Of a stretch of DNA of 64,000 bases, positions 1 through 64,000 are shown in pieces (the stretch's first letter is position 1; each line of letters opens with the position of its first letter). Location: contig OZ245046.1 in the NCBI GenBank assembly GCA_965224245.1, forward strand, positions 6,368,001-6,432,000. Direction: 5' to 3'. This DNA is from Candidatus Eiseniibacteriota bacterium. Its GTDB lineage: Bacteria > Eisenbacteria > RBG-16-71-46 > CAZAMP01. The notes under the pieces are model-generated. The model was not told where the DNA came from and made no database searches. It saw only the letters and a list, made by a program, of their open reading frames with translations. The translations under genes were made by a program, and so were the position numbers.

Positions 1-27
1 CGATCCGAACGCTGCCACGACGCGCGT

Positions 28-312
28 CTACTGCGCGGGTGGATGTGACGGGTCGTGGCAGTCTGACGTCGGTGGGTCGTCGTCATGCTCACGGCTGCTC
101 GTCGTCACGCTGCGGAGGATGTCCGGTGCGAGGCTCGTGCTGTAGCCGACGTTGTGGATGTCCCAGCCGTCGAGCGTCGGTTCGTCGACCAGAAAGCGCG
201 GGAACTCACCCCACGTTCCCGACTCGTCGCCGGAGAACCCATGCACGAACAGGATCGCTGTCCTGGCACCTTCGCGCTCTCGTACGTTCACGAGGTTCGT
301 CTTGCTGCTCAT
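28..312 (-). pseudogene. Truncated alpha/beta-hydrolase (DUF676/esterase-lipase-like N-terminus)
   Basis: AILFVHGFSGDESGTWG...WDIHNVGYSTSLAPDI is a typical first strand and oxyanion segment. The sequence then degenerates into low-complexity text and stops at 94 aa with no GxSxG nucleophile. Confidence 0.6.
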
Positions 313-744
313 GGGAAGTCAGTGAGCGCATCATCGGGATCCTTGCCGGGTGGATCAACCGGAGCAACAGGGCGCGATCGACTACCTACCCACGGAGAAC
401 CCGCTCCTGATGGAAGATACGGCAGGAGGCGGGCTCCCTCACTGACGGAATCGGGCCCGATCGTCGATCCTCGATGATGCCGATGCATCATGGCGCCGCC
501 GTGCCGGCGTGCGGTCTCATTTGTGCCAGAGACATCTGCGATGCGCGACCGGTGGTACGCGTACGTCGCACGCGACGCCCGTCGTGGTCGGGGAGCGCTA
601 CGGTCCGGGTAACGACGAGCCCGGACCGATCGGTCGCCCGAGCCGTGCGGATTCGGCGGCCTCCGTCCACGTCCGGCCGACAACCCTCTTCCGGCCTCGT
701 CGATCGACACCGCACGCCGAGACGCGGGGCCGGGATCCGCGAGG

Positions 745-3150
745 ATGATCATGAGATCTCAATCCTGTCCCATCCCGCCCGCTGATCTCGCGCTTCCCTC
801 GGTCCTCGCCTCGGTCGCCCTGGCTCTCCACCTCTCGGTCGGCGTCGGTGCCGCGGAGAAAGCGCCTGTCGAGCCGCTCCGGAGCACGACCCGAGTACCC
901 TGCGAGATGGGTACCGTCGCCATCGACTGGGACTTCTCCGTGGGGCCCCACGACTTCTATCTGGTCGACTGCGACGACGGCGGCCTGCCGGTCTGGGAGT
1001 ACGGCCCGACCGACTACGTTCCGGACGCGCCGTCACGAGTCTGGGGTGCCGTTCTCCAGGGGGACTACCCGAGTGGCGCGGGTGAGGGGCTGGTCTCGCC
1101 GGAGTTCTTCGTCGACAGCGGGACCCAGTTGCTCGAGATCGTCCACTACGTGGATACCGAAGGTGGGTTCGATGGCGGCAACGTCATGGCCGGGGTCTGG
1201 CCGTCGGGTGTGATCATCGAGCCGATCGGTGGCTACACCACCGGCGCGATCAGCAGCAGCCCCAGCTACTACGCCTACTGCGTGGATGACGAGCCCGGCT
1301 GGAGCGGTCCTGATGCCCACTGGCGGACCGACTGCTTCGACCTCACCCCTCTGCTCGGTCAGACCATCGCCGTCGAGCTGGACTTTGGATCCGACGAGAG
1401 CGTGACCGCCCCTGGATGGTACGTCGCACGCATCCGCGTGGGTGGCCCGGCGGTGGAGCTGCGCGCCTGCTGTCTTCCGGATGGATCCTGCGATCTCCTG
1501 AGCGAGCCGGCCTGCCTGGAGATGGGGGGATCCTGGCTCCCCGAGCTGGACAGCTGTGATCCGAGCCCTTGCACTCCGACCCGCTTCCTTTCCGTCGCCG
1601 GGACCTACAACGCCGAGCCGTGGAACAGCTGGGTCGGCCCCGAGGGAACGGAGATCACGCTGAGAGCCGACATCCCACAGCACGAGAGTGAGACACCGAT
1701 CGTGCAGGTGGAGTTCTCGCTATCCACCGACGGAGGGTCGAGCTGGGACTTCGTCGGACTGGACTCGGACGGAACCGATCCGAGATTCGATTCGTTCGGG
1801 AACGCCGAGCCGATCGGAGACGGGTGGAGCGTGTCCGGCGTACCCGTGCCGATCCCGATCCCGGACCCGAACGTGTACTTCCGTGCCATCGCGTACCCGG
1901 AGGTGGGGGAGCCGCTGATTCTCGAGAGCTCGAGGAGATTCGACCCTGCTCCTCCGTCGCTCGCGCAGACGAACATCGAGGACTGGACCGTGTTCGAGGA
2001 GCCGCTGGTCGAGTTCGTGGTGGATCCGAACGGGGCCGACCTGGAGAGGATTCTCGTCCTTCTCGAGCCCAAGCCGGTCGAGTTCATCAAGGGGGTGCCC
2101 GCCATCGACCAGCATCTCCACTCGGACTATCACTGCGCACCGACGGCCACGGCCCAGTGCTTCCGTTACTTCGAGAACCAGGGGGACGCCGACATCATCG
2201 GCGGACTCAGCGACTACGAGCTGGTGGGTGCACTGGGCACACTCATGGAGACCACGCCGGTGATCGGCACCACGCTGGGACCCTGGCTCGCAGGTATCAA
2301 CTCGTGGATTCACTCGCACGGCAACGACTACACCGTTCGATATCGGTGGCACTACTCGTGGCCCAATCCGATCTGGGGGCCCAGAGACTGGAAGTTCGTC
2401 CGCGACGAGCTCGAGAAGTGCCAGGACGTCCTCATGGGTGTCTACTGGCTCACCGGCGGCGGACATGCCATGACGCTCAACTCCATCGTCGACGAGCCCC
2501 TTCCCGGCGGCCGGATCGCCATCGGGTTCTCCGATCCCTGGACGGGTGCACAGACTCCAGCGGAGATCGATCCCGTCACCGGGGAGCTCTTCGACGTCGG
2601 GGGACCGGGTGGGGCCATCGCCCAGGTGGCAACATCGATCATCATCTGTCCGAGGCAGGACGAGACGAGGTTCGGGCTGCCGGGTGAGGTTCAAGAGGAC
2701 TTCGTCCCCGATGGTGAAGGACCCTACGCGATCCCGATCAACATCCCGGACTACGGAGCGTGGTACGTCCACGTGGCGGTGGTGAATGATCTGGGCCACG
2801 AGCACCCGATCTCCACGATCATCGCGTACGAGGCCGAAATCGACGTTCCCGTTCAGCCCGGCGGGACGCCGGAGTCGTACCAGCTCCTGGCTTGCCGTCC
2901 GAACCCGTTTCGCGGCGAGACGGTCATCACATTCGGGTTGCCCGTCGCGTCGAACGTCCGGATCGAGGTCTTCGACCTGGCGGGGCGTCTGGTGCGCCGA
3001 CTCCAGGATGGACCGATCGAGCAGGGGTATCACGAGAGGAGATGGGACGGCTCGGACGACCGCGGGCTGAAGGTCTCCACGGGTGTCTACTATGTGAAGA
3101 TGTCGACTACCGGGTTCGAGCGGGTGACCAAGGTCGCCTGGATTCGTTAG
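745..3150 (+). CDS. Secreted multidomain protein: beta-sandwich + Cys-rich ACC motif + C39-like cysteine peptidase + FlgD-Ig/T9SS-like CTD
   Basis: Hydrophobic signal segment; FDGGNV...FGSDESVTAPGWYV sandwich; ACCLPDGSC...C...C...C; HCAPTATAQC...GGGHAMTL...SDPW (Cys/His/Asp); CTD PNPF...VFDLAGRLVRRL...WDGSDDRG...TGVYY. Confidence 0.8.
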   Translation: MIMRSQSCPIPPADLALPSVLASVALALHLSVGVGAAEKAPVEPLRSTTRVPCEMGTVAIDWDFSVGPHDFYLVDCDDGGLPVWEYGPTDYVPDAPSRVWGAVLQGDYPSGAGEGLVSPEFFVDSGTQLLEIVHYVDTEGGFDGGNVMAGVWPSGVIIEPIGGYTTGAISSSPSYYAYCVDDEPGWSGPDAHWRTDCFDLTPLLGQTIAVELDFGSDESVTAPGWYVARIRVGGPAVELRACCLPDGSCDLLSEPACLEMGGSWLPELDSCDPSPCTPTRFLSVAGTYNAEPWNSWVGPEGTEITLRADIPQHESETPIVQVEFSLSTDGGSSWDFVGLDSDGTDPRFDSFGNAEPIGDGWSVSGVPVPIPIPDPNVYFRAIAYPEVGEPLILESSRRFDPAPPSLAQTNIEDWTVFEEPLVEFVVDPNGADLERILVLLEPKPVEFIKGVPAIDQHLHSDYHCAPTATAQCFRYFENQGDADIIGGLSDYELVGALGTLMETTPVIGTTLGPWLAGINSWIHSHGNDYTVRYRWHYSWPNPIWGPRDWKFVRDELEKCQDVLMGVYWLTGGGHAMTLNSIVDEPLPGGRIAIGFSDPWTGAQTPAEIDPVTGELFDVGGPGGAIAQVATSIIICPRQDETRFGLPGEVQEDFVPDGEGPYAIPINIPDYGAWYVHVAVVNDLGHEHPISTIIAYEAEIDVPVQPGGTPESYQLLACRPNPFRGETVITFGLPVASNVRIEVFDLAGRLVRRLQDGPIEQGYHERRWDGSDDRGLKVSTGVYYVKMSTTGFERVTKVAWIR

Positions 3151-3452
3151 ACGCCGAGCCGGCTGGAGGTGAGCCGGGCCACGAGCCGGCCCCGGCTCGT
3201 TCCGGCATCCGGGTCAGTCGCACGGCCCCTGGTAGGGACGTGGCGGACCAGGAACTGCCCGGGCCGACTTCGGGTGGTGGGTCTCCGGCGTGGTGACCGG
3301 TCGTGCCCAGGGGCCAGAAAACGGACCCCCACCGGGCGCTGGCCATACGGGAAGTCCACGATGGTCATGTCGCCGACGGTCGGTATCCTGATCGATTGTC
3401 TCGTTCCGATCGGGGCGAGACGGCTGCACACACCCAACAGGTAGGCCGAGCC

Positions 3453-5756
3453 ATGGGACGCCCCTTTCTCGCGCTGCTCTCGATGGGACCGGTACTCGTC
3501 GCGTTCATTGCCGGATCCGCCGTGCGTGCCGATGACGTCATCACCCGTGTCATCACGCGTGACCGGATTGACGTGACGATGGAGGCCGGTTCGTACACGA
3601 TCTCGACGGCGGATGGCGAAGTCCGTCTCGACATCGGCGGCTTCGACCGGATCACGACACCCGGGAGCCCTGCGCTCCCCATGAGACGCTTTCTCATCGC
3701 GCTTCCCCCGGGATGTCGGGCCGAGGCCGTCGAGGTCACCGGGCTGGAGACGGTGCCGGTGCCTGGCAGCCACGCGATCGCGGCTGCAGGTCCGGTCGCG
3801 CTCGCGACCGGCACATCCGACCATGAGCAGGCCCTGCGGACCATGCTGCAGGCGTGGCGCGACGATCGCGCGGCGATCTACGGCTCCGACGCCGCGTTTC
3901 CGGCCCGTCCGGTCTGGATCGCGGGGCGCGGCACGTTCCGCACGGTCCCCTATGTGTCGGTGGCGTTCTGTCCGTTCACCTATCATCCCGTGTCCGGGAC
4001 CCTGAGCCACCACAGATCGGTCGACGTGTCGGTCACCTGCTCGCAGGTCTCCGACGGCACGTCGGTCCCGGGAGAGACGGGGCGCGATCCGGTCGGATAC
4101 GAGCGCGCGTTCCGGCTCTTTGCGAACTTCGAAGCCCTCGCACCCCATCATCGCGTCGACTCGACCGCCTCGCGTTCCTCCCAGACGTACGACTTCGTCG
4201 TCATCACCGTGGATGCGCTGCGCGATGCGGTGGACGCTTCAGCCTTCCTGGGGTGGAAGTCCGCACTCGGGCACACCGTGCGCACCGTCCTCACCACCGA
4301 CCCCGAGATCGCCACCCAGCCGGGCCGAGATCTCGCCGAGCAGATCCGCACCTTCCTGCGCGCCCACTACGTGAGCTGGGGCATCGAGTACGTGATCCTG
4401 GTCGGTGACTACGCGACCGTGCCCATGCGGATCTGTTATCCCGATCCCGACTTCCACGTCTACAATCCATCGAATCCCGGACTCGTCGCACCGGGCACGC
4501 CGACCGACTACTACTATGCCGACCTCTCATACGCCGATCACGTCTCATGGGACGCCGACGGTGATGGCTTCCCCGGCGAGTACGGGGACGACCTCCCGGA
4601 CTTCCTGGCCGAGGTCGCCGTGGGGCGCATCCCGGTCAGCGACCCCGGGAGGATCACGTACACGCTGGACAAGCTCGTGGCCTTCGAGCAGAACGGCGGC
4701 GCGTGGAAGCGCAACGTGCTTCACGCCGGCTCGATCCTCTTCTTCGAGAACCAGGACTTCGGCGACGTTCCCTTCATCGACGGATCGGTGTTGCTCGACG
4801 CCGTGGAACGGGACCTGATGCCCGGGTGTGCCATCGATCACTTCACCGAGCAGGCCGGCATCGTCACCTCGTACTTCGACTGGCCGGCGATCTCCGAGTC
4901 GGCGTTCCGCGGCGCCTGGCGCGACGGCCAGTACGCGATCGTGAACTGGTCCGGGCATGGCTGGACCGATGCAGCGGCCCGTACGGTCTGGGAGTGGGAC
5001 GACGGAGACGGCGTTCCCGAGAGCACGAACGGGGAGCTGCAGTCCCACCGCTTCATCGGGACGTCCACGTACGGTCTCGAGGACGACTACCCCTCCATCG
5101 TGTTCGCCATCTCGTGCAACGTCGGATACCCCGACCCCAATCCCTATGGCAACCTCGGGATCGATCTCCTCACCCGTCCCGGCTGGGGGGCGTCGGCGGG
5201 CATCGTCAGCTCGGCTCGCCCCGCGGCGATCTCGGCTGACTGGCTCACCGATCGCGGCGGCACGGAGGAGATCTGCTACTGCTTCAACCGCTGTCTGCTC
5301 GTGGAGTCCGACCGCGTGGGGGATGCGCTCTACGTCGGGAAGTTCGAGGCCACGACCGCATACGGATGGGATCGGGTCTACGAGTACATGAACCTGTACA
5401 ACTTCAACCTCTTCGGTGACCCGTCGCTCGTCGTCGATTCCGAGGTGGTCCAGGTAGCGGATGCGGGTGTGAGCCCGGGATACCTCACGATGAGGCTGGT
5501 GTCCGCGCATCCATCCGCAAACGGCATCACCGCCCGACTTCACGTGCCACGTGGCGGGCATGTCCGGGTGACGGTCCACGACGTTCAGGGGCGGCTGCTC
5601 ACGACACTGGACGACACCGATCATCCCGCGGGCACGTTCGACGTCACGTGGGATGGCGCCGTGGAAGGTGGCCGGAGAGCACCATCAGGGGTCTATCTCG
5701 TTCGCGCCCGGTTCGGACCGGGAGGTGTCACCGAGAAGCTCGTGGTGGTGAGGTAG
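3453..5756 (+). CDS. Gingipain-like peptidase C25 with propeptide and CTD
   Basis: Signal peptide; propeptide PGSPALPM; YVILVGD, TDYYYADL, VAVGRIP, NWSGHG (His), AISCNVG (Cys), NLFGDP; C-terminal Ig-CTD. Start moved to ATG 3453. Confidence 0.9.
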   Translation: MGRPFLALLSMGPVLVAFIAGSAVRADDVITRVITRDRIDVTMEAGSYTISTADGEVRLDIGGFDRITTPGSPALPMRRFLIALPPGCRAEAVEVTGLETVPVPGSHAIAAAGPVALATGTSDHEQALRTMLQAWRDDRAAIYGSDAAFPARPVWIAGRGTFRTVPYVSVAFCPFTYHPVSGTLSHHRSVDVSVTCSQVSDGTSVPGETGRDPVGYERAFRLFANFEALAPHHRVDSTASRSSQTYDFVVITVDALRDAVDASAFLGWKSALGHTVRTVLTTDPEIATQPGRDLAEQIRTFLRAHYVSWGIEYVILVGDYATVPMRICYPDPDFHVYNPSNPGLVAPGTPTDYYYADLSYADHVSWDADGDGFPGEYGDDLPDFLAEVAVGRIPVSDPGRITYTLDKLVAFEQNGGAWKRNVLHAGSILFFENQDFGDVPFIDGSVLLDAVERDLMPGCAIDHFTEQAGIVTSYFDWPAISESAFRGAWRDGQYAIVNWSGHGWTDAAARTVWEWDDGDGVPESTNGELQSHRFIGTSTYGLEDDYPSIVFAISCNVGYPDPNPYGNLGIDLLTRPGWGASAGIVSSARPAAISADWLTDRGGTEEICYCFNRCLLVESDRVGDALYVGKFEATTAYGWDRVYEYMNLYNFNLFGDPSLVVDSEVVQVADAGVSPGYLTMRLVSAHPSANGITARLHVPRGGHVRVTVHDVQGRLLTTLDDTDHPAGTFDVTWDGAVEGGRRAPSGVYLVRARFGPGGVTEKLVVVR

Positions 5757-5817
5757 TCGTGGCCACGAGATCGTCGAGCCGATCCCGTAGGCTCGAGAAG
5801 CGCCGCAACACGAGTCG

Positions 5818-5839
5818 CCCCGATCCACCGGGATCGGGG
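5818..5839. terminator. GC-rich hairpin after the C25 gene (possible terminator or stabiliser)
   Basis: Perfect 9-bp stem CCCCGATCC-accg-GGATCGGGG; no U-tract. Confidence 0.4.
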
Positions 5840-5910
5840 AGGGTGATCCTCCGGCGAGTGTGATACGCTTCTGTCTCCAGACGCCACGTAAGTCCCGAGG
5901 AGGTGATTCC

Positions 5911-6651
5911 ATGGGATCCAGGACGTGGTACGCCCCGTTGCTGATCGCCGTCGTATTCCCTGGTGCGGTTGCGGCGGGCGAGCGCATCTTCCCGTACGGG
6001 CTGGACGTTCATTTCACCGCCCCCAGCTACGCGATGTGCACGGACGCCGCGGTGGCCGACGCGGCTCTCTCCTGCGAGACGATCCAGCCGAACTACGTGA
6101 CCGGATACGAGGTCAACCTCATGTGGATCCTCGTCGACGGCATCCCCGATCGGGTCGGTGCCGACGGCGGCATCGGCGGCATCCAGTTCGGCATCGACTA
6201 TCCCCCGGGCGTCATCCTCATGTCGTGGGCGGTCTGTACCGGTGGCTCGGAGATTCCGCAGGGCGACGAGCGCACGTGGCCCGAGCCGTTCACGGGAAAC
6301 GCGATCACGTGGGCAGGTGGGTGTTACGAGCCCGACGGCGGACCCGATGGAATGACGCGCGTGGGGGTCTTTGTCGTTCCTCAGGAGAGTGTCGGCGTGG
6401 TGCGCACCCTGTGCGATCCCCGGATCGGGATCGCGCAGGGCGCGGACTGCGCGACCACGGTGCGTACGATCTGCTCGTTCTTCTTCGGGGAGGGGGACAC
6501 CACCCCCGGCGGCACCGCCGGTGTCCACGGGTGTGGGACCAGCGATCTGCACTGTGACGGGGGACCCTATGATCCACCCGAGGACACGTGCTACCCGGGC
6601 GTCCCGGTCCGGGCGACCACGTGGGGCCAGCTGAAGCAGCTGTACGACTGA
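5911..6651 (+). CDS. Secreted Cys-rich protein with C-terminal TWG tail; paralog of 9771-10478
   Basis: RBS GAGGAGGT before ATG 5911; signal peptide; ends GVPVRATTWGQLKQLYD; shares GGIGG.QFGID, W..CTGG.EIP, GNA.TW.GGC and DPRIG with its paralog. Confidence 0.85.
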   Translation: MGSRTWYAPLLIAVVFPGAVAAGERIFPYGLDVHFTAPSYAMCTDAAVADAALSCETIQPNYVTGYEVNLMWILVDGIPDRVGADGGIGGIQFGIDYPPGVILMSWAVCTGGSEIPQGDERTWPEPFTGNAITWAGGCYEPDGGPDGMTRVGVFVVPQESVGVVRTLCDPRIGIAQGADCATTVRTICSFFFGEGDTTPGGTAGVHGCGTSDLHCDGGPYDPPEDTCYPGVPVRATTWGQLKQLYD

Positions 6652-6893
6652 CGCCGTGGTCGTATCCGAAGACTCGGTCGCGTTGTCAGACCCTCCCTGG
6701 CAGAGCGTTGCCCGGTTAGGTGCGCTCTCCAGGCTCCCTCATGGCCCGCTCTCGATCCGGGATGTTGATCAACACGGTCGCCGCCGAGTGCCCCGCGTCC
6801 TCGGTGATGCAGAGCAAGAACCGGGAGATCAGGACCGACGCCGAGGTCGGCGACCGCACTCGGAAGCCGTCGCATCGCGTGGCCGGGGCGGTT

Positions 6894-6983
6894 GCGGGAC
6901 GGCGGATCGGCCCGGGCGTGTACGTTGCGCGGACGCGACTCGGCGATCGCGACCGGACGACGAAGCTGCTCTACCTTCGTTGA
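6894..6983 (+). pseudogene. Orphan 3' end of an Ig-CTD gene
   Basis: AGRRIGPGVYVARTRLGDRDRTTKLLYLR* matches the last two strands of the CTDs in this window; no upstream coding body or signal peptide. Confidence 0.6.
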
Positions 6984-7162
6984 CCACCGGACACGCGGCT
7001 ACGATCGCATCCAGGGTGCGCCCGCCAATCTGAGTCCCGATGTGCCGGGCACCACAATCGGCAGTATTTGCTATAGTCTGTCATGTGGGGTGACGGCTTC
7101 GGCCGCCCTGCGCGGCGACCGCAACGTGGTCGGCCGCGATGACCCGGGAAAGGTGGTCCGCG

Positions 7163-8011
7163 ATGCCAGTACCGCTGACGGCGCGACGTGCGGCTCTCAT
7201 CTGGGTCTTGCTGACGGTCCCGGTAGCGATGAGCACGCGGGCGCAGTACGGAGAGCTCTGGACGATACAGGGCGATGGTTCATCGGATCATGTCGACCTC
7301 GAGCAGGCCCACGACATCGTGGCCGTCCATCGCTGCGTCAAGGCCGGTGTTCCCACGATCTACCCGGGACCTTTCACCCCACCCGAGGCTGACGGCTGGG
7401 AAGAGGGGTCGTGGATGCCCGACACGAATGCGCTGTACGGCGACTGCGATGGAGACGGGTTCGCGGAGTTCGTCAGTCTCGACCCGGATCAGTCGAAGCG
7501 CGAGCTCGTCGTCTGGGACAGTCGAACCGGGGCAGTCGAGGCTGTCATATCCTACGGGGGAGTGTCGACCGAACCTCGCCTCGACTCGGTGCTCCTGATC
7601 GATGCGGAGTCCGACGGCATCAGCGAGATACTGGTTCACTGGAGCTCGACGTCGTCTCGAGAGCAGGGCTGGACGCTCTACGGACTCGACGTGATGCCAC
7701 GCGCCGCCCACGGGGGAGTGCCGGCCGCCGCTGCGTCGCACCTGGGTGTGTGCGCGCCAAATCCGTTCAACCCGATGAGCACGGTTCGCTTCGAGCTGGC
7801 GGCGGACGGCGAGGTGAGTCTACGCGTCTACGACACCACGGGTCGTCTCGTCCGGCGACTCGTGGAAGGTCGGCACCGGCAGGGCTCGCATCGCGTTCGG
7901 TGGAACGCGCGGGACGATCGAGACCTCGAAGTCGCGTCGGGTACGTACTTCTATGAGCTGACGGTCGACGGCTCGAAGATCGGCACCAGTAGAGTCGTCG
8001 TACTCGAGTAG
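7163..8011 (+). CDS. Secreted protein with FG-GAP-like Ca-binding loops and Ig-CTD
   Basis: Signal peptide; DCDGDGFAEF and DAESDGISEI loops; CTD PNPFNP...VYDTTGRLVRRL...SGTYFY. Alternative start 7139. Confidence 0.8.
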   Translation: MPVPLTARRAALIWVLLTVPVAMSTRAQYGELWTIQGDGSSDHVDLEQAHDIVAVHRCVKAGVPTIYPGPFTPPEADGWEEGSWMPDTNALYGDCDGDGFAEFVSLDPDQSKRELVVWDSRTGAVEAVISYGGVSTEPRLDSVLLIDAESDGISEILVHWSSTSSREQGWTLYGLDVMPRAAHGGVPAAAASHLGVCAPNPFNPMSTVRFELAADGEVSLRVYDTTGRLVRRLVEGRHRQGSHRVRWNARDDRDLEVASGTYFYELTVDGSKIGTSRVVVLE

Positions 8012-8049
8012 CTCGCGACCGCGAGGCGATCAACGAATCTGGGGGACCT

Positions 8050-9141
8050 ATGATCAGCCGCATCAGAAGTGGAGCATGCTCACCGTGCACGCGGGTGGCT
8101 GCCGTCGCTCTTGGTCTGGTGCTCACGGGATGTTCCGTCGGATCGTATCGGATGCCGTACGAGGACGGCACGCTGGTCAGGGTCGTCTACGATCACCTCA
8201 CACATGACTCGCCACGGGCCAAGATGTACGACCTAGCCGCTGTGAATGCGTCTCCGCGCACGCCGGCCCGGGTCGTGGCCGCTGCCCCCGGACGAGTTCG
8301 CTACATCCAGGATTGCTACGACAAACACAGCTGCGACTGCATGATGGAGCTGGGCAACTGCATGTCGGATCCACCCATCTGTCGCAACAACTTCGTCTGG
8401 ATCGAGCACGTCGACTACCGGCGATCCTGCGATCAGGGGACCTGCAGCGAGTGGACCGTCTACGCGCATCTGGTCAAGGACTCGGTCCGTGGCGATGCCA
8501 AGCTCAGCATTGACGAATGGGTGGATGCGGGTGACTTCATCGGCCTGGAGAGCGACGTCGGGTGCGTCGACATCGGCGTGCATCTGCACTGGATGGTAGC
8601 CGTGCTTCCGTCGTACGTCGGTCCCAGCGTCAATGGGGACTACGAGAATCACGTCGACGTGACCGGAGAGAGACCCGAGATCACCCCGATCGTCTGTCAT
8701 CGAGATGGACTGAGCGTGATGTACCAGGGACGCACCTACACGGCCGGTGGCTGTTCGGCGGCGGCGTCATGGCCGGGAGACCAGGTGGCGCTCGAGGAGG
8801 AGCTGCCGAACACCGCACCGCTGGAGGCGGTCATCCAGCGCATCTCGCGGGTCTCCGACGAGGGCATCCAGATCGCCATGGCGGACTCGGCGCTCATGCG
8901 AAGATCCCAGGACCTGATCGTCCGGCTCGAACCCACGTTCCAGAATCTGCTTCGACTTGGACGTGGCGCGATGTCCGCGGTCGAGCTGGATCTGCTTCTC
9001 GGTCTTCTCGACGAGTACGAGGTTCGCGGCAGCACCGAGATGGGCCGGGTGCTGGCCTCGCTGCGCAGTCAGCTCGAGAGTCCTCGCGAGCGGGCCATGC
9101 TCGGGCTGATCGTCGATCCTCCGTTCAGCGGCCTCGACTGA
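8050..9141 (+). CDS. M23 (peptidoglycan DD-metalloendopeptidase-like) lipoprotein
   Basis: Lipobox LTGC; H...YDL, VVAAAPGRV, NNFVWIEH, TVYAHL, HLHW (HxH); helical C-terminal extension. Confidence 0.8.
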   Translation: MISRIRSGACSPCTRVAAVALGLVLTGCSVGSYRMPYEDGTLVRVVYDHLTHDSPRAKMYDLAAVNASPRTPARVVAAAPGRVRYIQDCYDKHSCDCMMELGNCMSDPPICRNNFVWIEHVDYRRSCDQGTCSEWTVYAHLVKDSVRGDAKLSIDEWVDAGDFIGLESDVGCVDIGVHLHWMVAVLPSYVGPSVNGDYENHVDVTGERPEITPIVCHRDGLSVMYQGRTYTAGGCSAAASWPGDQVALEEELPNTAPLEAVIQRISRVSDEGIQIAMADSALMRRSQDLIVRLEPTFQNLLRLGRGAMSAVELDLLLGLLDEYEVRGSTEMGRVLASLRSQLESPRERAMLGLIVDPPFSGLD

Positions 9142-9219
9142 GGCACCCGGCGGCTACGAGGACCAGGTGGAGGGGGCATGCACGCTGGGTCGAGCACAAT
9201 CAGCCGGTTAGGAGATCTC

Positions 9220-9711
9220 GTGAATCATCGCGTGACGCACGGGCTGATGCTCCTGGCCCTGCTGGTCCATCCGGTGGCGTCCGTAGCCGCGGATGCGAAT
9301 CCCGAGTTCGACCCGTTCCTGAATGCCTACACGGTGGCCTGGAACACTCACGACGGTCAGACGCTGGCCGCGCTGTTCGCCCCCGACGCCGACTTCATCA
9401 TGCGGAGCCTGCCGCGCGTCGTCGGTCGAGAGGCCATCGGGCAGTGGTGGAGCACGTACTTCTCCCGGGTCGACGAGGGCCGGGAGGGCACGTTCGATCT
9501 GGTCACGATTCGAGACCTCGCCCCGGGCGTTCGACTCGTGAACGTCGACACGAAGACGTCCGGCACGAACGCGCAGGGTGAGCTGCTCGAACCCCGGCTC
9601 GCGCGGGGGACGTGGGTGCTGGTGAAGAACGGCGAGACCTGGCTGATCGCCGCGATGCGGGGCCTTCCGGCGGAGGGGGAGCAGCGTACGCGCCCGGGGA
9701 CGGATCGCTGA
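9220..9711 (+). CDS. SnoaL/NTF2-like (SgcJ/EcaC-type) exported protein
   Basis: AWNTHDGQTLAALFAPDADF...GREAI...VLVKNGETWLIAA; GTG 9220 after AGGAG. Confidence 0.85.
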   Translation: MNHRVTHGLMLLALLVHPVASVAADANPEFDPFLNAYTVAWNTHDGQTLAALFAPDADFIMRSLPRVVGREAIGQWWSTYFSRVDEGREGTFDLVTIRDLAPGVRLVNVDTKTSGTNAQGELLEPRLARGTWVLVKNGETWLIAAMRGLPAEGEQRTRPGTDR

Positions 9712-9770
9712 GTCCACGACGCAGTCGGCCCCTGTGTCCCGCCGGGCCAACCAACAGGAGGTTCGTTGCC

Positions 9771-10478
9771 ATGTCACCGACCGGATCCGCCGCGACGGCT
9801 ACCGCCGCGATCGCCACCGCGCTGCTCTCGTTCCCCGGCCCCGTTGTTGCCGACGTGGGCTTGCGACCCAATCAGACCATCGACATTCACTTTCAGCCCC
9901 CCAGCTACATCGGCTGCTCGGAGGCCGCCGTCAGTGATGCGGCGCTCTCGTGCGGCACCCTGGACGACACGTACCGCGACCACGGCCCGAGCACCCCCAA
10001 CTTCGCCTGGGTGGTGGTCGGCGGGGTCGAGGACGGCACCGGGCCGGGTGCGCCGGGCGGCATCGGAGGGCTTCAGTTCGGGATCGACATCGACCCCGGC
10101 TTCGTCATCCGTGGCTGGACGCTCTGCACGGGAGGGGATGAGATCCCCGAGGTCGGCTGGCCGAAGTCCGGCCGCGGAAACGCCGTCACCTGGAGCGGCG
10201 GTTGCCGACTCGTCACTGACAATGGGGACGGACTGACACGAGTCGGCTTCCTCGTCCTGCAGGCGCTGGACGAGGCCATGATCCGGGTCACCGGGGATCC
10301 GCGAATCGGCTACGCTCTGGTGGTCGAGTGCGATGGTAGTCAGGGGGCTCTCTGCCGGGAGCTCCTCGGATACGGCGGGACCGACGGAGTCGGGCATTAC
10401 ACCGCGTGCGGGGATGCCTGCCTTGTCCGTGAACCGGCCCGGGAGACCAGCTGGGGGGCGCTCAGGGCGCTCTACTGA
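9771..10478 (+). CDS. Secreted Cys-rich protein with C-terminal TWG tail; paralog of 5911-6651
   Basis: RBS AGGAGG; signal peptide; ends REPARETSWGALRALY. Confidence 0.85.
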   Translation: MSPTGSAATATAAIATALLSFPGPVVADVGLRPNQTIDIHFQPPSYIGCSEAAVSDAALSCGTLDDTYRDHGPSTPNFAWVVVGGVEDGTGPGAPGGIGGLQFGIDIDPGFVIRGWTLCTGGDEIPEVGWPKSGRGNAVTWSGGCRLVTDNGDGLTRVGFLVLQALDEAMIRVTGDPRIGYALVVECDGSQGALCRELLGYGGTDGVGHYTACGDACLVREPARETSWGALRALY

Positions 10479-10577
10479 CGTCACCCGTGCCGCCGCCCCG
10501 ATGTGCGATACTCTCTTGCAGCGACGGTCCGACTCCGTTTCGACGACGCGCCATTCCACCTCACTGGGAGATCCAAC

Positions 10578-11237
10578 ATGCGCACCCTCGCTCTCGCCGC
10601 CGCGCTCACGATCATCGTCGCGGGCTCCGTCCGTGCCGGGAACCTGCTCGAGGATCCCAGTCTCGAGCTGGCCACGCCGGGTGGCCAGACCAGCAACTCG
10701 GCCTGGGTTCTCGACGTGAACTTCCCCGACGGCTCGGGCGGCGCCGCGCAGTTCCAGGATGCGTCGTGGGCGAGCTTCCCATCCGGCGAAGAGGGCATCG
10801 GGCTGTGGCTCCGTTCGTTCGAAGGAGGGCAGGAGCCCGGAGAGCCCCTCGCGGACGCCATCCTCTACCAGGATGTGCCCGCGACGGCGGGGGTCGAGTA
10901 CGAGGTCACCGCCATGTACAAGGAGGAGTCCTTCTACACCGCGAAGGCCACACTCCTCGGAATGCGGTTCTACTCGGCCGGTTTCGATCTGCTGGGAACC
11001 GAGCAGATCGACGTGGCCCTCGCGGATCCCGGCAACGGCACGTGGTCCGCATATGGCACGTCAGCGGTCGCACCCGCGGGAACCGCGATCGTCCGCGTGT
11101 TTGCCCAGATGGTCGACGGGCAGATATCGCCGAGCAATCCTCAGTCCGCGTTCTTCGATGCATTCGGCCTGTACACGCTGGGCACGACGCCGGTCGAGCG
11201 CCTGTCCTGGGGTGGCGTCAAGAACCGCCATCGGTAG
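10578..11237 (+). CDS. Secreted galactose-binding/CBM-like beta-sandwich protein with TWG tail
   Basis: Signal peptide MRTLALAAAL...VRA; GNLLEDPSLE...LYQDVPATAG...VAPAGTAIVRV...AFFD; ends TTPVERLSWGGVKNRHR. Confidence 0.8.
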   Translation: MRTLALAAALTIIVAGSVRAGNLLEDPSLELATPGGQTSNSAWVLDVNFPDGSGGAAQFQDASWASFPSGEEGIGLWLRSFEGGQEPGEPLADAILYQDVPATAGVEYEVTAMYKEESFYTAKATLLGMRFYSAGFDLLGTEQIDVALADPGNGTWSAYGTSAVAPAGTAIVRVFAQMVDGQISPSNPQSAFFDAFGLYTLGTTPVERLSWGGVKNRHR

Positions 11238-11308
11238 TCAGGGGTCCGGTGCGACGTGTGGGGTAGGTTCTCGGCACGGTCAGTCCGTCGACAACGGAGG
11301 AGGCGAGC

Positions 11309-12088
11309 ATGCTGCGCACCGTCGCCTTGCTGCTGACCCTGGCGGCGCTGAGCGTCGTTCCTCGGAGCGGTCTGGCTCAGAACCCAGCCGACGGCCAATC
11401 GACTCCAGTCGTCCTCACACACGAAGCAACGGTGCTGCTCCCGACGCGTGTGTTCCATCCACCGGACTTCGATCCGGAACGCGAGCATACGCTGATCGTG
11501 GGTTTTCACGGCTACGGGGCGTCTGCTCGGAGCTTCAGCGAGACGGCCCGGGCAATCGCCGACATGGGCTTCCTCGTCGCCCTGCCGGAATCTGCCTATC
11601 CGCTCATCGCGGGCGGCGAGCTGGGTTTCCAGTGGTTCCCCAGCATGGAGGGCGACGAGAGCAGCCAGCGCGTCGCGCATCTCCTGTTCTTCGACCACAT
11701 GCCGGGCATGCTCGCGGACCTGAAGGCTCGCTACTCGATCGATCGGGCCTACACCCTCGGTTTCTCCGAGGGTGCCGTGGCCGCAATGGGTACCGCCATC
11801 TTCAACCACGAGGACTTCGCCGGCTCCATCCAGTTCGGCCTGCCGCTGTTCTCGACCGACTGGCTGCCGGAGCAAACTCTACCGGCAGGAAGGAACGTCC
11901 GCCTGTTATTCCTGCATGGCCAGGAAGACGAGCGGGCTTCCGCCTCGATCTCGGAAGAGGCTCAGGCCTTCTTCCTGGAGGCGGGCTACGAAGCCACACT
12001 CCATGTGTTCGATGGTGGCCACACCGTCCCGCGGGATCAGCTCGACGTCGTGGCGGGTTGGATCCGGTCCCGGGAAGCGTCCGACTGA
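11309..12088 (+). CDS. Exported alpha/beta hydrolase (phospholipase/carboxylesterase type)
   Basis: FHGYG, GFSEG nucleophile elbow, LHGQED, FDGGH; signal peptide; RBS GGAGGAGG. Confidence 0.9.
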   Translation: MLRTVALLLTLAALSVVPRSGLAQNPADGQSTPVVLTHEATVLLPTRVFHPPDFDPEREHTLIVGFHGYGASARSFSETARAIADMGFLVALPESAYPLIAGGELGFQWFPSMEGDESSQRVAHLLFFDHMPGMLADLKARYSIDRAYTLGFSEGAVAAMGTAIFNHEDFAGSIQFGLPLFSTDWLPEQTLPAGRNVRLLFLHGQEDERASASISEEAQAFFLEAGYEATLHVFDGGHTVPRDQLDVVAGWIRSREASD

Positions 12089-12285
12089 CCTGATGCCATC
12101 GTCGAATGAACGTGCACACCCGGGTCAGGACCGGCGGGGGTCGTCGAGATGTCCAGATCTCTGCTGCCACCGGTGCTCAGTCGTACTCCGGAACCCGGCG
12201 GCCGGTTTGAGTAGGTGGCATGCTCGAGTGTACCTTGCTACCTCCCGTGCCCGAACCGCTCGTGCCCGACTCGGAGGATGTCCCG

Positions 12286-13221
12286 ATGAGCGCCCGTACG
12301 CCCGATTCCTGGCCCACCTTGCCACCGCTGGAGCAGTGGCAGGAGACTTTCGAGACGCTTCACCGATGGTCGCAGATCGTCGGCAAGATTCGCCTGGCCC
12401 ATACCCCGTGGACGAATCACTCGTGGCACGTCCCGCTGTATCTCACGACGCACGGCCTGACCACGTCGACGATCTACCACGGCAGACGCGCCTTCGAGAT
12501 CCACATGGATCTGCAGGAGCACTGCCTGCGCATCACCACGGCAGACGGTCCGAAGCGGAGCTTCCGTCTTCAGGGCACCTCGGTCGCCGACTTCTACGGC
12601 AAGACGATGGGTGCGCTGGCCGACCTCGGGATCGAGACGAGGATCTGGACGACACCGGTCGAGATCCCGGGTGACGTCGAGCGCTTTCCCGACGACACGC
12701 GGGCGGGCTACGACGTGGAAGTGGTCACGGCACTGTGGCAGGCGCTCCTGGACATCCAGCGGGTGTTCATGCAGTTTCGTGCGCGGTTCATCGGCAAGGT
12801 CAGTCCCGTGCACGTCTTCTGGGGCGCGTTCGACCTGGCCGTGACGCGCTTCTCCGGGCGGACCGCGCCGGAGCACCCCGGAGGTGCCCCGAACTGCCCG
12901 GACTGGGTGATGCGTGAGGCCTACTCGCACGAGGTGTCGAGCGCCGGCTTCTGGACAGGAGCGGGCTATGGGCAGCCGGCCTTCTACTCCTATGCCTATC
13001 CCGGGCCCGAGGGTTTCGCGGAGGCCCCGGTAAGGCCCGACGCCGCGCACTGGTTCGCCGACCTCGGGGAGTTCGTGCTGCCATACGAGGCGGTGCGCAC
13101 GGCCTCGGATCCCGAGGCGACCCTCATGGAGTTCCTGCAGTCGACCTATGAGGCCGCAGCCGATCGTGCGCGCTGGGATCGGGCCGCGCTCGAGCGTGAC
13201 GAGTTCGGGCCGGGCGACTGA
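12286..13221 (+). CDS. DUF5996 family protein
   Basis: W..T..TLH.W.QIVGKIRL...NHSWHVPLY, F.GK.SPVH.FWG.FDLAVTRFSGR.AP.HPGG, EAYSHEVSSAGFW, FLQSTYEAAA. Confidence 0.9.
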   Translation: MSARTPDSWPTLPPLEQWQETFETLHRWSQIVGKIRLAHTPWTNHSWHVPLYLTTHGLTTSTIYHGRRAFEIHMDLQEHCLRITTADGPKRSFRLQGTSVADFYGKTMGALADLGIETRIWTTPVEIPGDVERFPDDTRAGYDVEVVTALWQALLDIQRVFMQFRARFIGKVSPVHVFWGAFDLAVTRFSGRTAPEHPGGAPNCPDWVMREAYSHEVSSAGFWTGAGYGQPAFYSYAYPGPEGFAEAPVRPDAAHWFADLGEFVLPYEAVRTASDPEATLMEFLQSTYEAAADRARWDRAALERDEFGPGD

Positions 13222-13222
13222 C

Positions 13223-14224
13223 ATGCCCGTCGGCTGGCGTCCACGGACGAGAATGGTCGCGGCAGTGCTGCTGATGGCACTCGGAGTGTCGCTTCAGGCG
13301 TGCAGGCCCCGCGCGCCGGAGCAATGGTACGAGATCGTGTCGCAGTCGCCGGGGCCCGAGGTCACCGACGCGACGATGCGCCGGCGGATCGAGGAGAGCG
13401 GGCACCCGTGGAAGGTGCGCGATCGAGCGACCGGAATAGAGTTGGTTCTGGTGATGCCAGGCGAGTTCCTGATGGGATCGCCGGGAACGGAACCGGGCCG
13501 AAACGCGGATGAGGGACCCCAGCACCGCGTGCGGTTGACCACGGCGTTCTACCTGGGAGTGACGGAGGTGACCCAGGCGCAATGGCGGCGCATGATGGGG
13601 TCGAGCCAGGGCTTCTTCAGGGGCGACAGCAAGCCCGCCGACGGGTCCTGGCACGATCTGCGAGCCTTCCTCTCCAGGGCGAACGCAGACATCCCGGAAG
13701 GTGTGGAGCCACTTCGTGCGCCGACCGAGGCGGAATGGGAGTATGCGTGCCGGGCAGGAACGACCGGGCCATTCAGCTTCGAGGGGCCGATCAGTCATGC
13801 CCGGGTGAACTTCAATGACGGCGACGTCGAGAGCGCGTATGTGGACGGCAAGCTGAAGGTCGTGAACGGCAGGCTGGAGGTGGAATGGAAGACGCCCCCC
13901 TCACCCGAGTGTCGCATGACGACCGCGCCCGCTGGATCGCTGCCTCCGAATGCCTGGGGGTTGCACGAGATGCACGGCAACGTGTCGGAGTGGACCGCTG
14001 ACGCGTATGTCCCGGATGCCTACTCGGGCCGAGGTCCGGTGGCGGTGGACCCGATCCAGCGAGCCGTCGGGGACGAGGCTCGCACCCTGCGGGGCGGAGA
14101 CTGGTACAAGAGTGCGCGGTACAGCCGCTCCGCCGTACGCGACGCCGGGGGCACGCACGTCCGTAGCAACCGAATCGGCTTTCGCGTGGCGCGCACGCTC
14201 ACGTCGCGCGATGCGTCAGGGTAA
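13223..14224 (+). CDS. Formylglycine-generating enzyme/SUMF1 (CLec-fold) family lipoprotein
   Basis: LQAC lipobox; GEFLMGS, EGPQHRV, TEVTQAQW, PTEAEWEYACRAG, PNAWGLHEMHGNVSEW, RGGDW, IGFRVAR. Confidence 0.9.
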   Translation: MPVGWRPRTRMVAAVLLMALGVSLQACRPRAPEQWYEIVSQSPGPEVTDATMRRRIEESGHPWKVRDRATGIELVLVMPGEFLMGSPGTEPGRNADEGPQHRVRLTTAFYLGVTEVTQAQWRRMMGSSQGFFRGDSKPADGSWHDLRAFLSRANADIPEGVEPLRAPTEAEWEYACRAGTTGPFSFEGPISHARVNFNDGDVESAYVDGKLKVVNGRLEVEWKTPPSPECRMTTAPAGSLPPNAWGLHEMHGNVSEWTADAYVPDAYSGRGPVAVDPIQRAVGDEARTLRGGDWYKSARYSRSAVRDAGGTHVRSNRIGFRVARTLTSRDASG

Positions 14225-14246
14225 GCCGAGGAAGGAGCAGGAGCGA

Positions 14247-14591
14247 GTGTACATTCATCACATCACGACCTCGACGGAGGCCGAGGAAGCGGCGCGCACC
14301 GGACGCTACGTGCCCGAAGCGTTCGACGCTGACGGCTTCGTCCACTGTTCGACGCGCGACCAGGTGATCCGGGTCGCGAACTTCCTGTTCGCCGGCCGGA
14401 AGGATCTCGTCCTGTTGACGATCGATCGGGCGGCACTGACGAGTGAGGTTCGCGAGGAGAACTGCGAAGGCGGCGATGAGCTCTTCCCGCACGTCTACGG
14501 ACCGCTGCCATGGTCGGCCATCGTATCGGTCCACCCGTTTCCGTGCGGCGACGATGGAACGTTCACGCTGCCTATAGGGCTCGATGGCTGA
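14247..14591 (+). CDS. DUF952 family protein
   Basis: GTG start after AGGAG; IHHIT...GFVHCST..QV..VAN..F.G..DLVLL.ID...FPHVYGPL. Confidence 0.9.
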   Translation: MYIHHITTSTEAEEAARTGRYVPEAFDADGFVHCSTRDQVIRVANFLFAGRKDLVLLTIDRAALTSEVREENCEGGDELFPHVYGPLPWSAIVSVHPFPCGDDGTFTLPIGLDG

Positions 14592-14731
14592 CTCTCGTCG
14601 CCCGGGCCGATCATCCATCGACGTCACGGCATCGAGACCTCGAGCCGCCGGTCGTCGTGAACCCCTACCCCACCGAGCACGATCGACGTCCCCAGCTCGC
14701 GAGACGTGACCCCGCGCTCGGGCAGGAGGAG

Positions 14732-17296
14732 TCAGCGGATCGTGACCGTTCCCCCCTGGGGGTCGATGGTGACCCGTCGCGTGATGGAGACCGGCCCTGC
14801 CTCGTCGTAGTCCCCCGCCTCCACGGAGATGGTGGTGCCGTTGCCGGCCACGTCCAACGCGTCGGACACGTTGTCGAAGGGCGCCGACGCGGTGCCGTCT
14901 CCGGAGCCGGCGTAGTCCCCGTCCACGTAGACATACGGAAGCGGCTGGCTCACGAACATGCCGCGACCGTAGGTGGCCGCCACCAGCATCCCCGGGTCGT
15001 ACCAGAAGAGGTCGGACACCTCGACGTTCGCGGGTCCGTCGTGACCGGCGAACTCGGGCGTCACGTTCCAGTTCTCGCCCCCGTCCTCGGACGCGAAGAT
15101 GCCGAGGTCGGTTCCCACGTACACCCACGACGGCTGGTCGGGGTGGAGTGTGATCGTGTTCACGTGGATGACCGGTAGCGCGGTGGGCCAGAGTCCGGTG
15201 CGGTCCTCCCAGTGGAGGCCGGCGTCGGTGGTTCGCCACACCTGCTCGCCGTGGTATCCGCCGAACGTGACCCACACCTCCGACGGATTGGTGGGGTGGA
15301 TGGCGATGTCGGTGACGTACCGATCCGGCAACGAGGGATTGGTGTTGTCCCAGCGGATCCAGGTGCTCCCGCCGTTCGCGGTGGCCATCACCCGTCCGTT
15401 GTCGTAGCCGATCCACACCCGGCTGCCATCCGAAGGCGCGTAGGTCACCGCGCTGACGAGCTCGGAGTCGGGATAGACCGCGGTGAGCGGAGCCCACGAC
15501 GATCCCGCGGTCTGGGTCCGCCACAGGGACAGGCAGCCCACCATGAGCTCGTCGGAATCGTCTGGGTTCATGTCGAAGGGGGCGATGAACAGCGCGGTGC
15601 TGTCTCCATTCGCGTGACCGATCCCGGACCAGATGTTGGAGTACGTGTCCCCGCCGTTGGTGCTCTTCTCGAGCGTGGCGTAGACGTACTCCGCGTAGAT
15701 GATGTTGGGGTTGTCGGGGTTGACCACGCAGTCGCCCCCATCCCCGGTCTCCGCCTGGTACCAGTCGTTGAATCCGTCAAGAGGGCTGTAGCGGAGGTGG
15801 TCGTTGTCCTGCGTTCCCCCCACGATGACCGACCCATCCGGGCTCGCCGCGCCGTGGTAGAACTGGGTCACACCCAGATTCGAGGCCAGGTTCTCCCAGT
15901 TCGATGTCTGGGTCGTGGTCCACGGATCCGCGTTCCGCTGGATGCCGCCGTCGTTGCCGAAGTACACGGTGGTGCTGGTCGTGCCGTCGTACCCGATGGC
16001 CGGCACGATCGCGTGCTGATCGGCGTGGGCGGAGTTCCCGACGTGATACTGAGTCCAGTTGCTGATCCGGGTGATGTTCAGGCCGCCGTCCACCGAGCGC
16101 CAGAGATCGATTCCGCCGAGCAGGATCCGGCTCGAGTTCGACGGATCCACCCAGATGATGTTGTCGTAATTTCCCTGGCCGTTGAAGAGATCCGTGCCGG
16201 AGTACTGGAAGGCCCAGGACCAGCCCGCGTCGAGCGACTGGTAGATGCGGCCGGAGCCATCGTTGACCAGCGCGTAGGCGGTCCCGTCGGCGTGCATCGT
16301 GAACTCCACCCGCCCCTCGATGGCGGGGAGCTTGCCGAGGCCGCCCACCGAGAGGCTGTCCCAGGTCGCGCCGCCGTTCACGCTGCGGTAGCCGCCGCCG
16401 AAGGTTCCCACCAGCATGATGGACGGATTGCCGGGCTGGAGCTCGACATCGGTGACCGATCTCGTCGACGAGAAGATGGGAGTCCAGGACTGGCCCTGGT
16501 CGAACGACTCGCGCACCTCGAGGTGGGGCGTGCCGAGTCCGATCAGCACCCGCCCCTCGTCGGTGGGGTGGGCCACCACCCGGTTCACGTGCTCGAAGCC
16601 GAGTGTGGATGTGAGCTGCGTGTAGGGCCCGGCCGTCCCCGTGGTGGAGAGGAACACGCCGTTCCCGGGCGGCGCGCGCAGCGTGTATCCCTCGCCGGTG
16701 GCAACGTAGATCACGTTCGGATCCACGGCATCCCGCGCGAGCGAGGTCACGTTCAGGTTCGCCATGAAGTCGTCGATGGGGTACCAGCTTCCGCCGTGAT
16801 CGTCGGTCTCCCAGAGCCCTCCGGAGACCCCGCCCACCAGAATCTTCCCGTCGTCCGACCAGTCGGGGAGGATGGCCCGGATCCGTCCGCCGATGTTGCC
16901 CGGTCCGATCCATTCCCAGCTCCAGATGCCGGCATCCCGGTACTCGACACCTCGTGAACGCACCGTCTCCCTGGCCTCGATGAGAGCGTTGCGGGGGATC
17001 GTCCCGTCCGCATCGGTCCGCATCCGGCGTCGCCACTCGAGGGCCGCGTCCGCGTGGGTCGCGGAGACCGGCTCCCCGCGCCGGATCCGCGCCGCCCGCT
17101 CGCGGTGACGGGCCTCCTTCTCCGCGATGCTCCGGGCCATGCTCTCGGCGTTCACCATCAGGCCGGGGACCCGGCCCTCGTCGTCCGATGCGGGGCCGGT
17201 GTCGGTGGGCCGCGGCACCACGAGCACGATCGCGGCGAGCATCGCGACGCCGACGAGGATCGCCGACCCGGCCCGTGTCGTCGTCGTCCCCCTCAT
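14732..17296 (-). CDS. Secreted BNR/Asp-box (VPS10/glycosyl-hydrolase-like) double beta-propeller with C-terminal DUF1565-like module
   Basis: W.WIGPGNIGGRIRA, many S.DGG.(S/T)W Asp-boxes, HADQH, GNDGG, GGTQDN, GDGG, ATYGRG; start overlaps the upstream stop by 4 nt. Confidence 0.9.
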   Translation of the reverse strand: MRGTTTTRAGSAILVGVAMLAAIVLVVPRPTDTGPASDDEGRVPGLMVNAESMARSIAEKEARHRERAARIRRGEPVSATHADAALEWRRRMRTDADGTIPRNALIEARETVRSRGVEYRDAGIWSWEWIGPGNIGGRIRAILPDWSDDGKILVGGVSGGLWETDDHGGSWYPIDDFMANLNVTSLARDAVDPNVIYVATGEGYTLRAPPGNGVFLSTTGTAGPYTQLTSTLGFEHVNRVVAHPTDEGRVLIGLGTPHLEVRESFDQGQSWTPIFSSTRSVTDVELQPGNPSIMLVGTFGGGYRSVNGGATWDSLSVGGLGKLPAIEGRVEFTMHADGTAYALVNDGSGRIYQSLDAGWSWAFQYSGTDLFNGQGNYDNIIWVDPSNSSRILLGGIDLWRSVDGGLNITRISNWTQYHVGNSAHADQHAIVPAIGYDGTTSTTVYFGNDGGIQRNADPWTTTQTSNWENLASNLGVTQFYHGAASPDGSVIVGGTQDNDHLRYSPLDGFNDWYQAETGDGGDCVVNPDNPNIIYAEYVYATLEKSTNGGDTYSNIWSGIGHANGDSTALFIAPFDMNPDDSDELMVGCLSLWRTQTAGSSWAPLTAVYPDSELVSAVTYAPSDGSRVWIGYDNGRVMATANGGSTWIRWDNTNPSLPDRYVTDIAIHPTNPSEVWVTFGGYHGEQVWRTTDAGLHWEDRTGLWPTALPVIHVNTITLHPDQPSWVYVGTDLGIFASEDGGENWNVTPEFAGHDGPANVEVSDLFWYDPGMLVAATYGRGMFVSQPLPYVYVDGDYAGSGDGTASAPFDNVSDALDVAGNGTTISVEAGDYDEAGPVSITRRVTIDPQGGTVTIR

Positions 17297-19209
17297 TGCA
17301 AGTTCACCAGGACGAGCACGAGCCCGGTTCCGGTCTCCAGCCCGGTCATGGCCTTGCCGATGATCGCCCCGTGCGAGCGGTCATGGTCGACCGCGGCCAT
17401 GGCATGTCCCGGGAGGTCGGAGGTCGTGAGAAGGTCGCCCGGCACGATCGGGTGCGGGCCGGCGGTGGCCTTCACGTAGACGCGCCCGGTGAGCGCGACG
17501 TCCTGCCCCTCGCCGAGGCGGTCGCGCTGTCCCAGCGTGAGCCCCGCGTTGACACCGCCCGCTCCCGAGATCACGCCGGCCACGCGGCGGTCGTAGGCGA
17601 TCGCGCTCTCCACGAGCGAGCCCGGGGTACGGGGATCGATCACCACCACGGTGCCCGGGTCGAGAGGTGCGGGCGCCTCGATGGGGAACGGCTCGGCGAG
17701 ATCGGCGCCGCCGGTGATGTGGAGAACGTCGGTGGTGGTCTCGCCGCTGGTGCCGTTGAGCTGCACCCGCACGTTGCCCGCGGCGTCGAACGCCTGCACG
17801 AGACCGACGTCGGAATCGACGATCACCGATGGGATCCCGCTGGTCCGGAGAAGGTTGATGTCCCCCTTGGTGAAGATCCCCTGGGAGGCGCCCCCGGTGG
17901 GCTCGATGGCGGTGACGTGCATCGTCTGGGTCGCCGCATCCAGACGAATGCCGGGGGACCCGCCTCCATTTGCGTACAGCTCGATCCTGCCCTGCGCGTT
18001 CGGATCGGCCGTCTCGCCGAGCTGGAGCAGCCCCGTGTTGTCGAGGTATGCCCCCACGTACCCGTCGTCGTTGGTGACCTCGAGATCCCCGTTCATGAGG
18101 AGGGAGCGCTCGTCGAGGCCCAGGATCTCTAGCGGCGCATCGGGCGTCGAGGTCTGGATGCCGAGCCGCCAGCCCACGTTGAGCCCGCCCACGCCGTTGA
18201 TCTGTACGGCGCCCGCGTCGGTGTTGATGGTGCGCCCGAGGCCGGGGCCGCCCTGGTCGTAGGCCTCGTCGAGCGTGTTACCCGCCGAAGGTCCGCCGGT
18301 GTTGTCGGTCTCGAAGACGATGGAGCGAACCACCACCGGGGAGCTGGAAGCGTCGGCCCGCACCTTGACGTCGATCGTACCGGCCGATGCGAGGGATCCC
18401 GTCTCCACGATGTATGTCCACGGGCGAATGCCGCCGGCCCGGACATCGATGGTGGAGATCACACTGCCGTCGACCTCCACGGTCGCCGTGCCCGTTCCTC
18501 CCGCCGGCGGCACGCCACCGCCGTTGAACGACAGGATGATCCGCGAGTCTCGACCGCTCCAGCTCGCCGTCTCGGATGCGAAGTCGTAGTAGAAGTGACG
18601 AAGGGTGACGTCGGTCTCGCTGTCGACGATCTCGCTCAGGGCGCCGGACGTCAGCCCGACGACGCCGCCCTGGAGTCCCAGCGGCCCACTCATGTCGTCG
18701 CCGGCGCGCTCGACGTAGCCGTCCGCCCCCACGCCGCCGAGGTTGTCGGCGTCGAAGGCGCGGAACGCGTAGGGGCTGCTCTGTAACGGCGTTCGCGGGG
18801 TCAGCTCGGGCGCGCCGTCCACGGAGATGCCGAGGTAGAGCGTCGCGCCACTGAAGATCGAGGCCGGGATGGGGTTGATCGAGCCGAGCTCGATCGAGAA
18901 CACGCCCTGGCCCACACCGACGGCGGCGTGTGACTCCATCCACACGGCGGTGCCACCTCCAGAATCGGTGTAGATGCCGACGTCGAGCCCGACGGTGCCA
19001 TCCACGGGCGTTCCGAGGTCGTCGGTCAGGTAGCCCTGAAACGCGAGCACGCTCGGGACGACACGTGCGCCGGAGATCTCACCGGAGGTCGGAAGCTCGA
19101 AGCTCGGCGCACCCGGTGCGAGGTTGTCGTGATCGGAGGCAGTCGTCGGAGCCGGTAGACCGGACGAGACCAGCACGACCGCGGTGAGGACGAGGCGGAG
19201 ACTGTTCAT
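17293..19209 (-). CDS. Secreted tail-fibre-like protein with C-terminal peptidase-G2/intramolecular-chaperone-like domain
   Basis: Signal peptide; N-domain FQGYLTD..G.PVDG...GVFSIELG...LYLGISVDG.PELTPR...PYA; LGIQTSTP repeat; C-domain ADLAEPF...PGTVVVID...VAGVISG...VALTGRVYVK...GDLLTTS..PGHAM...IIGKAM; no Ig-CTD. Confidence 0.85.
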   Translation of the reverse strand: MNSLRLVLTAVVLVSSGLPAPTTASDHDNLAPGAPSFELPTSGEISGARVVPSVLAFQGYLTDDLGTPVDGTVGLDVGIYTDSGGGTAVWMESHAAVGVGQGVFSIELGSINPIPASIFSGATLYLGISVDGAPELTPRTPLQSSPYAFRAFDADNLGGVGADGYVERAGDDMSGPLGLQGGVVGLTSGALSEIVDSETDVTLRHFYYDFASETASWSGRDSRIILSFNGGGVPPAGGTGTATVEVDGSVISTIDVRAGGIRPWTYIVETGSLASAGTIDVKVRADASSSPVVVRSIVFETDNTGGPSAGNTLDEAYDQGGPGLGRTINTDAGAVQINGVGGLNVGWRLGIQTSTPDAPLEILGLDERSLLMNGDLEVTNDDGYVGAYLDNTGLLQLGETADPNAQGRIELYANGGGSPGIRLDAATQTMHVTAIEPTGGASQGIFTKGDINLLRTSGIPSVIVDSDVGLVQAFDAAGNVRVQLNGTSGETTTDVLHITGGADLAEPFPIEAPAPLDPGTVVVIDPRTPGSLVESAIAYDRRVAGVISGAGGVNAGLTLGQRDRLGEGQDVALTGRVYVKATAGPHPIVPGDLLTTSDLPGHAMAAVDHDRSHGAIIGKAMTGLETGTGLVLVLVNLQ

Positions 19210-19355
19210 TGGGTCGGTCCCTTTCGGTGCACGAGATCGATGATCGAGGATCCCGATCACGTGATGAATGCCGGTTCGTGTCTATGCGATTTCAGGAGGA
19301 TCCGTTCCCGGGGTTCCGGCGCAGCGCGCCACGCTCTGGAATGGCATGCCACGCA

Positions 19356-19916
19356 TCACCACACGCGAAGCAGCTTGCGCCGGTCCGTGAAGCTTCCGAT
19401 CTGTGCGGACAGGTAGTAGACGCCCGGCCGCACCGGGCGATCACGATCGTCGCGACCATCCCACGCGACCTCGTACCAGCCCGGAGCGTAGGCCCGATCG
19501 ACGAGCTCGCGGACCTGTCGTCCGGCCACGTCGTGCACGACGAGCCGGACCCTCGCTTGCTCCGACACCGCGAAGGGAACCTGCGTGATGGCACGGAACG
19601 GGTTCGGGTGCGCGCTACGCATCGCGTGCACGCCGGGGAGCGGTGTCTCCGGCGTGTCGGCATCGAGGAGACCCGGATAGGGAACCCAGAATCCCTGGAC
19701 GAGCTGCAAGCCGCCGCCCGAGGCAAACCCCACGGGACCGGCCTCGGCCAGGGTCGCCTGGAGTCGGACTCCACCGCCGGTGGCGTCGGTGGCGCCTCCG
19801 GAGAACGCGACGCGACCGAGCGTATAGGCACCCGCAAAGGATGCGGTGAGCGTCGCAAGCGCCAGGAGCAGCGCCGTTCGCGTCACGACAGAGCGATGAC
19901 TGGAGAAACGCGGCAA
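19356..19916 (-). CDS. Small secreted protein: ~50-aa Gly-rich beta domain + Ig-CTD (candidate fibre adaptor)
   Basis: TTG start 9 nt after GGAGG (alternative GTG 19886); signal peptide ending FAGA; YTLGRVAFSGG...GGGLQLVQGFW; CTD PNPF...VHDVAGRQVREL...PGVYY. Confidence 0.85.
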   Translation of the reverse strand: MPRFSSHRSVVTRTALLLALATLTASFAGAYTLGRVAFSGGATDATGGGVRLQATLAEAGPVGFASGGGLQLVQGFWVPYPGLLDADTPETPLPGVHAMRSAHPNPFRAITQVPFAVSEQARVRLVVHDVAGRQVRELVDRAYAPGWYEVAWDGRDDRDRPVRPGVYYLSAQIGSFTDRRKLLRVW

Positions 19917-20108
19917 GATCCATGACCTCCGTTCTGGGCGTGCGGCACGTCGGCCACGGACTGTCCCGATCAGGGTCTCCATTATGGCGCACAATCGGGT
20001 TGGCTGCCTAGTCGCTTGCGCCGCTCCCTACCGCGGTGTCCAGGAATCCGATCGCAATGTCCGAAAACACGATCGCGCCGCCAAGCTGGAGGTCGCCTCG
20101 CGTCGGTC

Positions 20109-22253
20109 TCACTCGAGTCGGACCACCTCGCGCACGGTCACGTCGTTGCCCGCGACCAGCTCCACGAAGTAGTGACCGGGCGCCAGCTCGGCCGCGTCCC
20201 AGGCGACCTGCCGTTCGTGCCCGGTTCCCCTGCCCTCGAACAGTGTAGCGATGCGGCGGCCGGTCACATCGTAGACGGTCATGCGGATCTCCACGTCCGC
20301 GCGGGATTGGAATCGGACCGTGGTGTCGGTTCGGAACGGGCTCGGCGTGGCGATCAGCAGGGGGCTTCCCGGCGCAGCTCCCGGTACGCCGAGCGCGGGG
20401 GTTGCTTCGCCACGCACTCGGACCGTGGTCTGGGGAATCGGAACGTGGTTCTCCGGCGGACCCGGGTCGTACTGCTCGTCAGCCTCCGGTCCCGCGCCGA
20501 ACCCGAACATCAGGCGTCCTGCCCCCGACGCGCTGCCACGACCCAGCAGCGCGATCCGCGGACCTTCGGGAGGGATCGCGGGCGGTATCTCGAGGTCGAG
20601 TCCGCTCAGGTCGAAGCTCAGCAGCGTGGGGCTCGTGAGTACGTCCGTGACGCGCACCACGCCGTGGCCTCGCACGATCGTGAGTCGATCCGTCACGTCC
20701 ACGTGGAAGAGCTTGCCAGGACTGGAGGGGCTCGAAACGTCGCCGCTGACCGGCACCCCAGGTGGCCACGCCATCAGATCGAACTCCATCATCTCGAAGC
20801 ACGGCGTCGGCCCCCGTCCCTGATCGCAGGGACCCAGACCGGTCGCCACGACCTCGAAACGGGTCAGTACCGTCGACTCCGTCACCTGGTCCAGCAGATG
20901 CACCACCAGGCTCACGTCGTCGGTATCCGTGTCGTGGTAGGACGAAACCCCGATCTCGGACTCGCCGCGCGATAGAGGCCCGAGTCCGTTTCGGAGGATG
21001 TCGGTCTGCGCGACGCAAAGCCGCGACACGTCCCCCTCTTCGGTCCCGACGAGCAGTTCCACGTCCTCGCCGTCGGCCAGCGGCCACCGGACGGCCAGAG
21101 CCGAGGCGTTGCTGCCGGTGCTGTCGATCCCGGTGGCGGAGACGATCGCGCCCGCCTCTGCATCGATCACGTGAACCCGGCCGACCTGATCGGGCGCGTA
21201 GACGGCGCCGGCGACCGGATCGAACGCCAGCAAGTAGGGTCCCCCCACGCCGTCCGGGACGACCGCGGTCCACTCCCAGGTGGCCGACGCTCCGTCGTCA
21301 CGGGCCAGGTGCACCCTCCCGAGGAAATCGCGGACGATGATCGCGTCGTGATACGGCGGGACGAACGGCGCGATCACGTCTGCACGTATCGGAGCCCCGC
21401 TGGGCACGGAAACCGACCAGCGAGGCGAGCCGTCCGCCGGGTTCCAGGCTGAGAGCTGGGTACCCCCTGCGGTGTACAGAACGTCGTTGCGGATGACCGC
21501 CGGTCCCCAGAGCCTGCCCGCGTCCACCGCCCAGGTCGACGTGGCCGTGATCAGGTCGAGTGCAAACAGGCTGGCGCTCGGCGTGATCGAGTTGTCCGCT
21601 CCCACGAACAGCAGATCGAGGAAGGGATCAATGCTCAACCCCCGCACCGCCCCCAGGATCTCGGATGCATTCGACTCGAACTGGAAGCGGGGCGTCGCCG
21701 TCTCCACCTCGATCCCGAGAACGAAGTTGGGCGGACCGGAGCATTCCTGTGGGATCGACGAGGCCACGAACACGAGACCGTCAGCGTACGCTGTCCGAAA
21801 CGAGTCCGACGCCCGGTCATACATGTGGACCACCGGAGTCGCTTCCATCCGGTCCTCGGGACACGAAGCGAGGTTGTGCGTCCACAGCGGATCGGCGAGC
21901 AAGCTGCCGTCGGGCTCGATGACGGACTCACTGACGTACGCCGTTCCCCACACCGTGAAGGCGTGGGACGACCCGTCGTCCCAGGGAACGAGCACGCCCT
22001 CGCGTCCCCCGATGGTCGACGAGTTGTCGATGTGGCTCAACGTGCTCGGATGTCGGGTGTGCAGAAACATCTCGGTCCCGACGAGGAGGAAGTCGAACCC
22101 ATCGGCTTCCAGGATGACGCCGGACGGAGTGAAGTCCAGATCCGCATGGGCGAGTGGGTTCTGGTCGATACAATCTCCCGCCCGGACCATCTGAATGGCC
22201 GAAGCGAGTAGGAGGGAAGTCACCGTAGCCGTCAGCGTCGATGCGACACGCAT
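20109..22253 (-). CDS. Secreted PQQ-like beta-propeller protein with Ig-CTD
   Basis: Signal peptide; LFALD, LSAWNPADGSPRWS, VHVIDAEAG repeats; CTD PSPF...VYDVTGRRIATL...PGHYFV. Confidence 0.85.
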   Translation of the reverse strand: MRVASTLTATVTSLLLASAIQMVRAGDCIDQNPLAHADLDFTPSGVILEADGFDFLLVGTEMFLHTRHPSTLSHIDNSSTIGGREGVLVPWDDGSSHAFTVWGTAYVSESVIEPDGSLLADPLWTHNLASCPEDRMEATPVVHMYDRASDSFRTAYADGLVFVASSIPQECSGPPNFVLGIEVETATPRFQFESNASEILGAVRGLSIDPFLDLLFVGADNSITPSASLFALDLITATSTWAVDAGRLWGPAVIRNDVLYTAGGTQLSAWNPADGSPRWSVSVPSGAPIRADVIAPFVPPYHDAIIVRDFLGRVHLARDDGASATWEWTAVVPDGVGGPYLLAFDPVAGAVYAPDQVGRVHVIDAEAGAIVSATGIDSTGSNASALAVRWPLADGEDVELLVGTEEGDVSRLCVAQTDILRNGLGPLSRGESEIGVSSYHDTDTDDVSLVVHLLDQVTESTVLTRFEVVATGLGPCDQGRGPTPCFEMMEFDLMAWPPGVPVSGDVSSPSSPGKLFHVDVTDRLTIVRGHGVVRVTDVLTSPTLLSFDLSGLDLEIPPAIPPEGPRIALLGRGSASGAGRLMFGFGAGPEADEQYDPGPPENHVPIPQTTVRVRGEATPALGVPGAAPGSPLLIATPSPFRTDTTVRFQSRADVEIRMTVYDVTGRRIATLFEGRGTGHERQVAWDAAELAPGHYFVELVAGNDVTVREVVRLE

Positions 22254-22486
22254 GCGTCCTCGATTCCGCTCCTCTGCGGTCTGCAAGCCAAGGCGCTCCA
22301 ATTCCGTGGTATCCGAGAATCGATCGCGCTGCCAGATTGTAGCCTATGAGCCCTACGCGACGAGTCTGACCAGCGCCGGAGAGCGCCAGCGTCGACCGAC
22401 CCCTGGTCTCCCGGTCCGGCCCCTTATCCGTTGACGCAGCCCCGCCGATCGGTCATGCATGGGATCTCGGAGACAGGAGGTCAGGC

Positions 22487-23830
22487 ATGACATCGCGCCG
22501 GGCGGGAACGCTCATCGGGATCACGATCGCGCTGTCGATCGCGGGGCTTGCCGGCCTGTACACCCGCGGCGGCGATCAGCCCGAGGCGACGCCCGTCCCC
22601 GGATCCGCGGCTCCTCCCAGGCACGGCAAGGCCACCGAGGTGAAGCAGAAGGCATCACCGAGCAAGTCACCCGAGGGGGCGCTGCCGGCGCTGCTCGTCT
22701 CCCAGGCCCAGTTCGAGACCGGCCCCGACGGCAAACCCGCGGCCGGGCCCGCGAAGCTCGTGATCTGGCGCACCGACGGAGCGGACTGGTACGAGGAGGT
22801 CATCGAGGACGAGGGCTCCAACGTGTTCCACAAGGCGATCGGCTGGCGCGGCGGCATCCTCACGATCGCCGGAGCGCAATTCGGTCACGACCCGCCGTTG
22901 CCGGCGCAGCTGCGTGTCTGGAAGCCTTCGCAGGGCGGTTGGAAGCCCACGACCCTGTGGGAGCAGCGGTGGGAGGGCAAGTTCCAGCGGCTGCGCGATC
23001 TCGAGATCGGCGACGTCGATGGCGACGGCAAGGAGGACATCGTCCTCGCCACCCACGACATGGGCGTGGTGGCGGTCGGCACCGAGAACGCGGACGGAAC
23101 CTGGACCTTCGTCGAGCTCGACGAGACGCCGGACACCTTCGTACACGAGATCGAGATCGGCGATGTGGACGGCGACGGACGGAACGAGTTCTACGCCACG
23201 CCCTCCGAGCGGAACCAGTCCAGCGGCGAGTCCCAGCCAGGCAAGGTAGTGCGTTACGACATGAAGGGCGGCCTGTGGGCCCGCAGCGACGTGGTGACCT
23301 GGGATGTGTCGCACGCCAAGGAGATTCTGGTCACTGACCTGGATGGCGATGGCCGCGACGAGCTGTACGTCGTCCGGGAGGGGCACGTCACCAGCTCGGG
23401 CGCCGGCGCGACGGAGCTCAGGGATCCCGTGCGTATCGCGCGCATGGACCCCGTCGATGGCGCCTGGGAGTCAACCGGCATCACCCAGCTCCAGGACCAT
23501 CTGTGCCGATTCCTGGTCCCGGGCGACGTCGACGGCGACGGGCGCACCGACCTGGTTGCGGCGGGTTACAAGAGCGGGCTGTGGCTCCTGCGCCAGCAGC
23601 CCGACGGGACCTTCGAGAACCTGCTCATCGACGAGGACTCCGGCGGCTTCGAGCACGCGACCCACCTCGCGGACCTGAACGACGACGGCGAGCTCGAGAT
23701 CTACGTCGCCGCCGACGACCAGCGCGAGCTGCGGTGCCACACCTGGAACGGACACGGGTTCGACGAGGTGAAGATCGCGGCGATTCCGCCCGGCCACATC
23801 ACCTGGAACATCCAGGACGCGAAGCTGTAG
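22487..23830 (+). CDS. FG-GAP/VCBS-repeat protein with N-terminal membrane anchor
   Basis: RBS AGGAGG; N-terminal hydrophobic helix; five DxDGDG-type loops (GDVDGDGKEDI, GDVDGDGRNE, DLDGDGRDE, GDVDGDGRTD, DLNDDGELE). Confidence 0.85.
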   Translation: MTSRRAGTLIGITIALSIAGLAGLYTRGGDQPEATPVPGSAAPPRHGKATEVKQKASPSKSPEGALPALLVSQAQFETGPDGKPAAGPAKLVIWRTDGADWYEEVIEDEGSNVFHKAIGWRGGILTIAGAQFGHDPPLPAQLRVWKPSQGGWKPTTLWEQRWEGKFQRLRDLEIGDVDGDGKEDIVLATHDMGVVAVGTENADGTWTFVELDETPDTFVHEIEIGDVDGDGRNEFYATPSERNQSSGESQPGKVVRYDMKGGLWARSDVVTWDVSHAKEILVTDLDGDGRDELYVVREGHVTSSGAGATELRDPVRIARMDPVDGAWESTGITQLQDHLCRFLVPGDVDGDGRTDLVAAGYKSGLWLLRQQPDGTFENLLIDEDSGGFEHATHLADLNDDGELEIYVAADDQRELRCHTWNGHGFDEVKIAAIPPGHITWNIQDAKL

Positions 23831-24068
23831 GCCGTCAGTCCGTAGGGGAAGCGCTATGTGGCGGAGACGCCGGTAGGCCACTGCGGCTGGTGGCTGCCAC
23901 CGCGTCTCCGGCGAGCCTCGGCGCTCCGAGTCCAAAGCGGGGACGCAACCAGGCAAGAGCCTGTGTGTGGAAACCCCTGATTGCCGGAAGCCGCCATCAC
24001 CGCGACGATGGACGGCGGCGGTGCACCCCAAACGTCCCCCACGAGACGACTGGCCGAGGAGGTGTCTC

Positions 24069-24668
24069 ATGCATGCACGTCGATGGATCCGGACCCTTTC
24101 GATGATCGCCGTCACGGCATCGATCACCTGGGCAACTTCTGCCGCCGAGGGGATCGGGATCCGTGGAGGCCTGGGTACCGACATCGAAGGTGGTCTCGCC
24201 CTCGGAGCCGGCGTGAACTACCTCGTGGCGGCCGGGAAGGGATCGGCGGAGCTCGGCGTGCTGCTGTTCGGTGGGAGCTTCGAGGAGACAACCGAGGAGT
24301 TCCACACCTACGAGGAGACCACGGACCTGTTCGTGTTCGGACTCCTCGCGACCTACCTGCACAACCACGAGCCGAACCGTACCGCCCCGTACGTGCTCGC
24401 AGGGTTCGGGCTCGGTGCGATCAACGTGGAGTGGGAGGAGCGCAGTGACACCGACTCGTCACTGGGAACACCACTGCCGGGCGGCGGGAGCAAGCAGGCG
24501 GAGGACGGCTCCGCAGGCGGAACCGTGTTCACCGTGGGTGGCGGGATGGCATTCGAGAGCGGCGTCGACGTGCGTGCAGAGCTCCCGATCATCGTGACGT
24601 TCTCGGCTCCCGGTGAGGCATCGTCGGTGATCCCCACGTTCATCGCGACGGTCGGGTTTCGCTTCTAG
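24069..24668 (+). CDS. Outer-membrane beta-barrel protein (8-stranded OmpA-TM-like)
   Basis: Signal peptide; alternating beta strands, PYVLAGFGLG; terminal TVGFRF BAM signal. Confidence 0.85.
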   Translation: MHARRWIRTLSMIAVTASITWATSAAEGIGIRGGLGTDIEGGLALGAGVNYLVAAGKGSAELGVLLFGGSFEETTEEFHTYEETTDLFVFGLLATYLHNHEPNRTAPYVLAGFGLGAINVEWEERSDTDSSLGTPLPGGGSKQAEDGSAGGTVFTVGGGMAFESGVDVRAELPIIVTFSAPGEASSVIPTFIATVGFRF

Positions 24669-24917
24669 CTGCGCTCGCGGAAGTCATCGCGTCCTCGAGA
24701 GCGACGTCGCCCGTCGTGAGCGGAGCGGTGGGTTGCTGACCAGGAGACGACGTGAAGGCGCCGTTCATGGACTCGGTCGAGCTCGTTCCTGCGAGTTAGT
24801 GAAATCACTACGCATTCACCTCGTTCGGTTTCTACCTACTGCCAAGCCGGTATTCACCAACGATAATTGTGGAGCAGTCGTACAGAAGCAACGGTGGTCC
24901 GTCCGAGGGGAGTCGTC

Positions 24918-27086
24918 ATGGGAGCATCGAGATGGATGAGTGCCGTCCTGTGGGTGGCAGTGTGCGTCACCGCCTCGCACGGGGAGACCGGCTACAGCGA
25001 GAACATGGCGCTCGTGGGGAGATGGGGGCGCGGACCGTGCGGGGACGGAGATGTGAACGGAACCGTCGCATACTTCGGCGACGGGGCTTACCTCAGGATC
25101 TACGACTTCGCGGATCCCGCATCGCCGGTGCTCCTGGGAAGCCATCTTGCACCGGGCCCGATCCAGGGCATCGACGTCGAGGGCGGTTACGCCTACCTCG
25201 CCGACTGGCAAGACGGATTGCGTATCGTGGATGTCTCGAATCCCGCCACGCCTTCGGAGATCGGGTATCTCGATACACCGGGAGACGCGAGGGGCGTCGC
25301 CGTCGTCGGGACGCTTGCATACCTGGCTGACGGCCTGAGCGGACTTCACATCATCGATGTCTCCAATCCGGCCGCTCCGTCCGAACGCAGCGTATTCGAC
25401 ACCGCTGGGCAGGCCTACGATGTTGCGATCAGCGGCTCCTACGCCTACGTGGCCGACACCTCCGGCGGCCTACGGATCCTCGACGTGTCCAACCCCGACG
25501 CCCCTACCGAGGAGGGCTCCCTCGCAACGGATGACACGACCTACGACGTGGTCGTCAGTGGCGCCTATGCCTACGTCGCCGACCGATTCGGTGGCCTTCG
25601 TGTCGTCGACGTGTCCATGCCCGCAGCGCCGGCGGAGGTCGGTTCTCTGTACACGGGGTACGCCATCTCGGTCGAGATGGGTGGCGGCTTCGTCTACACG
25701 TCCGGCCAGGTCTTTCTCGACGTGGTCGACGTCGGTGATCCGACCAGTCCGACGACGGTGGGGTCGTACGATCCCACCGGTCTTCCGCTTCACGGAAAGA
25801 TCGTCTACGACGCGGGCGTTGCATACGTGGCGGACGTCCGGGCGGGCTTTCGGGCGATCGACGTCGCCGTTCCGACGGAACCGACGGATGTGGGTCACGT
25901 CGACGGTCTGGACATCACGTACGGTGCCGATGCACAGGAGGGGTACGTCTACGTCGCGAACTACGTCGGCGGACTTCGTGTGCTGGACGTTTCCGATCCG
26001 TCTGCACCCGAGGAAGTGGGTTCCTACCGGCCGGGGTTCGACGTGAGGGATGTCCGGGTGGTCGGTGACTACGCCTACCTGGCGTGTGCGGCCCGTGGGC
26101 TGCGCATCGTGGACGTGTCGACTCCGACCACGCCCACCGAGGTCGGGGCAGAAGACCTTCCCACGTCAGCAGACGCCATCGACGTGTCCGGCGGTTACGC
26201 ATATGTGACGGGTCAGCGCAGCTCGGGCGAGGAGCTCTACGTCCTCGACGTGAGCAATCCCGCGGCGCCGATCAGAGCCGACTCCCTGGACCTGCCGGGG
26301 ACCACCCCGCGCGACGTGGTGGTTCATGGCACCCACGCGTACGTTGCGAGCTTCGGGGAGGGGCTCCGCATCGTCGATGTCTCCAACCCGGCATCGATCG
26401 CCGAAGTCGGCGCCGAGACTTCACGTATCGCGATCGGAGTCGCGATCCAGGGTGACTACGCGTACGTGGGCGCCGGTGGCAACACGATGAGCATCATCGA
26501 TGTGTCCAATCCAGCGGCACCGGTCGAGGTCGGCACCGCAGGCATGCTCGGGGCCGCCTGGGGAACGGCGGTGAGTGGCGACTACGCGTATGTGGCGAAC
26601 GAGGAGTACGGCGTTCGCGTGTTCGACGTGACGGATGTAACCAGCCCGGTCGAGGTGGGCAGGTATGACACCGGGGACGAGGCGCGTTGGCTCGTCATGC
26701 TGGGAGACCTCGTCGTCGCAGTCGACTGGCAGGACGGTATCTGGATTCTCGAGATGGATCCGATCGCCGCGGTCGATGGTGACGTGCCAGTACCTGGCTT
26801 CGTGCTGTACCCGTGCGCACCCAATCCGTTCACCTCGTCGACCACGATCACGTACGCACTCGGAACACCGTCCACTGTGACGCTGCGCATCTACGACGCA
26901 AGAGGACGTCTGGTTCGTGTGCTACGAGACGGCGCCACGGATGGTTCGGGTCCACACTCGGTCACGTGGGATGGTGTCGATCGCCGGGGAGTGCCGGTGG
27001 CGCCCGGCGTCTACTTCTATCACCTGGAGGCCGGCTCGTTCACGGAGACGAGGAGCATGGAGCTGCTGAGGTCGACGCCAGAATAG
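24918..27086 (+). CDS. Secreted LVIVD-repeat protein with Ig-CTD
   Basis: About 14 repeats of YAYxAD...GLRIVDVSNP..P.EVG; CTD PNPF...IYDARGRLVRVL...PGVYFY. Confidence 0.92.
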   Translation: MGASRWMSAVLWVAVCVTASHGETGYSENMALVGRWGRGPCGDGDVNGTVAYFGDGAYLRIYDFADPASPVLLGSHLAPGPIQGIDVEGGYAYLADWQDGLRIVDVSNPATPSEIGYLDTPGDARGVAVVGTLAYLADGLSGLHIIDVSNPAAPSERSVFDTAGQAYDVAISGSYAYVADTSGGLRILDVSNPDAPTEEGSLATDDTTYDVVVSGAYAYVADRFGGLRVVDVSMPAAPAEVGSLYTGYAISVEMGGGFVYTSGQVFLDVVDVGDPTSPTTVGSYDPTGLPLHGKIVYDAGVAYVADVRAGFRAIDVAVPTEPTDVGHVDGLDITYGADAQEGYVYVANYVGGLRVLDVSDPSAPEEVGSYRPGFDVRDVRVVGDYAYLACAARGLRIVDVSTPTTPTEVGAEDLPTSADAIDVSGGYAYVTGQRSSGEELYVLDVSNPAAPIRADSLDLPGTTPRDVVVHGTHAYVASFGEGLRIVDVSNPASIAEVGAETSRIAIGVAIQGDYAYVGAGGNTMSIIDVSNPAAPVEVGTAGMLGAAWGTAVSGDYAYVANEEYGVRVFDVTDVTSPVEVGRYDTGDEARWLVMLGDLVVAVDWQDGIWILEMDPIAAVDGDVPVPGFVLYPCAPNPFTSSTTITYALGTPSTVTLRIYDARGRLVRVLRDGATDGSGPHSVTWDGVDRRGVPVAPGVYFYHLEAGSFTETRSMELLRSTPE

Positions 27087-27175
27087 CGACGTCGTCGTCC
27101 TGTTTGGCTACAGAGTGCCGGCCGGAGCAGGTGCCTGTCCGTCCGTGCCGAAAACCTCGACGAAAGGTGCGGACG

Positions 27176-29992
27176 ATGCGGAGCTCCAGCAGTCGGTCGT
27201 GGGCGTCCCTGCTCCTGGCGGGAATCGCGGTTGGTCCGGTCCTCTCCGCCTGGCTCGTTCCATCGCGCGCGGCGTCACCCGCCACACGATCGGAATCCTC
27301 GTCCAGCAGCGTCGTGCCTCTCGTGGCACAGACCGCGCGCGTACCGGTCCCCGACACGCTGTGGTTCGGCGGGAAAGACGCGACGACGGGCCTGCCGCTC
27401 GAGGGCGGGACCTGGACGTTCGATGACGGCACGATGCAGGGGTGGTCGTCGGCGGAGTCGTTCAATCCTCGACCGTACTTTCGTCACGTCACCGCTGACT
27501 CCGCGTCGACTCACGCGGACCCCGTGGATCCGACGATCACGGCCGCCGGATCGGTGGGGTCCATGTGGTGTGGCGTGCATGCGGACGAGGCACTGGACAT
27601 GTGCTGGCCAGGAGGCCAGGGGTATGGCAACTACTGGTCGCAGGCGCTGCGCAAGACGTTCACGTTCTTGTTCTTCCCGTCGAGCATCTCCATCTCGCTG
27701 GATTACTTCGTCGATCTCGAGTGCATGTTCGACTTCGGGTACGTCTTCGCCTACCACGAACCCACGGGATACCGATCCGGACCTTACAATCCATCTCCGG
27801 GCAGCCAACCTTGCTTCGACCTCCAAAACCGCGGCTACTCGGGCTCCGTGCCGGAAGGCCTCGCGCTGGGCAGTCCCGCGTCGCCGATGTCGGCGAGCAT
27901 GACCATTCTGGACTGGCCGTTCGCGGACGAGATCACGATCGAGATCGTCGCCGTCACCGATCCGATCTACTCGGACGCACTCGACGAGCTCGGGATCTAC
28001 CTGGATACGTCCTACGGCGCGTTCGGCGTGGACAACGTCGACGTCGAGGGTGGCGGGATCGACGACCTGTCCGACTTCGAGCCCACGGAGATTCCGGGAG
28101 AAGAGTACGATGGATGGACGCCGGCCGTGATCGCTCCCGGCCCGCTGGCTGCGGTGTCGCACCTCTCGGGGCTGGATCCCGTTCCCGATCCTGCTGGATG
28201 TGAGCTCTCCGAGTATGTCTTGCATGTCTCCGCGACCGGCGGATCCTCTCCCGCACACCCCCGTTGGCAGGCGGAGTCCGTGATCTCAAATGCGATCGCC
28301 GTGAGCGACGTCGCGGACGTCGAGGGCGTGGTCGTCGAGTTCGACGGCTTTCTGGAGGGTCACACGGAGTCGGGGGTCGGCTATCTCGTCCGCACCCAGT
28401 ACTACCCGTGGACGTGCCCGGAGAACGGAACCGTCGGCTGGACACCCATCGGGGTCGGTCCCCTGGTCCTGGAGACCGCCGAGGGTTGCTCGAGGCACAT
28501 CGTCGACAGCTCGGCGTTTCTTCCCCCTGACGGTGTCGATTCAGTTCGTGTGGAGCTGCTCGTCATCGGAGAGTGTGGCTGGATGGGTTACGGCACGCCC
28601 TGCGGTCCGGAAGGTTCGAACGACTCTCCCTACATCGACAACGTACGGCTCGGCCTTCTGATCCCCGGTTCGCCCGAAGCAGATCTCGAGATCTTCGTGG
28701 GGCTCGCCGGGCTCCCCGGATTCGAAGGGGAGACGATCACGTACGTACTCAGGGTGCGCAACCTCGGTCCTGACGCCGCGACCGGCGTCCGGGTGTCCGA
28801 CCCGCTCCCATCGTCTCTCACGTTTCTCGAAGCGTTCCCGGACCAGGGGACGTACGACTCCACGACCGGTGACTGGGACGTCGGAGACGTGGACGTCGGC
28901 GCATCGTTCGAGATGAAGCTCCAGGCCACGGTGAACCCCGGCACGGCCGGCACCACCATCGACAACACCGCCGTGATCGTGGCGTCGGATCAGGCGGATC
29001 CGCGGTCGATCAACGACTCCATGACGAGCTCGTTCGTTGTGTTGCACTCCGCCCCGGTCGACGCTCTGTACGGCGCCGCGGTGTCGGGCGATCTCGTACG
29101 CATCGACCCGGTCACCGGAGAGGGATCGCTCGTGGCGACGTACGATGCCACCTGGACCGCGCTCGCCGTCAGTCCTCTCGGTGGGCTGATCGCAACCCAG
29201 GACTACGACGTGGAGACGTGCTGGCTGGATGCCGAGGTGCCGCAGCGGACGTGCGTTCCGAACCCTTCGCTCTTCGATGCGATGGACTACTCACCCGACG
29301 GCACGCTGTACGGGCTTTGGTTTGGGATCTTCGTGACGTACGACTTCCCCACAGACGTGGTGCACTACGTCACGCAGATCGTGGACCCCGTGCTCACCGG
29401 CTTCGCCTTCGATCCTCTGGATGGCCGCGTCTGGGCATGCTCGGACGACTACATCTACACGGTGGATCTGGACGCGGGGACCGTCGACCCCGTCGGCCCC
29501 GCATTTCGTCTGGGTCTGCACGATCTGGAGTTCGATTCCCTGGGTAAGCTCGTCGCGATCGGAGGTTTCCCTTTCGAGAGTGCGTATCTGGTCGACGTGG
29601 ACAAGGAAACCGGAAGGACGATGAACGCTCGTACCGTGTGGACCGATCAGATCCGGGACATCGCCAGGCTCGATGCGCCACTCCTCCACGCGGGGGGCAC
29701 GAACTCGACACCCGCGGGCGCCTTCCTCGGGCACGCTCGTCCGAACCCGTTCCGATCCAGGACCCGGATCTCGTTCCTGCTCCCGGTGCGCGCACGCGTT
29801 GCCGTGGACGTGTTCGATGTCTCGGGGCGATTCGTTCGATCGTTGACCCACGAGGAGTGGCCGGCCGGCGCCCACGAAATCGAGCTCTCGGCCGCGGACG
29901 CGCGCCGGGACAGGCTGCCGCCGGGCGTGTATTTCGTTCGCCTCGAGGCGGGGTCGATCGAGGCCACCCGACGAGTGATCGTGACCCCGTAG
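27176..29992 (+). CDS. Large secreted protein: Cys-containing N-terminal sandwiches + DUF11 + beta-propeller + Ig-CTD
   Basis: Signal peptide; DUF11 ADLEI...GETITYVLRVRNLGPDAATGVRVSDPLP; propeller LVRIDPVTG/IYTVDLDAG; CTD. Confidence 0.85.
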   Translation: MRSSSSRSWASLLLAGIAVGPVLSAWLVPSRAASPATRSESSSSSVVPLVAQTARVPVPDTLWFGGKDATTGLPLEGGTWTFDDGTMQGWSSAESFNPRPYFRHVTADSASTHADPVDPTITAAGSVGSMWCGVHADEALDMCWPGGQGYGNYWSQALRKTFTFLFFPSSISISLDYFVDLECMFDFGYVFAYHEPTGYRSGPYNPSPGSQPCFDLQNRGYSGSVPEGLALGSPASPMSASMTILDWPFADEITIEIVAVTDPIYSDALDELGIYLDTSYGAFGVDNVDVEGGGIDDLSDFEPTEIPGEEYDGWTPAVIAPGPLAAVSHLSGLDPVPDPAGCELSEYVLHVSATGGSSPAHPRWQAESVISNAIAVSDVADVEGVVVEFDGFLEGHTESGVGYLVRTQYYPWTCPENGTVGWTPIGVGPLVLETAEGCSRHIVDSSAFLPPDGVDSVRVELLVIGECGWMGYGTPCGPEGSNDSPYIDNVRLGLLIPGSPEADLEIFVGLAGLPGFEGETITYVLRVRNLGPDAATGVRVSDPLPSSLTFLEAFPDQGTYDSTTGDWDVGDVDVGASFEMKLQATVNPGTAGTTIDNTAVIVASDQADPRSINDSMTSSFVVLHSAPVDALYGAAVSGDLVRIDPVTGEGSLVATYDATWTALAVSPLGGLIATQDYDVETCWLDAEVPQRTCVPNPSLFDAMDYSPDGTLYGLWFGIFVTYDFPTDVVHYVTQIVDPVLTGFAFDPLDGRVWACSDDYIYTVDLDAGTVDPVGPAFRLGLHDLEFDSLGKLVAIGGFPFESAYLVDVDKETGRTMNARTVWTDQIRDIARLDAPLLHAGGTNSTPAGAFLGHARPNPFRSRTRISFLLPVRARVAVDVFDVSGRFVRSLTHEEWPAGAHEIELSAADARRDRLPPGVYFVRLEAGSIEATRRVIVTP

Positions 29993-30115
29993 GGCGACGG
30001 GGCAAACCAGCCGCAAGCCGGAACTCCGAGCTGCTACACTTCGCCCCCGAGCGACTCGAGAGTCTCCAACGCCACACGCGCAATGTGCGGCGCTCCCGCT
30101 ACCGAAGGCCGCCCG

Positions 30116-31345
30116 ATGACCGATCTGCTGTTTCCTGTGCTGGCGGCGCTCGGCGCGATGCAGGCCGACTCACTGCTCTTGCCGTACGTCGAGACGCTCG
30201 AGCGTGAAGGTCGCCCTCCGCACGAGTTCGTGATCGCTCTGCTCGACGACGTGGACCTGATCGTCTTCGACGACGCGTGGCACCCGGCCCGGGAGCCGTT
30301 CGACCTCTATCGGGAGCTCGTCGTGTCTCCCTCGTTCCGGAGCCGAGCCACGCACGTCTTCCTCGAGGTGGTGCCCATCAACAAGCAGCAGCACCTCGAT
30401 GCCTACTTCGCCACCGAGCCGGAAGACGCCACCCTGCTGTATCCGGCGTTTCAGGACGACTTCAGCGGAACCGGCTGGCCCCTGGTCAGCTACCTGGATC
30501 TTCTCCACGCGATCTATGTGACGAACCGATCGAGTGGCACCGAGCGGCCACTCTCGGTCATGGCGGTCAACGCGGCCACGTACTGGTCGGAGATTGTGAC
30601 GGCGCGAGACGTCGAGCTCTTTCGGGCGACGCTCGCTGGAAACGATTACACGATGTACCGGACGATACTATCGACGCTCGACGGCTTCGACGGCGTCGCG
30701 AAAGGGATCTTTCTGACCAACACGCGACACGCGTACAAAGGCATCCGCGACCGCGAGGGCCGTCTGTTCTGGAACGCCGGGACGTTCCTGCACCAGCGTC
30801 ACCCCGGGCGGACCTACTCCATTCGTTTCCACAACCTCGCGCTGTCCATTGCCGAGGAAAGGCGCGATGAGGGCACGGTCGAGACGACCGCCGGTCTGGA
30901 GCGGTATCACTACTCGTGGGTTCGCATGGCGAACGGACTCTGGGACACGGCGTTCGAAGCGGTGGGGAACGCCCCGATCGCCGTCCCGCTCGAGGGCAAC
31001 GTCTTCGGACGCGAGGCGTACGTCGGAAACCACATGCACCGCGCCGCGGCGGACCAGACGATGTATGACGCATACGATGCGATCATCTTTCTCGCCCCGC
31101 TGGAAGCGTTACACAACTCGGCCAGGACTGACGCCATATACACACCGGCGTTCAAGGCGGAGCTGGCGAGGCGCTACCGGATTCTCTACACACCCGAGCA
31201 GCTGCACGCACGACTGGAGCAGGCCGGAGCCGAGACGCTCGACGAGCTGATCCGGAAGGACTGTGCGGCGTCACCGGAGGAGCTGATACCGCAAGCGAAG
31301 GACCTACCGCCGAAGGACGCCTGGAAACGCCAGGATTCGCGCTGA
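30116..31345 (+). CDS. Hypothetical protein, possibly EreA/ChaN-like fold
   Basis: Long ORF with coding-like codon usage; LIVFDD..H, HVFLEV, TRHAY, YDAIIFL pattern. Confidence 0.7.
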   Translation: MTDLLFPVLAALGAMQADSLLLPYVETLEREGRPPHEFVIALLDDVDLIVFDDAWHPAREPFDLYRELVVSPSFRSRATHVFLEVVPINKQQHLDAYFATEPEDATLLYPAFQDDFSGTGWPLVSYLDLLHAIYVTNRSSGTERPLSVMAVNAATYWSEIVTARDVELFRATLAGNDYTMYRTILSTLDGFDGVAKGIFLTNTRHAYKGIRDREGRLFWNAGTFLHQRHPGRTYSIRFHNLALSIAEERRDEGTVETTAGLERYHYSWVRMANGLWDTAFEAVGNAPIAVPLEGNVFGREAYVGNHMHRAAADQTMYDAYDAIIFLAPLEALHNSARTDAIYTPAFKAELARRYRILYTPEQLHARLEQAGAETLDELIRKDCAASPEELIPQAKDLPPKDAWKRQDSR

Positions 31346-31392
31346 GGTTGCCTGTATCGTGCCGCGGCGTTGCCGCCTACGAGGAGGTCGAG

Positions 31393-32058
31393 ATGAAGCA
31401 GTCGATCCTGGTGTCCGCGCTCTGTGTGGCCGTGCTGGTTGCTCCGTCGGAGCAAGCACGTGGTGAGTCGGGTGAGGGTAGTGCGGAGTGGTCGATCGAA
31501 GCCTCGTACCTGGACGCATGCTGCTGTGCGCCCTCATGCCCCTGCCTGTTCGGATCTGCGCCGACGCTCGGTTACTGTGAAGGGGTCACACTGATCGACA
31601 TCGACGAGGCCCACTTTGGCGGCGTCGGTCTCGACGGAGTGAAGGTCCTGGCTGTCTATCGTGGAGGCACGTGGATCAAGTTCTATGTCGACGATACCGC
31701 AACCGCGGAGCAGACGGAGGCGGTGGTCGAGTTTCTGCCGACCTTCGAGGGCTTCTTCGCCGTCGAGAATGTCGTCGAGGTCGAGAACGTTCCGATTTCC
31801 GTCGAGAGAACGGAACGCACGATCAAGGTCTCGACCCCGAACACGACCGCCCACATCGAGATGATGGTGGGCAAGAACGGCGAGGCGATCAAGATCGCCA
31901 ATCTTCCCGGGCCCACCTTTCCCGCGCCACCGTACATCGATCACACGCAGTACAAGACCATTCTCCTGCAGCACACGAGCGACGATCAGTCCTACGAGTA
32001 CACCGGGACGAACGGCTTCACCGCGAGAATCGACGTCGACTCCGGAGGAACGCACTAG
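31393..32058 (+). CDS. DUF1326 family (putative metal-binding) protein with signal peptide
   Basis: RBS GAGGAGG; W.I...Y.DACCCAPSCPC...PT.GYCEG...I..AHFGGV.LDG; YVDD.AT.EQ.EA. Confidence 0.85.
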   Translation: MKQSILVSALCVAVLVAPSEQARGESGEGSAEWSIEASYLDACCCAPSCPCLFGSAPTLGYCEGVTLIDIDEAHFGGVGLDGVKVLAVYRGGTWIKFYVDDTATAEQTEAVVEFLPTFEGFFAVENVVEVENVPISVERTERTIKVSTPNTTAHIEMMVGKNGEAIKIANLPGPTFPAPPYIDHTQYKTILLQHTSDDQSYEYTGTNGFTARIDVDSGGTH

Positions 32059-32397
32059 GAGGTGGGACGGGCAGGAGAGAGATCCGGCCGGGGCGATGAC
32101 GACTGCGGGCCTGAAGGCGCTCCGGGCGTGGAATGGAGGTATGCGACCTGGCACCGGAGCGCGACACCGTGGTGCATACGACGAAGAGTCGGCCCGGCGG
32201 TGACGTAAGATCAAGCAACGCAACGGTTATGGGGCTTCAGGGCGGCACGGTCCATTCTGCCGGCGCCACGCCCTGGGTGCGGCTGATCGCCCATCGCGAG
32301 CGGCTCGGGGTCGAAGGAATCGACGAGATCGCGGTCCGTGTACTATGCTCGAAGCACCTTCCCAGACGTCGCACTCCTCCCAAGGAAGGAGGCACGG

Positions 32398-32856
32398 ATG
32401 CGGTTGCCGAGCATGGCCGCGGCGCTCCTCTCGTCGGCGGCACTCATCGGCTCGTCGTCGACCTCAGCGCCGGGCGCGGAGTGTGAGACACCCGCCGGGA
32501 TCTACGGGAGCTGGAGCTGGACCGGAAGTGTGGGCGGCTACACCGGAGACTACTGGCTCGACGTGGAGCAACTCGGGTTCGATCGACTCGATTTCCTGCC
32601 ATCGGGGCATGTTCAGAGCTACCTCGGCTGGGTCGTGCAGGGTAGCGGCACGTTCGAGTTCGTCGAAGGCGACTGGGGATGCCGGCTCTACACGGATCTC
32701 GACTTGTTCTGTCTCCCCTGGCACATCGACCTGGGTTCCGACCGGTTTGCCGGCGAGGACGTATGTGCGGATGGGTTCACGCACTACTTCGAGCGGGCAC
32801 CCGATGTGCCGGTCGCCAGGTCGTCGTGGACACGCCTGAAGATGGTCTATCGCTGA
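32398..32856 (+). CDS. Small secreted lipocalin-like protein with variant TWG tail
   Basis: RBS GGAGG; signal peptide; IYGSWSW..S.GG..G...CADGFTHYFER; ends DVPVARSSWTRLKMVYR. Confidence 0.8.
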   Translation: MRLPSMAAALLSSAALIGSSSTSAPGAECETPAGIYGSWSWTGSVGGYTGDYWLDVEQLGFDRLDFLPSGHVQSYLGWVVQGSGTFEFVEGDWGCRLYTDLDLFCLPWHIDLGSDRFAGEDVCADGFTHYFERAPDVPVARSSWTRLKMVYR

Positions 32857-32886
32857 GCCACGGCGTCATCTCGTGATCGGGTCGAG

Positions 32887-32952
32887 GACGTACTCACCGC
32901 GATCGACCTCACCACGGTCGAGGTGTGGACGCCGCGAGGACTGACGACCTTC
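32887..32952 (+). mobile_element. Tiny remnant of an rve/integrase-core DDE transposase
   Basis: Translates DVLTAIDLTTVEVWTPRGLTTF, resembling the (A/C)xDFFTVEVWTxxGLxT motif around the first catalytic Asp; no flanking ORF. Confidence 0.55.
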
Positions 32953-33068
32953 TCCGGGGTTGCGGAGATACGACCAGCGGGAGGCAGCGTGTGGGGCCGT
33001 TGCTCGGCTCGCGGGAGCTGCTTGACTCCACGTCCGTGAGCTCGGCCGAGTGTTCTAACCGAGCGGCG

Positions 33069-33620
33069 TCAGCATGGCTGAGATTCCGACCATGCCTCGA
33101 CCGGGCGTGCTCGGGCTCCCTGGCCGCTCAGATCGATCTCGTAAACGAAGTAGTTTCGACCACAGCCGAACGTATAGTAGAAGATCTCGTAAATGTCCTC
33201 GTCGATCTTCCTGAGCATGACCCGAGACGTGAGATCGACCGGCGGCTGTGGTGGATCGTCTGACGATGGCATCCCGACCGGATCATCCGTGATCGCCAGT
33301 ACGGTCGGAATCGCAGCATACACCCGCCGAGCCTCCGACTCCGTCAGCCCCGAGTCGGCGAACAGCTCCTGAACACGGCGGCAGAACGCCTGGAGCTCCG
33401 CGACAGACCGCTCAGGGGGTTCGCTGTGCGGATACTGGAGAACGGGATGCGGGTATCCCATGTCCGTCTCGACGACCTCCGCGGTCGGACACTCGAACTC
33501 CGGATTCACGTGCATGTCGCCGAGCCTGGCGTCGCTCTCGTCATTCGGATCGCTGCCGCCCGAGCAAGCCCCGACGAGCAGGATCATCGAAAGCACAAAC
33601 CCACAGGGTCGACGGGGCAT
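33069..33620 (-). CDS. Hypothetical lipoprotein
   Basis: MPRR...LLVGAC lipobox; GGAGG upstream; coding-like composition. Confidence 0.75.
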   Translation of the reverse strand: MPRRPCGFVLSMILLVGACSGGSDPNDESDARLGDMHVNPEFECPTAEVVETDMGYPHPVLQYPHSEPPERSVAELQAFCRRVQELFADSGLTESEARRVYAAIPTVLAITDDPVGMPSSDDPPQPPVDLTSRVMLRKIDEDIYEIFYYTFGCGRNYFVYEIDLSGQGARARPVEAWSESQPC

Positions 33621-33690
33621 CACGACAACCTCCTTCCAGCGAACGTCCACGGGACTCGGCGCGTAGCCGAGCCCCGCAAGTCGTCGATCG

Positions 33691-36600
33691 CTACTTCAAC
33701 AACGCGATCTTAGCGGTCTGGACGACCGAACCTACCTGCAAGCGGACGATGTAGAACCCACTCACCACCTGCGCACCGCGATCATCTCGGCCCGTCCAGC
33801 TGATCTCGTATCGGCCGGCGGCCAGCGAACCGTCCACGAGCGTCGCGACGCGCTCACCGCGAGGGTTGTAGACACACAACCGCACGTCGTCGGGGCGAGC
33901 GAGATCGAACGCGATCGCAGTGTGCGGATTGAACGGGTTCGGACTGATGCGGAGACGCTCGTTCGCCGGCGCGCTTTCGACGTTCTGCGGGATCTCCTCA
34001 GTCGGCTCATCCGACGATCGGATGAACTGAGACAGCGCACCCCCTACCGGAGCGCCCAGCTGGAAGACATCCGTCACGAGAAAGTCTTGACCGGTGTCCC
34101 GCATGCGGAACTGCAGGCCGACAGAGCCATGCTCCGTCGTTGTCTGTGCAAGCGCTCCCACGTGTGTCGCGTCGAATACGATCAGCAAGTCCTCGTTGTG
34201 ATCCCCATCGATGTCAACCAGTGCGGTGCGTACCGGGGCAGCCACGCCGGCTGTGTTACCTAGCCGGGCCCTCGCCGCCAGCACGCGCGTCGCATCGAAT
34301 GCGAGGCGATCGATCAACCGGGCACCCCCCGGCACGGTCTCGGCAGGTGGGTTCTCGAACGGGATCGAGGGAATCACGAACGAGACGAAGGCGGCCGTCT
34401 CGTCGACGGTCGTGCCGTCCTCGCTGAGCCCGCTGACTCCCCGGGCAACGGCGGCGCCCTGGTCGTGGGGGACGAGGACCTCGACGGACTCCGTGGTCGA
34501 GTTGCCCGAACAGTCCGCTACCGTGTAGGTTATCGTGTACGTGCGACCCTCGTCACTGAGCCCTGATCGCTCCGCGCGGAGGGCGAACGCCCTGTCGTCC
34601 GTGCCATAGGTCGCGTCCTGGATGTCGTCCTCTGTGCTGCCGTCACCCTGTCCGTCGTCCGGCTCGCTACTGGTGATCGAGTCCAGCGTTACAATCACGT
34701 CATCGTCACAAACGTCGGAGACCTCGATCTCCATCGAGATGTCGACCATCTTGTGATTTGGCGGCCACAGGACATCACGGCTCGGCAGGAGTACATCGAA
34801 CGTAGGTGCAACCGTGTCGACCACAGTCACGGTCGCCGAGCATTGCGAGCTGTTTCCTGCGTCATCAGTGGCAGTCCAGGTTACCACCGTGACGCCACCG
34901 CTGGCGGAGCATGGTCCTTCGAACAGAGGCGGCGCGTTGTCGACGATGGTGAGGTCGGAGTCGCAGTTGTCGCTCGCGGAGAACCCATCGAAGAAGTCCG
35001 TGAGCTGCGGGTCGTCGATCGGGACACCGCCTGCGACCGAGCACTCCACGACGACGTCCGGTGGGCACTCGACCACCGGGGGCGTCTCGTCCTCCACGGT
35101 AATCGTGGCGGTGCACGTTCCGCTCGCCCCTTTGTCATCGCTCACCGTCAGCGTGACTTCGGTCTCACCAAGACCATAGGGTCCCTCAGGAGACAACGAC
35201 AACGTGATCGGATCGCCGTCGGGGTCGAACGAGCCGTCGTCGACATCCTCGGGCGCGACCTCGGCAAGGCATGCGTCATCCGCAGGAACAGTGACGTCCT
35301 GACACATCGCGACGGGTGCCGCGTTGCGGGACATTCCGGAGTAGATCAGTGAGTACTGCTGCGGCGCATCGACCAACGATCCCTTGTGTGTGACCGAGAT
35401 CGTGTACTGTCCGAGCGCTGCGTTCGCAATGTGCACCTGCTCGACGTTGTCCAGGACGTTGTCTCCGGTGGTGGCCGCGTTGGCCGGACTCGCAGGATTC
35501 AGGACCCACGGCCGGTAGGTCGTTCCGGAGTCCACGTGTGTGATCCGGAGGTCCAGGTCGTTGACCAGCATGACGTCCGTGGGGTCGAGTGCGTCCGCCG
35601 GGGGCGTACCCGCGGGATCGGTCCACACGATCGTCACACGGGCATCACCGACCGAGTTCACGTTGAGTGTCCAGGAGTCGGTTGCGGTGTCGGCGAGATC
35701 GTCTTCTACGATGCCTCGGTCGTCGAACTGGCCCGCTGCAATCACGTCTGCGGCGCTCTCAGTGTTCATGAGGCCCCAGCCATTCATGTAGTCCGGGCCA
35801 TCGGCAGGACCGGCTTCGTCTGCGGTGTGGATGATCAGGGCCTTCAATGTGGCCGATCGCGGCAGGACACCGTTCAGGTCCTGGAACTGCTCCCGCAGCA
35901 GATTCGCCGAGCCAGAGGCGTTGGGCGTGGACATCGACGTCCCGCTCGTCGTGTAGTAGTCAGTATCGCTGTCTGCTCCGGTCGAGTAGAGTGAGACTCC
36001 ATTGGCAACGATGTCGGGCTTGATTCGTCCGTCGTCGGCAGGCCCCCAGCCGCTGAACGCAGACTGTACGACGTCGCCCGCACCCGTATAGCCGCCGGGG
36101 ATGTCGTCGACGGCGCCGACCGTCATGATGTTCTTCGCCGTCCCGTATGTGGGTATCGTGTCGTAGCCGAGCGGATCCCCGTCGGAGTCGTGCGTGTCGG
36201 TGAAGGTCGCTCCGTCGCTGCCATGCATGTGGGCCGTTCCGGGCGGAGGAGCGAAATCGTTTCGATCATTGCCCGCGGACTTGAAGATGAGATAGTTCGG
36301 TGCCGCAACTGCGAGCTGGTCCCATTGCTGGGCTTGCGCGTTGTAGAAGCCGAACTTCCAGTCCTCGTTCTGATCGATCGACGTGTCTCCGTACCAGTTG
36401 CCATCATCCACTCGCCATCCGCAGATACGGCCGTAGGAGTGGTTCGAGATCAGCAACCCCGCGGCCGCAGCTGCGGTCATTTCACCGGTGTCGCCGGCGG
36501 CATCGTAGGCATTCATACTGGCGGCGAACGACATTCCCTGCGCCGCAGCATCCATGCCTGCCGCGAGCATGGTCCCCGCAACGTGTGTCGCGTGATCGCT

Positions 36601-37107
36601 CAGTGTTCCGCCATCGATCTGGGTGATGCGGCCGCCGAACTCCTGATGACTCACGCGGACCGCCCCGCCGGCTTCCCAGATCCCGAGCGCGGCCGCCGCC
36701 GTACCAGCCCCATCGAGGCCGTAGCCGGAACCGCCGCCAGGCCACACCTCGTCGGTGCTGATCGTACGGGCCGCGTTGAGATTCGTGGTCTCGAACCAGA
36801 CCGGCTGGCCGCGATCGTCGATGTACGCGAGCATGACGCCGGGCTCGTCCAGCAGTCGTGAGCGTGGGTCCTCACGATCGAGGATTCGCTGATAGACCGC
36901 AGGTTGGTGGTCACTCAGCCACTGATTGAATGTCGTCGCCAGCTCGAGGAGACGCGCCTTTTGTGTCGAGGACGGCTCCCACGCCTGCGCGCTGCATGGC
37001 TGCGGTGACGTGAGCCAGGCGGTGAGGACACCCAGAGCCAGCCACCGAGCTGCGCGAGGCGTACGGGTACGGATTCGGGCATTGCGAGTCACAGCTACCG
37101 AAGGCAT
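33691..37107 (-). CDS. S8 subtilase with HYR/Ig-like repeats and Ig-CTD
   Basis: GIWEAGG, HATHVAGT, SNHSYG, KSAGND, KPDIVANG, SGTSMSTP; LVNDLDL; HYR-like DETPPVVECP; LWPPNHK domain; CTD PNPFNP. Confidence 0.93.
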   Translation of the reverse strand: MPSVAVTRNARIRTRTPRAARWLALGVLTAWLTSPQPCSAQAWEPSSTQKARLLELATTFNQWLSDHQPAVYQRILDREDPRSRLLDEPGVMLAYIDDRGQPVWFETTNLNAARTISTDEVWPGGGSGYGLDGAGTAAAALGIWEAGGAVRVSHQEFGGRITQIDGGTLSDHATHVAGTMLAAGMDAAAQGMSFAASMNAYDAAGDTGEMTAAAAAGLLISNHSYGRICGWRVDDGNWYGDTSIDQNEDWKFGFYNAQAQQWDQLAVAAPNYLIFKSAGNDRNDFAPPPGTAHMHGSDGATFTDTHDSDGDPLGYDTIPTYGTAKNIMTVGAVDDIPGGYTGAGDVVQSAFSGWGPADDGRIKPDIVANGVSLYSTGADSDTDYYTTSGTSMSTPNASGSANLLREQFQDLNGVLPRSATLKALIIHTADEAGPADGPDYMNGWGLMNTESAADVIAAGQFDDRGIVEDDLADTATDSWTLNVNSVGDARVTIVWTDPAGTPPADALDPTDVMLVNDLDLRITHVDSGTTYRPWVLNPASPANAATTGDNVLDNVEQVHIANAALGQYTISVTHKGSLVDAPQQYSLIYSGMSRNAAPVAMCQDVTVPADDACLAEVAPEDVDDGSFDPDGDPITLSLSPEGPYGLGETEVTLTVSDDKGASGTCTATITVEDETPPVVECPPDVVVECSVAGGVPIDDPQLTDFFDGFSASDNCDSDLTIVDNAPPLFEGPCSASGGVTVVTWTATDDAGNSSQCSATVTVVDTVAPTFDVLLPSRDVLWPPNHKMVDISMEIEVSDVCDDDVIVTLDSITSSEPDDGQGDGSTEDDIQDATYGTDDRAFALRAERSGLSDEGRTYTITYTVADCSGNSTTESVEVLVPHDQGAAVARGVSGLSEDGTTVDETAAFVSFVIPSIPFENPPAETVPGGARLIDRLAFDATRVLAARARLGNTAGVAAPVRTALVDIDGDHNEDLLIVFDATHVGALAQTTTEHGSVGLQFRMRDTGQDFLVTDVFQLGAPVGGALSQFIRSSDEPTEEIPQNVESAPANERLRISPNPFNPHTAIAFDLARPDDVRLCVYNPRGERVATLVDGSLAAGRYEISWTGRDDRGAQVVSGFYIVRLQVGSVVQTAKIALLK

Positions 37108-37436
37108 GGGGGACGCTCCTTGTGTGGGATCTTCGGTCGGTAACCCAATCGGTCCTGTTCGCGGGGATCATAGTGAGCGACCGCAGCTGCTCTACCACCA
37201 CGGACGCGAGTGCGTTATTTCCTTCAATAGTTAAACTATATCTTCAGATTTTGAATTTGTATAGAGCAATAGCGCAAGAGTTGGATCGCCGAAGGTATAT
37301 CCCAATATCACTTTCTGCCATCGGACCGCTCCAGCATTTTGCGGGGAGTCCGCCGAAATATCGAAACAGCATATCTATCAGGCCATTACGAGATTGAGGC
37401 GTCGAGCGACGTCTGGCTCGGAAGAGGTGCGTCGCG

Positions 37437-37699
37437 CAAGCAGGGGACTGCCGGGTGAGTGAGAGTCCCGAAGCCGGACCGGACCGGGACCTACGAACTC
37501 GTGCCGGCCGTCGCATCCAGTCGTGGCAGCCCGCACACGCGGTAGCCCGACGCGTCCCGTGGGACCAGCTCGGGTCCGCCAGCCTCCGTGGCGGAACTCG
37601 GAGGTGAGGGCTCCTGGCCCGAGGCGACGAGACCCCAAGCATCTGTCCAGGCGCAGAACGGAGGTGAGGTGACCTCCGGAGAGGTGGCACATCGGGGTG
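37437..37699 (+). mobile_element. Putative orphan IS110-family left end (structured non-coding region) with frameshifted transposase start
   Basis: Ordered blocks GGGGACTGCCGGG..GTCCCGAA..CTCGTG..ATCCAGTCGTGGCAGCCCGC..GCGGTAGCCCG..CCAGGCGCAGAACGGAGG resemble IS110 left ends as I recall them; then GGAGG, GTG and a +1-frame HIGV (like the transposase xVGID start); multiple hairpins. Not verified by search. Confidence 0.5.
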
Positions 37700-37869
37700 C
37701 AACATCGACTGGCGCAATGGTGATGGGTCTTGGCTGACACGCTGAAGCCGTCGGCCCCGCTGGTGTAGAATTGGAGACCTCAGGGCACGGGCGGGGAATG
37801 CTCAGGTGGACGCGCGCCCTGCGGAATGCGGCCACCTCAATCCCCACGATCCAGCCAGGAGGCCGCAGC

Positions 37870-40800
37870 ATGCTCACGCTTCGGATGACGATTGCCTCGT
37901 CTGCTTTGGCATTCGTCTTGACTCCACTCGCCCAACCAGCGTCTGCAGCATCTCGAACGTACTCCGAGGACTTCACGACCAAGACGTACTGCGACACCCT
38001 GAGTACGACGGCCTGGTGGGATACCGAGGCAGGGGAGCTCAGGCTACATGCCTTTGCCCCTTCCCTGGTCGGAATCCACGACACACCGGGGTCGGCCTAT
38101 TCCGTCTCGGTTTCCGGCGATCATGCCTTTGTCGCGGACTATACGGACGGTCTTCACATCATCGACGTCACGGATCCGGCGAACCCGGCCCTGCTCGGCA
38201 CGTACGGCACTCCTCACAAGGCCGCTGACGTGGTCGTAGCCGCGGATCATGCATTCGTGGCCGATGCGCTGAGCGGCTTGCAGATCATCGACATCACCGA
38301 TCCAAGCAGTCCCACCTTCGCGGGTGCATACGACACACCAGACCTGGCACTGGGTGTGACGATGGATGGCGCTCATGTGTTCGTGGCCGATGGTGTGACC
38401 GGACTCCTCGTGTTCGATTGCTCCGACCCGTCGAACCCCGTTCTGCTGGGTCTTCGGGATACCGCGGGAAGTGCGTGGGACGTAGAGGTGTCAGGGGACC
38501 TCGCGTTCGTCGCCGATGACGTGGCGGGACTCGTGGTGATGGACGTTTCCGATCTGACGAGCCCGACGATTCTCGGCACATACGACACGCCAGGAGCCGC
38601 CAGGGATGTCGCCGCGGCCGGAGATCTGGCATTCGTGTCGGACGAAAGCGGCGGCCTTCAGGTCATCGACGTCTCCGATCCGGCAAACCCCCTGCTCGTC
38701 GGCACTGTTGCCACACCGAGCAACGCCGTGGGCGTCACCGTATCCGGCAATCTCGCGTATGTTGCGGACGAGTCGGATGGCCTCCTGGTCTTCGACGTCG
38801 GCAATCCATCGAACCCGGTCATCGTACATTCGTTCGATACGCCCAGCGTCGCGACGGGCGTCGCGGTCTCCGGTGATCTGGCCTTCGTGACCGACACGAC
38901 GGCCGGTCTCCATGTCGTCAGGATCGGACATCCCAGGAAGCCTGGGCTGGAGAGCATCTTCACGAACGGCGAGTCGATCATCGATGTCTCGGTGTCCGGA
39001 GACCTTGCATTCGTGGCCGCCGGCCTTCTGGGGTTGCAGGTCATCGACATCACTGACCCGACGGCTCCGGTCGTCATCGGCAGCTACGTCACGCCGGCGC
39101 CCGTCGATCACGTTGCGATCTCCGGCGACGTCGCTTTCCTGGCGGAGGAGGACTACTCCACCTACCAGTACAGATTGCTGGTCTTCGACGTCGCGGACCC
39201 TTCGAATCCCGTGCTCATCAGCTCGTACGCCGCGACCGACTGGATCAACAGCCTCTCTGCTGCCGGTGATCTGTTGCTCATGCAGGTCTCGTTCTCCGGA
39301 GTCGAGATACTCGACGTCAGTGATCCAGCCAATCCCGTGCTGGTCAGCATCTATAACGGTAACCGAGGCGGCGGCACCACCATCTCCGGTAATCGCGCCT
39401 ATCTGGGGGGTAACCCTTTTCGGACTCTCGACATCAGCGATCCGTCGGTTCCAGCACTGATCGGGTCGGCCTCGCTGTTCGGGAACGCTGGTTTCGGCGT
39501 GGAAGTCGCGGGCGACCTGGCCTATCTCGCCAATGGAATCTGGGGCCTCGCGGTCGTCGACATCAGTGACCCTACTGCGCCCGCGACCGTTTCATACACC
39601 TGGACCGAGGAGGATGCCAGCGACATCGCGGTCAGCGGTAACCTGGCCCTCGTCACGGACTACAACTGGGGGCTGCACGTCTTCGACATCACCGACCCGG
39701 TCAATCCAGTCCTCACAGATGTCTACGATACACCGGATCGCGCTTGGCGGGTCGTGGTCGACGGTGAGTTCGCGTTCATCGCAGACGTGACGGGCGGCCT
39801 GCACATCCTCCGCATCTATCAGAACGAGCTGGATACCATCAACGACACGGGTCGATCTCTCACGGTCAGTGGAGGCGCCGGCGCGATCCCGCGTGCCCGG
39901 CTCTCGGAAGTAGGTACCGGTACGGTCTCCTGGGAGGTGAGTGCCGACGCGGGCGCCAGCTGGACCGCCTTCGCCACGCCCGATGCATGGACGCGGATCG
40001 CATCGCCGGGTGTCGACCTTCAGTGGCGATCGCTGCTCGTTCTCGATGGAGTGAATCATCCCACCGTGTCGGAGCTCACCGTGGAATGGCTGAACGAGTT
40101 CGGCCCGGTCGTGTCGATCACCGACGTTCCCGATGATCAAGGTGGCTGGGTGCATCTCAGCTTCGGCCGCTCGGGCTACGACTTCGCCGACGAGAGCAGC
40201 CTACCGGTGGCGACGTACCAGATCTATCGACGCCTGGATGACGAGTCCCTTCGCCTGCGGGTTCGCACGGGCGGGCACGTCATAGATCCCAGGTCGCTCG
40301 AGCGCGCGCCGCTGTCCTCCTTCGACCCATCAGCCATTCGGAGCCTCGATGACCGTCTGTATGTGCTGGGTGAGGAGGAGAGTGCCCGAGGTGGGATGCC
40401 CCCCGGCGTATGGGAGGTTCTGACGACGGTCTCGGCCCTGCAGCAGGACGAGTACGTGGTCGCGGTCCCAACCCTCGGGGATTCGAGCGCAACCGGCGTC
40501 GACTGGTCGGTCAATCTCGTCACCACACACACGACGACACCATCGATCTGGTTCGCCTGTGAGCCCGACAGCGGGTACTCCATCGACAACCTCCCGCCCG
40601 GCATCCCGACGGGTCTGGCGCTGGTCGGCACGGACCTCTCCTGGGATGTCGCACCGGAGTCCGACTTCGAGTACCACAGCATCTACGGCTCGGCGGAGGC
40701 CACGTTCGATCCGTCGGCCACGCTCATCGGCTACACGGTCGATCCCACCTACGACGTGAGCAGTGCCTCGTACGGCTACTACCACGTGACGACGACGGAT

Positions 40801-41151
40801 CACGCGGGCAACGAGGGAGAGGCGGCTAGCGTGGAGGGAGACCTCCTCTCGTCGCCGGACGCACCGGTCCCGGCGGCGTACGTGCTGTCTCCGCCGGGTC
40901 CAAACCCGCTCCGCAGCGGAACGTCGTTGACGTTCTCACTGCCCGAAGCGGACAAGGTAAGGCTGGTGATCTACGACACGAGTGGTCGCGCGGTGCGTAC
41001 ACTGGCGGACGGAACGTACGCGGCAGCCGTCCATCGTGCGGCCTGGAACGTTTGCGACGACGGCGGCCGGCTCGTGGGACCGGGTGTCTATTACGCGCGG
41101 ATCACGGCGGGGACGTACGAGGCTGAGCGTCGTCTCACGGTGATCCGATGA
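37870..41151 (+). CDS. Large secreted LVIVD-repeat protein with DVPDDQGG domain, FN3-like domain and Ig-CTD
   Basis: About 14 SGDLAFVAD..GL.VIDVSDP repeats; ITDVPDDQGGWVHLSFGRS; DNLPPGIPTGL; CTD PNPL...IYDTSGRAVRTL...PGVYY. Confidence 0.92.
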   Translation: MLTLRMTIASSALAFVLTPLAQPASAASRTYSEDFTTKTYCDTLSTTAWWDTEAGELRLHAFAPSLVGIHDTPGSAYSVSVSGDHAFVADYTDGLHIIDVTDPANPALLGTYGTPHKAADVVVAADHAFVADALSGLQIIDITDPSSPTFAGAYDTPDLALGVTMDGAHVFVADGVTGLLVFDCSDPSNPVLLGLRDTAGSAWDVEVSGDLAFVADDVAGLVVMDVSDLTSPTILGTYDTPGAARDVAAAGDLAFVSDESGGLQVIDVSDPANPLLVGTVATPSNAVGVTVSGNLAYVADESDGLLVFDVGNPSNPVIVHSFDTPSVATGVAVSGDLAFVTDTTAGLHVVRIGHPRKPGLESIFTNGESIIDVSVSGDLAFVAAGLLGLQVIDITDPTAPVVIGSYVTPAPVDHVAISGDVAFLAEEDYSTYQYRLLVFDVADPSNPVLISSYAATDWINSLSAAGDLLLMQVSFSGVEILDVSDPANPVLVSIYNGNRGGGTTISGNRAYLGGNPFRTLDISDPSVPALIGSASLFGNAGFGVEVAGDLAYLANGIWGLAVVDISDPTAPATVSYTWTEEDASDIAVSGNLALVTDYNWGLHVFDITDPVNPVLTDVYDTPDRAWRVVVDGEFAFIADVTGGLHILRIYQNELDTINDTGRSLTVSGGAGAIPRARLSEVGTGTVSWEVSADAGASWTAFATPDAWTRIASPGVDLQWRSLLVLDGVNHPTVSELTVEWLNEFGPVVSITDVPDDQGGWVHLSFGRSGYDFADESSLPVATYQIYRRLDDESLRLRVRTGGHVIDPRSLERAPLSSFDPSAIRSLDDRLYVLGEEESARGGMPPGVWEVLTTVSALQQDEYVVAVPTLGDSSATGVDWSVNLVTTHTTTPSIWFACEPDSGYSIDNLPPGIPTGLALVGTDLSWDVAPESDFEYHSIYGSAEATFDPSATLIGYTVDPTYDVSSASYGYYHVTTTDHAGNEGEAASVEGDLLSSPDAPVPAAYVLSPPGPNPLRSGTSLTFSLPEADKVRLVIYDTSGRAVRTLADGTYAAAVHRAAWNVCDDGGRLVGPGVYYARITAGTYEAERRLTVIR

Positions 41152-41305
41152 GGCCGAAGCCAGCCCGACGATCGGGATGCCGGACACCGTTTGCCTGGCA
41201 GCAAACGCTCACTGCCACGAGTCGAGCTTCCCGCGTCACCGCCTGGGTAAGGCGGGGACCCTACGGCGGCAACTGACCTGGTGGTAGCCTCCAGGTGGTA
41301 TCGGA

Positions 41306-41869
41306 TCAGTCGTCCGCCCGCACGACGGTGACCGAGTACGTCATCTCCGCCCGGCACGTGCTCCGCTGATCGATCACGAACGTGATCACGCCCACCTGTC
41401 GGTCCGCGTCGTACAGGTCGTACTCGCTCGTGCCCCATGGCATTCCGGGCATCGTCGCGTCGTGTACGACGTGCCTGCCCATTTCGAAGTCCGCCACGGA
41501 GTCCAGCTCCCGCATCGCGAGGCGGACCCGGAACGAGATGCCTTCCCGGCGCTCGAGACGAAGGGTGACGTGCTGGCCGGGATCCCACGCGGTGTCGTCG
41601 CCGGCGGTGAAGCTGCCGTAGTCGGGGTCGAGGTAGACCCGGCCGTCGGCTCCATCGACCACCTCGGTCACGTAGAACTTGTAGGCGAACTCGCCGTCAC
41701 CGGCGGTCCCCTCGTCGCAGTCGCGGATGATGGCGATCCGGTCGAGCGAGATCGTGACGTCGTCGAAGATCGGCTCGGCGGGTCCAGTGGGCTCGGTTGG
41801 GGAGCTCGAGTCGCTCCCGCAGCCGACGAGAAGCACGAGCCCGAGCGGAACGAGACAACACAAACGCAT
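41306..41869 (-). CDS. Hypothetical lipoprotein
   Basis: RBS GGAGGA; LLVGC lipobox; S/P-rich linker; I..DCD...GDGEF.Y domain. Confidence 0.8.
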   Translation of the reverse strand: MRLCCLVPLGLVLLVGCGSDSSSPTEPTGPAEPIFDDVTISLDRIAIIRDCDEGTAGDGEFAYKFYVTEVVDGADGRVYLDPDYGSFTAGDDTAWDPGQHVTLRLERREGISFRVRLAMRELDSVADFEMGRHVVHDATMPGMPWGTSEYDLYDADRQVGVITFVIDQRSTCRAEMTYSVTVVRADD

Positions 41870-42567
41870 GACGTCCTCCAGGAAGTGGATGAGAATCGAC
41901 CCCGATCATCCGGAGAAGCGCAAGCCGGCTCCGGATCACGCAACCGCCCCGCGGGGATGGACAATCGGCGCACGGATGGCGGTCGGGCAGTCGCCACGAG
42001 TCCGAGTGTGTAGCCTGTAGTGTCAATCTTGACAACGATTTACGCGAGGTTTCCTCGTCCCGCGAGCTCCGCGACCCTGAGGCCCCGCAGGGTAGCCGTG
42101 TCCAGCACCGCCGCACCTCGACCTCGAGCTGCCAGCTCCGCCGGGCCGGACCAGTAACGCCATGGAGAGAGGTGCCCTGGAGCCGTTCTCCGGGCTCGGA
42201 CGAGTCGCTCGACCCGACGCGCCAGAGGTTCGACCGCTTCGTCGACATCGAGCCCGGTCGTCACGACGACCGACGTCGCTGCGGTCGAATCGAGCGCTCC
42301 TTCGAGTCCGTCCGGCTCGCTCCGAAGATCCCGTCACATTGCGACCACGCCTTCATCACGCCCTCCCGAAAGGCGTTATGTCCAGGTCCCCGAACGGGAC
42401 TCGCGCATGCTCGTACATGGCACGGCTCGTGCGTCTTTGCTGACTGTCATCGGCGCGCTCGCGCCGAGCCAGCCGCTTCGCCGGAGCGAAGCGATCCACG
42501 AGTCAACCCCGCCCGCGCCCCGCACGTGTCCGTCGTTTCCTCATCGAGAGGAAGGAAGGAGTCGGAG

Positions 42568-43659
42568 GTGAGCGCGTCAAACGTCACGAGTGAATGGAAC
42601 GAGACGACCGGCAGTCGAAGCCCGCACGCGGCGATGGAGCTCCGGACTCCGCGTCGCGGAACGGGAGCGCTGATTCGCTGTGCATTAGGACTCGCCATGC
42701 TGGGTGTCTTCTGCTCGTCAGGGGTGGCCCAGGTGTTCGAGAACAATGGCACGACATCCGAGTACGACAACGACGGCGGCTGGTTCGGCTGGTCGCAATA
42801 CAACGTCACGGCATCCTGGACGGTCATCGTGGACGCCCGTCCGTCCGAGACCCAGCACTATCTCGTCACGCTGTGGGAAGACGACGTCGACTGGGACGAT
42901 GAGCTTGGACGGAAGATCGCGTGCATCGAGCCCGCGCAGTGGGTCGAGCGAGGGGATGGCCGCTTCCAGGTCACGATCCAGAAGACCTGGAATCGGATCA
43001 GCACGTACTACGGGGACGACTGGATCTCGACGATCGAGAGCGTCAGCGAGCGACGCGCGCTGGCAGGCGTGTGCGAGGGGCCGTCATGCGGAGCGATCAG
43101 CACGACCTTCGAGCAGTGGACCGAGTTCGATCCGCTGGAGCAGGTCATTCGTCTGGAGGAGTCGGCGTGCACGATCGTGGAGTTCCGCTATGGCGAGCAT
43201 CACAGTGACTTTCGAGAGGACCCCATCCTCCCGGGCGAATCGCGTCTCGTGCGCTACGATCCTCAGGGTGGGTTGCAGCCGTTCGAGATCACGTTCGAGG
43301 GTGGCCGAGTCGAGGCCGGGACGCTGATCGGAATGGTCGATCCGGATGCTCTCGCTGCCGATGCACCGCCCGGTGGGGCCGTGATCCACGTGAGCATGAC
43401 ACCGCATCCGTTCGCCGCGGGCAACGCCCGGTTCCGGCTGTCGCTGCCGGAGGCAGCGGTGGTCAGTCTCAGAATCCATGGAGTCGATGGACGGCTCGTC
43501 CGCACGCTCCTTCGCGACGAGAGCCTCGATGCCGGCCTCCACCCGATCGGCTGGGACGGCCGCGACGATTCAGGACGCAGGGTCGCCAGTGGCGTTTATC
43601 AGTACGTTCTCGATACTCCGGCGGGTATCCGCTCGGACGGCCTCGTCGTGACCCACTGA
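42568..43659 (+). CDS. Secreted hypothetical protein with Ig-CTD
   Basis: Signal-like LIRCALGLAMLGVFCSSGVA; CTD PHPF...IHGVDGRLVRTL...WDGRDDSGRRVASGVY. Start uncertain (GTG 42568 or ATG 42634). Confidence 0.8.
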   Translation: MSASNVTSEWNETTGSRSPHAAMELRTPRRGTGALIRCALGLAMLGVFCSSGVAQVFENNGTTSEYDNDGGWFGWSQYNVTASWTVIVDARPSETQHYLVTLWEDDVDWDDELGRKIACIEPAQWVERGDGRFQVTIQKTWNRISTYYGDDWISTIESVSERRALAGVCEGPSCGAISTTFEQWTEFDPLEQVIRLEESACTIVEFRYGEHHSDFREDPILPGESRLVRYDPQGGLQPFEITFEGGRVEAGTLIGMVDPDALAADAPPGGAVIHVSMTPHPFAAGNARFRLSLPEAAVVSLRIHGVDGRLVRTLLRDESLDAGLHPIGWDGRDDSGRRVASGVYQYVLDTPAGIRSDGLVVTH

Positions 43660-43853
43660 TCTCGCCAGACATGCGACCAGAGGACCGGAGCGATCGGACC
43701 CGGCGGGGGAGGAGGCACCACCGGCGCGCTGCTCGGCCGAGCGGCCCGCCGGTTCCCGTTTCCGAGACCCTGTTGCCTGCGCTGAGTAACTGCCAGGAGG
43801 TCGCCGTGCTACACTCGCGACCCTGTTACATCGCACCCAGGAGAACGTCCATC

Positions 43854-44588
43854 ATGCGCATCCGTCTCTCGGTTCTGACCGGCGTCTCGGCCCTGACGGT
43901 CCTCTCGGCTCTGAGCACGCCCGCCTTCGCACAGTTCCTGTTCCGGGCCGACTTCGAGGACGGTGTCGTCGGCATGGCGCCTCCCTCGTCGCCGGCCGGG
44001 GAGCCCGTCGGCGATACGATCGTCGTCCGTGACTCGGCGCCGGGGTCGATCACGGTTGCCGACGGCATCGCCGGGATGAGTGGCAACGCCGTGCTCATGG
44101 ACCGTTCGGTGGGCACCGGGACTTTCGCCGTCGACTGTCTTCCCGCACCCGAAGCGGGCGAGGCGAGGGTGTTCGAGCTGCGCTGGCGGTCGGTGGCCCT
44201 GACTCAGCAGTTCCTGCTGAGCGTGACCATCCGGGCGGGTGCGTATCTGATGGGCTCCGTCCAGTTTCGCCGCGAGGGCGAGATCACCTTCGGCTCCGCG
44301 GACAACACCCTCGACGTGACCTGGCAGCAGGGCATCCCGCAGGAGTTCGTGCTCGCCGTCGATCTCGACAAGGAGCTGACGCTGCTCTATGTCGACGGCG
44401 TCCAGATCCCGCTCCCCTTCTCGCTCTCCGCCGCGCCGGAACCGATCGATCGGATCGGGTTCGAGATGGGTGGCCAGGGCCTCGACGACTTCGCCTTCGA
44501 TGACGTCGAGCTCGAGATCGTCGATGCGATCGTGCCGGCTCGACCCTCCACCTGGGGCGCGCTGAAGGAGCGCTACGATCCTCGCTGA
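43854..44588 (+). CDS. Secreted LamG/ConA-like beta-sandwich protein with TWG tail
   Basis: RBS AGGAG; signal peptide ending PAFA; ADFEDG...LYVDGV...IDRIGF...FDDV; ends IVPARPSTWGALKERYDPR. Confidence 0.85.
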   Translation: MRIRLSVLTGVSALTVLSALSTPAFAQFLFRADFEDGVVGMAPPSSPAGEPVGDTIVVRDSAPGSITVADGIAGMSGNAVLMDRSVGTGTFAVDCLPAPEAGEARVFELRWRSVALTQQFLLSVTIRAGAYLMGSVQFRREGEITFGSADNTLDVTWQQGIPQEFVLAVDLDKELTLLYVDGVQIPLPFSLSAAPEPIDRIGFEMGGQGLDDFAFDDVELEIVDAIVPARPSTWGALKERYDPR

Positions 44589-44987
44589 CGTCCTCTGAAC
44601 TCGACACGATGCCCAGCAACGGGATGAGCTGCTGGGCACTCGCTCGTGTCGAATCGCCGGTCGGACCCGGGCTATACGACTGCAACCATGGGGCGTTCCG
44701 GCAGTGACGGGCACGGTCGTCCGCACCGTGAGCTCGCAACCGACAGCTCGATGACATCGCGGGGCTCCGGAAGCTCCTTCGCGGTGTCATTGGCGCCGGA
44801 GAACGTGATTCCCCGAGCGCAGGTATTTTTCGCGCCCGAGGGCAATCAGCTGGGCGAGAGGACTTGGCGAGTCGTTCGACTCCGCCGGCCGGGCGGTGTT
44901 GATGAACTGGCGCGGCGAGATCTGCATCCGCCCGGAAGGGGCTCGGAGCCGCTCTTGCCGATCGTCGAGAGTGAAATGGAGTGCACG

Positions 44988-47669
44988 ATGTGCCCGGCTG
45001 CCCGGTTCCGCCGACTTGCGATTCTCGTGGCAACTCTCCTCCCAGGCTCGGTCAGCGTCGTCGCAAGTGCCCCGCCGTCGCTCACGGAGACTCGGTTCCT
45101 GCCCGGCGATGACACGCCAGCGGCGGCCATCGGCATGCAGAGCAACCCCCAGATCTGTGCGGGCGACGAATCCTATCTCGCGGTGTGGGTGGACAGCCGG
45201 GCGTCGATCACCCACATCGGCACCTTCTCGGGTGGACCCACGTACGACGAACACACCGGAAGCATGTGGGACATCTACGCGGTGCGGTTGAACGCAAACG
45301 GAGACCCGATCGACTCGACACCGATCATCGTCGCACAGCAGGTGATGAACCAGGGTATTCCCGACGTGGCATGGAACGGCGAGAACTGGCTCGTGATCTG
45401 GACCGGACAGGTCGGTCTCCAGTGCTGCGCCAACGAGGATCGGTATGCGGCTCGCGTGTCACCGGACGGCGTGGTGCTCGACGAGACGCCGATCGCGATC
45501 GCGAGATACCCGGAGGCGGAGGCATTGTGGCCGGCGGCGGTCGGGAGTGACGGAACGAACTGGCTCGTGGTCTGGATGACCCGTGGCACGTCGACGTCGT
45601 TCCGCGTGAATGCGACGCGGGTTGCGCCGGACGGCACCGTCCTCGACCCCGGCGGTGTCGAGATCGCGGCCGGCAGCTCTCCCGGAGACTTCGACGTAGC
45701 GTTCGCCGGGGGCGAGTACTTCGTCACGTGGTCGAGCGGGGGCATGACCAGCGGCGGCGACATCCTCGGACAGCGTTTGCAGCCAGACCTGACGCGAATT
45801 GGTGGCCCGATTCGCGTCAATCTCTACACGCCGTCGCTCGGCTGGAACGGTCGGGTGGCCACCGACGGCACGGACTACTTCGTCACGTGGTGGGAGCATC
45901 GGTACGACTACTACTCGGCGCTGGTCGGCGCGCGTGTTACCCATGACGGCACCGTTCTCGATCCGGACGGTCTCTTTCTCACCGAAGCTTACGGCACGCA
46001 GAACTACTTTCCCTCGGTCACCTTCGATGGTGTGAACTACGTCGTCGTCTACGACCGGAGCGACCGTGATCTCTACGCGACCCGCGTCACGCCGGCCGGC
46101 GTGATCCTCGACTACGACATCGATGCAATCCCGGTCTCCTCGGCCCCCGAGCCACAGTGGATGTCGGCTGTCGATCGCCTGCCCGGCATGGATCGCTCGC
46201 TGGCGATCTGGAGAGACGATCGCCACAGCCCGTCGGTGTTTGCGTCGATCGGTGACATCTTCGCCGCGACGATCGAAGCGGATGGCTCCGTGGGATCGGA
46301 GCACTGCGTCGCCCTCGGTGCGCCGCGTCAGACGCTGTTACGACTGATCCCGAATGACACCGGACATCTCGCCGTGTATCGGAGTGAGACCTCGAGTGAA
46401 ACCCGGATCCTGGCCCAGCGCCTCGACGCCGGAGGAACCGCGATCGACGCCGAGCCGGTGGTCGTTGTCGCCGGCGGCGCCGGCATCTCCAGCCCGGCTG
46501 CCGCGTGGAACGGATCGGTGCACCTCGTGGTCTGGGAGGACGGCGCCATCAACCAGGCTTTCGGGCGTCGCTTCACCGCCGATCTCACCCCCCTCGACGT
46601 GCTGCCGATCAGCATCATGCCCGGCAACATGACCGACGTGGCCGCGCTCGACGATCTCTTCCTGGTCGTCACGTCGTGGGAGGAGCCGCACGAGGTGCGC
46701 GGCGGCTACGGCGTGCGCGTTCGTGGATCCGACGGGGCCGTCCTCGACGCGACCCCCAGGCTCTTCTCCAGCGGATACACAGTCCATCCGCGCGTGGCTA
46801 CACTCGGTGATCGGTGGATCACCGTGTGGGAGAGCCACGCGACACACGACACCCCTAGCTCGACCGCCAAGGGCAACTTCGTCGATCAAACGGGCGCGCC
46901 GGGAGCTTGGTTCTACGTCGATCTCGACGCCAGGAAGCCGGTCGTAGCCGGTAGCGGTGATCAGGCTCTCCTCGTGGTGGATGGTCGCAACTGGCCCCTC
47001 AACCAGGATGTCTACGCCCGCCGCATCCTTTCCGATGGAACGCTCCTCGACGACTACCGCGAGATCGTCGTGGCCGAGGTGGCCGAGGAACAGTTCGACA
47101 CCGCGGTGGCGTGGGACGGAAGCGAGTTCGTCACCACGTTCAGCGATTTCCGCGACGACACGTTTCGTAGCGATCTCTACGGAGCGCGTGTCGGCGGGGA
47201 CGGAGCGGTTCTCGACCCCGGGGGCTTCGTGGTGGTGAACGACAGCATTCCCGAGATGTTCTCGGCGGTGACCGGCTCCGGCGGGGAGTTCGTGATCGGA
47301 GGATCGATCTTCCGGCCGGACGACGGATACGCGAACTACCGGATTGCCGTACGAAGCTCGTCACCGGTCGTGGGAACTCCGGGCGTGGGGGACGACATCC
47401 GGCCGCCGTTGCTGACCTTGACTCGGAATCCCACGCCGGGACCGATGTCGATCGTGCTCACCCCGAGCAACTCGGCTCCCGTGACGGTGAGCGTCTTCGA
47501 TGCAGCCGGACGCCTCGTGTACACGCTGTTCGAGGGGCGTGCGCACGGGGTGCTGCGCCTCACCTGGGACGGGCGCGACGCGCGGGGACGAGAGGTTGCC
47601 CCGGGGACGTACTTCGTGCGGGCGGCGACGCCAGCCTCGGAGTCCGTGGTGCGGGCCGTTCGCCTGTGA
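44988..47669 (+). CDS. Secreted repeat (propeller) protein with Ig-CTD
   Basis: About 13 repeats of P.VA.DG.NYLVVW.D...DIYA.RV..DG.VLDP; CTD NPT...VFDAAGRLVYTL...WDGRDARG..VAPGTYF. Confidence 0.88.
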   Translation: MCPAARFRRLAILVATLLPGSVSVVASAPPSLTETRFLPGDDTPAAAIGMQSNPQICAGDESYLAVWVDSRASITHIGTFSGGPTYDEHTGSMWDIYAVRLNANGDPIDSTPIIVAQQVMNQGIPDVAWNGENWLVIWTGQVGLQCCANEDRYAARVSPDGVVLDETPIAIARYPEAEALWPAAVGSDGTNWLVVWMTRGTSTSFRVNATRVAPDGTVLDPGGVEIAAGSSPGDFDVAFAGGEYFVTWSSGGMTSGGDILGQRLQPDLTRIGGPIRVNLYTPSLGWNGRVATDGTDYFVTWWEHRYDYYSALVGARVTHDGTVLDPDGLFLTEAYGTQNYFPSVTFDGVNYVVVYDRSDRDLYATRVTPAGVILDYDIDAIPVSSAPEPQWMSAVDRLPGMDRSLAIWRDDRHSPSVFASIGDIFAATIEADGSVGSEHCVALGAPRQTLLRLIPNDTGHLAVYRSETSSETRILAQRLDAGGTAIDAEPVVVVAGGAGISSPAAAWNGSVHLVVWEDGAINQAFGRRFTADLTPLDVLPISIMPGNMTDVAALDDLFLVVTSWEEPHEVRGGYGVRVRGSDGAVLDATPRLFSSGYTVHPRVATLGDRWITVWESHATHDTPSSTAKGNFVDQTGAPGAWFYVDLDARKPVVAGSGDQALLVVDGRNWPLNQDVYARRILSDGTLLDDYREIVVAEVAEEQFDTAVAWDGSEFVTTFSDFRDDTFRSDLYGARVGGDGAVLDPGGFVVVNDSIPEMFSAVTGSGGEFVIGGSIFRPDDGYANYRIAVRSSSPVVGTPGVGDDIRPPLLTLTRNPTPGPMSIVLTPSNSAPVTVSVFDAAGRLVYTLFEGRAHGVLRLTWDGRDARGREVAPGTYFVRAATPASESVVRAVRL

Positions 47670-47921
47670 ACCGGGGATCCGGATCCGAGCCGCCTCGGGT
47701 CAGGGAAACGACGATCGCAGGCTTGGGCGGGCCCCAGCGTGGAATGGATGTCGGCGGTGACGGCAACCGAGCCGTCAAGAGCGTAACGTCAACTGAAGCA
47801 ACGCCTAAGCGTTCTCGGGGATGGACGACGACTCAGGAATGCGAGCATCGGGTGTATCTTTCGCCCGTTACCCGAAACCACATGTCAGGACCATGGACGG
47901 TCGAGGGTTTTTTTCTGATAC

Positions 47922-47941
47922 TTTTCAGGATTTCCTGAAAA
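47922..47941. promoter_or_regulatory. Perfect 9-2-9 palindrome, candidate operator
   Basis: TTTTCAGGA-tt-TCCTGAAAA in an AT-rich patch about 190 nt upstream of ATG 48135. Confidence 0.5.
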
Positions 47942-48134
47942 TGGGCCCCTGACACCCATCCCGACCGGATGTCGGCCGGCGGAGCTGGCATCGGAGACCC
48001 GTTACGGACGTTCGATGGCCTCCTGTCCGATCGTCGCGGACCGAGACCATCTTCCAGATCCCTGCACGACGAGTGGGAGGCCCGCACGCCGCATCCAGCC
48101 CCCGAGCGGCGCGCATCCACACGAGGAGAGGACG

Positions 48135-49565
48135 ATGAGGCGAGAGAGATCCCTGCGACGAGGCGCCGTCTGGATGGTCGCGATGCTGGCGGCGCCCCCC
48201 TCGTTCGCCGCGGAGCCGTGCGCGGACTGGGAGCTGGTCGACACACCGAATCCCGGCACGACGTTCAACTTCATCAACGGCGTCGCGCGGCTGGGCGCCG
48301 GGGATGCTCTGGCCATGGGGCGAGACGGCCAGGGAGCGTTCGCGTTGAGGTGGAACCGGACGACATGGTCCGAGATCGCGATTCCCTCCACGGCCGAGGT
48401 CGGCGGTACGTACATCGTCGAGGGTTGTGGAAGCACCCCCGCCGGCGACGTGTGGGCGGTCGGAGCTGTGTTCCTGAGCTCGTTCGATTCTGCCCCACTG
48501 GCCATGCGTCACGACGGCACGGACTGGGATCTCGTCGAGGTCGTCTCGCTAGATGGTGCACGCACCGGCGGCGCCGTGGCCGTTCATGCGCTCGCCGACG
48601 ACGATGCGTGGGCGGTCGGTGCGAAAGGTGGGGATGGTGGCGGTGTCGGCGGGAGTCCCGTTCTCGCCATGCACTGGGACGGTTCCTCGTGGACCGAGTT
48701 CCCGGCCCCGGCCGTCGGTGATCGCCAGAACCACCTCGAGTCAGTCTCGATGGTCGCGACCGACGACGTGTGGGCGGTGGGGGATCACCAGAACATCGTC
48801 CAGTCGCCACTCGGCTTCCACGCCACGACGCTTCACTGGGATGGCTCCACATGGAGCGAGATCGTGAACCCGGGTTACTCCATCGCGGAGGGGACCCACC
48901 TCATGAGCGTGGCGGCCGTCGCGACCGACGACGTGTGGGCCGCGGGCTACGGTCCCGACGGAGTGCTGTTCATGCACTGGGATGGTTCGGGCTGGTCGAT
49001 CGTCCCCGCCCCCGCCACCTCGAGCAGCTTCGGTGGCGGCCTGACCGTGCTCGCACCCCACGACATCTGGGCTACGACCGGCCGGGAGTTTCTGCACTGG
49101 AACGGCGCGGACTGGCAGGTCGTGCTCCCGGCCGAAGTGCCCGGAGCCTCCGGCATTGCCCTTGGCCAGCTCGCACGGATCGGCGCGTGCGAGCTGTGGG
49201 CGGCCGGGAGCTACCAGCCCGAGGGTGCACCGTACGCACGCACGCTCGCGCAGCACTTCCAGGCGGGCGTCGTCTCGGTGCCCGGGACCGTGACCGCACC
49301 GTCGATCATCTCCGGGCTGATCGCCCGCCCCAACCCGCTCCGGGCGCGTGCCGTCATCGGCTTCGATCTGACCGAGAACGCAGTGGTCAGCATGAACGTG
49401 TTCGACGCGAGCGGGAGGCAGGTTCTGACGCGTGCGGGCCGACGCCATCCGGCCGGCACTCATGCGGTCGAGCTCGATGCCACCGGTCTGGCATCAGGAA
49501 CCTACTTCGTGCGTGTCGAGGCCGGCGCGGAGTCCATGGCGATGCCGATATCGGTGCATCGCTGA
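48135..49565 (+). CDS. Secreted beta-propeller protein (DDVWAVG / HWDGSSW repeats) with Ig-CTD
   Basis: RBS GAGGAG; signal peptide; 6-7 repeats; CTD PNPL...VFDASGRQV...SGTYFV. Confidence 0.88.
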   Translation: MRRERSLRRGAVWMVAMLAAPPSFAAEPCADWELVDTPNPGTTFNFINGVARLGAGDALAMGRDGQGAFALRWNRTTWSEIAIPSTAEVGGTYIVEGCGSTPAGDVWAVGAVFLSSFDSAPLAMRHDGTDWDLVEVVSLDGARTGGAVAVHALADDDAWAVGAKGGDGGGVGGSPVLAMHWDGSSWTEFPAPAVGDRQNHLESVSMVATDDVWAVGDHQNIVQSPLGFHATTLHWDGSTWSEIVNPGYSIAEGTHLMSVAAVATDDVWAAGYGPDGVLFMHWDGSGWSIVPAPATSSSFGGGLTVLAPHDIWATTGREFLHWNGADWQVVLPAEVPGASGIALGQLARIGACELWAAGSYQPEGAPYARTLAQHFQAGVVSVPGTVTAPSIISGLIARPNPLRARAVIGFDLTENAVVSMNVFDASGRQVLTRAGRRHPAGTHAVELDATGLASGTYFVRVEAGAESMAMPISVHR

Positions 49566-49603
49566 TCCATGATCGGCGGGTGAGCACGGTGAGGAGGTGA
49601 GGA

Positions 49604-52324
49604 ATGAGCAAGAGCATGATCATCGGGACGTTGCTGTGCCTGGGCATCACGGCAACCGAGCAGACGGCGCACGCGTCGGGTGACCGGGTCGGCGCGGATG
49701 CATCGTACTTCCTGGCCCCGTGGCGTGGCTGGGATTGCGGCTACTTCGCGGACTTCTCCGGAATAGACGACGGAGGATTCGGTCCGGAGGCGCTCGCAGT
49801 CGGAGACCTGAACGGAGACGGGACACCGGACGTGGTGATCTCCCACTCGTACCATGGCTTCCCTGGCATCTCGGTTCTGCAGGGTCTTGGCGGGGGAGCG
49901 TTCGCCCAGCCTACCTACCTCGGCACCCCGGGGAACTTGACGGTGTTCGAGGTCGAGCTGCACGACTTCGATGCCGATGGCGACCTCGACGTGTTCGCGG
50001 CGCTGCACGGTGGATCCGGCAATGGTCAGGCGGTCGGCCTGTGGCGCAACAACGGCGACGGCACTCTGGCCACCCGGCAGGATCTGACGGTCGGCACCGG
50101 TCCACGCGAAATCGCACTGGCCGACGTCACCGGAGACGGGATCGCGGACCTGATCAGCACCAACCACGGATCCATCTCCGGGAACACCGTCTCCATGCTC
50201 GAGCACAACGGCCTGACCGGACCGGCGGCCGGCTTCCTGCCCCGGGTCGACTCCCCGACCGTGACTGGAGCCAACGGGCTGGCGGTGGTGGACATGAACG
50301 GAGACGGCCTGCGGGATGTCGTCGTGGCCGGAGACGGACGCCGGATGGGCGTGGGCATCAATGCCGGCGGCGGCGTGTTCGACGCCCCTGAGGTCGAGTA
50401 CAACCTGAACTACCTGAGCAGCTACACCGCCAGCTGCCTGGCGGCCGGCGACTTCGATGCGGATGGTGACGTGGACGTGGCCACGTCGTCGAACGGCCAT
50501 CTCCTGATCTGGCGCAACGACGGCTCGGGGGCTCTGTCCGGAGAGGGCGGCACAGAAGCACTCCCGTTCGCATCGCCCGTGCCGCTGGACGACGGCGTCA
50601 CGTTCTCGGGTGTGAACGCCTACCGGATCCGCGCCGAGGACGTGAATCTCGACGGCTGGGTGGACCTCCTCACCGCGAACTCCAACGGGCGTTCGGGGGA
50701 GAGCTGGAACCTGGTGCTCGGCGACGGCGCGGGTGGATTCCTGGATCCGCTGGCGTTTCATTGCTCGCAGAACACGCAGGACATCGGTGCCGTGGACGTC
50801 GACGAGGATGGTGATCTCGACGTGCTGACGCTGGCCCACTTCTCGAGCGCGCTCACCGTACACCTGAACCGGGGCAGTCAGGGGTTCCGTGCGATCGCCG
50901 ACCCGGCTCCGGTGCAGCCCCTGAGCCAGCAGATCGCGGTCGCGGATCTCGACCTCGACGGAGACGTCGACGCGATCACGATCGCCGACGATGCGACCAT
51001 CCTGCGCAATCCCGGCGACGGGCTGCTGGTCCCCGATGCACTTCGCTTCTTCACCCCGACGAACGGAAAAGACGTCCACCTGAAGGACGTCAACGGGGAC
51101 ATGTATCCGGACATGATCCTCGGTCCCGACGAGCAGTACCCGCCTTACGTGGTCGGCGTGGCCCACAACGACGGGGCCGGATCGTTTCTCCCGGGCTACA
51201 TCCTGTGGCCCCTCGATCCGAGCTGTGGCACAGGCACGCTGGCGACCGGAGACTTCGACAACGACGGTGACGTCGACATCGCCTTGAGCGAGGAGCAGGG
51301 GTGTTTCGGATCGGTGGATCGACGGATCTTCCTGTTCGAGAATCTGGGCGGTGGAAGCTGGGTTTCATCCATCGCCACCGATCAGGTAGGCGGCCACTTC
51401 GGTCTCTCCACCGCCGACTTCAACGAGGACGGAAACCTGGATCTGATCACGGCCCAGGTCGCGATCGACATCACCTACACCGTGTTTCCCGGAAACGGCG
51501 ACATGACTTTCGGCCCCGCCCTCGTGAGCCCGGGGCCGATCGGCCCCACACGTACGTATCTCGGGCTGTTCGACGTCGGAGACCTCGATCTGGACGGCCA
51601 CCTGGACGTGGTCTCGCTGTTCGAAGATCGCTCGTTCGGAACCGACGTCGTGGGTGTGTTGCTCGGCCAGGGCAACGGCTTCTTCGATCCGCTCCCGGTG
51701 AACGTCGCGCCGGGGTCCAGCGCGCTGGAAGCCCTGCGCATCGGACTGGACGTGGACCTGCCGGACATCGATCAGGATGGAGACCGGGACGTCGTGATCA
51801 CCAACTACGCCTCCAACGACATCTCGGCTTTTCTCAACGATGGATCCGGTCACCTCCGCTCGCACGCGCGGTACGGGGCCAATCTGACCCCTGTCGAGAC
51901 GATGGTGGCCGACATGGACGGTGATGCGCTCGATGACCTCTGCGTACTCGTGAGCCGGCCGAATGTCGGCGGTGGGGTGATCGTGCTTCCCGGACTCGAG
52001 GTCGAGAACCCCGTGGATGTGGAACCCGCCTCACCTGGTGATCCCGCGATGCCCATCGTGCATCGGGTCTACCCCAATCCGGTGGGAGCCGCGGGCTTCA
52101 TCGGCTACGAGCTCCCCCGATCCGCGGTCGTCGAGGTGTCGGTGTACAGCTCGATGGGGCAGCGGGTCCGGGCTCTGTGGAACGGACGGCAGGATGCCGG
52201 GCATCACGTCGTGGAATGGGACGCGACGGCGGATGACGGAGAGCCGGTGCCCAGTGGGGTCTACTACATCTCGTTCGAGGCCGATCGAGCTCGCGCGTCT
52301 CACAAGACAGTGGTAGTAAGGTGA
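49604..52324 (+). CDS. Secreted FG-GAP/VCBS-repeat protein with Ig-CTD
   Basis: More than 12 GD(L/F)(N/D)GDG..D loops; CTD YPNP...VYSSMGQRVRAL...SGVYY. Confidence 0.92.
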   Translation: MSKSMIIGTLLCLGITATEQTAHASGDRVGADASYFLAPWRGWDCGYFADFSGIDDGGFGPEALAVGDLNGDGTPDVVISHSYHGFPGISVLQGLGGGAFAQPTYLGTPGNLTVFEVELHDFDADGDLDVFAALHGGSGNGQAVGLWRNNGDGTLATRQDLTVGTGPREIALADVTGDGIADLISTNHGSISGNTVSMLEHNGLTGPAAGFLPRVDSPTVTGANGLAVVDMNGDGLRDVVVAGDGRRMGVGINAGGGVFDAPEVEYNLNYLSSYTASCLAAGDFDADGDVDVATSSNGHLLIWRNDGSGALSGEGGTEALPFASPVPLDDGVTFSGVNAYRIRAEDVNLDGWVDLLTANSNGRSGESWNLVLGDGAGGFLDPLAFHCSQNTQDIGAVDVDEDGDLDVLTLAHFSSALTVHLNRGSQGFRAIADPAPVQPLSQQIAVADLDLDGDVDAITIADDATILRNPGDGLLVPDALRFFTPTNGKDVHLKDVNGDMYPDMILGPDEQYPPYVVGVAHNDGAGSFLPGYILWPLDPSCGTGTLATGDFDNDGDVDIALSEEQGCFGSVDRRIFLFENLGGGSWVSSIATDQVGGHFGLSTADFNEDGNLDLITAQVAIDITYTVFPGNGDMTFGPALVSPGPIGPTRTYLGLFDVGDLDLDGHLDVVSLFEDRSFGTDVVGVLLGQGNGFFDPLPVNVAPGSSALEALRIGLDVDLPDIDQDGDRDVVITNYASNDISAFLNDGSGHLRSHARYGANLTPVETMVADMDGDALDDLCVLVSRPNVGGGVIVLPGLEVENPVDVEPASPGDPAMPIVHRVYPNPVGAAGFIGYELPRSAVVEVSVYSSMGQRVRALWNGRQDAGHHVVEWDATADDGEPVPSGVYYISFEADRARASHKTVVVR

Positions 52325-52440
52325 TGCTCGATTGCAGCTCACGTCGCGGCCGGAGCCGGAAGCGGGCCGGCCGCGGCAACCCATGACCCCGGTACCAGCC
52401 GGTGCCCATCCGGGGCGATCATACCATCGGACCTCGCACG

Positions 52441-53934
52441 ATGACCGTGGACGGAAAACCGCCCGACCCCATTCAGGACGTCCGGATTCTCGACTCGGTC
52501 AAGGAACTCCGTGTCATGGCCGACGTCACTCGACTGGAGATCATGAGGCTCCTTAGCCGGACGGCGATGACCGGTACCATGATCGCTCGCGAGATCGGGA
52601 TCCCTGCAAACCGCGCCCATTACCATCTGCAGCGGCTGCTCTCGGTGGGGCTCGTGCAACAGGTGCGAACGGGGCGCAAACGATGGCGCGACGAGCGGTA
52701 CTTCGTCTCGGTAGCCCGCCATTTCGTGGTCGATCCGCAGCTGGGGTGCCGGGACGCTGGAACGACCGCCACCCTGCGCCGGGCGATCGAGACGGCCTTC
52801 ATGGACTGGCGTCGGGCCGAGGTCCTGTCTCTCGACTGGACGCCCCTGGTTCGACGTCTGGTCCGGGAGTCGCTGCAGGTGCGGCCCGGGGAACACGTCC
52901 TGGTCGCGCACGGTCCGTTCGTCCTCGAGCTCGCCGAAGCGATACTGGTGGAGATCGATACCGTGGGCGCCATCGGTCACGCCAAGCCCTGGTCCCGAAA
53001 CGTGCTCGTCAGGACGCTCGACAGTCACTCTCCCGCCGAGCTCGATCAGCTACGCTTCGTGCCCGAGTCCATCGACCGCGAGCTCGGAGCGGTCATCCTG
53101 GTGACCAGCAGTCTCGTACAAGGCACGCCGCCCACCACCGCGCAGCGCGAGAAACTCCCGCACTTTCTGGAGATGCTCTCCCGGTGGGATCGATCGGTGA
53201 AGGAACGTGGGATCCGCAACATGGAGGTCGCGCTGCCTCATCGCGGCGAGTTCGCGGAGGGTGAGCTCACCGCGGAGGAAGCCATCGACACGTTCTGGCG
53301 ATGTGTCGAAGGAGATCCGGGGCTGCATTGCGCACGAGGACGTCAGCTTCAGGACCGGATGCAGGGCCGCCCGGAGATTCGGGTGTCCTGCCCCGAGGGA
53401 ACGGATCTGCGGTTCCAGTCGGAGCCCGCGCTGACCCGAGTGCATGACGGTGTGATCTCCACCGAAGATGTCCGGGACGGGCACACGAGCGACCGTCTTC
53501 CCTCCGGACTCCTCTCCGTCGTACCGCGCGAAGGGTCGGCCGAGGGTGTGCTGATCGCCGACTACACGCACAGCATGGGTCGTCATTTCCGCGACATCCG
53601 GGTCGAGCTCGAAGAAGGCCGCATCGTCTCGATCCGGTCCCGCGAAGACGAGGACACGCTTCGGCAGCTGATCGATCGCGAGAGCGGGGATCCCGAAGTG
53701 CTCGGTCACATCACGATCGGTCTCAATCCCGGCGGCCGCGCGTCCACGGGCAAGCCATCGCTGGATGCGTGCCACGAGGGTGTGGTCAACGCCAGCTTTG
53801 GAGACGATGAACGCGCGGGCGGCATCGGTCGGTCCACGCTGAAACTCAATCTCCCGTCCAGGAAGATGTCTCTCCGAGCGGGATCCGAGACGCTGGTCGA
53901 CGGTGGAGCTCTCGTGCTCGACGGTGCCGGCTAG
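52441..53934 (+). CDS. ArsR-type winged-HTH fused to a degenerate M29 aminopeptidase domain
   Basis: N-terminal D.TRLEIMRLL...IAREIG...HYHLQRL..VGLV...ERYF; C-terminal LVRESLQVRPGEHVLV, GTDLRF, LPSG..PREGSAEG, GRIVS, IGLNP, FG...AGG. Confidence 0.85.
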   Translation: MTVDGKPPDPIQDVRILDSVKELRVMADVTRLEIMRLLSRTAMTGTMIAREIGIPANRAHYHLQRLLSVGLVQQVRTGRKRWRDERYFVSVARHFVVDPQLGCRDAGTTATLRRAIETAFMDWRRAEVLSLDWTPLVRRLVRESLQVRPGEHVLVAHGPFVLELAEAILVEIDTVGAIGHAKPWSRNVLVRTLDSHSPAELDQLRFVPESIDRELGAVILVTSSLVQGTPPTTAQREKLPHFLEMLSRWDRSVKERGIRNMEVALPHRGEFAEGELTAEEAIDTFWRCVEGDPGLHCARGRQLQDRMQGRPEIRVSCPEGTDLRFQSEPALTRVHDGVISTEDVRDGHTSDRLPSGLLSVVPREGSAEGVLIADYTHSMGRHFRDIRVELEEGRIVSIRSREDEDTLRQLIDRESGDPEVLGHITIGLNPGGRASTGKPSLDACHEGVVNASFGDDERAGGIGRSTLKLNLPSRKMSLRAGSETLVDGGALVLDGAG

Positions 53935-54188
53935 ACCCTGCGTCGATGCGCCGTGAGGCGGGGACTCGCTCGAAGCTGATAGACGCCGACCATCGATCCT
54001 CGGGCCACAACGGAGCTCCTGGCCATGATGACGGGTCTGCGTTGCAGCCAGATGGTAGTATCGGCTTGTCTGCCCGGAGGACGACGTCCCGATGGAGGGC
54101 GTCGGCCCGCTCGGATCGATGGGCGGGCTCGTGTGCGATTTCGACGTACGCGGGGTTATCCTGGCAGTCCGGCGCCCAGGAGGACTCC

Positions 54189-54722
54189 GTGAACCATCCA
54201 CTGCTCGCCGTCGTCGTGCTCGTAGCCTCCGCACCCGCTGACGCCGGTGCGCTCGAGCTGGTCGCCGACGCCATCGCACCGGTGGCGGGCGGAGGCGCGA
54301 TCGGCGATCGCTCGGAGATCGGCGCCGCCGGGCTCCCGCTCATGGGCCCGGGACAGGGTGGCTCGCTCGTCCTTCTATCCGGCCATCTCGCAGCCTACCC
54401 GCCACCGAGCGCGCTGGACATCACCACCGATCCGATGTCGTCCGTGCCCGTGCTCACCGAGCTGCGCGTGTGCAACGCGAACCCGGTGCGTGCAAGCGCT
54501 CATCTCGAAGTGCGAATCGCCGGTGACACGGACGCGTCCGTGTCGCTCGAGGTGTTCGACGTGCGCGGGCGCCGCGTGGCGGTGCTCGTCGACGGCACCT
54601 TGCCGCCCGGATCGCATGATGTTCGGTGGGACGCCTCCTCGACCGTATCGGCCGGCGTCTACTTCCTCAGACTGCTGGCAGGTGACCTCGTGGATCGGAG
54701 ACGACTGGTCGTCGCCGAATGA
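54189..54722 (+). CDS. Small secreted protein: ~50-aa Gly-rich beta domain + Ig-CTD (candidate fibre adaptor)
   Basis: GTG after CAGGAGG; signal peptide; LELVADAIAPVAGGG...GQGGSLVLLSGHL; CTD ANPV...VFDVRGRRVAVL...AGVYFLRL. Confidence 0.85.
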   Translation: MNHPLLAVVVLVASAPADAGALELVADAIAPVAGGGAIGDRSEIGAAGLPLMGPGQGGSLVLLSGHLAAYPPPSALDITTDPMSSVPVLTELRVCNANPVRASAHLEVRIAGDTDASVSLEVFDVRGRRVAVLVDGTLPPGSHDVRWDASSTVSAGVYFLRLLAGDLVDRRRLVVAE

Positions 54723-54756
54723 GGCCGGCGGTCTTCCTCGAACCGGAGTGATCGAC

Positions 54757-56049
54757 ATGCTACGTGATGCCGTACGCGTTCGAAGGACGCTCGCGTCGCT
54801 GATCCTGGGCGTGCTCGTCAGTCTATCGGGCCACGCCGCTGGTCCCGACCGCATCAACTACCAGGGATCCCTGAGCGACAGCGGGACGCCCGTGGACGGG
54901 ATCGTCGACATCTCCGTCGCCCTCTACGCCGCCGGCATCGGCGGCGAGGCGCTCTGGTTGGAGGCGCACGCCGACGTCGTGGTCACCGCGGGTGTCTTCC
55001 ACCTGGTGCTCGGCTCGCTCAGTCCCCTGGACGCCTCGCTCTTCGACGGAGTGGAGCGCTGGCTCGAGCTGACGGTCGATGGAGAGACCATCACGCCCCG
55101 GCGACAGTTCCTGAACGCACCCTACGCCATGCGCGCGTCGGTGGCCGACGTCGCGCTGTCCGGTGGGGACGGCCCGTGGGAGGTCTCCGGCGACGACATG
55201 ACGTCGGGACTCGCCGGCAACGTCGGGATCGGCGTGGAGACCCCGCTCGAGAAGCTTCACGTGCGAGGCAGCGCCGCACTCGACCTGGGCAGCCTCTACC
55301 TGCGCGACTCCGCCGATCGCACCACCATCGAGCTCGATGCCGAGGAGGGGAGCGCCCTCGGCGACATCACGTTCTACGACACCGACGGCTCCGCGAAGAT
55401 CCAGATCGATGCCTATCACGGCACCGGCGGCGATGCGCGCATCACGATGGACGGCGCCCTTCACCTCGCGAGCGACGATCTCTATCAGCAGCCGACCACC
55501 GGCCGGATCAACATCGAGGACCAGCTGATGTTCTTCCGCGACGGCGACGGCGACGGCGACTACGACTTCGACCTCTTCGGCGCTGGGAACCTCTATCTGG
55601 GCGCGGAGTCGTCGATCCACCTCATGATCAACGAGTACGCGGCCGAGCGCGGGCGCCTTCGGATCACCACCGACGGCAACGCCAACTACATCCAGTCCGG
55701 GACGAGCTACTCGGGAACCACGTCGAAGGACCTGCGCGTCGGACCCATGAACACGTCCCAGGCGTACCTCACCGTGCAGGCGGAGACGGGCAATGTCGGG
55801 ATCGGCACGCGAACGCCGACGAGCAAGCTACACGTCATCGGGAAAGCGACGTTCACCGGCGGCGTCGATCCGCCGTACATCTCGTTCAGCGCGGAGAGCC
55901 ACCGGACGATCCGCGAATACGCAAAGGACCTCGACCCGCACGAGGTCGTGATGCTGTTCTGGAACGACGACGCGAAGCGAATGCAGGTGTATGCGCGCGA
56001 CGATGACGCGTTCTACACGCTGGACGGGGAGCGGGTACCGGAGAGATAA
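54757..56049 (+). CDS. Secreted tail-fibre-like protein
   Basis: Signal peptide; N-domain PDRINYQGSLSD.GTPVDG...GVFHLVLG...WLELTVDGETITPR...PYA; GNVGIG.TP..KLHV repeats; no Ig-CTD. Confidence 0.85.
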   Translation: MLRDAVRVRRTLASLILGVLVSLSGHAAGPDRINYQGSLSDSGTPVDGIVDISVALYAAGIGGEALWLEAHADVVVTAGVFHLVLGSLSPLDASLFDGVERWLELTVDGETITPRRQFLNAPYAMRASVADVALSGGDGPWEVSGDDMTSGLAGNVGIGVETPLEKLHVRGSAALDLGSLYLRDSADRTTIELDAEEGSALGDITFYDTDGSAKIQIDAYHGTGGDARITMDGALHLASDDLYQQPTTGRINIEDQLMFFRDGDGDGDYDFDLFGAGNLYLGAESSIHLMINEYAAERGRLRITTDGNANYIQSGTSYSGTTSKDLRVGPMNTSQAYLTVQAETGNVGIGTRTPTSKLHVIGKATFTGGVDPPYISFSAESHRTIREYAKDLDPHEVVMLFWNDDAKRMQVYARDDDAFYTLDGERVPER

Positions 56050-56084
56050 GAGGGGCGATCGTCTTCCCGTGACCGGAGGAGGAG

Positions 56085-56987
56085 ATGGAACATCGGTTCG
56101 TACCGGAGCACTACCATCGAACGCTCGGCCCGCATGAGCCTGTTCTGCGAGTCTCTGACGGAGACACCATCGTCACGACGACCGTCGATGCCGGTGGCCG
56201 CGATCATCTTCGCGAGCAGGTGACCCCGGGGGGGAACCCACAGACAGGGCCTTTCCACGTAGAGGGCGCCGAACGAGGTGACACGCTGGTCGTGCGCCTC
56301 GAGAGGATCACCCCGAATCGCGTCTACGGGTTCTCCGGGTCCTCGGTCGCGGAGAACGTCGTCGATCCCGACTACGTCCCCGACCTGCCGGACGCGCCGG
56401 GTGCCGAATGGGAGGTCGATGTCGAGGCCGGCACGGCGACGCTGGTGGGGCCGGAGTCGTCCCTGGGAACCCTCACGCTGCCGCTCGAGCCGATGCTGGG
56501 CTGCTTCGGTGTGGCGCCCTGGGGCGGTCAGGCCATCTCGACGGCGACATCGGCGGAGCACGGCGGCAACATGGACTATCGCGGCTTCACTCAGGGAACC
56601 ACTGCGTACTTCCCGGTCTTCCAGCCGGGGGCGTTGCTCTTCATCGGTGACGGGCATGCGCTCCAGGGCGATGGTGAGATCGTCGGTGCGGGCGTCGAGA
56701 TCTCCATGGACGTTCGCGTGACCGTGTCGGTACTCGAGAAGCACAGGATCCGCTGGCCGCGCGGCGAGAACGACGACTGGATCTTCACCGTCGGAAACGC
56801 CCGGCCGCTCGATCAGGCAACGCAGCATGCGACGACGGAGATGCTGCGATGGCTGCAGCAGGACTACGGCCTCGATGCACTCGGGGCAAACCTGTTGCTC
56901 TCGCAGTGTGTCCGCTACGACCTCGGGAACGTGTTCGACCCGGCCTACACCATGGTGTGCAAGTTGCCGAAGACCGTCCTGCCCTAG
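56085..56987 (+). CDS. Acetamidase/formamidase family protein
   Basis: NPQTGPFHVEGAERGDTL, PMLGCFGVAP, HGGNMD, FPVF..GAL..IGDGHA.QGDGE; RBS GGAGGAGG. Confidence 0.93.
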   Translation: MEHRFVPEHYHRTLGPHEPVLRVSDGDTIVTTTVDAGGRDHLREQVTPGGNPQTGPFHVEGAERGDTLVVRLERITPNRVYGFSGSSVAENVVDPDYVPDLPDAPGAEWEVDVEAGTATLVGPESSLGTLTLPLEPMLGCFGVAPWGGQAISTATSAEHGGNMDYRGFTQGTTAYFPVFQPGALLFIGDGHALQGDGEIVGAGVEISMDVRVTVSVLEKHRIRWPRGENDDWIFTVGNARPLDQATQHATTEMLRWLQQDYGLDALGANLLLSQCVRYDLGNVFDPAYTMVCKLPKTVLP

Positions 56988-57110
56988 GTGACGGCGTGCA
57001 TGGCGCACCCGTCGGGACGACCGAGAGCGTCGACGATGCGAGGCGCTCTCTTGCCCCAGCGAGCATCTGGTCCGCGTTCCCGGGCACAGACGCTCACACG
57101 GCGATTCTCG

Positions 57111-58352
57111 CTACTGCGCCAGCACCACTCTCTGGGACGTCACACGCCCCGCGCTCGCGAGCTCGTAGAAGTACACCCCGCTCGGCAGCCGGCGGCCGCC
57201 GTCGTCCGTGCCGCTCCAGCGAAGGTGATGCACTCCGTCCTCGAACGTTCCGGAGGCGAGAGAACGCACGCGGCGCCCCCGGGCGTCGAACACGTTCAAG
57301 GTGACTTCATCGCCGCCGGACACCTGGAACGAGACGTCCGTGAACGGGCTGAAGGGGTTGGGTCGACTGGCGATGAGCTGCAACATCGGCGGCGTCTCGC
57401 TCCCGGCGTGCTCGCCGGCGCTCACGACCGACCCCGTGCCGGCCAGCTCTGCCAGCGCCGCGATGCTGACCTGTATGGCCTGGGTCATGCACGGCAGGTT
57501 CAGCGTCTCGATCGTGTCCGTGCTGCGATGGTAGAAGGGGGTGGACTCCCCTCCGATCCCGCCGTTGTGAGCTTCCCAGCAATCCATGGCGGTGACCGCC
57601 GGGATGCCGAGTGCAGTGAACGACACGTGGTCGTCACGACAGACGCCGCTCAGCTTCTTGGAGATCGGAATGCCCACGTAGCGGTCACAGGCCGAGATGA
57701 CGGCATCGGCCAGCCACTCGGATACGGGCTCGTATGCGACATCCAGGTCTCGTCCCCAGCCGGTGGGCCAGTAACCGATCATGTCGGCGTTCAGGACGGC
57801 CACGATGTCTTTGTCCGCGGCCAGGTAGTCCTGCGCGACGGCGATGCTGCCCCTTCGGCCCTGCTCCTCGGCGTTGTAGCAGATGAACTCCACCGTGCGC
57901 TGCAGGGGGTAGTCCCTCGAGATGAACGCGGCTTCCATTACGGCGGCGATCGCGCTTGCGTCGTCGTCGGCGCCCGGTGCGAGCGTGGTGGGCTGCTCGG
58001 ACGTGGAATCGAAGTGACCGGAGATGATCACGATCTCGTCCGGGTACGTCGTTCCCGGAATGCGCGCGATGATGTTCTCCTCGGTGTGCCCGCTGAAGCT
58101 GAACGCATGGCGCTCGACCATCACACCGATGTCGGTGAAGTAGTCGACGAGCCAGTCCCCTGCGTCGGTGTTTCCCTGGGTATACGTGTGTCGGGTATCG
58201 AAGTCCTGAAGCGCCTGAACCCAGCCCGTCACGCGCGCCTCGGACACCGCGGTCACCATCTCCTCGACGAGCGGATCTGTCTCGGCGTCGGCCGCGACCA
58301 TCGGAACGGCGACCAATCCGGACAGGATCAGCGAGCCCCACGATGTGTTCAT
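57111..58352 (-). CDS. M28 family aminopeptidase with Ig-CTD
   Basis: ENIIARIPG, GHFDS, PGADDDAS, NAEEQG, NADMIGY, DH.SF, YHRSTD; CTD PNPF. Confidence 0.93.
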   Translation of the reverse strand: MNTSWGSLILSGLVAVPMVAADAETDPLVEEMVTAVSEARVTGWVQALQDFDTRHTYTQGNTDAGDWLVDYFTDIGVMVERHAFSFSGHTEENIIARIPGTTYPDEIVIISGHFDSTSEQPTTLAPGADDDASAIAAVMEAAFISRDYPLQRTVEFICYNAEEQGRRGSIAVAQDYLAADKDIVAVLNADMIGYWPTGWGRDLDVAYEPVSEWLADAVISACDRYVGIPISKKLSGVCRDDHVSFTALGIPAVTAMDCWEAHNGGIGGESTPFYHRSTDTIETLNLPCMTQAIQVSIAALAELAGTGSVVSAGEHAGSETPPMLQLIASRPNPFSPFTDVSFQVSGGDEVTLNVFDARGRRVRSLASGTFEDGVHHLRWSGTDDGGRRLPSGVYFYELASAGRVTSQRVVLAQ

Positions 58353-58550
58353 GCCAGTCCCCCTCGTTCAGCGACCCGGGCATTCCTCTACTCACCCCAC
58401 ATGATGCTAGCGGGTTCGTGAGCAATCGCCATCGTGGAGATCACGTACCGTACGGGCGGCGAAACGAGCGACGTGAAGGGCGACGGATCTTGAGGGAACG
58501 CCTCCTGGCAGAGGCATGCATGAGTACCTCGGGAAGCTCAGCAGCGACGA

Positions 58551-58578
58551 TTGACGAATGTAGTGATTGCCGGATAAT
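58551..58578 (+). promoter_or_regulatory. Candidate sigma70 promoter for the DUF6448-like gene, overlapped by an imperfect inverted repeat
   Basis: TTGACG-16 nt-GATAAT; TGTAG.TGATT...AATCA.CTACA arms at 58559-58595. Confidence 0.4.
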
Positions 58579-58759
58579 CGGGGGAATCACCTACACCGCT
58601 GATGTCCCGACCCAAGTAGCATCGAGTTTCCTCGATATGGCACCTTGCTGCCCCCGGCTTCTCGCGATCGCCGGAGGTGCTGGGACACGTACGCCGGTGC
58701 GGACTGGCGCCCGTCACGCGACGTTCGCGGCGTGCAGGGGCTTTCGGAGAGGAGGCGCA

Positions 58760-59356
58760 ATGAAGAGGATGCAAACAGCGACCGGCGTGAAGGCAGTCGC
58801 GGGGATTCTGGCGTTCGGAATCTGGATGGTTCGGCCAGGTGAGGTGGTCGCGCACTGTGATTCGCTGGATGGTCCCGTGGTCCTGGAGGCCAAGGCAGCT
58901 CTCGTCTCGGGCGACGTCACGCCCATCCTGAAATGGGTGAAGGAGGAGCACGAAGCTGAGGTCCGCATCGCCTTTGAGAAGTGCGTCGCCGTGAGGTCTA
59001 TGGGCGCGGAGCCGGCCGAACTGGCCGACATGTACTTGTTCGAAACTCTGGTGAGACTGCATCGAGAAGGTGAAGGTGCGCCTTACACCGGCCTGAAGCA
59101 CGCGGGCGGGATAGAGCCGATCGTGGCTGCCGCCGACGAGGCCATCGATGCCGGCGGCGTGGATGATCTCGCTGAGAGAATCGGGCAGGCGGCCGAGCAC
59201 GGTGTTCGAGAGCGCTTCGAGAGTCTGATGGAGGCACGCGAGCACGAGGACGAATCGGTTGAGGCGGGGCGCGCGTACGTGGAGGCGTACGTGGAGTTCG
59301 TGCACTTCGTGGAAGCCCTCCACGATGCGGTTGCTCGCGGATTGGAGCACCACTGA
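58760..59356 (+). CDS. DUF6448-like exported helical protein with mature N-terminal HCD motif
   Basis: RBS GAGGAGG; signal peptide ending VVA then HCDSLDGPVV; LKWV, FETLVRLHR.GEGAPYTGLK, GRAYVEAYVEF.H. Confidence 0.85.
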   Translation: MKRMQTATGVKAVAGILAFGIWMVRPGEVVAHCDSLDGPVVLEAKAALVSGDVTPILKWVKEEHEAEVRIAFEKCVAVRSMGAEPAELADMYLFETLVRLHREGEGAPYTGLKHAGGIEPIVAAADEAIDAGGVDDLAERIGQAAEHGVRERFESLMEAREHEDESVEAGRAYVEAYVEFVHFVEALHDAVARGLEHH

Positions 59357-59487
59357 GACGCGCATGCCGTGCAGCGCACAGCGGCACAGTGGTCGGCGGC
59401 GACCATGCGACCGCCCAGGGGCAGGTGAGGGTCTCCGAGCGGGCTCGGTCCATCCACCAGGCACCTTCCGGTAAGCCCGTTCGCGCG

Positions 59488-60324
59488 CTACGCGTGACCA
59501 TTCGCCAGGGAATTGACCCTGGATCTGAACTCGGCGAGCGAGGAATCACACTGGGCGAAGATGTCCTGGACTCTGGCGAAATCGAGCAGCTCCACGTTGT
59601 GAAGGGTGGGGCACACCAGAAGGTCGGGCGACCGTTGGCGCAATCTCTGATCGAGGAGCGTCTTCTGCAGGATGTCGATGGCGCCGGCCGAGGCCTCGAG
59701 GCTCGACGGCGCCTCCTCGCTCTCGGGAGTGCGTGCTCCGGCCGCATTGATCGCGATCGTGACGTCACAGTGATCGAGCAAGTGGTCGTAAGGCAGCTCG
59801 TTGACGAGACCGCCGTCGACGAGGATCCGCCCGTCGAGCTTGCAGGGGGAGACGAGCCCCGGGATCGAGATACTCGCCCGGATCGCGGTCAGCAGATCCC
59901 CCTCTTCGATGACGACCTCTTCCGCTCGCCAGAAATCCGTCGCCACGATCGATAGTGGGATCTTCAGGTCGGCGAAAGTCTTCCCGGCGAGTGGCTCGAG
60001 CAGATGCTGCAAGAGGCGGTCGACATCGACGAGGCCACTTCGCCCGAGCCGGAGCCTCGACCGTGTGAGGATCTCGAGTATCGTGAGGATCTTGCGGAAC
60101 GCCCGGCGCAGCGATGCCGGTTCGATGAAGTCGTACTGCTCCACGAGCCGCCTGATCTCCGCGCCGGATCGCCCCGCGGCATAGAGGGCGCCCATGATTG
60201 CGCCCATGCTGCAGCCGGCGATCGTTGACGGCTGGATTCCGAGCTCGTCCAGCGCTTCGAGGTATCTGATGTGTGCGAAGCCGCGCGCCCCGCCCCCACC
60301 GAGCGCCAACCCGATTCGTTTCAC
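59488..60324 (-). CDS. Patatin-like phospholipase (RssA/NTE type)
   Basis: LALGGGGARG, GCSMG, RASISIPG, LVDGG. Confidence 0.93.
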   Translation of the reverse strand: MKRIGLALGGGGARGFAHIRYLEALDELGIQPSTIAGCSMGAIMGALYAAGRSGAEIRRLVEQYDFIEPASLRRAFRKILTILEILTRSRLRLGRSGLVDVDRLLQHLLEPLAGKTFADLKIPLSIVATDFWRAEEVVIEEGDLLTAIRASISIPGLVSPCKLDGRILVDGGLVNELPYDHLLDHCDVTIAINAAGARTPESEEAPSSLEASAGAIDILQKTLLDQRLRQRSPDLLVCPTLHNVELLDFARVQDIFAQCDSSLAEFRSRVNSLANGHA

Positions 60325-60506
60325 TTGGTACTATCCATGCTAAGCGCTAGCGGCGAACGCGACTCGCGCTTCCGGCAGGCCTTGCGATCTCGTTCCCGGA
60401 CCTTATCGCGATGCGACACTCCCGGATCCTCGCATGAACGGTCCGCCAGGAGAAGCCAGGACGTACCTCAGCCGAGTGGGTACGGGTAAAGCCAGATCAA
60501 GGCTCG

Positions 60507-61898
60507 TTACTGGTCGTCGTCATCGGTTGCGTCCAGCGCGCGCATCATGTCGTCGTGGCGCGTGAACTTCACGCGTGGACGCCCTTCGCGCGCGCCCCGT
60601 GCGATCTCACGCCGGTCGAGAAGCTGCCAGTCGGCGTAGTGCACGACGCGGACGCCGCGCGCCTCGAGCATGTCCAGAAAGGCATCGGCGTCCGCGGGGA
60701 GCGACGGCACGAGCCCGTCCCTCAGAAGGTCCTCGCGCACCGCCTCGACGGTCTCGGCCGCGTCGGCCTTGTTCGTCCCGATCAGCCCGCGTGGGCCCCG
60801 CTTCGCCCAGCCGACGACGAACTCGCGGGGAACAGGATCTCCGTCTGCCGACACGACCCGTCCGGCGTGGTTTCGGATCGCCGCCCGATCGGTGTCGAAC
60901 GGCACGCCCGGGATCGGGACCGACCGATACCCGATCGCGCGAACCACCTTCGTCACCTCGAGGATCGACTCCTCGTCGGTCGCCCGCACGGTGCTCGTGC
61001 CGTCCTCGGCGTAGAGGATCTCGTTCCGGCACACGCGAAGTGAAGACACGCACCCATTCCGGCCCAGCACCTCGATCGGCGAGGTCAGAAAGCGAAAGCG
61101 GATGCAACGCGCGTTCCGGCGCGGTCGCGTGCGAAAGCCCCGGAGGATCTCGAGGTTCTTCGCAGCGACCGGGTCGGCGTCTCTCATGTGCTCCTGGCGC
61201 CGGCTGAGCACGAGGTCGCGCTCGTCGACGAGCACGTCGACGTCATCGATCGCTCCCAGCTCGGCGAGCTCGGACGGCGTGCACTTGGCCTCGAGCACCC
61301 CACGACGCGCGAGCACGTGGATGTCGGTCACGTCGCTCTCGCGCAGCCGCTCGAGGGCCGGATCGGCGATGTCGGTGCGCCCCAGCGTATGCGTGGAGGT
61401 GGCGAGGATTCGCGCCACGTCGATGGCCACGTTTCCGATGCCGACGATCGCAATCTGACGATCGTGCAGATCTAGCGCGAAGTCGCCGTAATCCGGATGA
61501 CCGTTGTACCACGCCACGAACGTCGTGGATGCCAGACATCCCGCGAGCTCTTCGCCGGGGATGCCGAGCTGCCGGTCCGCTTCCGCTCCGACGGCGTAGA
61601 TCACCGCATCGTAGAACCGATGTAGATCCGCCGCCGTGACGTCGCGACCGACGGTCACGTTGGCGATCAACCGGACGCGCGGGTCGGCCGCGACCTTCTC
61701 GTAGACGCGCGTGACGTTCTTGATCTTCGGATGGTCGGGTGCCACACCGTAGCGGACGAGACCGAACGGCGTGGGAAGTCGCTCGATCAGATCGACGTCC
61801 ATGTCGAGGTCGGGGAGCCGGCGAAGCGCGCTGGCCGCGTAGAAGCCGGCGGGTCCCGCGCCGACGATGGCGATCCGGTAGGGTCGTGTCGAAGCCAT
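60507..61898 (-). CDS. fprA: Ferredoxin--NADP+ reductase (adrenodoxin reductase/FprA type)
   Basis: VGAGPAGFY, ERLPTPFGLVRYGVAPDH, FVAWYNGHP, GIGNVAIDVAR, GWAKRGPRGLIGTNK, RPRVKF. Confidence 0.93.
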   Translation of the reverse strand: MASTRPYRIAIVGAGPAGFYAASALRRLPDLDMDVDLIERLPTPFGLVRYGVAPDHPKIKNVTRVYEKVAADPRVRLIANVTVGRDVTAADLHRFYDAVIYAVGAEADRQLGIPGEELAGCLASTTFVAWYNGHPDYGDFALDLHDRQIAIVGIGNVAIDVARILATSTHTLGRTDIADPALERLRESDVTDIHVLARRGVLEAKCTPSELAELGAIDDVDVLVDERDLVLSRRQEHMRDADPVAAKNLEILRGFRTRPRRNARCIRFRFLTSPIEVLGRNGCVSSLRVCRNEILYAEDGTSTVRATDEESILEVTKVVRAIGYRSVPIPGVPFDTDRAAIRNHAGRVVSADGDPVPREFVVGWAKRGPRGLIGTNKADAAETVEAVREDLLRDGLVPSLPADADAFLDMLEARGVRVVHYADWQLLDRREIARGAREGRPRVKFTRHDDMMRALDATDDDDQ

Positions 61899-62243
61899 CT
61901 CGCGCCTCTTGCCTCGGGGTCGTCGTCGATGGTCGCCAGCCTAGCAAGGCCGTCGGCCGGGGGTCCAGGGAGCTGGAGAGGGTTTGCCGTGTCGGGCGGC
62001 TTCAACCGGACACCGTGGACTCCCGGCATGGGTCACGGGCGCCGTCTGGAGCACAGGTGAGCGAGAGATCCTGTGGAGCCCAAAAGACGCTACAATCCAG
62101 GCATGCCGATCACCCGAAAGGGGCGTCATCCAGCCAGCCGACGTGGGTGCCCATGCAGATGAGACCCGACGTGTTCCGGTGGTCCGGACGGCGAACAGCA
62201 ACCTGAAGCGAGGCGGTATGCGGGACCCGGTACCGACAGGCAC

Positions 62244-64000
62244 ATGAAGTCGCTGGAGATTCCGTATCCGGCGCGAGCGCTCTCGATCTCGATTCCGGTC
62301 TGCGCTCTGGCCCTGACACACACCGGGGCGCTGGCGCAGGACTGCCCGATCGGAAGTCGGATCGCCTCCTACCAGTTCTCCGGCATCGACCACGCTCGGA
62401 CGCTCGATCGCATCGACGCCGTCGACTACCTGGTGTGGGGGGGCGACTCACGCGTTCAAACCAGAGACCCCGACACCTTCGACCCGTGGGAGTACCACGA
62501 CATGACCGGCATCCCGCACTCGATGACGCTGGCGCCGTGGCGCGCGACGTCCTCCTGGGAGGCCGTGGTCGTTCTCTCTCACGAGAACGCGTATCTGGAT
62601 CTGGTGGGCATCGATCAGTTCGGCACCTTCGGAGCCGGGTTCAGCGGCGTCTATCTGGGCAGAGGCGGCTCCTGCGTCGACGACATCGCACCCGCCTTCT
62701 TGCATCGATACGAACATACCTCCGACGCATGGCGCGCGCTCAACGACGGTCTAACCGGGATCCTGTACGTCGGAACGCGGCACGGGCCCGAGTGCGCGCC
62801 CCACGACACGGGAAACAAGGTCTACTCGGTGAGGCTGGACGACGGCGTGAAGCTCGATGCCTTCAACTGGGACGGCACCGACGGAGAGGTGGACGACATC
62901 CAGGGCATGGTCCTCGATCCCATCGAGGATGTGCTGTACGTCACCACGGAACAGTCGGACGCCTTGCAGAACAGCCTGTGGGCGCTCGACGTGAGAACCA
63001 TCTCGCCCTCGGAGCGCTTCAGCGTGAACGCCGGGCGCATCCGGGCGGCCCCCGTCCTGCGCAGCGGACGCCTCTATACCGTCAGCCTCGTCGACGGCGT
63101 GTCCGCGCGAGACCCCGCGGACGGTACGGTGATCTGGTCGATCACGACGCCCGGGTTCATCCCCGTCCAGTCGAATTTCCTGGCTCCGCTGACCCCGCCG
63201 TATCACGACGCCCTCATCGTCCAGGACTTCTTCGGCGACGTGCATCTCGCCCGCGATGAAGGCTCTTCAGGAAGCTGGGAGTGGTCGGCGATCATCCCGG
63301 GCGACGGCCAGCCGCCCCGGGGCCTCCTGACGTTCGACCCGGTCGCGGGCGCCATCTACGCCCCGGACGATTCGGGACTCATCTACCAGATCGATGCCGC
63401 GGATGGCGCGATCGTGACCTCGTTCGCCGCCGACAGTACTGGAGGCTTGCCGACTGCCGTACAGCTCGACTGGCCGCTCGAGGACGGTGAGCAGGTGGAG
63501 ATGCTCGTGGCGACCGACGACGGGACGGTCGCCCGGCTCTGCGTCGCCGACGGCGGCATGCTCCAGAACGGGCTCGGGCCACCCGAGCGTGGCGAGCACT
63601 GGGTGGGCTACTCGTCGTACCACGACACCGACACCGGAACGTCGAACGTGATCCTGCATCCGCTCGACGTCGCCGGACCGACGCTCCTCACGTTCTTCGA
63701 GGCAACCGCGACCGGAGTCGGTCCCTGTGATCTCGGCCGGGGTCCGACGCCGTGCCTGGAACAGATGACGTTCTTCATCATGGGGTGGGACGCGGGCGCA
63801 ATCGAGGGGGATCCCACCGACCCCGAGGCTCCCGGGAAGCTCTTTCACGTGGACGTGACCAGCCGACTCACGCTCGTCCGGGGGACGGGCTACACACGCT
63901 ACGGCGGCGGAGACCTCATCGAGACGGCGCTCCTCAGCTTCGACCTCACGGGTCTCGGCCTCGTCCTGCCCTCCGCTGGCGGCAGCGTCGCGCTCATGGG
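62244..64000 (+). CDS. PQQ-like beta-propeller secreted protein, partial (runs off the window); paralog of 20109-22253
   Basis: Absent from the ORF track because no stop occurs in the window. My translation: MKSLEIPYPARALSISIPVCALALTHTGALAQDC...PPYHDALIVQDFFGDVHLARD...NGLGP...SSYHDTDT...GPCDLGRGPTPC...PGKLFHVDVT. Confidence 0.85.
   Translation, partial: MKSLEIPYPARALSISIPVCALALTHTGALAQDCPIGSRIASYQFSGIDHARTLDRIDAVDYLVWGGDSRVQTRDPDTFDPWEYHDMTGIPHSMTLAPWRATSSWEAVVVLSHENAYLDLVGIDQFGTFGAGFSGVYLGRGGSCVDDIAPAFLHRYEHTSDAWRALNDGLTGILYVGTRHGPECAPHDTGNKVYSVRLDDGVKLDAFNWDGTDGEVDDIQGMVLDPIEDVLYVTTEQSDALQNSLWALDVRTISPSERFSVNAGRIRAAPVLRSGRLYTVSLVDGVSARDPADGTVIWSITTPGFIPVQSNFLAPLTPPYHDALIVQDFFGDVHLARDEGSSGSWEWSAIIPGDGQPPRGLLTFDPVAGAIYAPDDSGLIYQIDAADGAIVTSFAADSTGGLPTAVQLDWPLEDGEQVEMLVATDDGTVARLCVADGGMLQNGLGPPERGEHWVGYSSYHDTDTGTSNVILHPLDVAGPTLLTFFEATATGVGPCDLGRGPTPCLEQMTFFIMGWDAGAIEGDPTDPEAPGKLFHVDVTSRLTLVRGTGYTRYGGGDLIETALLSFDLTGLGLVLPSAGGSVALM

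Follow-up and report, generated by a model that had tools for sequence, protein, structure and literature searches.

The 64,000-nucleotide stretch of a Candidatus Eiseniibacteriota genome analysed here (hereafter, the window) holds two copies of a conserved, non-phage, two-gene surface-fibre module, in which the gene for a small protein with a Gly-rich "GFW" domain lies beside the gene for a long fibre resembling the mosaic adhesive trimers (MATs) of Bdellovibrio. On balance, we lean towards the reading that the small GFW protein is the surface anchor, or adaptor, of the MAT-like fibre, each pair being a two-part surface-fibre display unit. The features concerned, in positions of the window, are the following (CTD, C-terminal domain; T9SS, type IX secretion system):

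14732..17296, minus strand: Sortilin-Vps10/BNR-repeat protein, 854 aa (Pfam Sortilin-Vps10, 2.9e-14), possible third gene of the unit
17293..19209, minus strand: fibre 1 gene, ATG start, 638 aa (equal to P0001), MAT-like, without CTD
17296..17847, minus strand: fibre 1 C-terminal domain, about 184 aa, conserved core about 150 aa
17848..18714, minus strand: fibre 1 middle part and shaft repeats (profile of relatives against MAT structures)
18715..19071, minus strand: fibre 1 N-domain, MAT_N-like, residues 47-165
19356..19916, minus strand: adaptor 1 gene, 186 aa, with putative signal peptide, GFW domain, linker and CTD
19359..19610, minus strand: T9SS-type CTD of adaptor 1 (FlgD_ig and TIGR04183 matches)
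19677..19832, minus strand: GFW domain of adaptor 1, about 52 aa, Gly-rich, ending G-F-W
19981..20010, minus strand: promoter-like site upstream of adaptor 1 (sigma-70 consensus match only)
54189..54722, plus strand: adaptor 2 gene, 177 aa, with putative signal peptide, degenerate GFW domain and CTD
54246-54398, plus strand: degenerate GFW domain of adaptor 2, in which GFW reads GHL
54480-54719, plus strand: CTD of adaptor 2 (TIGR04183 match)
54757..56049, plus strand: fibre 2 gene, 430 aa, with N-domain, shaft repeats and a different C-terminus, without CTD
54829-55185, plus strand: fibre 2 N-domain (fibre N-domain HMM, E 3e-33)

In both adaptors, library matches are confined to the C-terminal part, and the Gly-rich N-terminal part of about 50 aa has no Pfam match. 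An earlier note on this DNA had described the product of 19356-19916 as a signal peptide, a Gly-rich domain of about 50 aa and a CTD, and this composition was confirmed by the ORF and by a FlgD_ig match of 31.4 bits (Pfam; cut-off 27). On the 212-aa ORF of adaptor 1, FlgD_ig covers residues 142-198 and TIGR04183 residues 129-209; the 186-aa form, equal in length to the protein-database entry P0031, starts with a TTG at 19916, with GGAGG 9 nt upstream, and ends at 19356. Its GFW domain, with two predicted beta-hairpins, aligns with the family and was found in the window by a locus-trained HMM at E 0.0011; modelled alone (AF2), it gives four short strands with a mean pLDDT of 57. Adaptor 2, which shares 36% identity with adaptor 1, starts with a GTG preceded by AGGAGG 5 nt upstream; its TIGR04183 match scores 23.8-24.9 bits (cut-off 23), and it was missed by the locus-trained GFW HMM. 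The signal peptides of all four proteins, judged by eye, are of the Sec type, with a basic and then a hydrophobic N-terminal stretch, and the third-position GC of the module genes is about 0.77-0.86, as in the coding sequence of the window.

The pair had been said to recur at 54189-56049, which holds for the adaptor and the fibre N-domain but not for the fibre C-terminus, as that of fibre 2 is shorter and different; the N-domain alone is shared by the two fibres (45% identity over 139 aa). Fibre 2 starts with an ATG, with GGAG 8 nt upstream. In the AF2 monomer model of fibre 1, pLDDT exceeds 90 at residues 50-145 of the N-domain and is low to medium in the middle part and shaft. Neither fibre has a CTD or a Pfam match of any kind, and the lack of a CTD, already remarked on for fibre 1, extends to the family: among 86 fibre ORFs with an intact 3′ end, none carries one according to the local CTD HMM, the same that finds 15 CTD-bearing ORFs in the window.

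Judged from their N-domains and shaft repeats, the window fibres are relatives of the Bdellovibrio MAT fibres. The NF053851 model (Bdello_MAT_N) was matched at E<=1e-3 by 96 of 109 N-domain sequences, window copies included (best 8.6e-14), with the fibre 1 N-domain at E 3e-7 and 30.4 bits, below the curated cut-off of 60 bits of this Bdellovibrio subfamily model. Additionally, a profile of relatives matches bd2133 (8OND, E 3.6e-11) and also 8OJN, 8OL4 and 8ON4, which are solved MAT fibre chains, and these matches run through shaft repeats of the V-G-I-G-T..P..L type. The earlier note had not recognised the fibre as a member of the MAT family. According to Caulton et al. (2024, PMC10769870), MATs are cellular surface adhesins in Bdellovibrio, a beta-rich domain that is conserved and about 130 aa long directly follows the signal peptide in 21/21 of them, and FCB-group MAT proteins, Saprospiraceae included, are already listed in Supplementary Table S3.

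Within the window, the sole sigma-70-like match in 14400-20300 is that at 19981..20010 (shuffles gave a mean of 0.2), and no terminator-like site was found from there to 14400; there is a 4-nt overlap between the ATG of the Sortilin-Vps10 gene and the fibre 1 stop. The protein encoded at 3297-5756 combines Peptidase_C25, Propeptide_C25 and FlgD_ig with a weak PorU-like match. Core T9SS genes were not found in the window (the PorU match has 33 bits against a cut-off of 420), but this Peptidase_C25/FlgD_ig protein and the 15 CTD proteins make a T9SS-type pathway plausible in this organism. As those 15 ORFs lie within 64 kb, a CTD protein beside any gene of the window is unsurprising, and the pair owes its significance to the fact that the GFW domain adjoins fibres in other genomes.

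The earlier note had proposed that the adjacency be checked across genomes, and the outcome was strongly positive. The sample comprised 69 non-redundant loci of at least 3 kb, all fetched through the fibre N-domain motif; since every locus was entered via the fibre, counts run from the fibre to the GFW gene. With a GFW-domain HMM whose construction took no account of position, 32 GFW ORFs were detected in 31 of the 69 loci. All 32 are co-oriented with the fibre gene and 25, in 24 loci, lie within 200 nt of it, while random placement of the GFW genes left a mean of 0.9 within that distance and a maximum of 6 (2000 trials). Gene order varies: the window, L017, L021 and L050 have the GFW gene upstream, and L011, L014, L065, L076 and all cases with giant GFW proteins have it downstream; no GFW-fibre fusions occur among 150 + 150 proteins. 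The other 38 loci, some of them cut by contig ends, lack a GFW gene within a distance of about 6 kb from the fibre, and they include all loci from Myxococcota, Kapaibacteria/Ignavibacteriota, Kiritimatiellae and Verrucomicrobiota. Consequently, the GFW partner is either not universal or encoded elsewhere. Where it is present, partner class tracks the class of fibre N-domain: the residue before the invariant Q-G is aliphatic in 19/19 fibres adjoining giant GFW proteins and Y or F in 11/12 of those adjoining small ones, and both classes are present within Saprospiraceae (L011 versus L004, L025 and others). This co-oriented pairing is conserved across phyla, and the description of the module as a non-phage surface-fibre system is upheld.

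In most cases, the GFW domain comes with an anchoring module in the same protein. For instance, Por_Secre_tail or FlgD_ig ends the small GFW proteins beside the fibres of L011, L014 (Eisenbacteria), L017, L021 (two) and L023, as well as those of L047, L050 (Fibrobacteraceae) and L076, while Dockerin_1 ends two Phycisphaerae GFW proteins (L022 and L068), whose genes lie 1.8 and 3.3 kb away from that of the fibre, and the GFW protein of L065 (Anaerolineaceae) has a short hydrophobic tail at its end. Among 80 small GFW representatives, TIGR04183 was found in 18 and a GC-type dockerin in 8, and, in a set of 112 small representatives, a YLP-like C-terminal motif was found by regex in 22. The giant GFW proteins (2282-2505 aa) begin with the GFW domain and end with a T9SS CTD in 7/7 full-length cases, that is, the CTD follows a stalk of more than 2,000 aa. 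As most classifiable GFW proteins bear an anchor and the fibres have no CTD, the small protein does look like the supplier of a sorting or anchoring signal, as had been supposed. The existence of non-T9SS anchors (YLP-type tails in Anaerolineaceae, dockerins in Phycisphaerae) suggests that the conserved role of the GFW domain is anchoring rather than export.

In the model that we propose, the fibre would consist of a Sec signal peptide, a conserved N-domain of about 110 aa, a presumably trimeric repeat shaft and a variable C-terminal tip, and its N-domain would be bound, at a presumptive stoichiometry, by the GFW domain (about 50 aa) of the small protein. The CTD would send the small protein through the T9SS, on which it would depend, and the protein would then be fixed, by a putative covalent attachment, to the outer face of the outer membrane, so that the N-terminus of the fibre would be proximal to the cell and its tip would point outward. 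That the fibre crosses the outer membrane piggy-back with the adaptor is rather doubtful; alternatively, it could take another route and dock afterwards. To our knowledge, there is no precedent for hitch-hiking through the T9SS, and we know of no experimental demonstration that a FlgD_ig-type CTD is a T9SS signal outside Bacteroidota.

Binding was modelled with three fibre 1 N-domains and three adaptor 1 GFW parts, and gave a score of 0.37 (runs 0.22, 0.39 and 0.37), which the tool rates as "weak support" and which, by its calibration, is wrong more often than right when the guess was not a likely one to begin with. The mark of the tool is reached by 116/157 solved complexes and 2/215 mismatched pairs, and a score of 0.60 or under takes in 18/157 solved complexes and both mismatches that passed. 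At least 47% of contacts agree between runs. Two controls had the GFW partner swapped for an unrelated protein and one had the fibre N-domain swapped; all scored 0.00. The interface foreseen in the earlier note scores above the controls, but with a weak rating and an uncertain fold of the partner (pLDDT 31-35), and direct binding of the adaptor by the fibre N-domain is weakly supported.

A different possibility, which we judge unlikely, is that the GFW protein binds the fibre as an assembly factor or structural base subunit and that something else holds the fibre on the cell. Phage tail-fibre assembly proteins and chaperones are typically encoded directly beside fibre genes, and the GFW gene is likewise found directly beside the fibre gene, on either side. 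The GFW part alone is not confidently folded, as would be expected if it folded on its partner, and there are proteins with 2-3 GFW copies in tandem (P0151, P0153, P0165 and P0196). By contrast, a chaperone needs no surface-sorting signal, and yet the classifiable GFW proteins carry a T9SS CTD, a dockerin, a YLP-type tail or a TM tail and, in 7/7 full-length giants, the GFW domain lies at the far end of a T9SS substrate of more than 2,000 aa.

Slightly less probable still is that the two proteins make no contact and belong to co-regulated or co-transferred surface-protein cassettes, the GFW protein having its own function. CTD neighbours are to be expected in an island of secreted CTD proteins such as the window, the complex prediction is weak, and the fibre has no GFW neighbour in 38/69 loci. 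However, the adjacency is specific to the GFW domain, invariably co-oriented and mostly within 200 nt in distant phyla with different anchor types; additionally, partner class covaries with the fibre N-domain class within one bacterial family, and all three swapped-partner controls failed to score.

It appears improbable that the GFW domain is a pilin-like strand-exchange element and the fibre the tip of a polymeric appendage, as in the Pam pilus of CPR bacteria, in which PamT is modelled as the tip acceptor (PMC13278184). Positions ~7-80 of NF058579 (CPR_pilus_PamT), which resemble a signal peptide plus GFW domain, are matched by 36/80 small GFW proteins (E 1e-2 to 3e-8), and, according to the same source, a "tail fibre-like protein" is consistently found together with the pam operon. 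Nevertheless, these matches stay far under the cut-off (at most about 33 versus 240 bits) with the signal peptide included, the window adaptors have no PamT match at E<=1, and no pilin, usher or chaperone genes were seen beside the pairs of the window. PamT differs from the GFW adaptors in having an additional Ig-like domain and in lacking a CTD (PMC13278184). Finally, a remnant of a prophage tail-fibre module (fibre plus accessory gene) is highly improbable: 151 predicted structures of viral proteins, tail fibres and preneck appendage proteins among them, match the fibre model at E<=1e-3 and fibre 2 has a PHROG tail-fibre repeat match (2e-7), but no phage family was found by Pfam among 37 window proteins (31 of them further window ORFs), in agreement with the earlier remark that no phage genes are nearby, tblastn searches with the N-domain and the C-domain gave nothing at E<=1e-3 in 50,697 phage records, both proteins have signal peptides and the partner a bacterial secretion CTD, and the fibre family is a cellular surface adhesin in Bdellovibrio (PMC10769870).

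The C-domain of fibre 1, whose core begins at an invariant G-G-x-D-L-A-E motif and is modelled at a pLDDT of about 90 or more, is very widespread and, with a phi29-gp12-like fold, may serve as a folding or trimerisation module: among 8000 proteins scored, 4253 match it at E<=1e-3, with up to 66% identity over the last ~150 aa. The phi29 gp12 protein (Peptidase_G2 in MEROPS/Pfam) carries a C-terminal auto-chaperone, and its mature form, gp12*, ends at residue 691 (PMC6542822). The fibre 1 model matches 3suc (pre-mature phi29 gp12; E 2.5e-3, prob 1.0, rmsd 4.0 over 213 columns) and 175-aa BFVD "preneck appendage protein" models (TMt 0.64-0.67), the matching part of the model being left unspecified in both cases. 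The likeness to a peptidase-G2 chaperone claimed previously therefore stands at fold level and for fibre 1, but not at sequence level, as there is no Pfam match at E<=0.1 (including PF11962) and no sequence-level PDB match, nor for fibre 2, which lacks the domain. Among 35 homologues, three have weak PF11962 matches just upstream of and into the C-domain, and three have instead an XM1_gp53_minor_capsid match over the last ~130 aa. The argument that an adaptor is needed since the C-terminal chaperone is cleaved off finds no support in this form, as the domain is missing from fibre 2 and many relatives, whose N-domain and partner are nonetheless the same. A more general reading is suggested, with the fibre N-terminus as the proximal, anchored end and the C-terminus as the free tip.

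Several known systems can be compared with the proposed anchor. In T9SS type A cargo of Bacteroidota, the C-terminal sorting domain is cleaved and the protein is fixed to the surface through the PorU/PorV/PorZ pathway. The adaptors likewise end in an Ig-like domain of about 75 aa (TIGR04183, PF18962 or PF13860), but they consist otherwise of some 50 aa and a linker, and enzymatic or adhesive domains of their own are absent; their proposed job, holding a second, untagged protein, is also different, and the genome of the window is not of the Bacteroidota type (66% GC, FlgD_ig-type CTDs). In cohesin-dockerin display on anchoring scaffoldins, a surface-fixed module holds a separately secreted protein via a docking domain. 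The logic would be the same here, and some GFW proteins do end in dockerin domains, but there is no relation in sequence or fold; the proposed docking pair is the GFW domain and the MAT-type N-domain.

In GhpA of Aureispira, a giant T9SS substrate, the sorting domain lies at the membrane end, with the N-terminal module at the distal one (bioRxiv 10.1101/2024.01.29.577165). This offers a precedent by analogy for the arrangement of the giant GFW proteins of Saprospiraceae, which share this topology with the GhpA grappling hooks and SprB. By contrast, GhpA has 5,900 aa of Ig repeats and the giants have 2,300-2,500 aa that include Laminin_G_3 and CarboxypepD_reg domains and carry the GFW domain as the distal module; only the minimal form is present in the window.

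The closest likeness of the fibres is to the MATs of Bdellovibrio bacteriovorus, with which they share the signal peptide, the beta-rich N-domain, the shaft repeats and swappable C-terminal tips. Their lengths are 638 and 430 aa, versus 626-1959 aa in Table S1 of PMC10769870, and they lack an S74 domain as well as the tips solved in that paper. The available text and supplement of PMC10769870 name no anchor or neighbouring small gene for MATs; the GFW protein is a testable candidate for such an anchor, and the module suggests that a widespread family of bacterial surface fibres has a kind of anchor not described before.

The two-gene module of a small adaptor and a larger fibre, which the earlier note proposed from the sequence alone, is real and conserved, as is indicated both by the pairs in the window and by the adjacency of the two families in a set of 69 loci. 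Each adaptor consists of a signal peptide, a Gly-rich N-part (here, the GFW domain) and a T9SS-type C-terminal sorting domain (CTD), and the fibre gene lies beside it.

Genes of the two adaptor and fibre units
14732-17296, minus strand: Sortilin/BNR-repeat gene, 854 aa; its start overlaps the fibre 1 stop by 4 nt
17293-19209, minus strand: fibre 1, 638 aa; the adaptor 1 gene is 146 nt upstream
19356-19916, minus strand: adaptor 1, 186 aa; TTG start, with GGAGG 9 nt upstream
54189-54722, plus strand: adaptor 2, 177 aa; Shine-Dalgarno-like sequence; 34 nt upstream of fibre 2
54757-56049, plus strand: fibre 2, 430 aa; Shine-Dalgarno-like sequence

The two adaptors are 36% identical, and the two fibres, neither of which has a Pfam match or a CTD, share only their first ~140 mature residues (45% identity). 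A single promoter-like match was found in 14400-20300, just upstream of the adaptor 1 gene, and no terminator-like site follows it in that stretch (consensus matches only in both cases). The overlap between the fibre 1 stop and the start of the 854-aa gene makes co-transcription likely. The 854-aa protein itself carries Sortilin-Vps10/BNR repeats, an N-terminal hydrophobic segment and a weak F510_1955 glycosylhydrolase match (84.6 bits, for a cut-off of 175). The gene directly upstream of adaptor 2 (52402-53934, plus strand) has a 510-aa product, which carries an HTH (HTH_20/ArsR-like) at the N-terminus and weakly matches an M29 aminopeptidase. Outside the window, a 677-aa protein (P0002) is 53% identical to the fibre 1 N-domain, and the source genome probably holds at least a third fibre in addition to the two in the window.

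Judged by homology, the window fibres are MAT-type fibres. In the available text of the original paper, MAT fibres are described (in 2024) as prey-recognition adhesins of Bdellovibrio with swappable tips, a conserved ~130-aa beta-rich domain is reported right after the signal peptide in 21/21 MATs, and MAT proteins of FCB-group bacteria, including Saprospiraceae, are already present in Supplementary Table S3 (PMC10769870). The window fibres likewise have, right after the signal peptide, a beta-rich N-domain homologous to the NCBIfam model NF053851 (Bdello_MAT_N; E 3e-7 for fibre 1 and 0.0072 for fibre 2), which is matched at E<=1e-3 by 96 of the 109 N-domains of the family (best 8.6e-14). The fibre 1 N-domain scores 30.4 bits, under the curated 60-bit cut-off, but, as this model is a Bdellovibrio 'subfamily_domain', the score excludes that subfamily and not the wider MAT family. 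MAT-like shaft repeats are present as well, since a profile of relatives (alignment A4, first row fibre 1) matches the bd2133 structure 8OND at 3.6e-11 through them; the same profile also matches 8OJN (2.3e-4), 8OL4 (2.6e-3) and 8ON4 (0.075). Given this homology of N-domain and shaft, and the FCB members already tabulated, the window fibre as such belongs to a known kind. In the AF2 monomer of fibre 1, the N-domain (residues 50-145) is predicted with pLDDT >90 and the C-domain (~460-638) with about 90, with the shaft at low confidence. The C-terminal parts of N-domain homologues vary, Peptidase_S74, YadA head and collagen being among them; PF13884 (Peptidase_S74) is found in 6/68 relatives that share the N- or the C-domain and in neither fibre 1 nor fibre 2. 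The sole phmmer matches against PDB sequences, to aegerolysin/ostreolysin (E 0.11-0.21, fibre 1 residues ~202-262), were taken as chance.

A prophage tail-fibre module can be rejected, since no phage structural or replication genes occur among 37 window proteins scanned (the earlier note had remarked that none are nearby), and the fibre N- and C-domains have no tblastn match in 50,697 phage records. Against PHROGs, fibre 2 has a repeat-motif match only and the adaptors have nothing beyond E 0.027.

In a word-index search, the adaptor N-part recovered no protein but its own (1/95 candidates) and, consequently, the GFW family was reached through the neighbours of fibre genes. Loci (L-numbers) were fetched from genome contigs with a degenerate DNA pattern for the fibre N-domain motif E-L-T-P-R-x6-P-Y-A-[FL]. 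The scan yielded at least 128 stretches, in many phyla, and 127 loci; flanks were obtained for about 80, nearly all of them true N-domains. When the adaptor N-parts were compared by phmmer with the six-frame ORFs of these loci, the top matches were directly beside fibre genes (L050, L076, L021). Iterating an HMM over these ORFs, with no use of their position, led to a stable set of 36. The domain that they define is Gly-rich, spans ~45-50 aa, has T-[VI]-G-Q at its core and ends in G-F-W; it is not modelled in Pfam. Among 1.84 billion cluster representatives, its profile matches 5210 proteins (50%-identity clusters) at E<=1e-3, of which 31 reach E<=1e-10.

The adjacency set comprised 69 loci of at least 3 kb with a fibre N-domain match, after overlapping loci (L009, L040, L041, L060, L062) had been dropped; L017 and L047, which share one MAG, were both kept. 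In this set, 31 loci contain 32 GFW ORFs, all of them on the strand of a fibre gene. The earlier note's expectation that the two domains would be preferentially adjacent across genomes holds: 25/32 GFW ORFs (24 loci) are <200 nt from a fibre gene and 31/32 are <2 kb away, versus a mean of 0.9 adjacent ORFs and a maximum of 6 under random placement within the same loci (2000 trials). The GFW gene is upstream of the fibre in the window, L017, L021 (two tandem pairs) and L050, and downstream in L011, L014, L065, L076 and all giant cases. In the other 38/69 fibre loci, no GFW gene was found up to about 6 kb from the fibre; this group includes all the Myxococcota, Kapaibacteria/Ignavibacteriota, Kiritimatiellae and Verrucomicrobiota loci of the set.

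The GFW domain is attached to diverse modules. Most of the best 150 representatives (112) are small proteins of <=200 aa in which the domain directly follows the signal peptide, and 13 have >=1300 aa. Beside fibres of FCB-type and unclassified genomes, a short linker connects the domain to a T9SS CTD. The GFW proteins of two Phycisphaerae loci (L022, L068) have a dockerin in this place, and their genes are 1.8-3.3 kb from the fibre gene; in one Anaerolineaceae locus, the domain continues into a short tail with the hydrophobic motif L-P-L at its end. Among 80 small representatives, TIGR04183 was found in 18 and a GC-type dockerin in 8; additionally, 22 of the 112 small representatives have a YLP-like C-terminus (by regex), and others end in a TM segment and a basic tail. 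In Saprospiraceae and Chitinophagales, a giant protein that starts with GFW is encoded directly downstream of one, two or three short fibre genes in tandem; L027, from the cultured Phaeodactylibacter luteus KCTC 42180, is of the giant form. In the ten giants examined further, the domain is near the N-terminus; the full-length ones (2282-2505 aa) carry Por_Secre_tail or FlgD_ig at the end in 7/7 cases, and three shorter ones (1373-1580 aa, probably truncated) have no such CTD. On the fibre side, a local CTD HMM that recovers 15/15 CTD ORFs of the window finds no CTD in 86/86 fibre ORFs complete at the 3′ end.

Some small proteins (P0151, P0153, P0165, P0196) have two or three tandem GFW domains before the anchor; P0151, whose single chain has three, may point to 3:3 pairing with a trimeric fibre. 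Tandem fibre genes (300-615 aa) were also observed before the giant GFW gene, three in L039 and two each in L008, L042 and L074; in these Chitinophagales and Saprospiraceae MAGs, the arrangement hints at alternative tips for one stalk.

The class of GFW partner tracks the class of N-domain. The residue before the invariant Q-G of the N-domain is I or V in 19/19 fibres beside giant GFW proteins and Y or F in 11/12 fibres beside small ones. The exception is L058, where the GFW sequence is of the giant type but stops early. Saprospiraceae have both classes. Such a pattern would fit specific pairing, but could also reflect two separately inherited cassettes. A Rosetta stone search of 150 GFW representatives and as many fibre-family proteins revealed no GFW-fibre fusion. 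A complex was predicted with the fibre 1 N-domain (residues 47-165, 109-row alignment) and the adaptor 1 GFW part (60 residues, 111-row alignment), three copies of each. It scored 0.37 (runs of 0.22, 0.39 and 0.37), versus 0.00 for the best of three controls, and was rated as 'weak support', with >=47% of contacts agreeing between runs, a partner pLDDT of >=31 and no interface reported. In calibration, the mark used is reached by 116/157 solved complexes and 2/215 mismatched pairs and, at scores <=0.60, by only 18/157 solved complexes and by both passing mismatches. Alone, the GFW part is modelled by AF2 as two beta-hairpins with a mean pLDDT of 57, a low-confidence fold that would be compatible with a module folding on a partner; in the ESM Atlas, its best scores (0.84, 0.83, 0.78) are under the 0.9 lead threshold.

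Library matches of the adaptors are restricted to C-terminal T9SS-type sorting domains (FlgD_ig, Por_Secre_tail). Both exceed a curated cut-off for a type A sorting domain, through different models: adaptor 1 scores 31.4 bits with PF13860 (cut-off 27) and 15.9-16.5 with TIGR04183 (cut-off 23), and adaptor 2 scores 23.8-24.9 with TIGR04183 and 18.7 with PF13860. In the window, whose GC content is 66%, 15 ORFs between 613 and 58367, both adaptors among them, form an island that encodes secreted proteins with a FlgD_ig or Por_Secre_tail CTD.

Other members of the CTD island
24867-27086 and 37738-41151: LVIVD-repeat propellers
26783-29992: DUF11 protein
33691-37167, minus strand: subtilase with HYR domain
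49601-52324: FG-GAP proteins
57111-58367, minus strand: M28 peptidase

No core T9SS component was identified in the 64-kb window, the only part of the genome read. At 3297-5756 (plus strand), an 819-aa protein combines Propeptide_C25, Peptidase_C25 and a FlgD_ig CTD; its match to the model of the T9SS sortase PorU is weak (33 bits versus a cut-off of 420), and a divergent PorU or a gingipain-like protease would both be possible. An FGE-sulfatase domain (E 4.5e-39) is present in the 358-aa product of 13148-14224 (plus strand), a gene convergent with the fibre unit. A repurposed FGE fold has been reported for the T9SS ring protein PorK/GldK, in the part of that source available (PMC12421860).

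The small protein is best read as a surface anchor or adaptor of the fibre, which we consider somewhat probable. Contact between the two proteins, dependence on T9SS and co-export are inferred, as were the piggy-back export or anchoring put forward in the earlier note. More broadly, the N-terminus of MAT-type fibres would be a plug and the ~50-aa GFW domain its socket, fused in each lineage to the local anchor (T9SS CTD, dockerin, YLP-type tail or TM tail), to the distal end of giant T9SS adhesins and perhaps to the CPR tip pilin PamT. In diderms with T9SS, the tag-less trimeric fibre would cross the translocon bound to the tagged adaptor, which, if true, would be a hitch-hiking export so far undescribed for T9SS. 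Taken jointly, a general socket across bacteria and carriage of the fibre through T9SS on its adaptor seem to us rather doubtful.

The original paper states, in its available text, that the mode of holding MAT fibres on the cell is unknown (PMC10769870), and the accessible portion of a 2026 review offers no answer; no adaptor or anchor of MAT-type fibres is described in the literature searched, which mostly left out subscription papers. For this anchor, the GFW gene family is a concrete and testable candidate. If the binding is true, it would explain the display of a fibre whose C-terminus must stay free, provide a new docking pair usable for surface display, raise the question of co-export through T9SS and assign a role to the thousands of very small 'hypothetical' proteins with little beyond a sorting signal.

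The C-domain of fibre 1 invites comparison with phage proteins. It comprises the last ~150 aa, starting at an invariant G-G-x-D-L-A-E motif, and is found at E<=1e-3 in 4253 proteins among 8000 candidates scored, with up to 66% identity across phyla; the family has no Pfam annotation, and its named close relatives are from Eisenbacteria, Zixibacteria and KSB1. The invariant residues include the D and E of that motif, a K-A-M motif and a T-T-S-D stretch. In alignment A9, whose members were picked via the C-domain alone (17296-17847, minus strand), a MAT-type N-domain is mostly present too (consensus of 65 sequences). Fibre 2 has no such domain, and the earlier note's statement that the same pair recurs applies to the adaptor and the fibre N-domain. 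The note's description of the domain as G2/chaperone-like may stand for a likeness in fold, and not for membership of Peptidase_G2 (PF11962), given the thin link at the sequence level: PF11962 has no match in fibre 1 at E<=0.1, it is matched by 3/35 C-domain homologues at E 0.0015-0.012, all under the 25-bit cut-off, and the family profile finds neither phi29 gp12 nor any other non-MAT structure in the PDB. XM1_gp53_minor_capsid is matched by 3/35 homologues. Foldseek matches of the fibre 1 model in the PDB include a cyanophage capsid chain (8hdt_G, 8.6e-4) and pre-mature phi29 gp12 (3suc, 2.5e-3, prob 1.0, matched residues not given), and several phage minor-capsid/decoration proteins match about as well as gp12. 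In BFVD, 151 models match at E<=1e-3, again with no matched residues given; among them are tail fibres, intramolecular-chaperone proteins and models of 175 aa named 'preneck appendage protein' (TMt 0.64-0.67). Phi29 gp12 is cut just before an Asp, and G-G-x-D-L-A-E, at the start of the C-domain, is a candidate self-cleavage site.

The second comparison is with PamT, which has been modelled as the tip subunit of the CPR pilus, with a tail-fibre-like gene consistently beside the pam operon, according to the available text of the source (PMC13278184). Of 80 small GFW proteins, 36 match NF058579 ('CPR-type pilus protein PamT') over its N-terminal ~80 positions (E down to 3e-8), at no more than ~33 bits for a cut-off of 240. 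The likeness is limited to these positions and to the relatives; the window adaptors have no NF058579 match at E<=1.

Finally, the giant GFW proteins resemble GhpA of Aureispira, a giant T9SS substrate whose CTD end is at the membrane and whose N-terminus is distal, according to the available part of the preprint (bioRxiv 10.1101/2024.01.29.577165). Both are CTD-ended giant proteins; if the analogy holds, GFW would be distal in the giants, at the tip of a long stalk.
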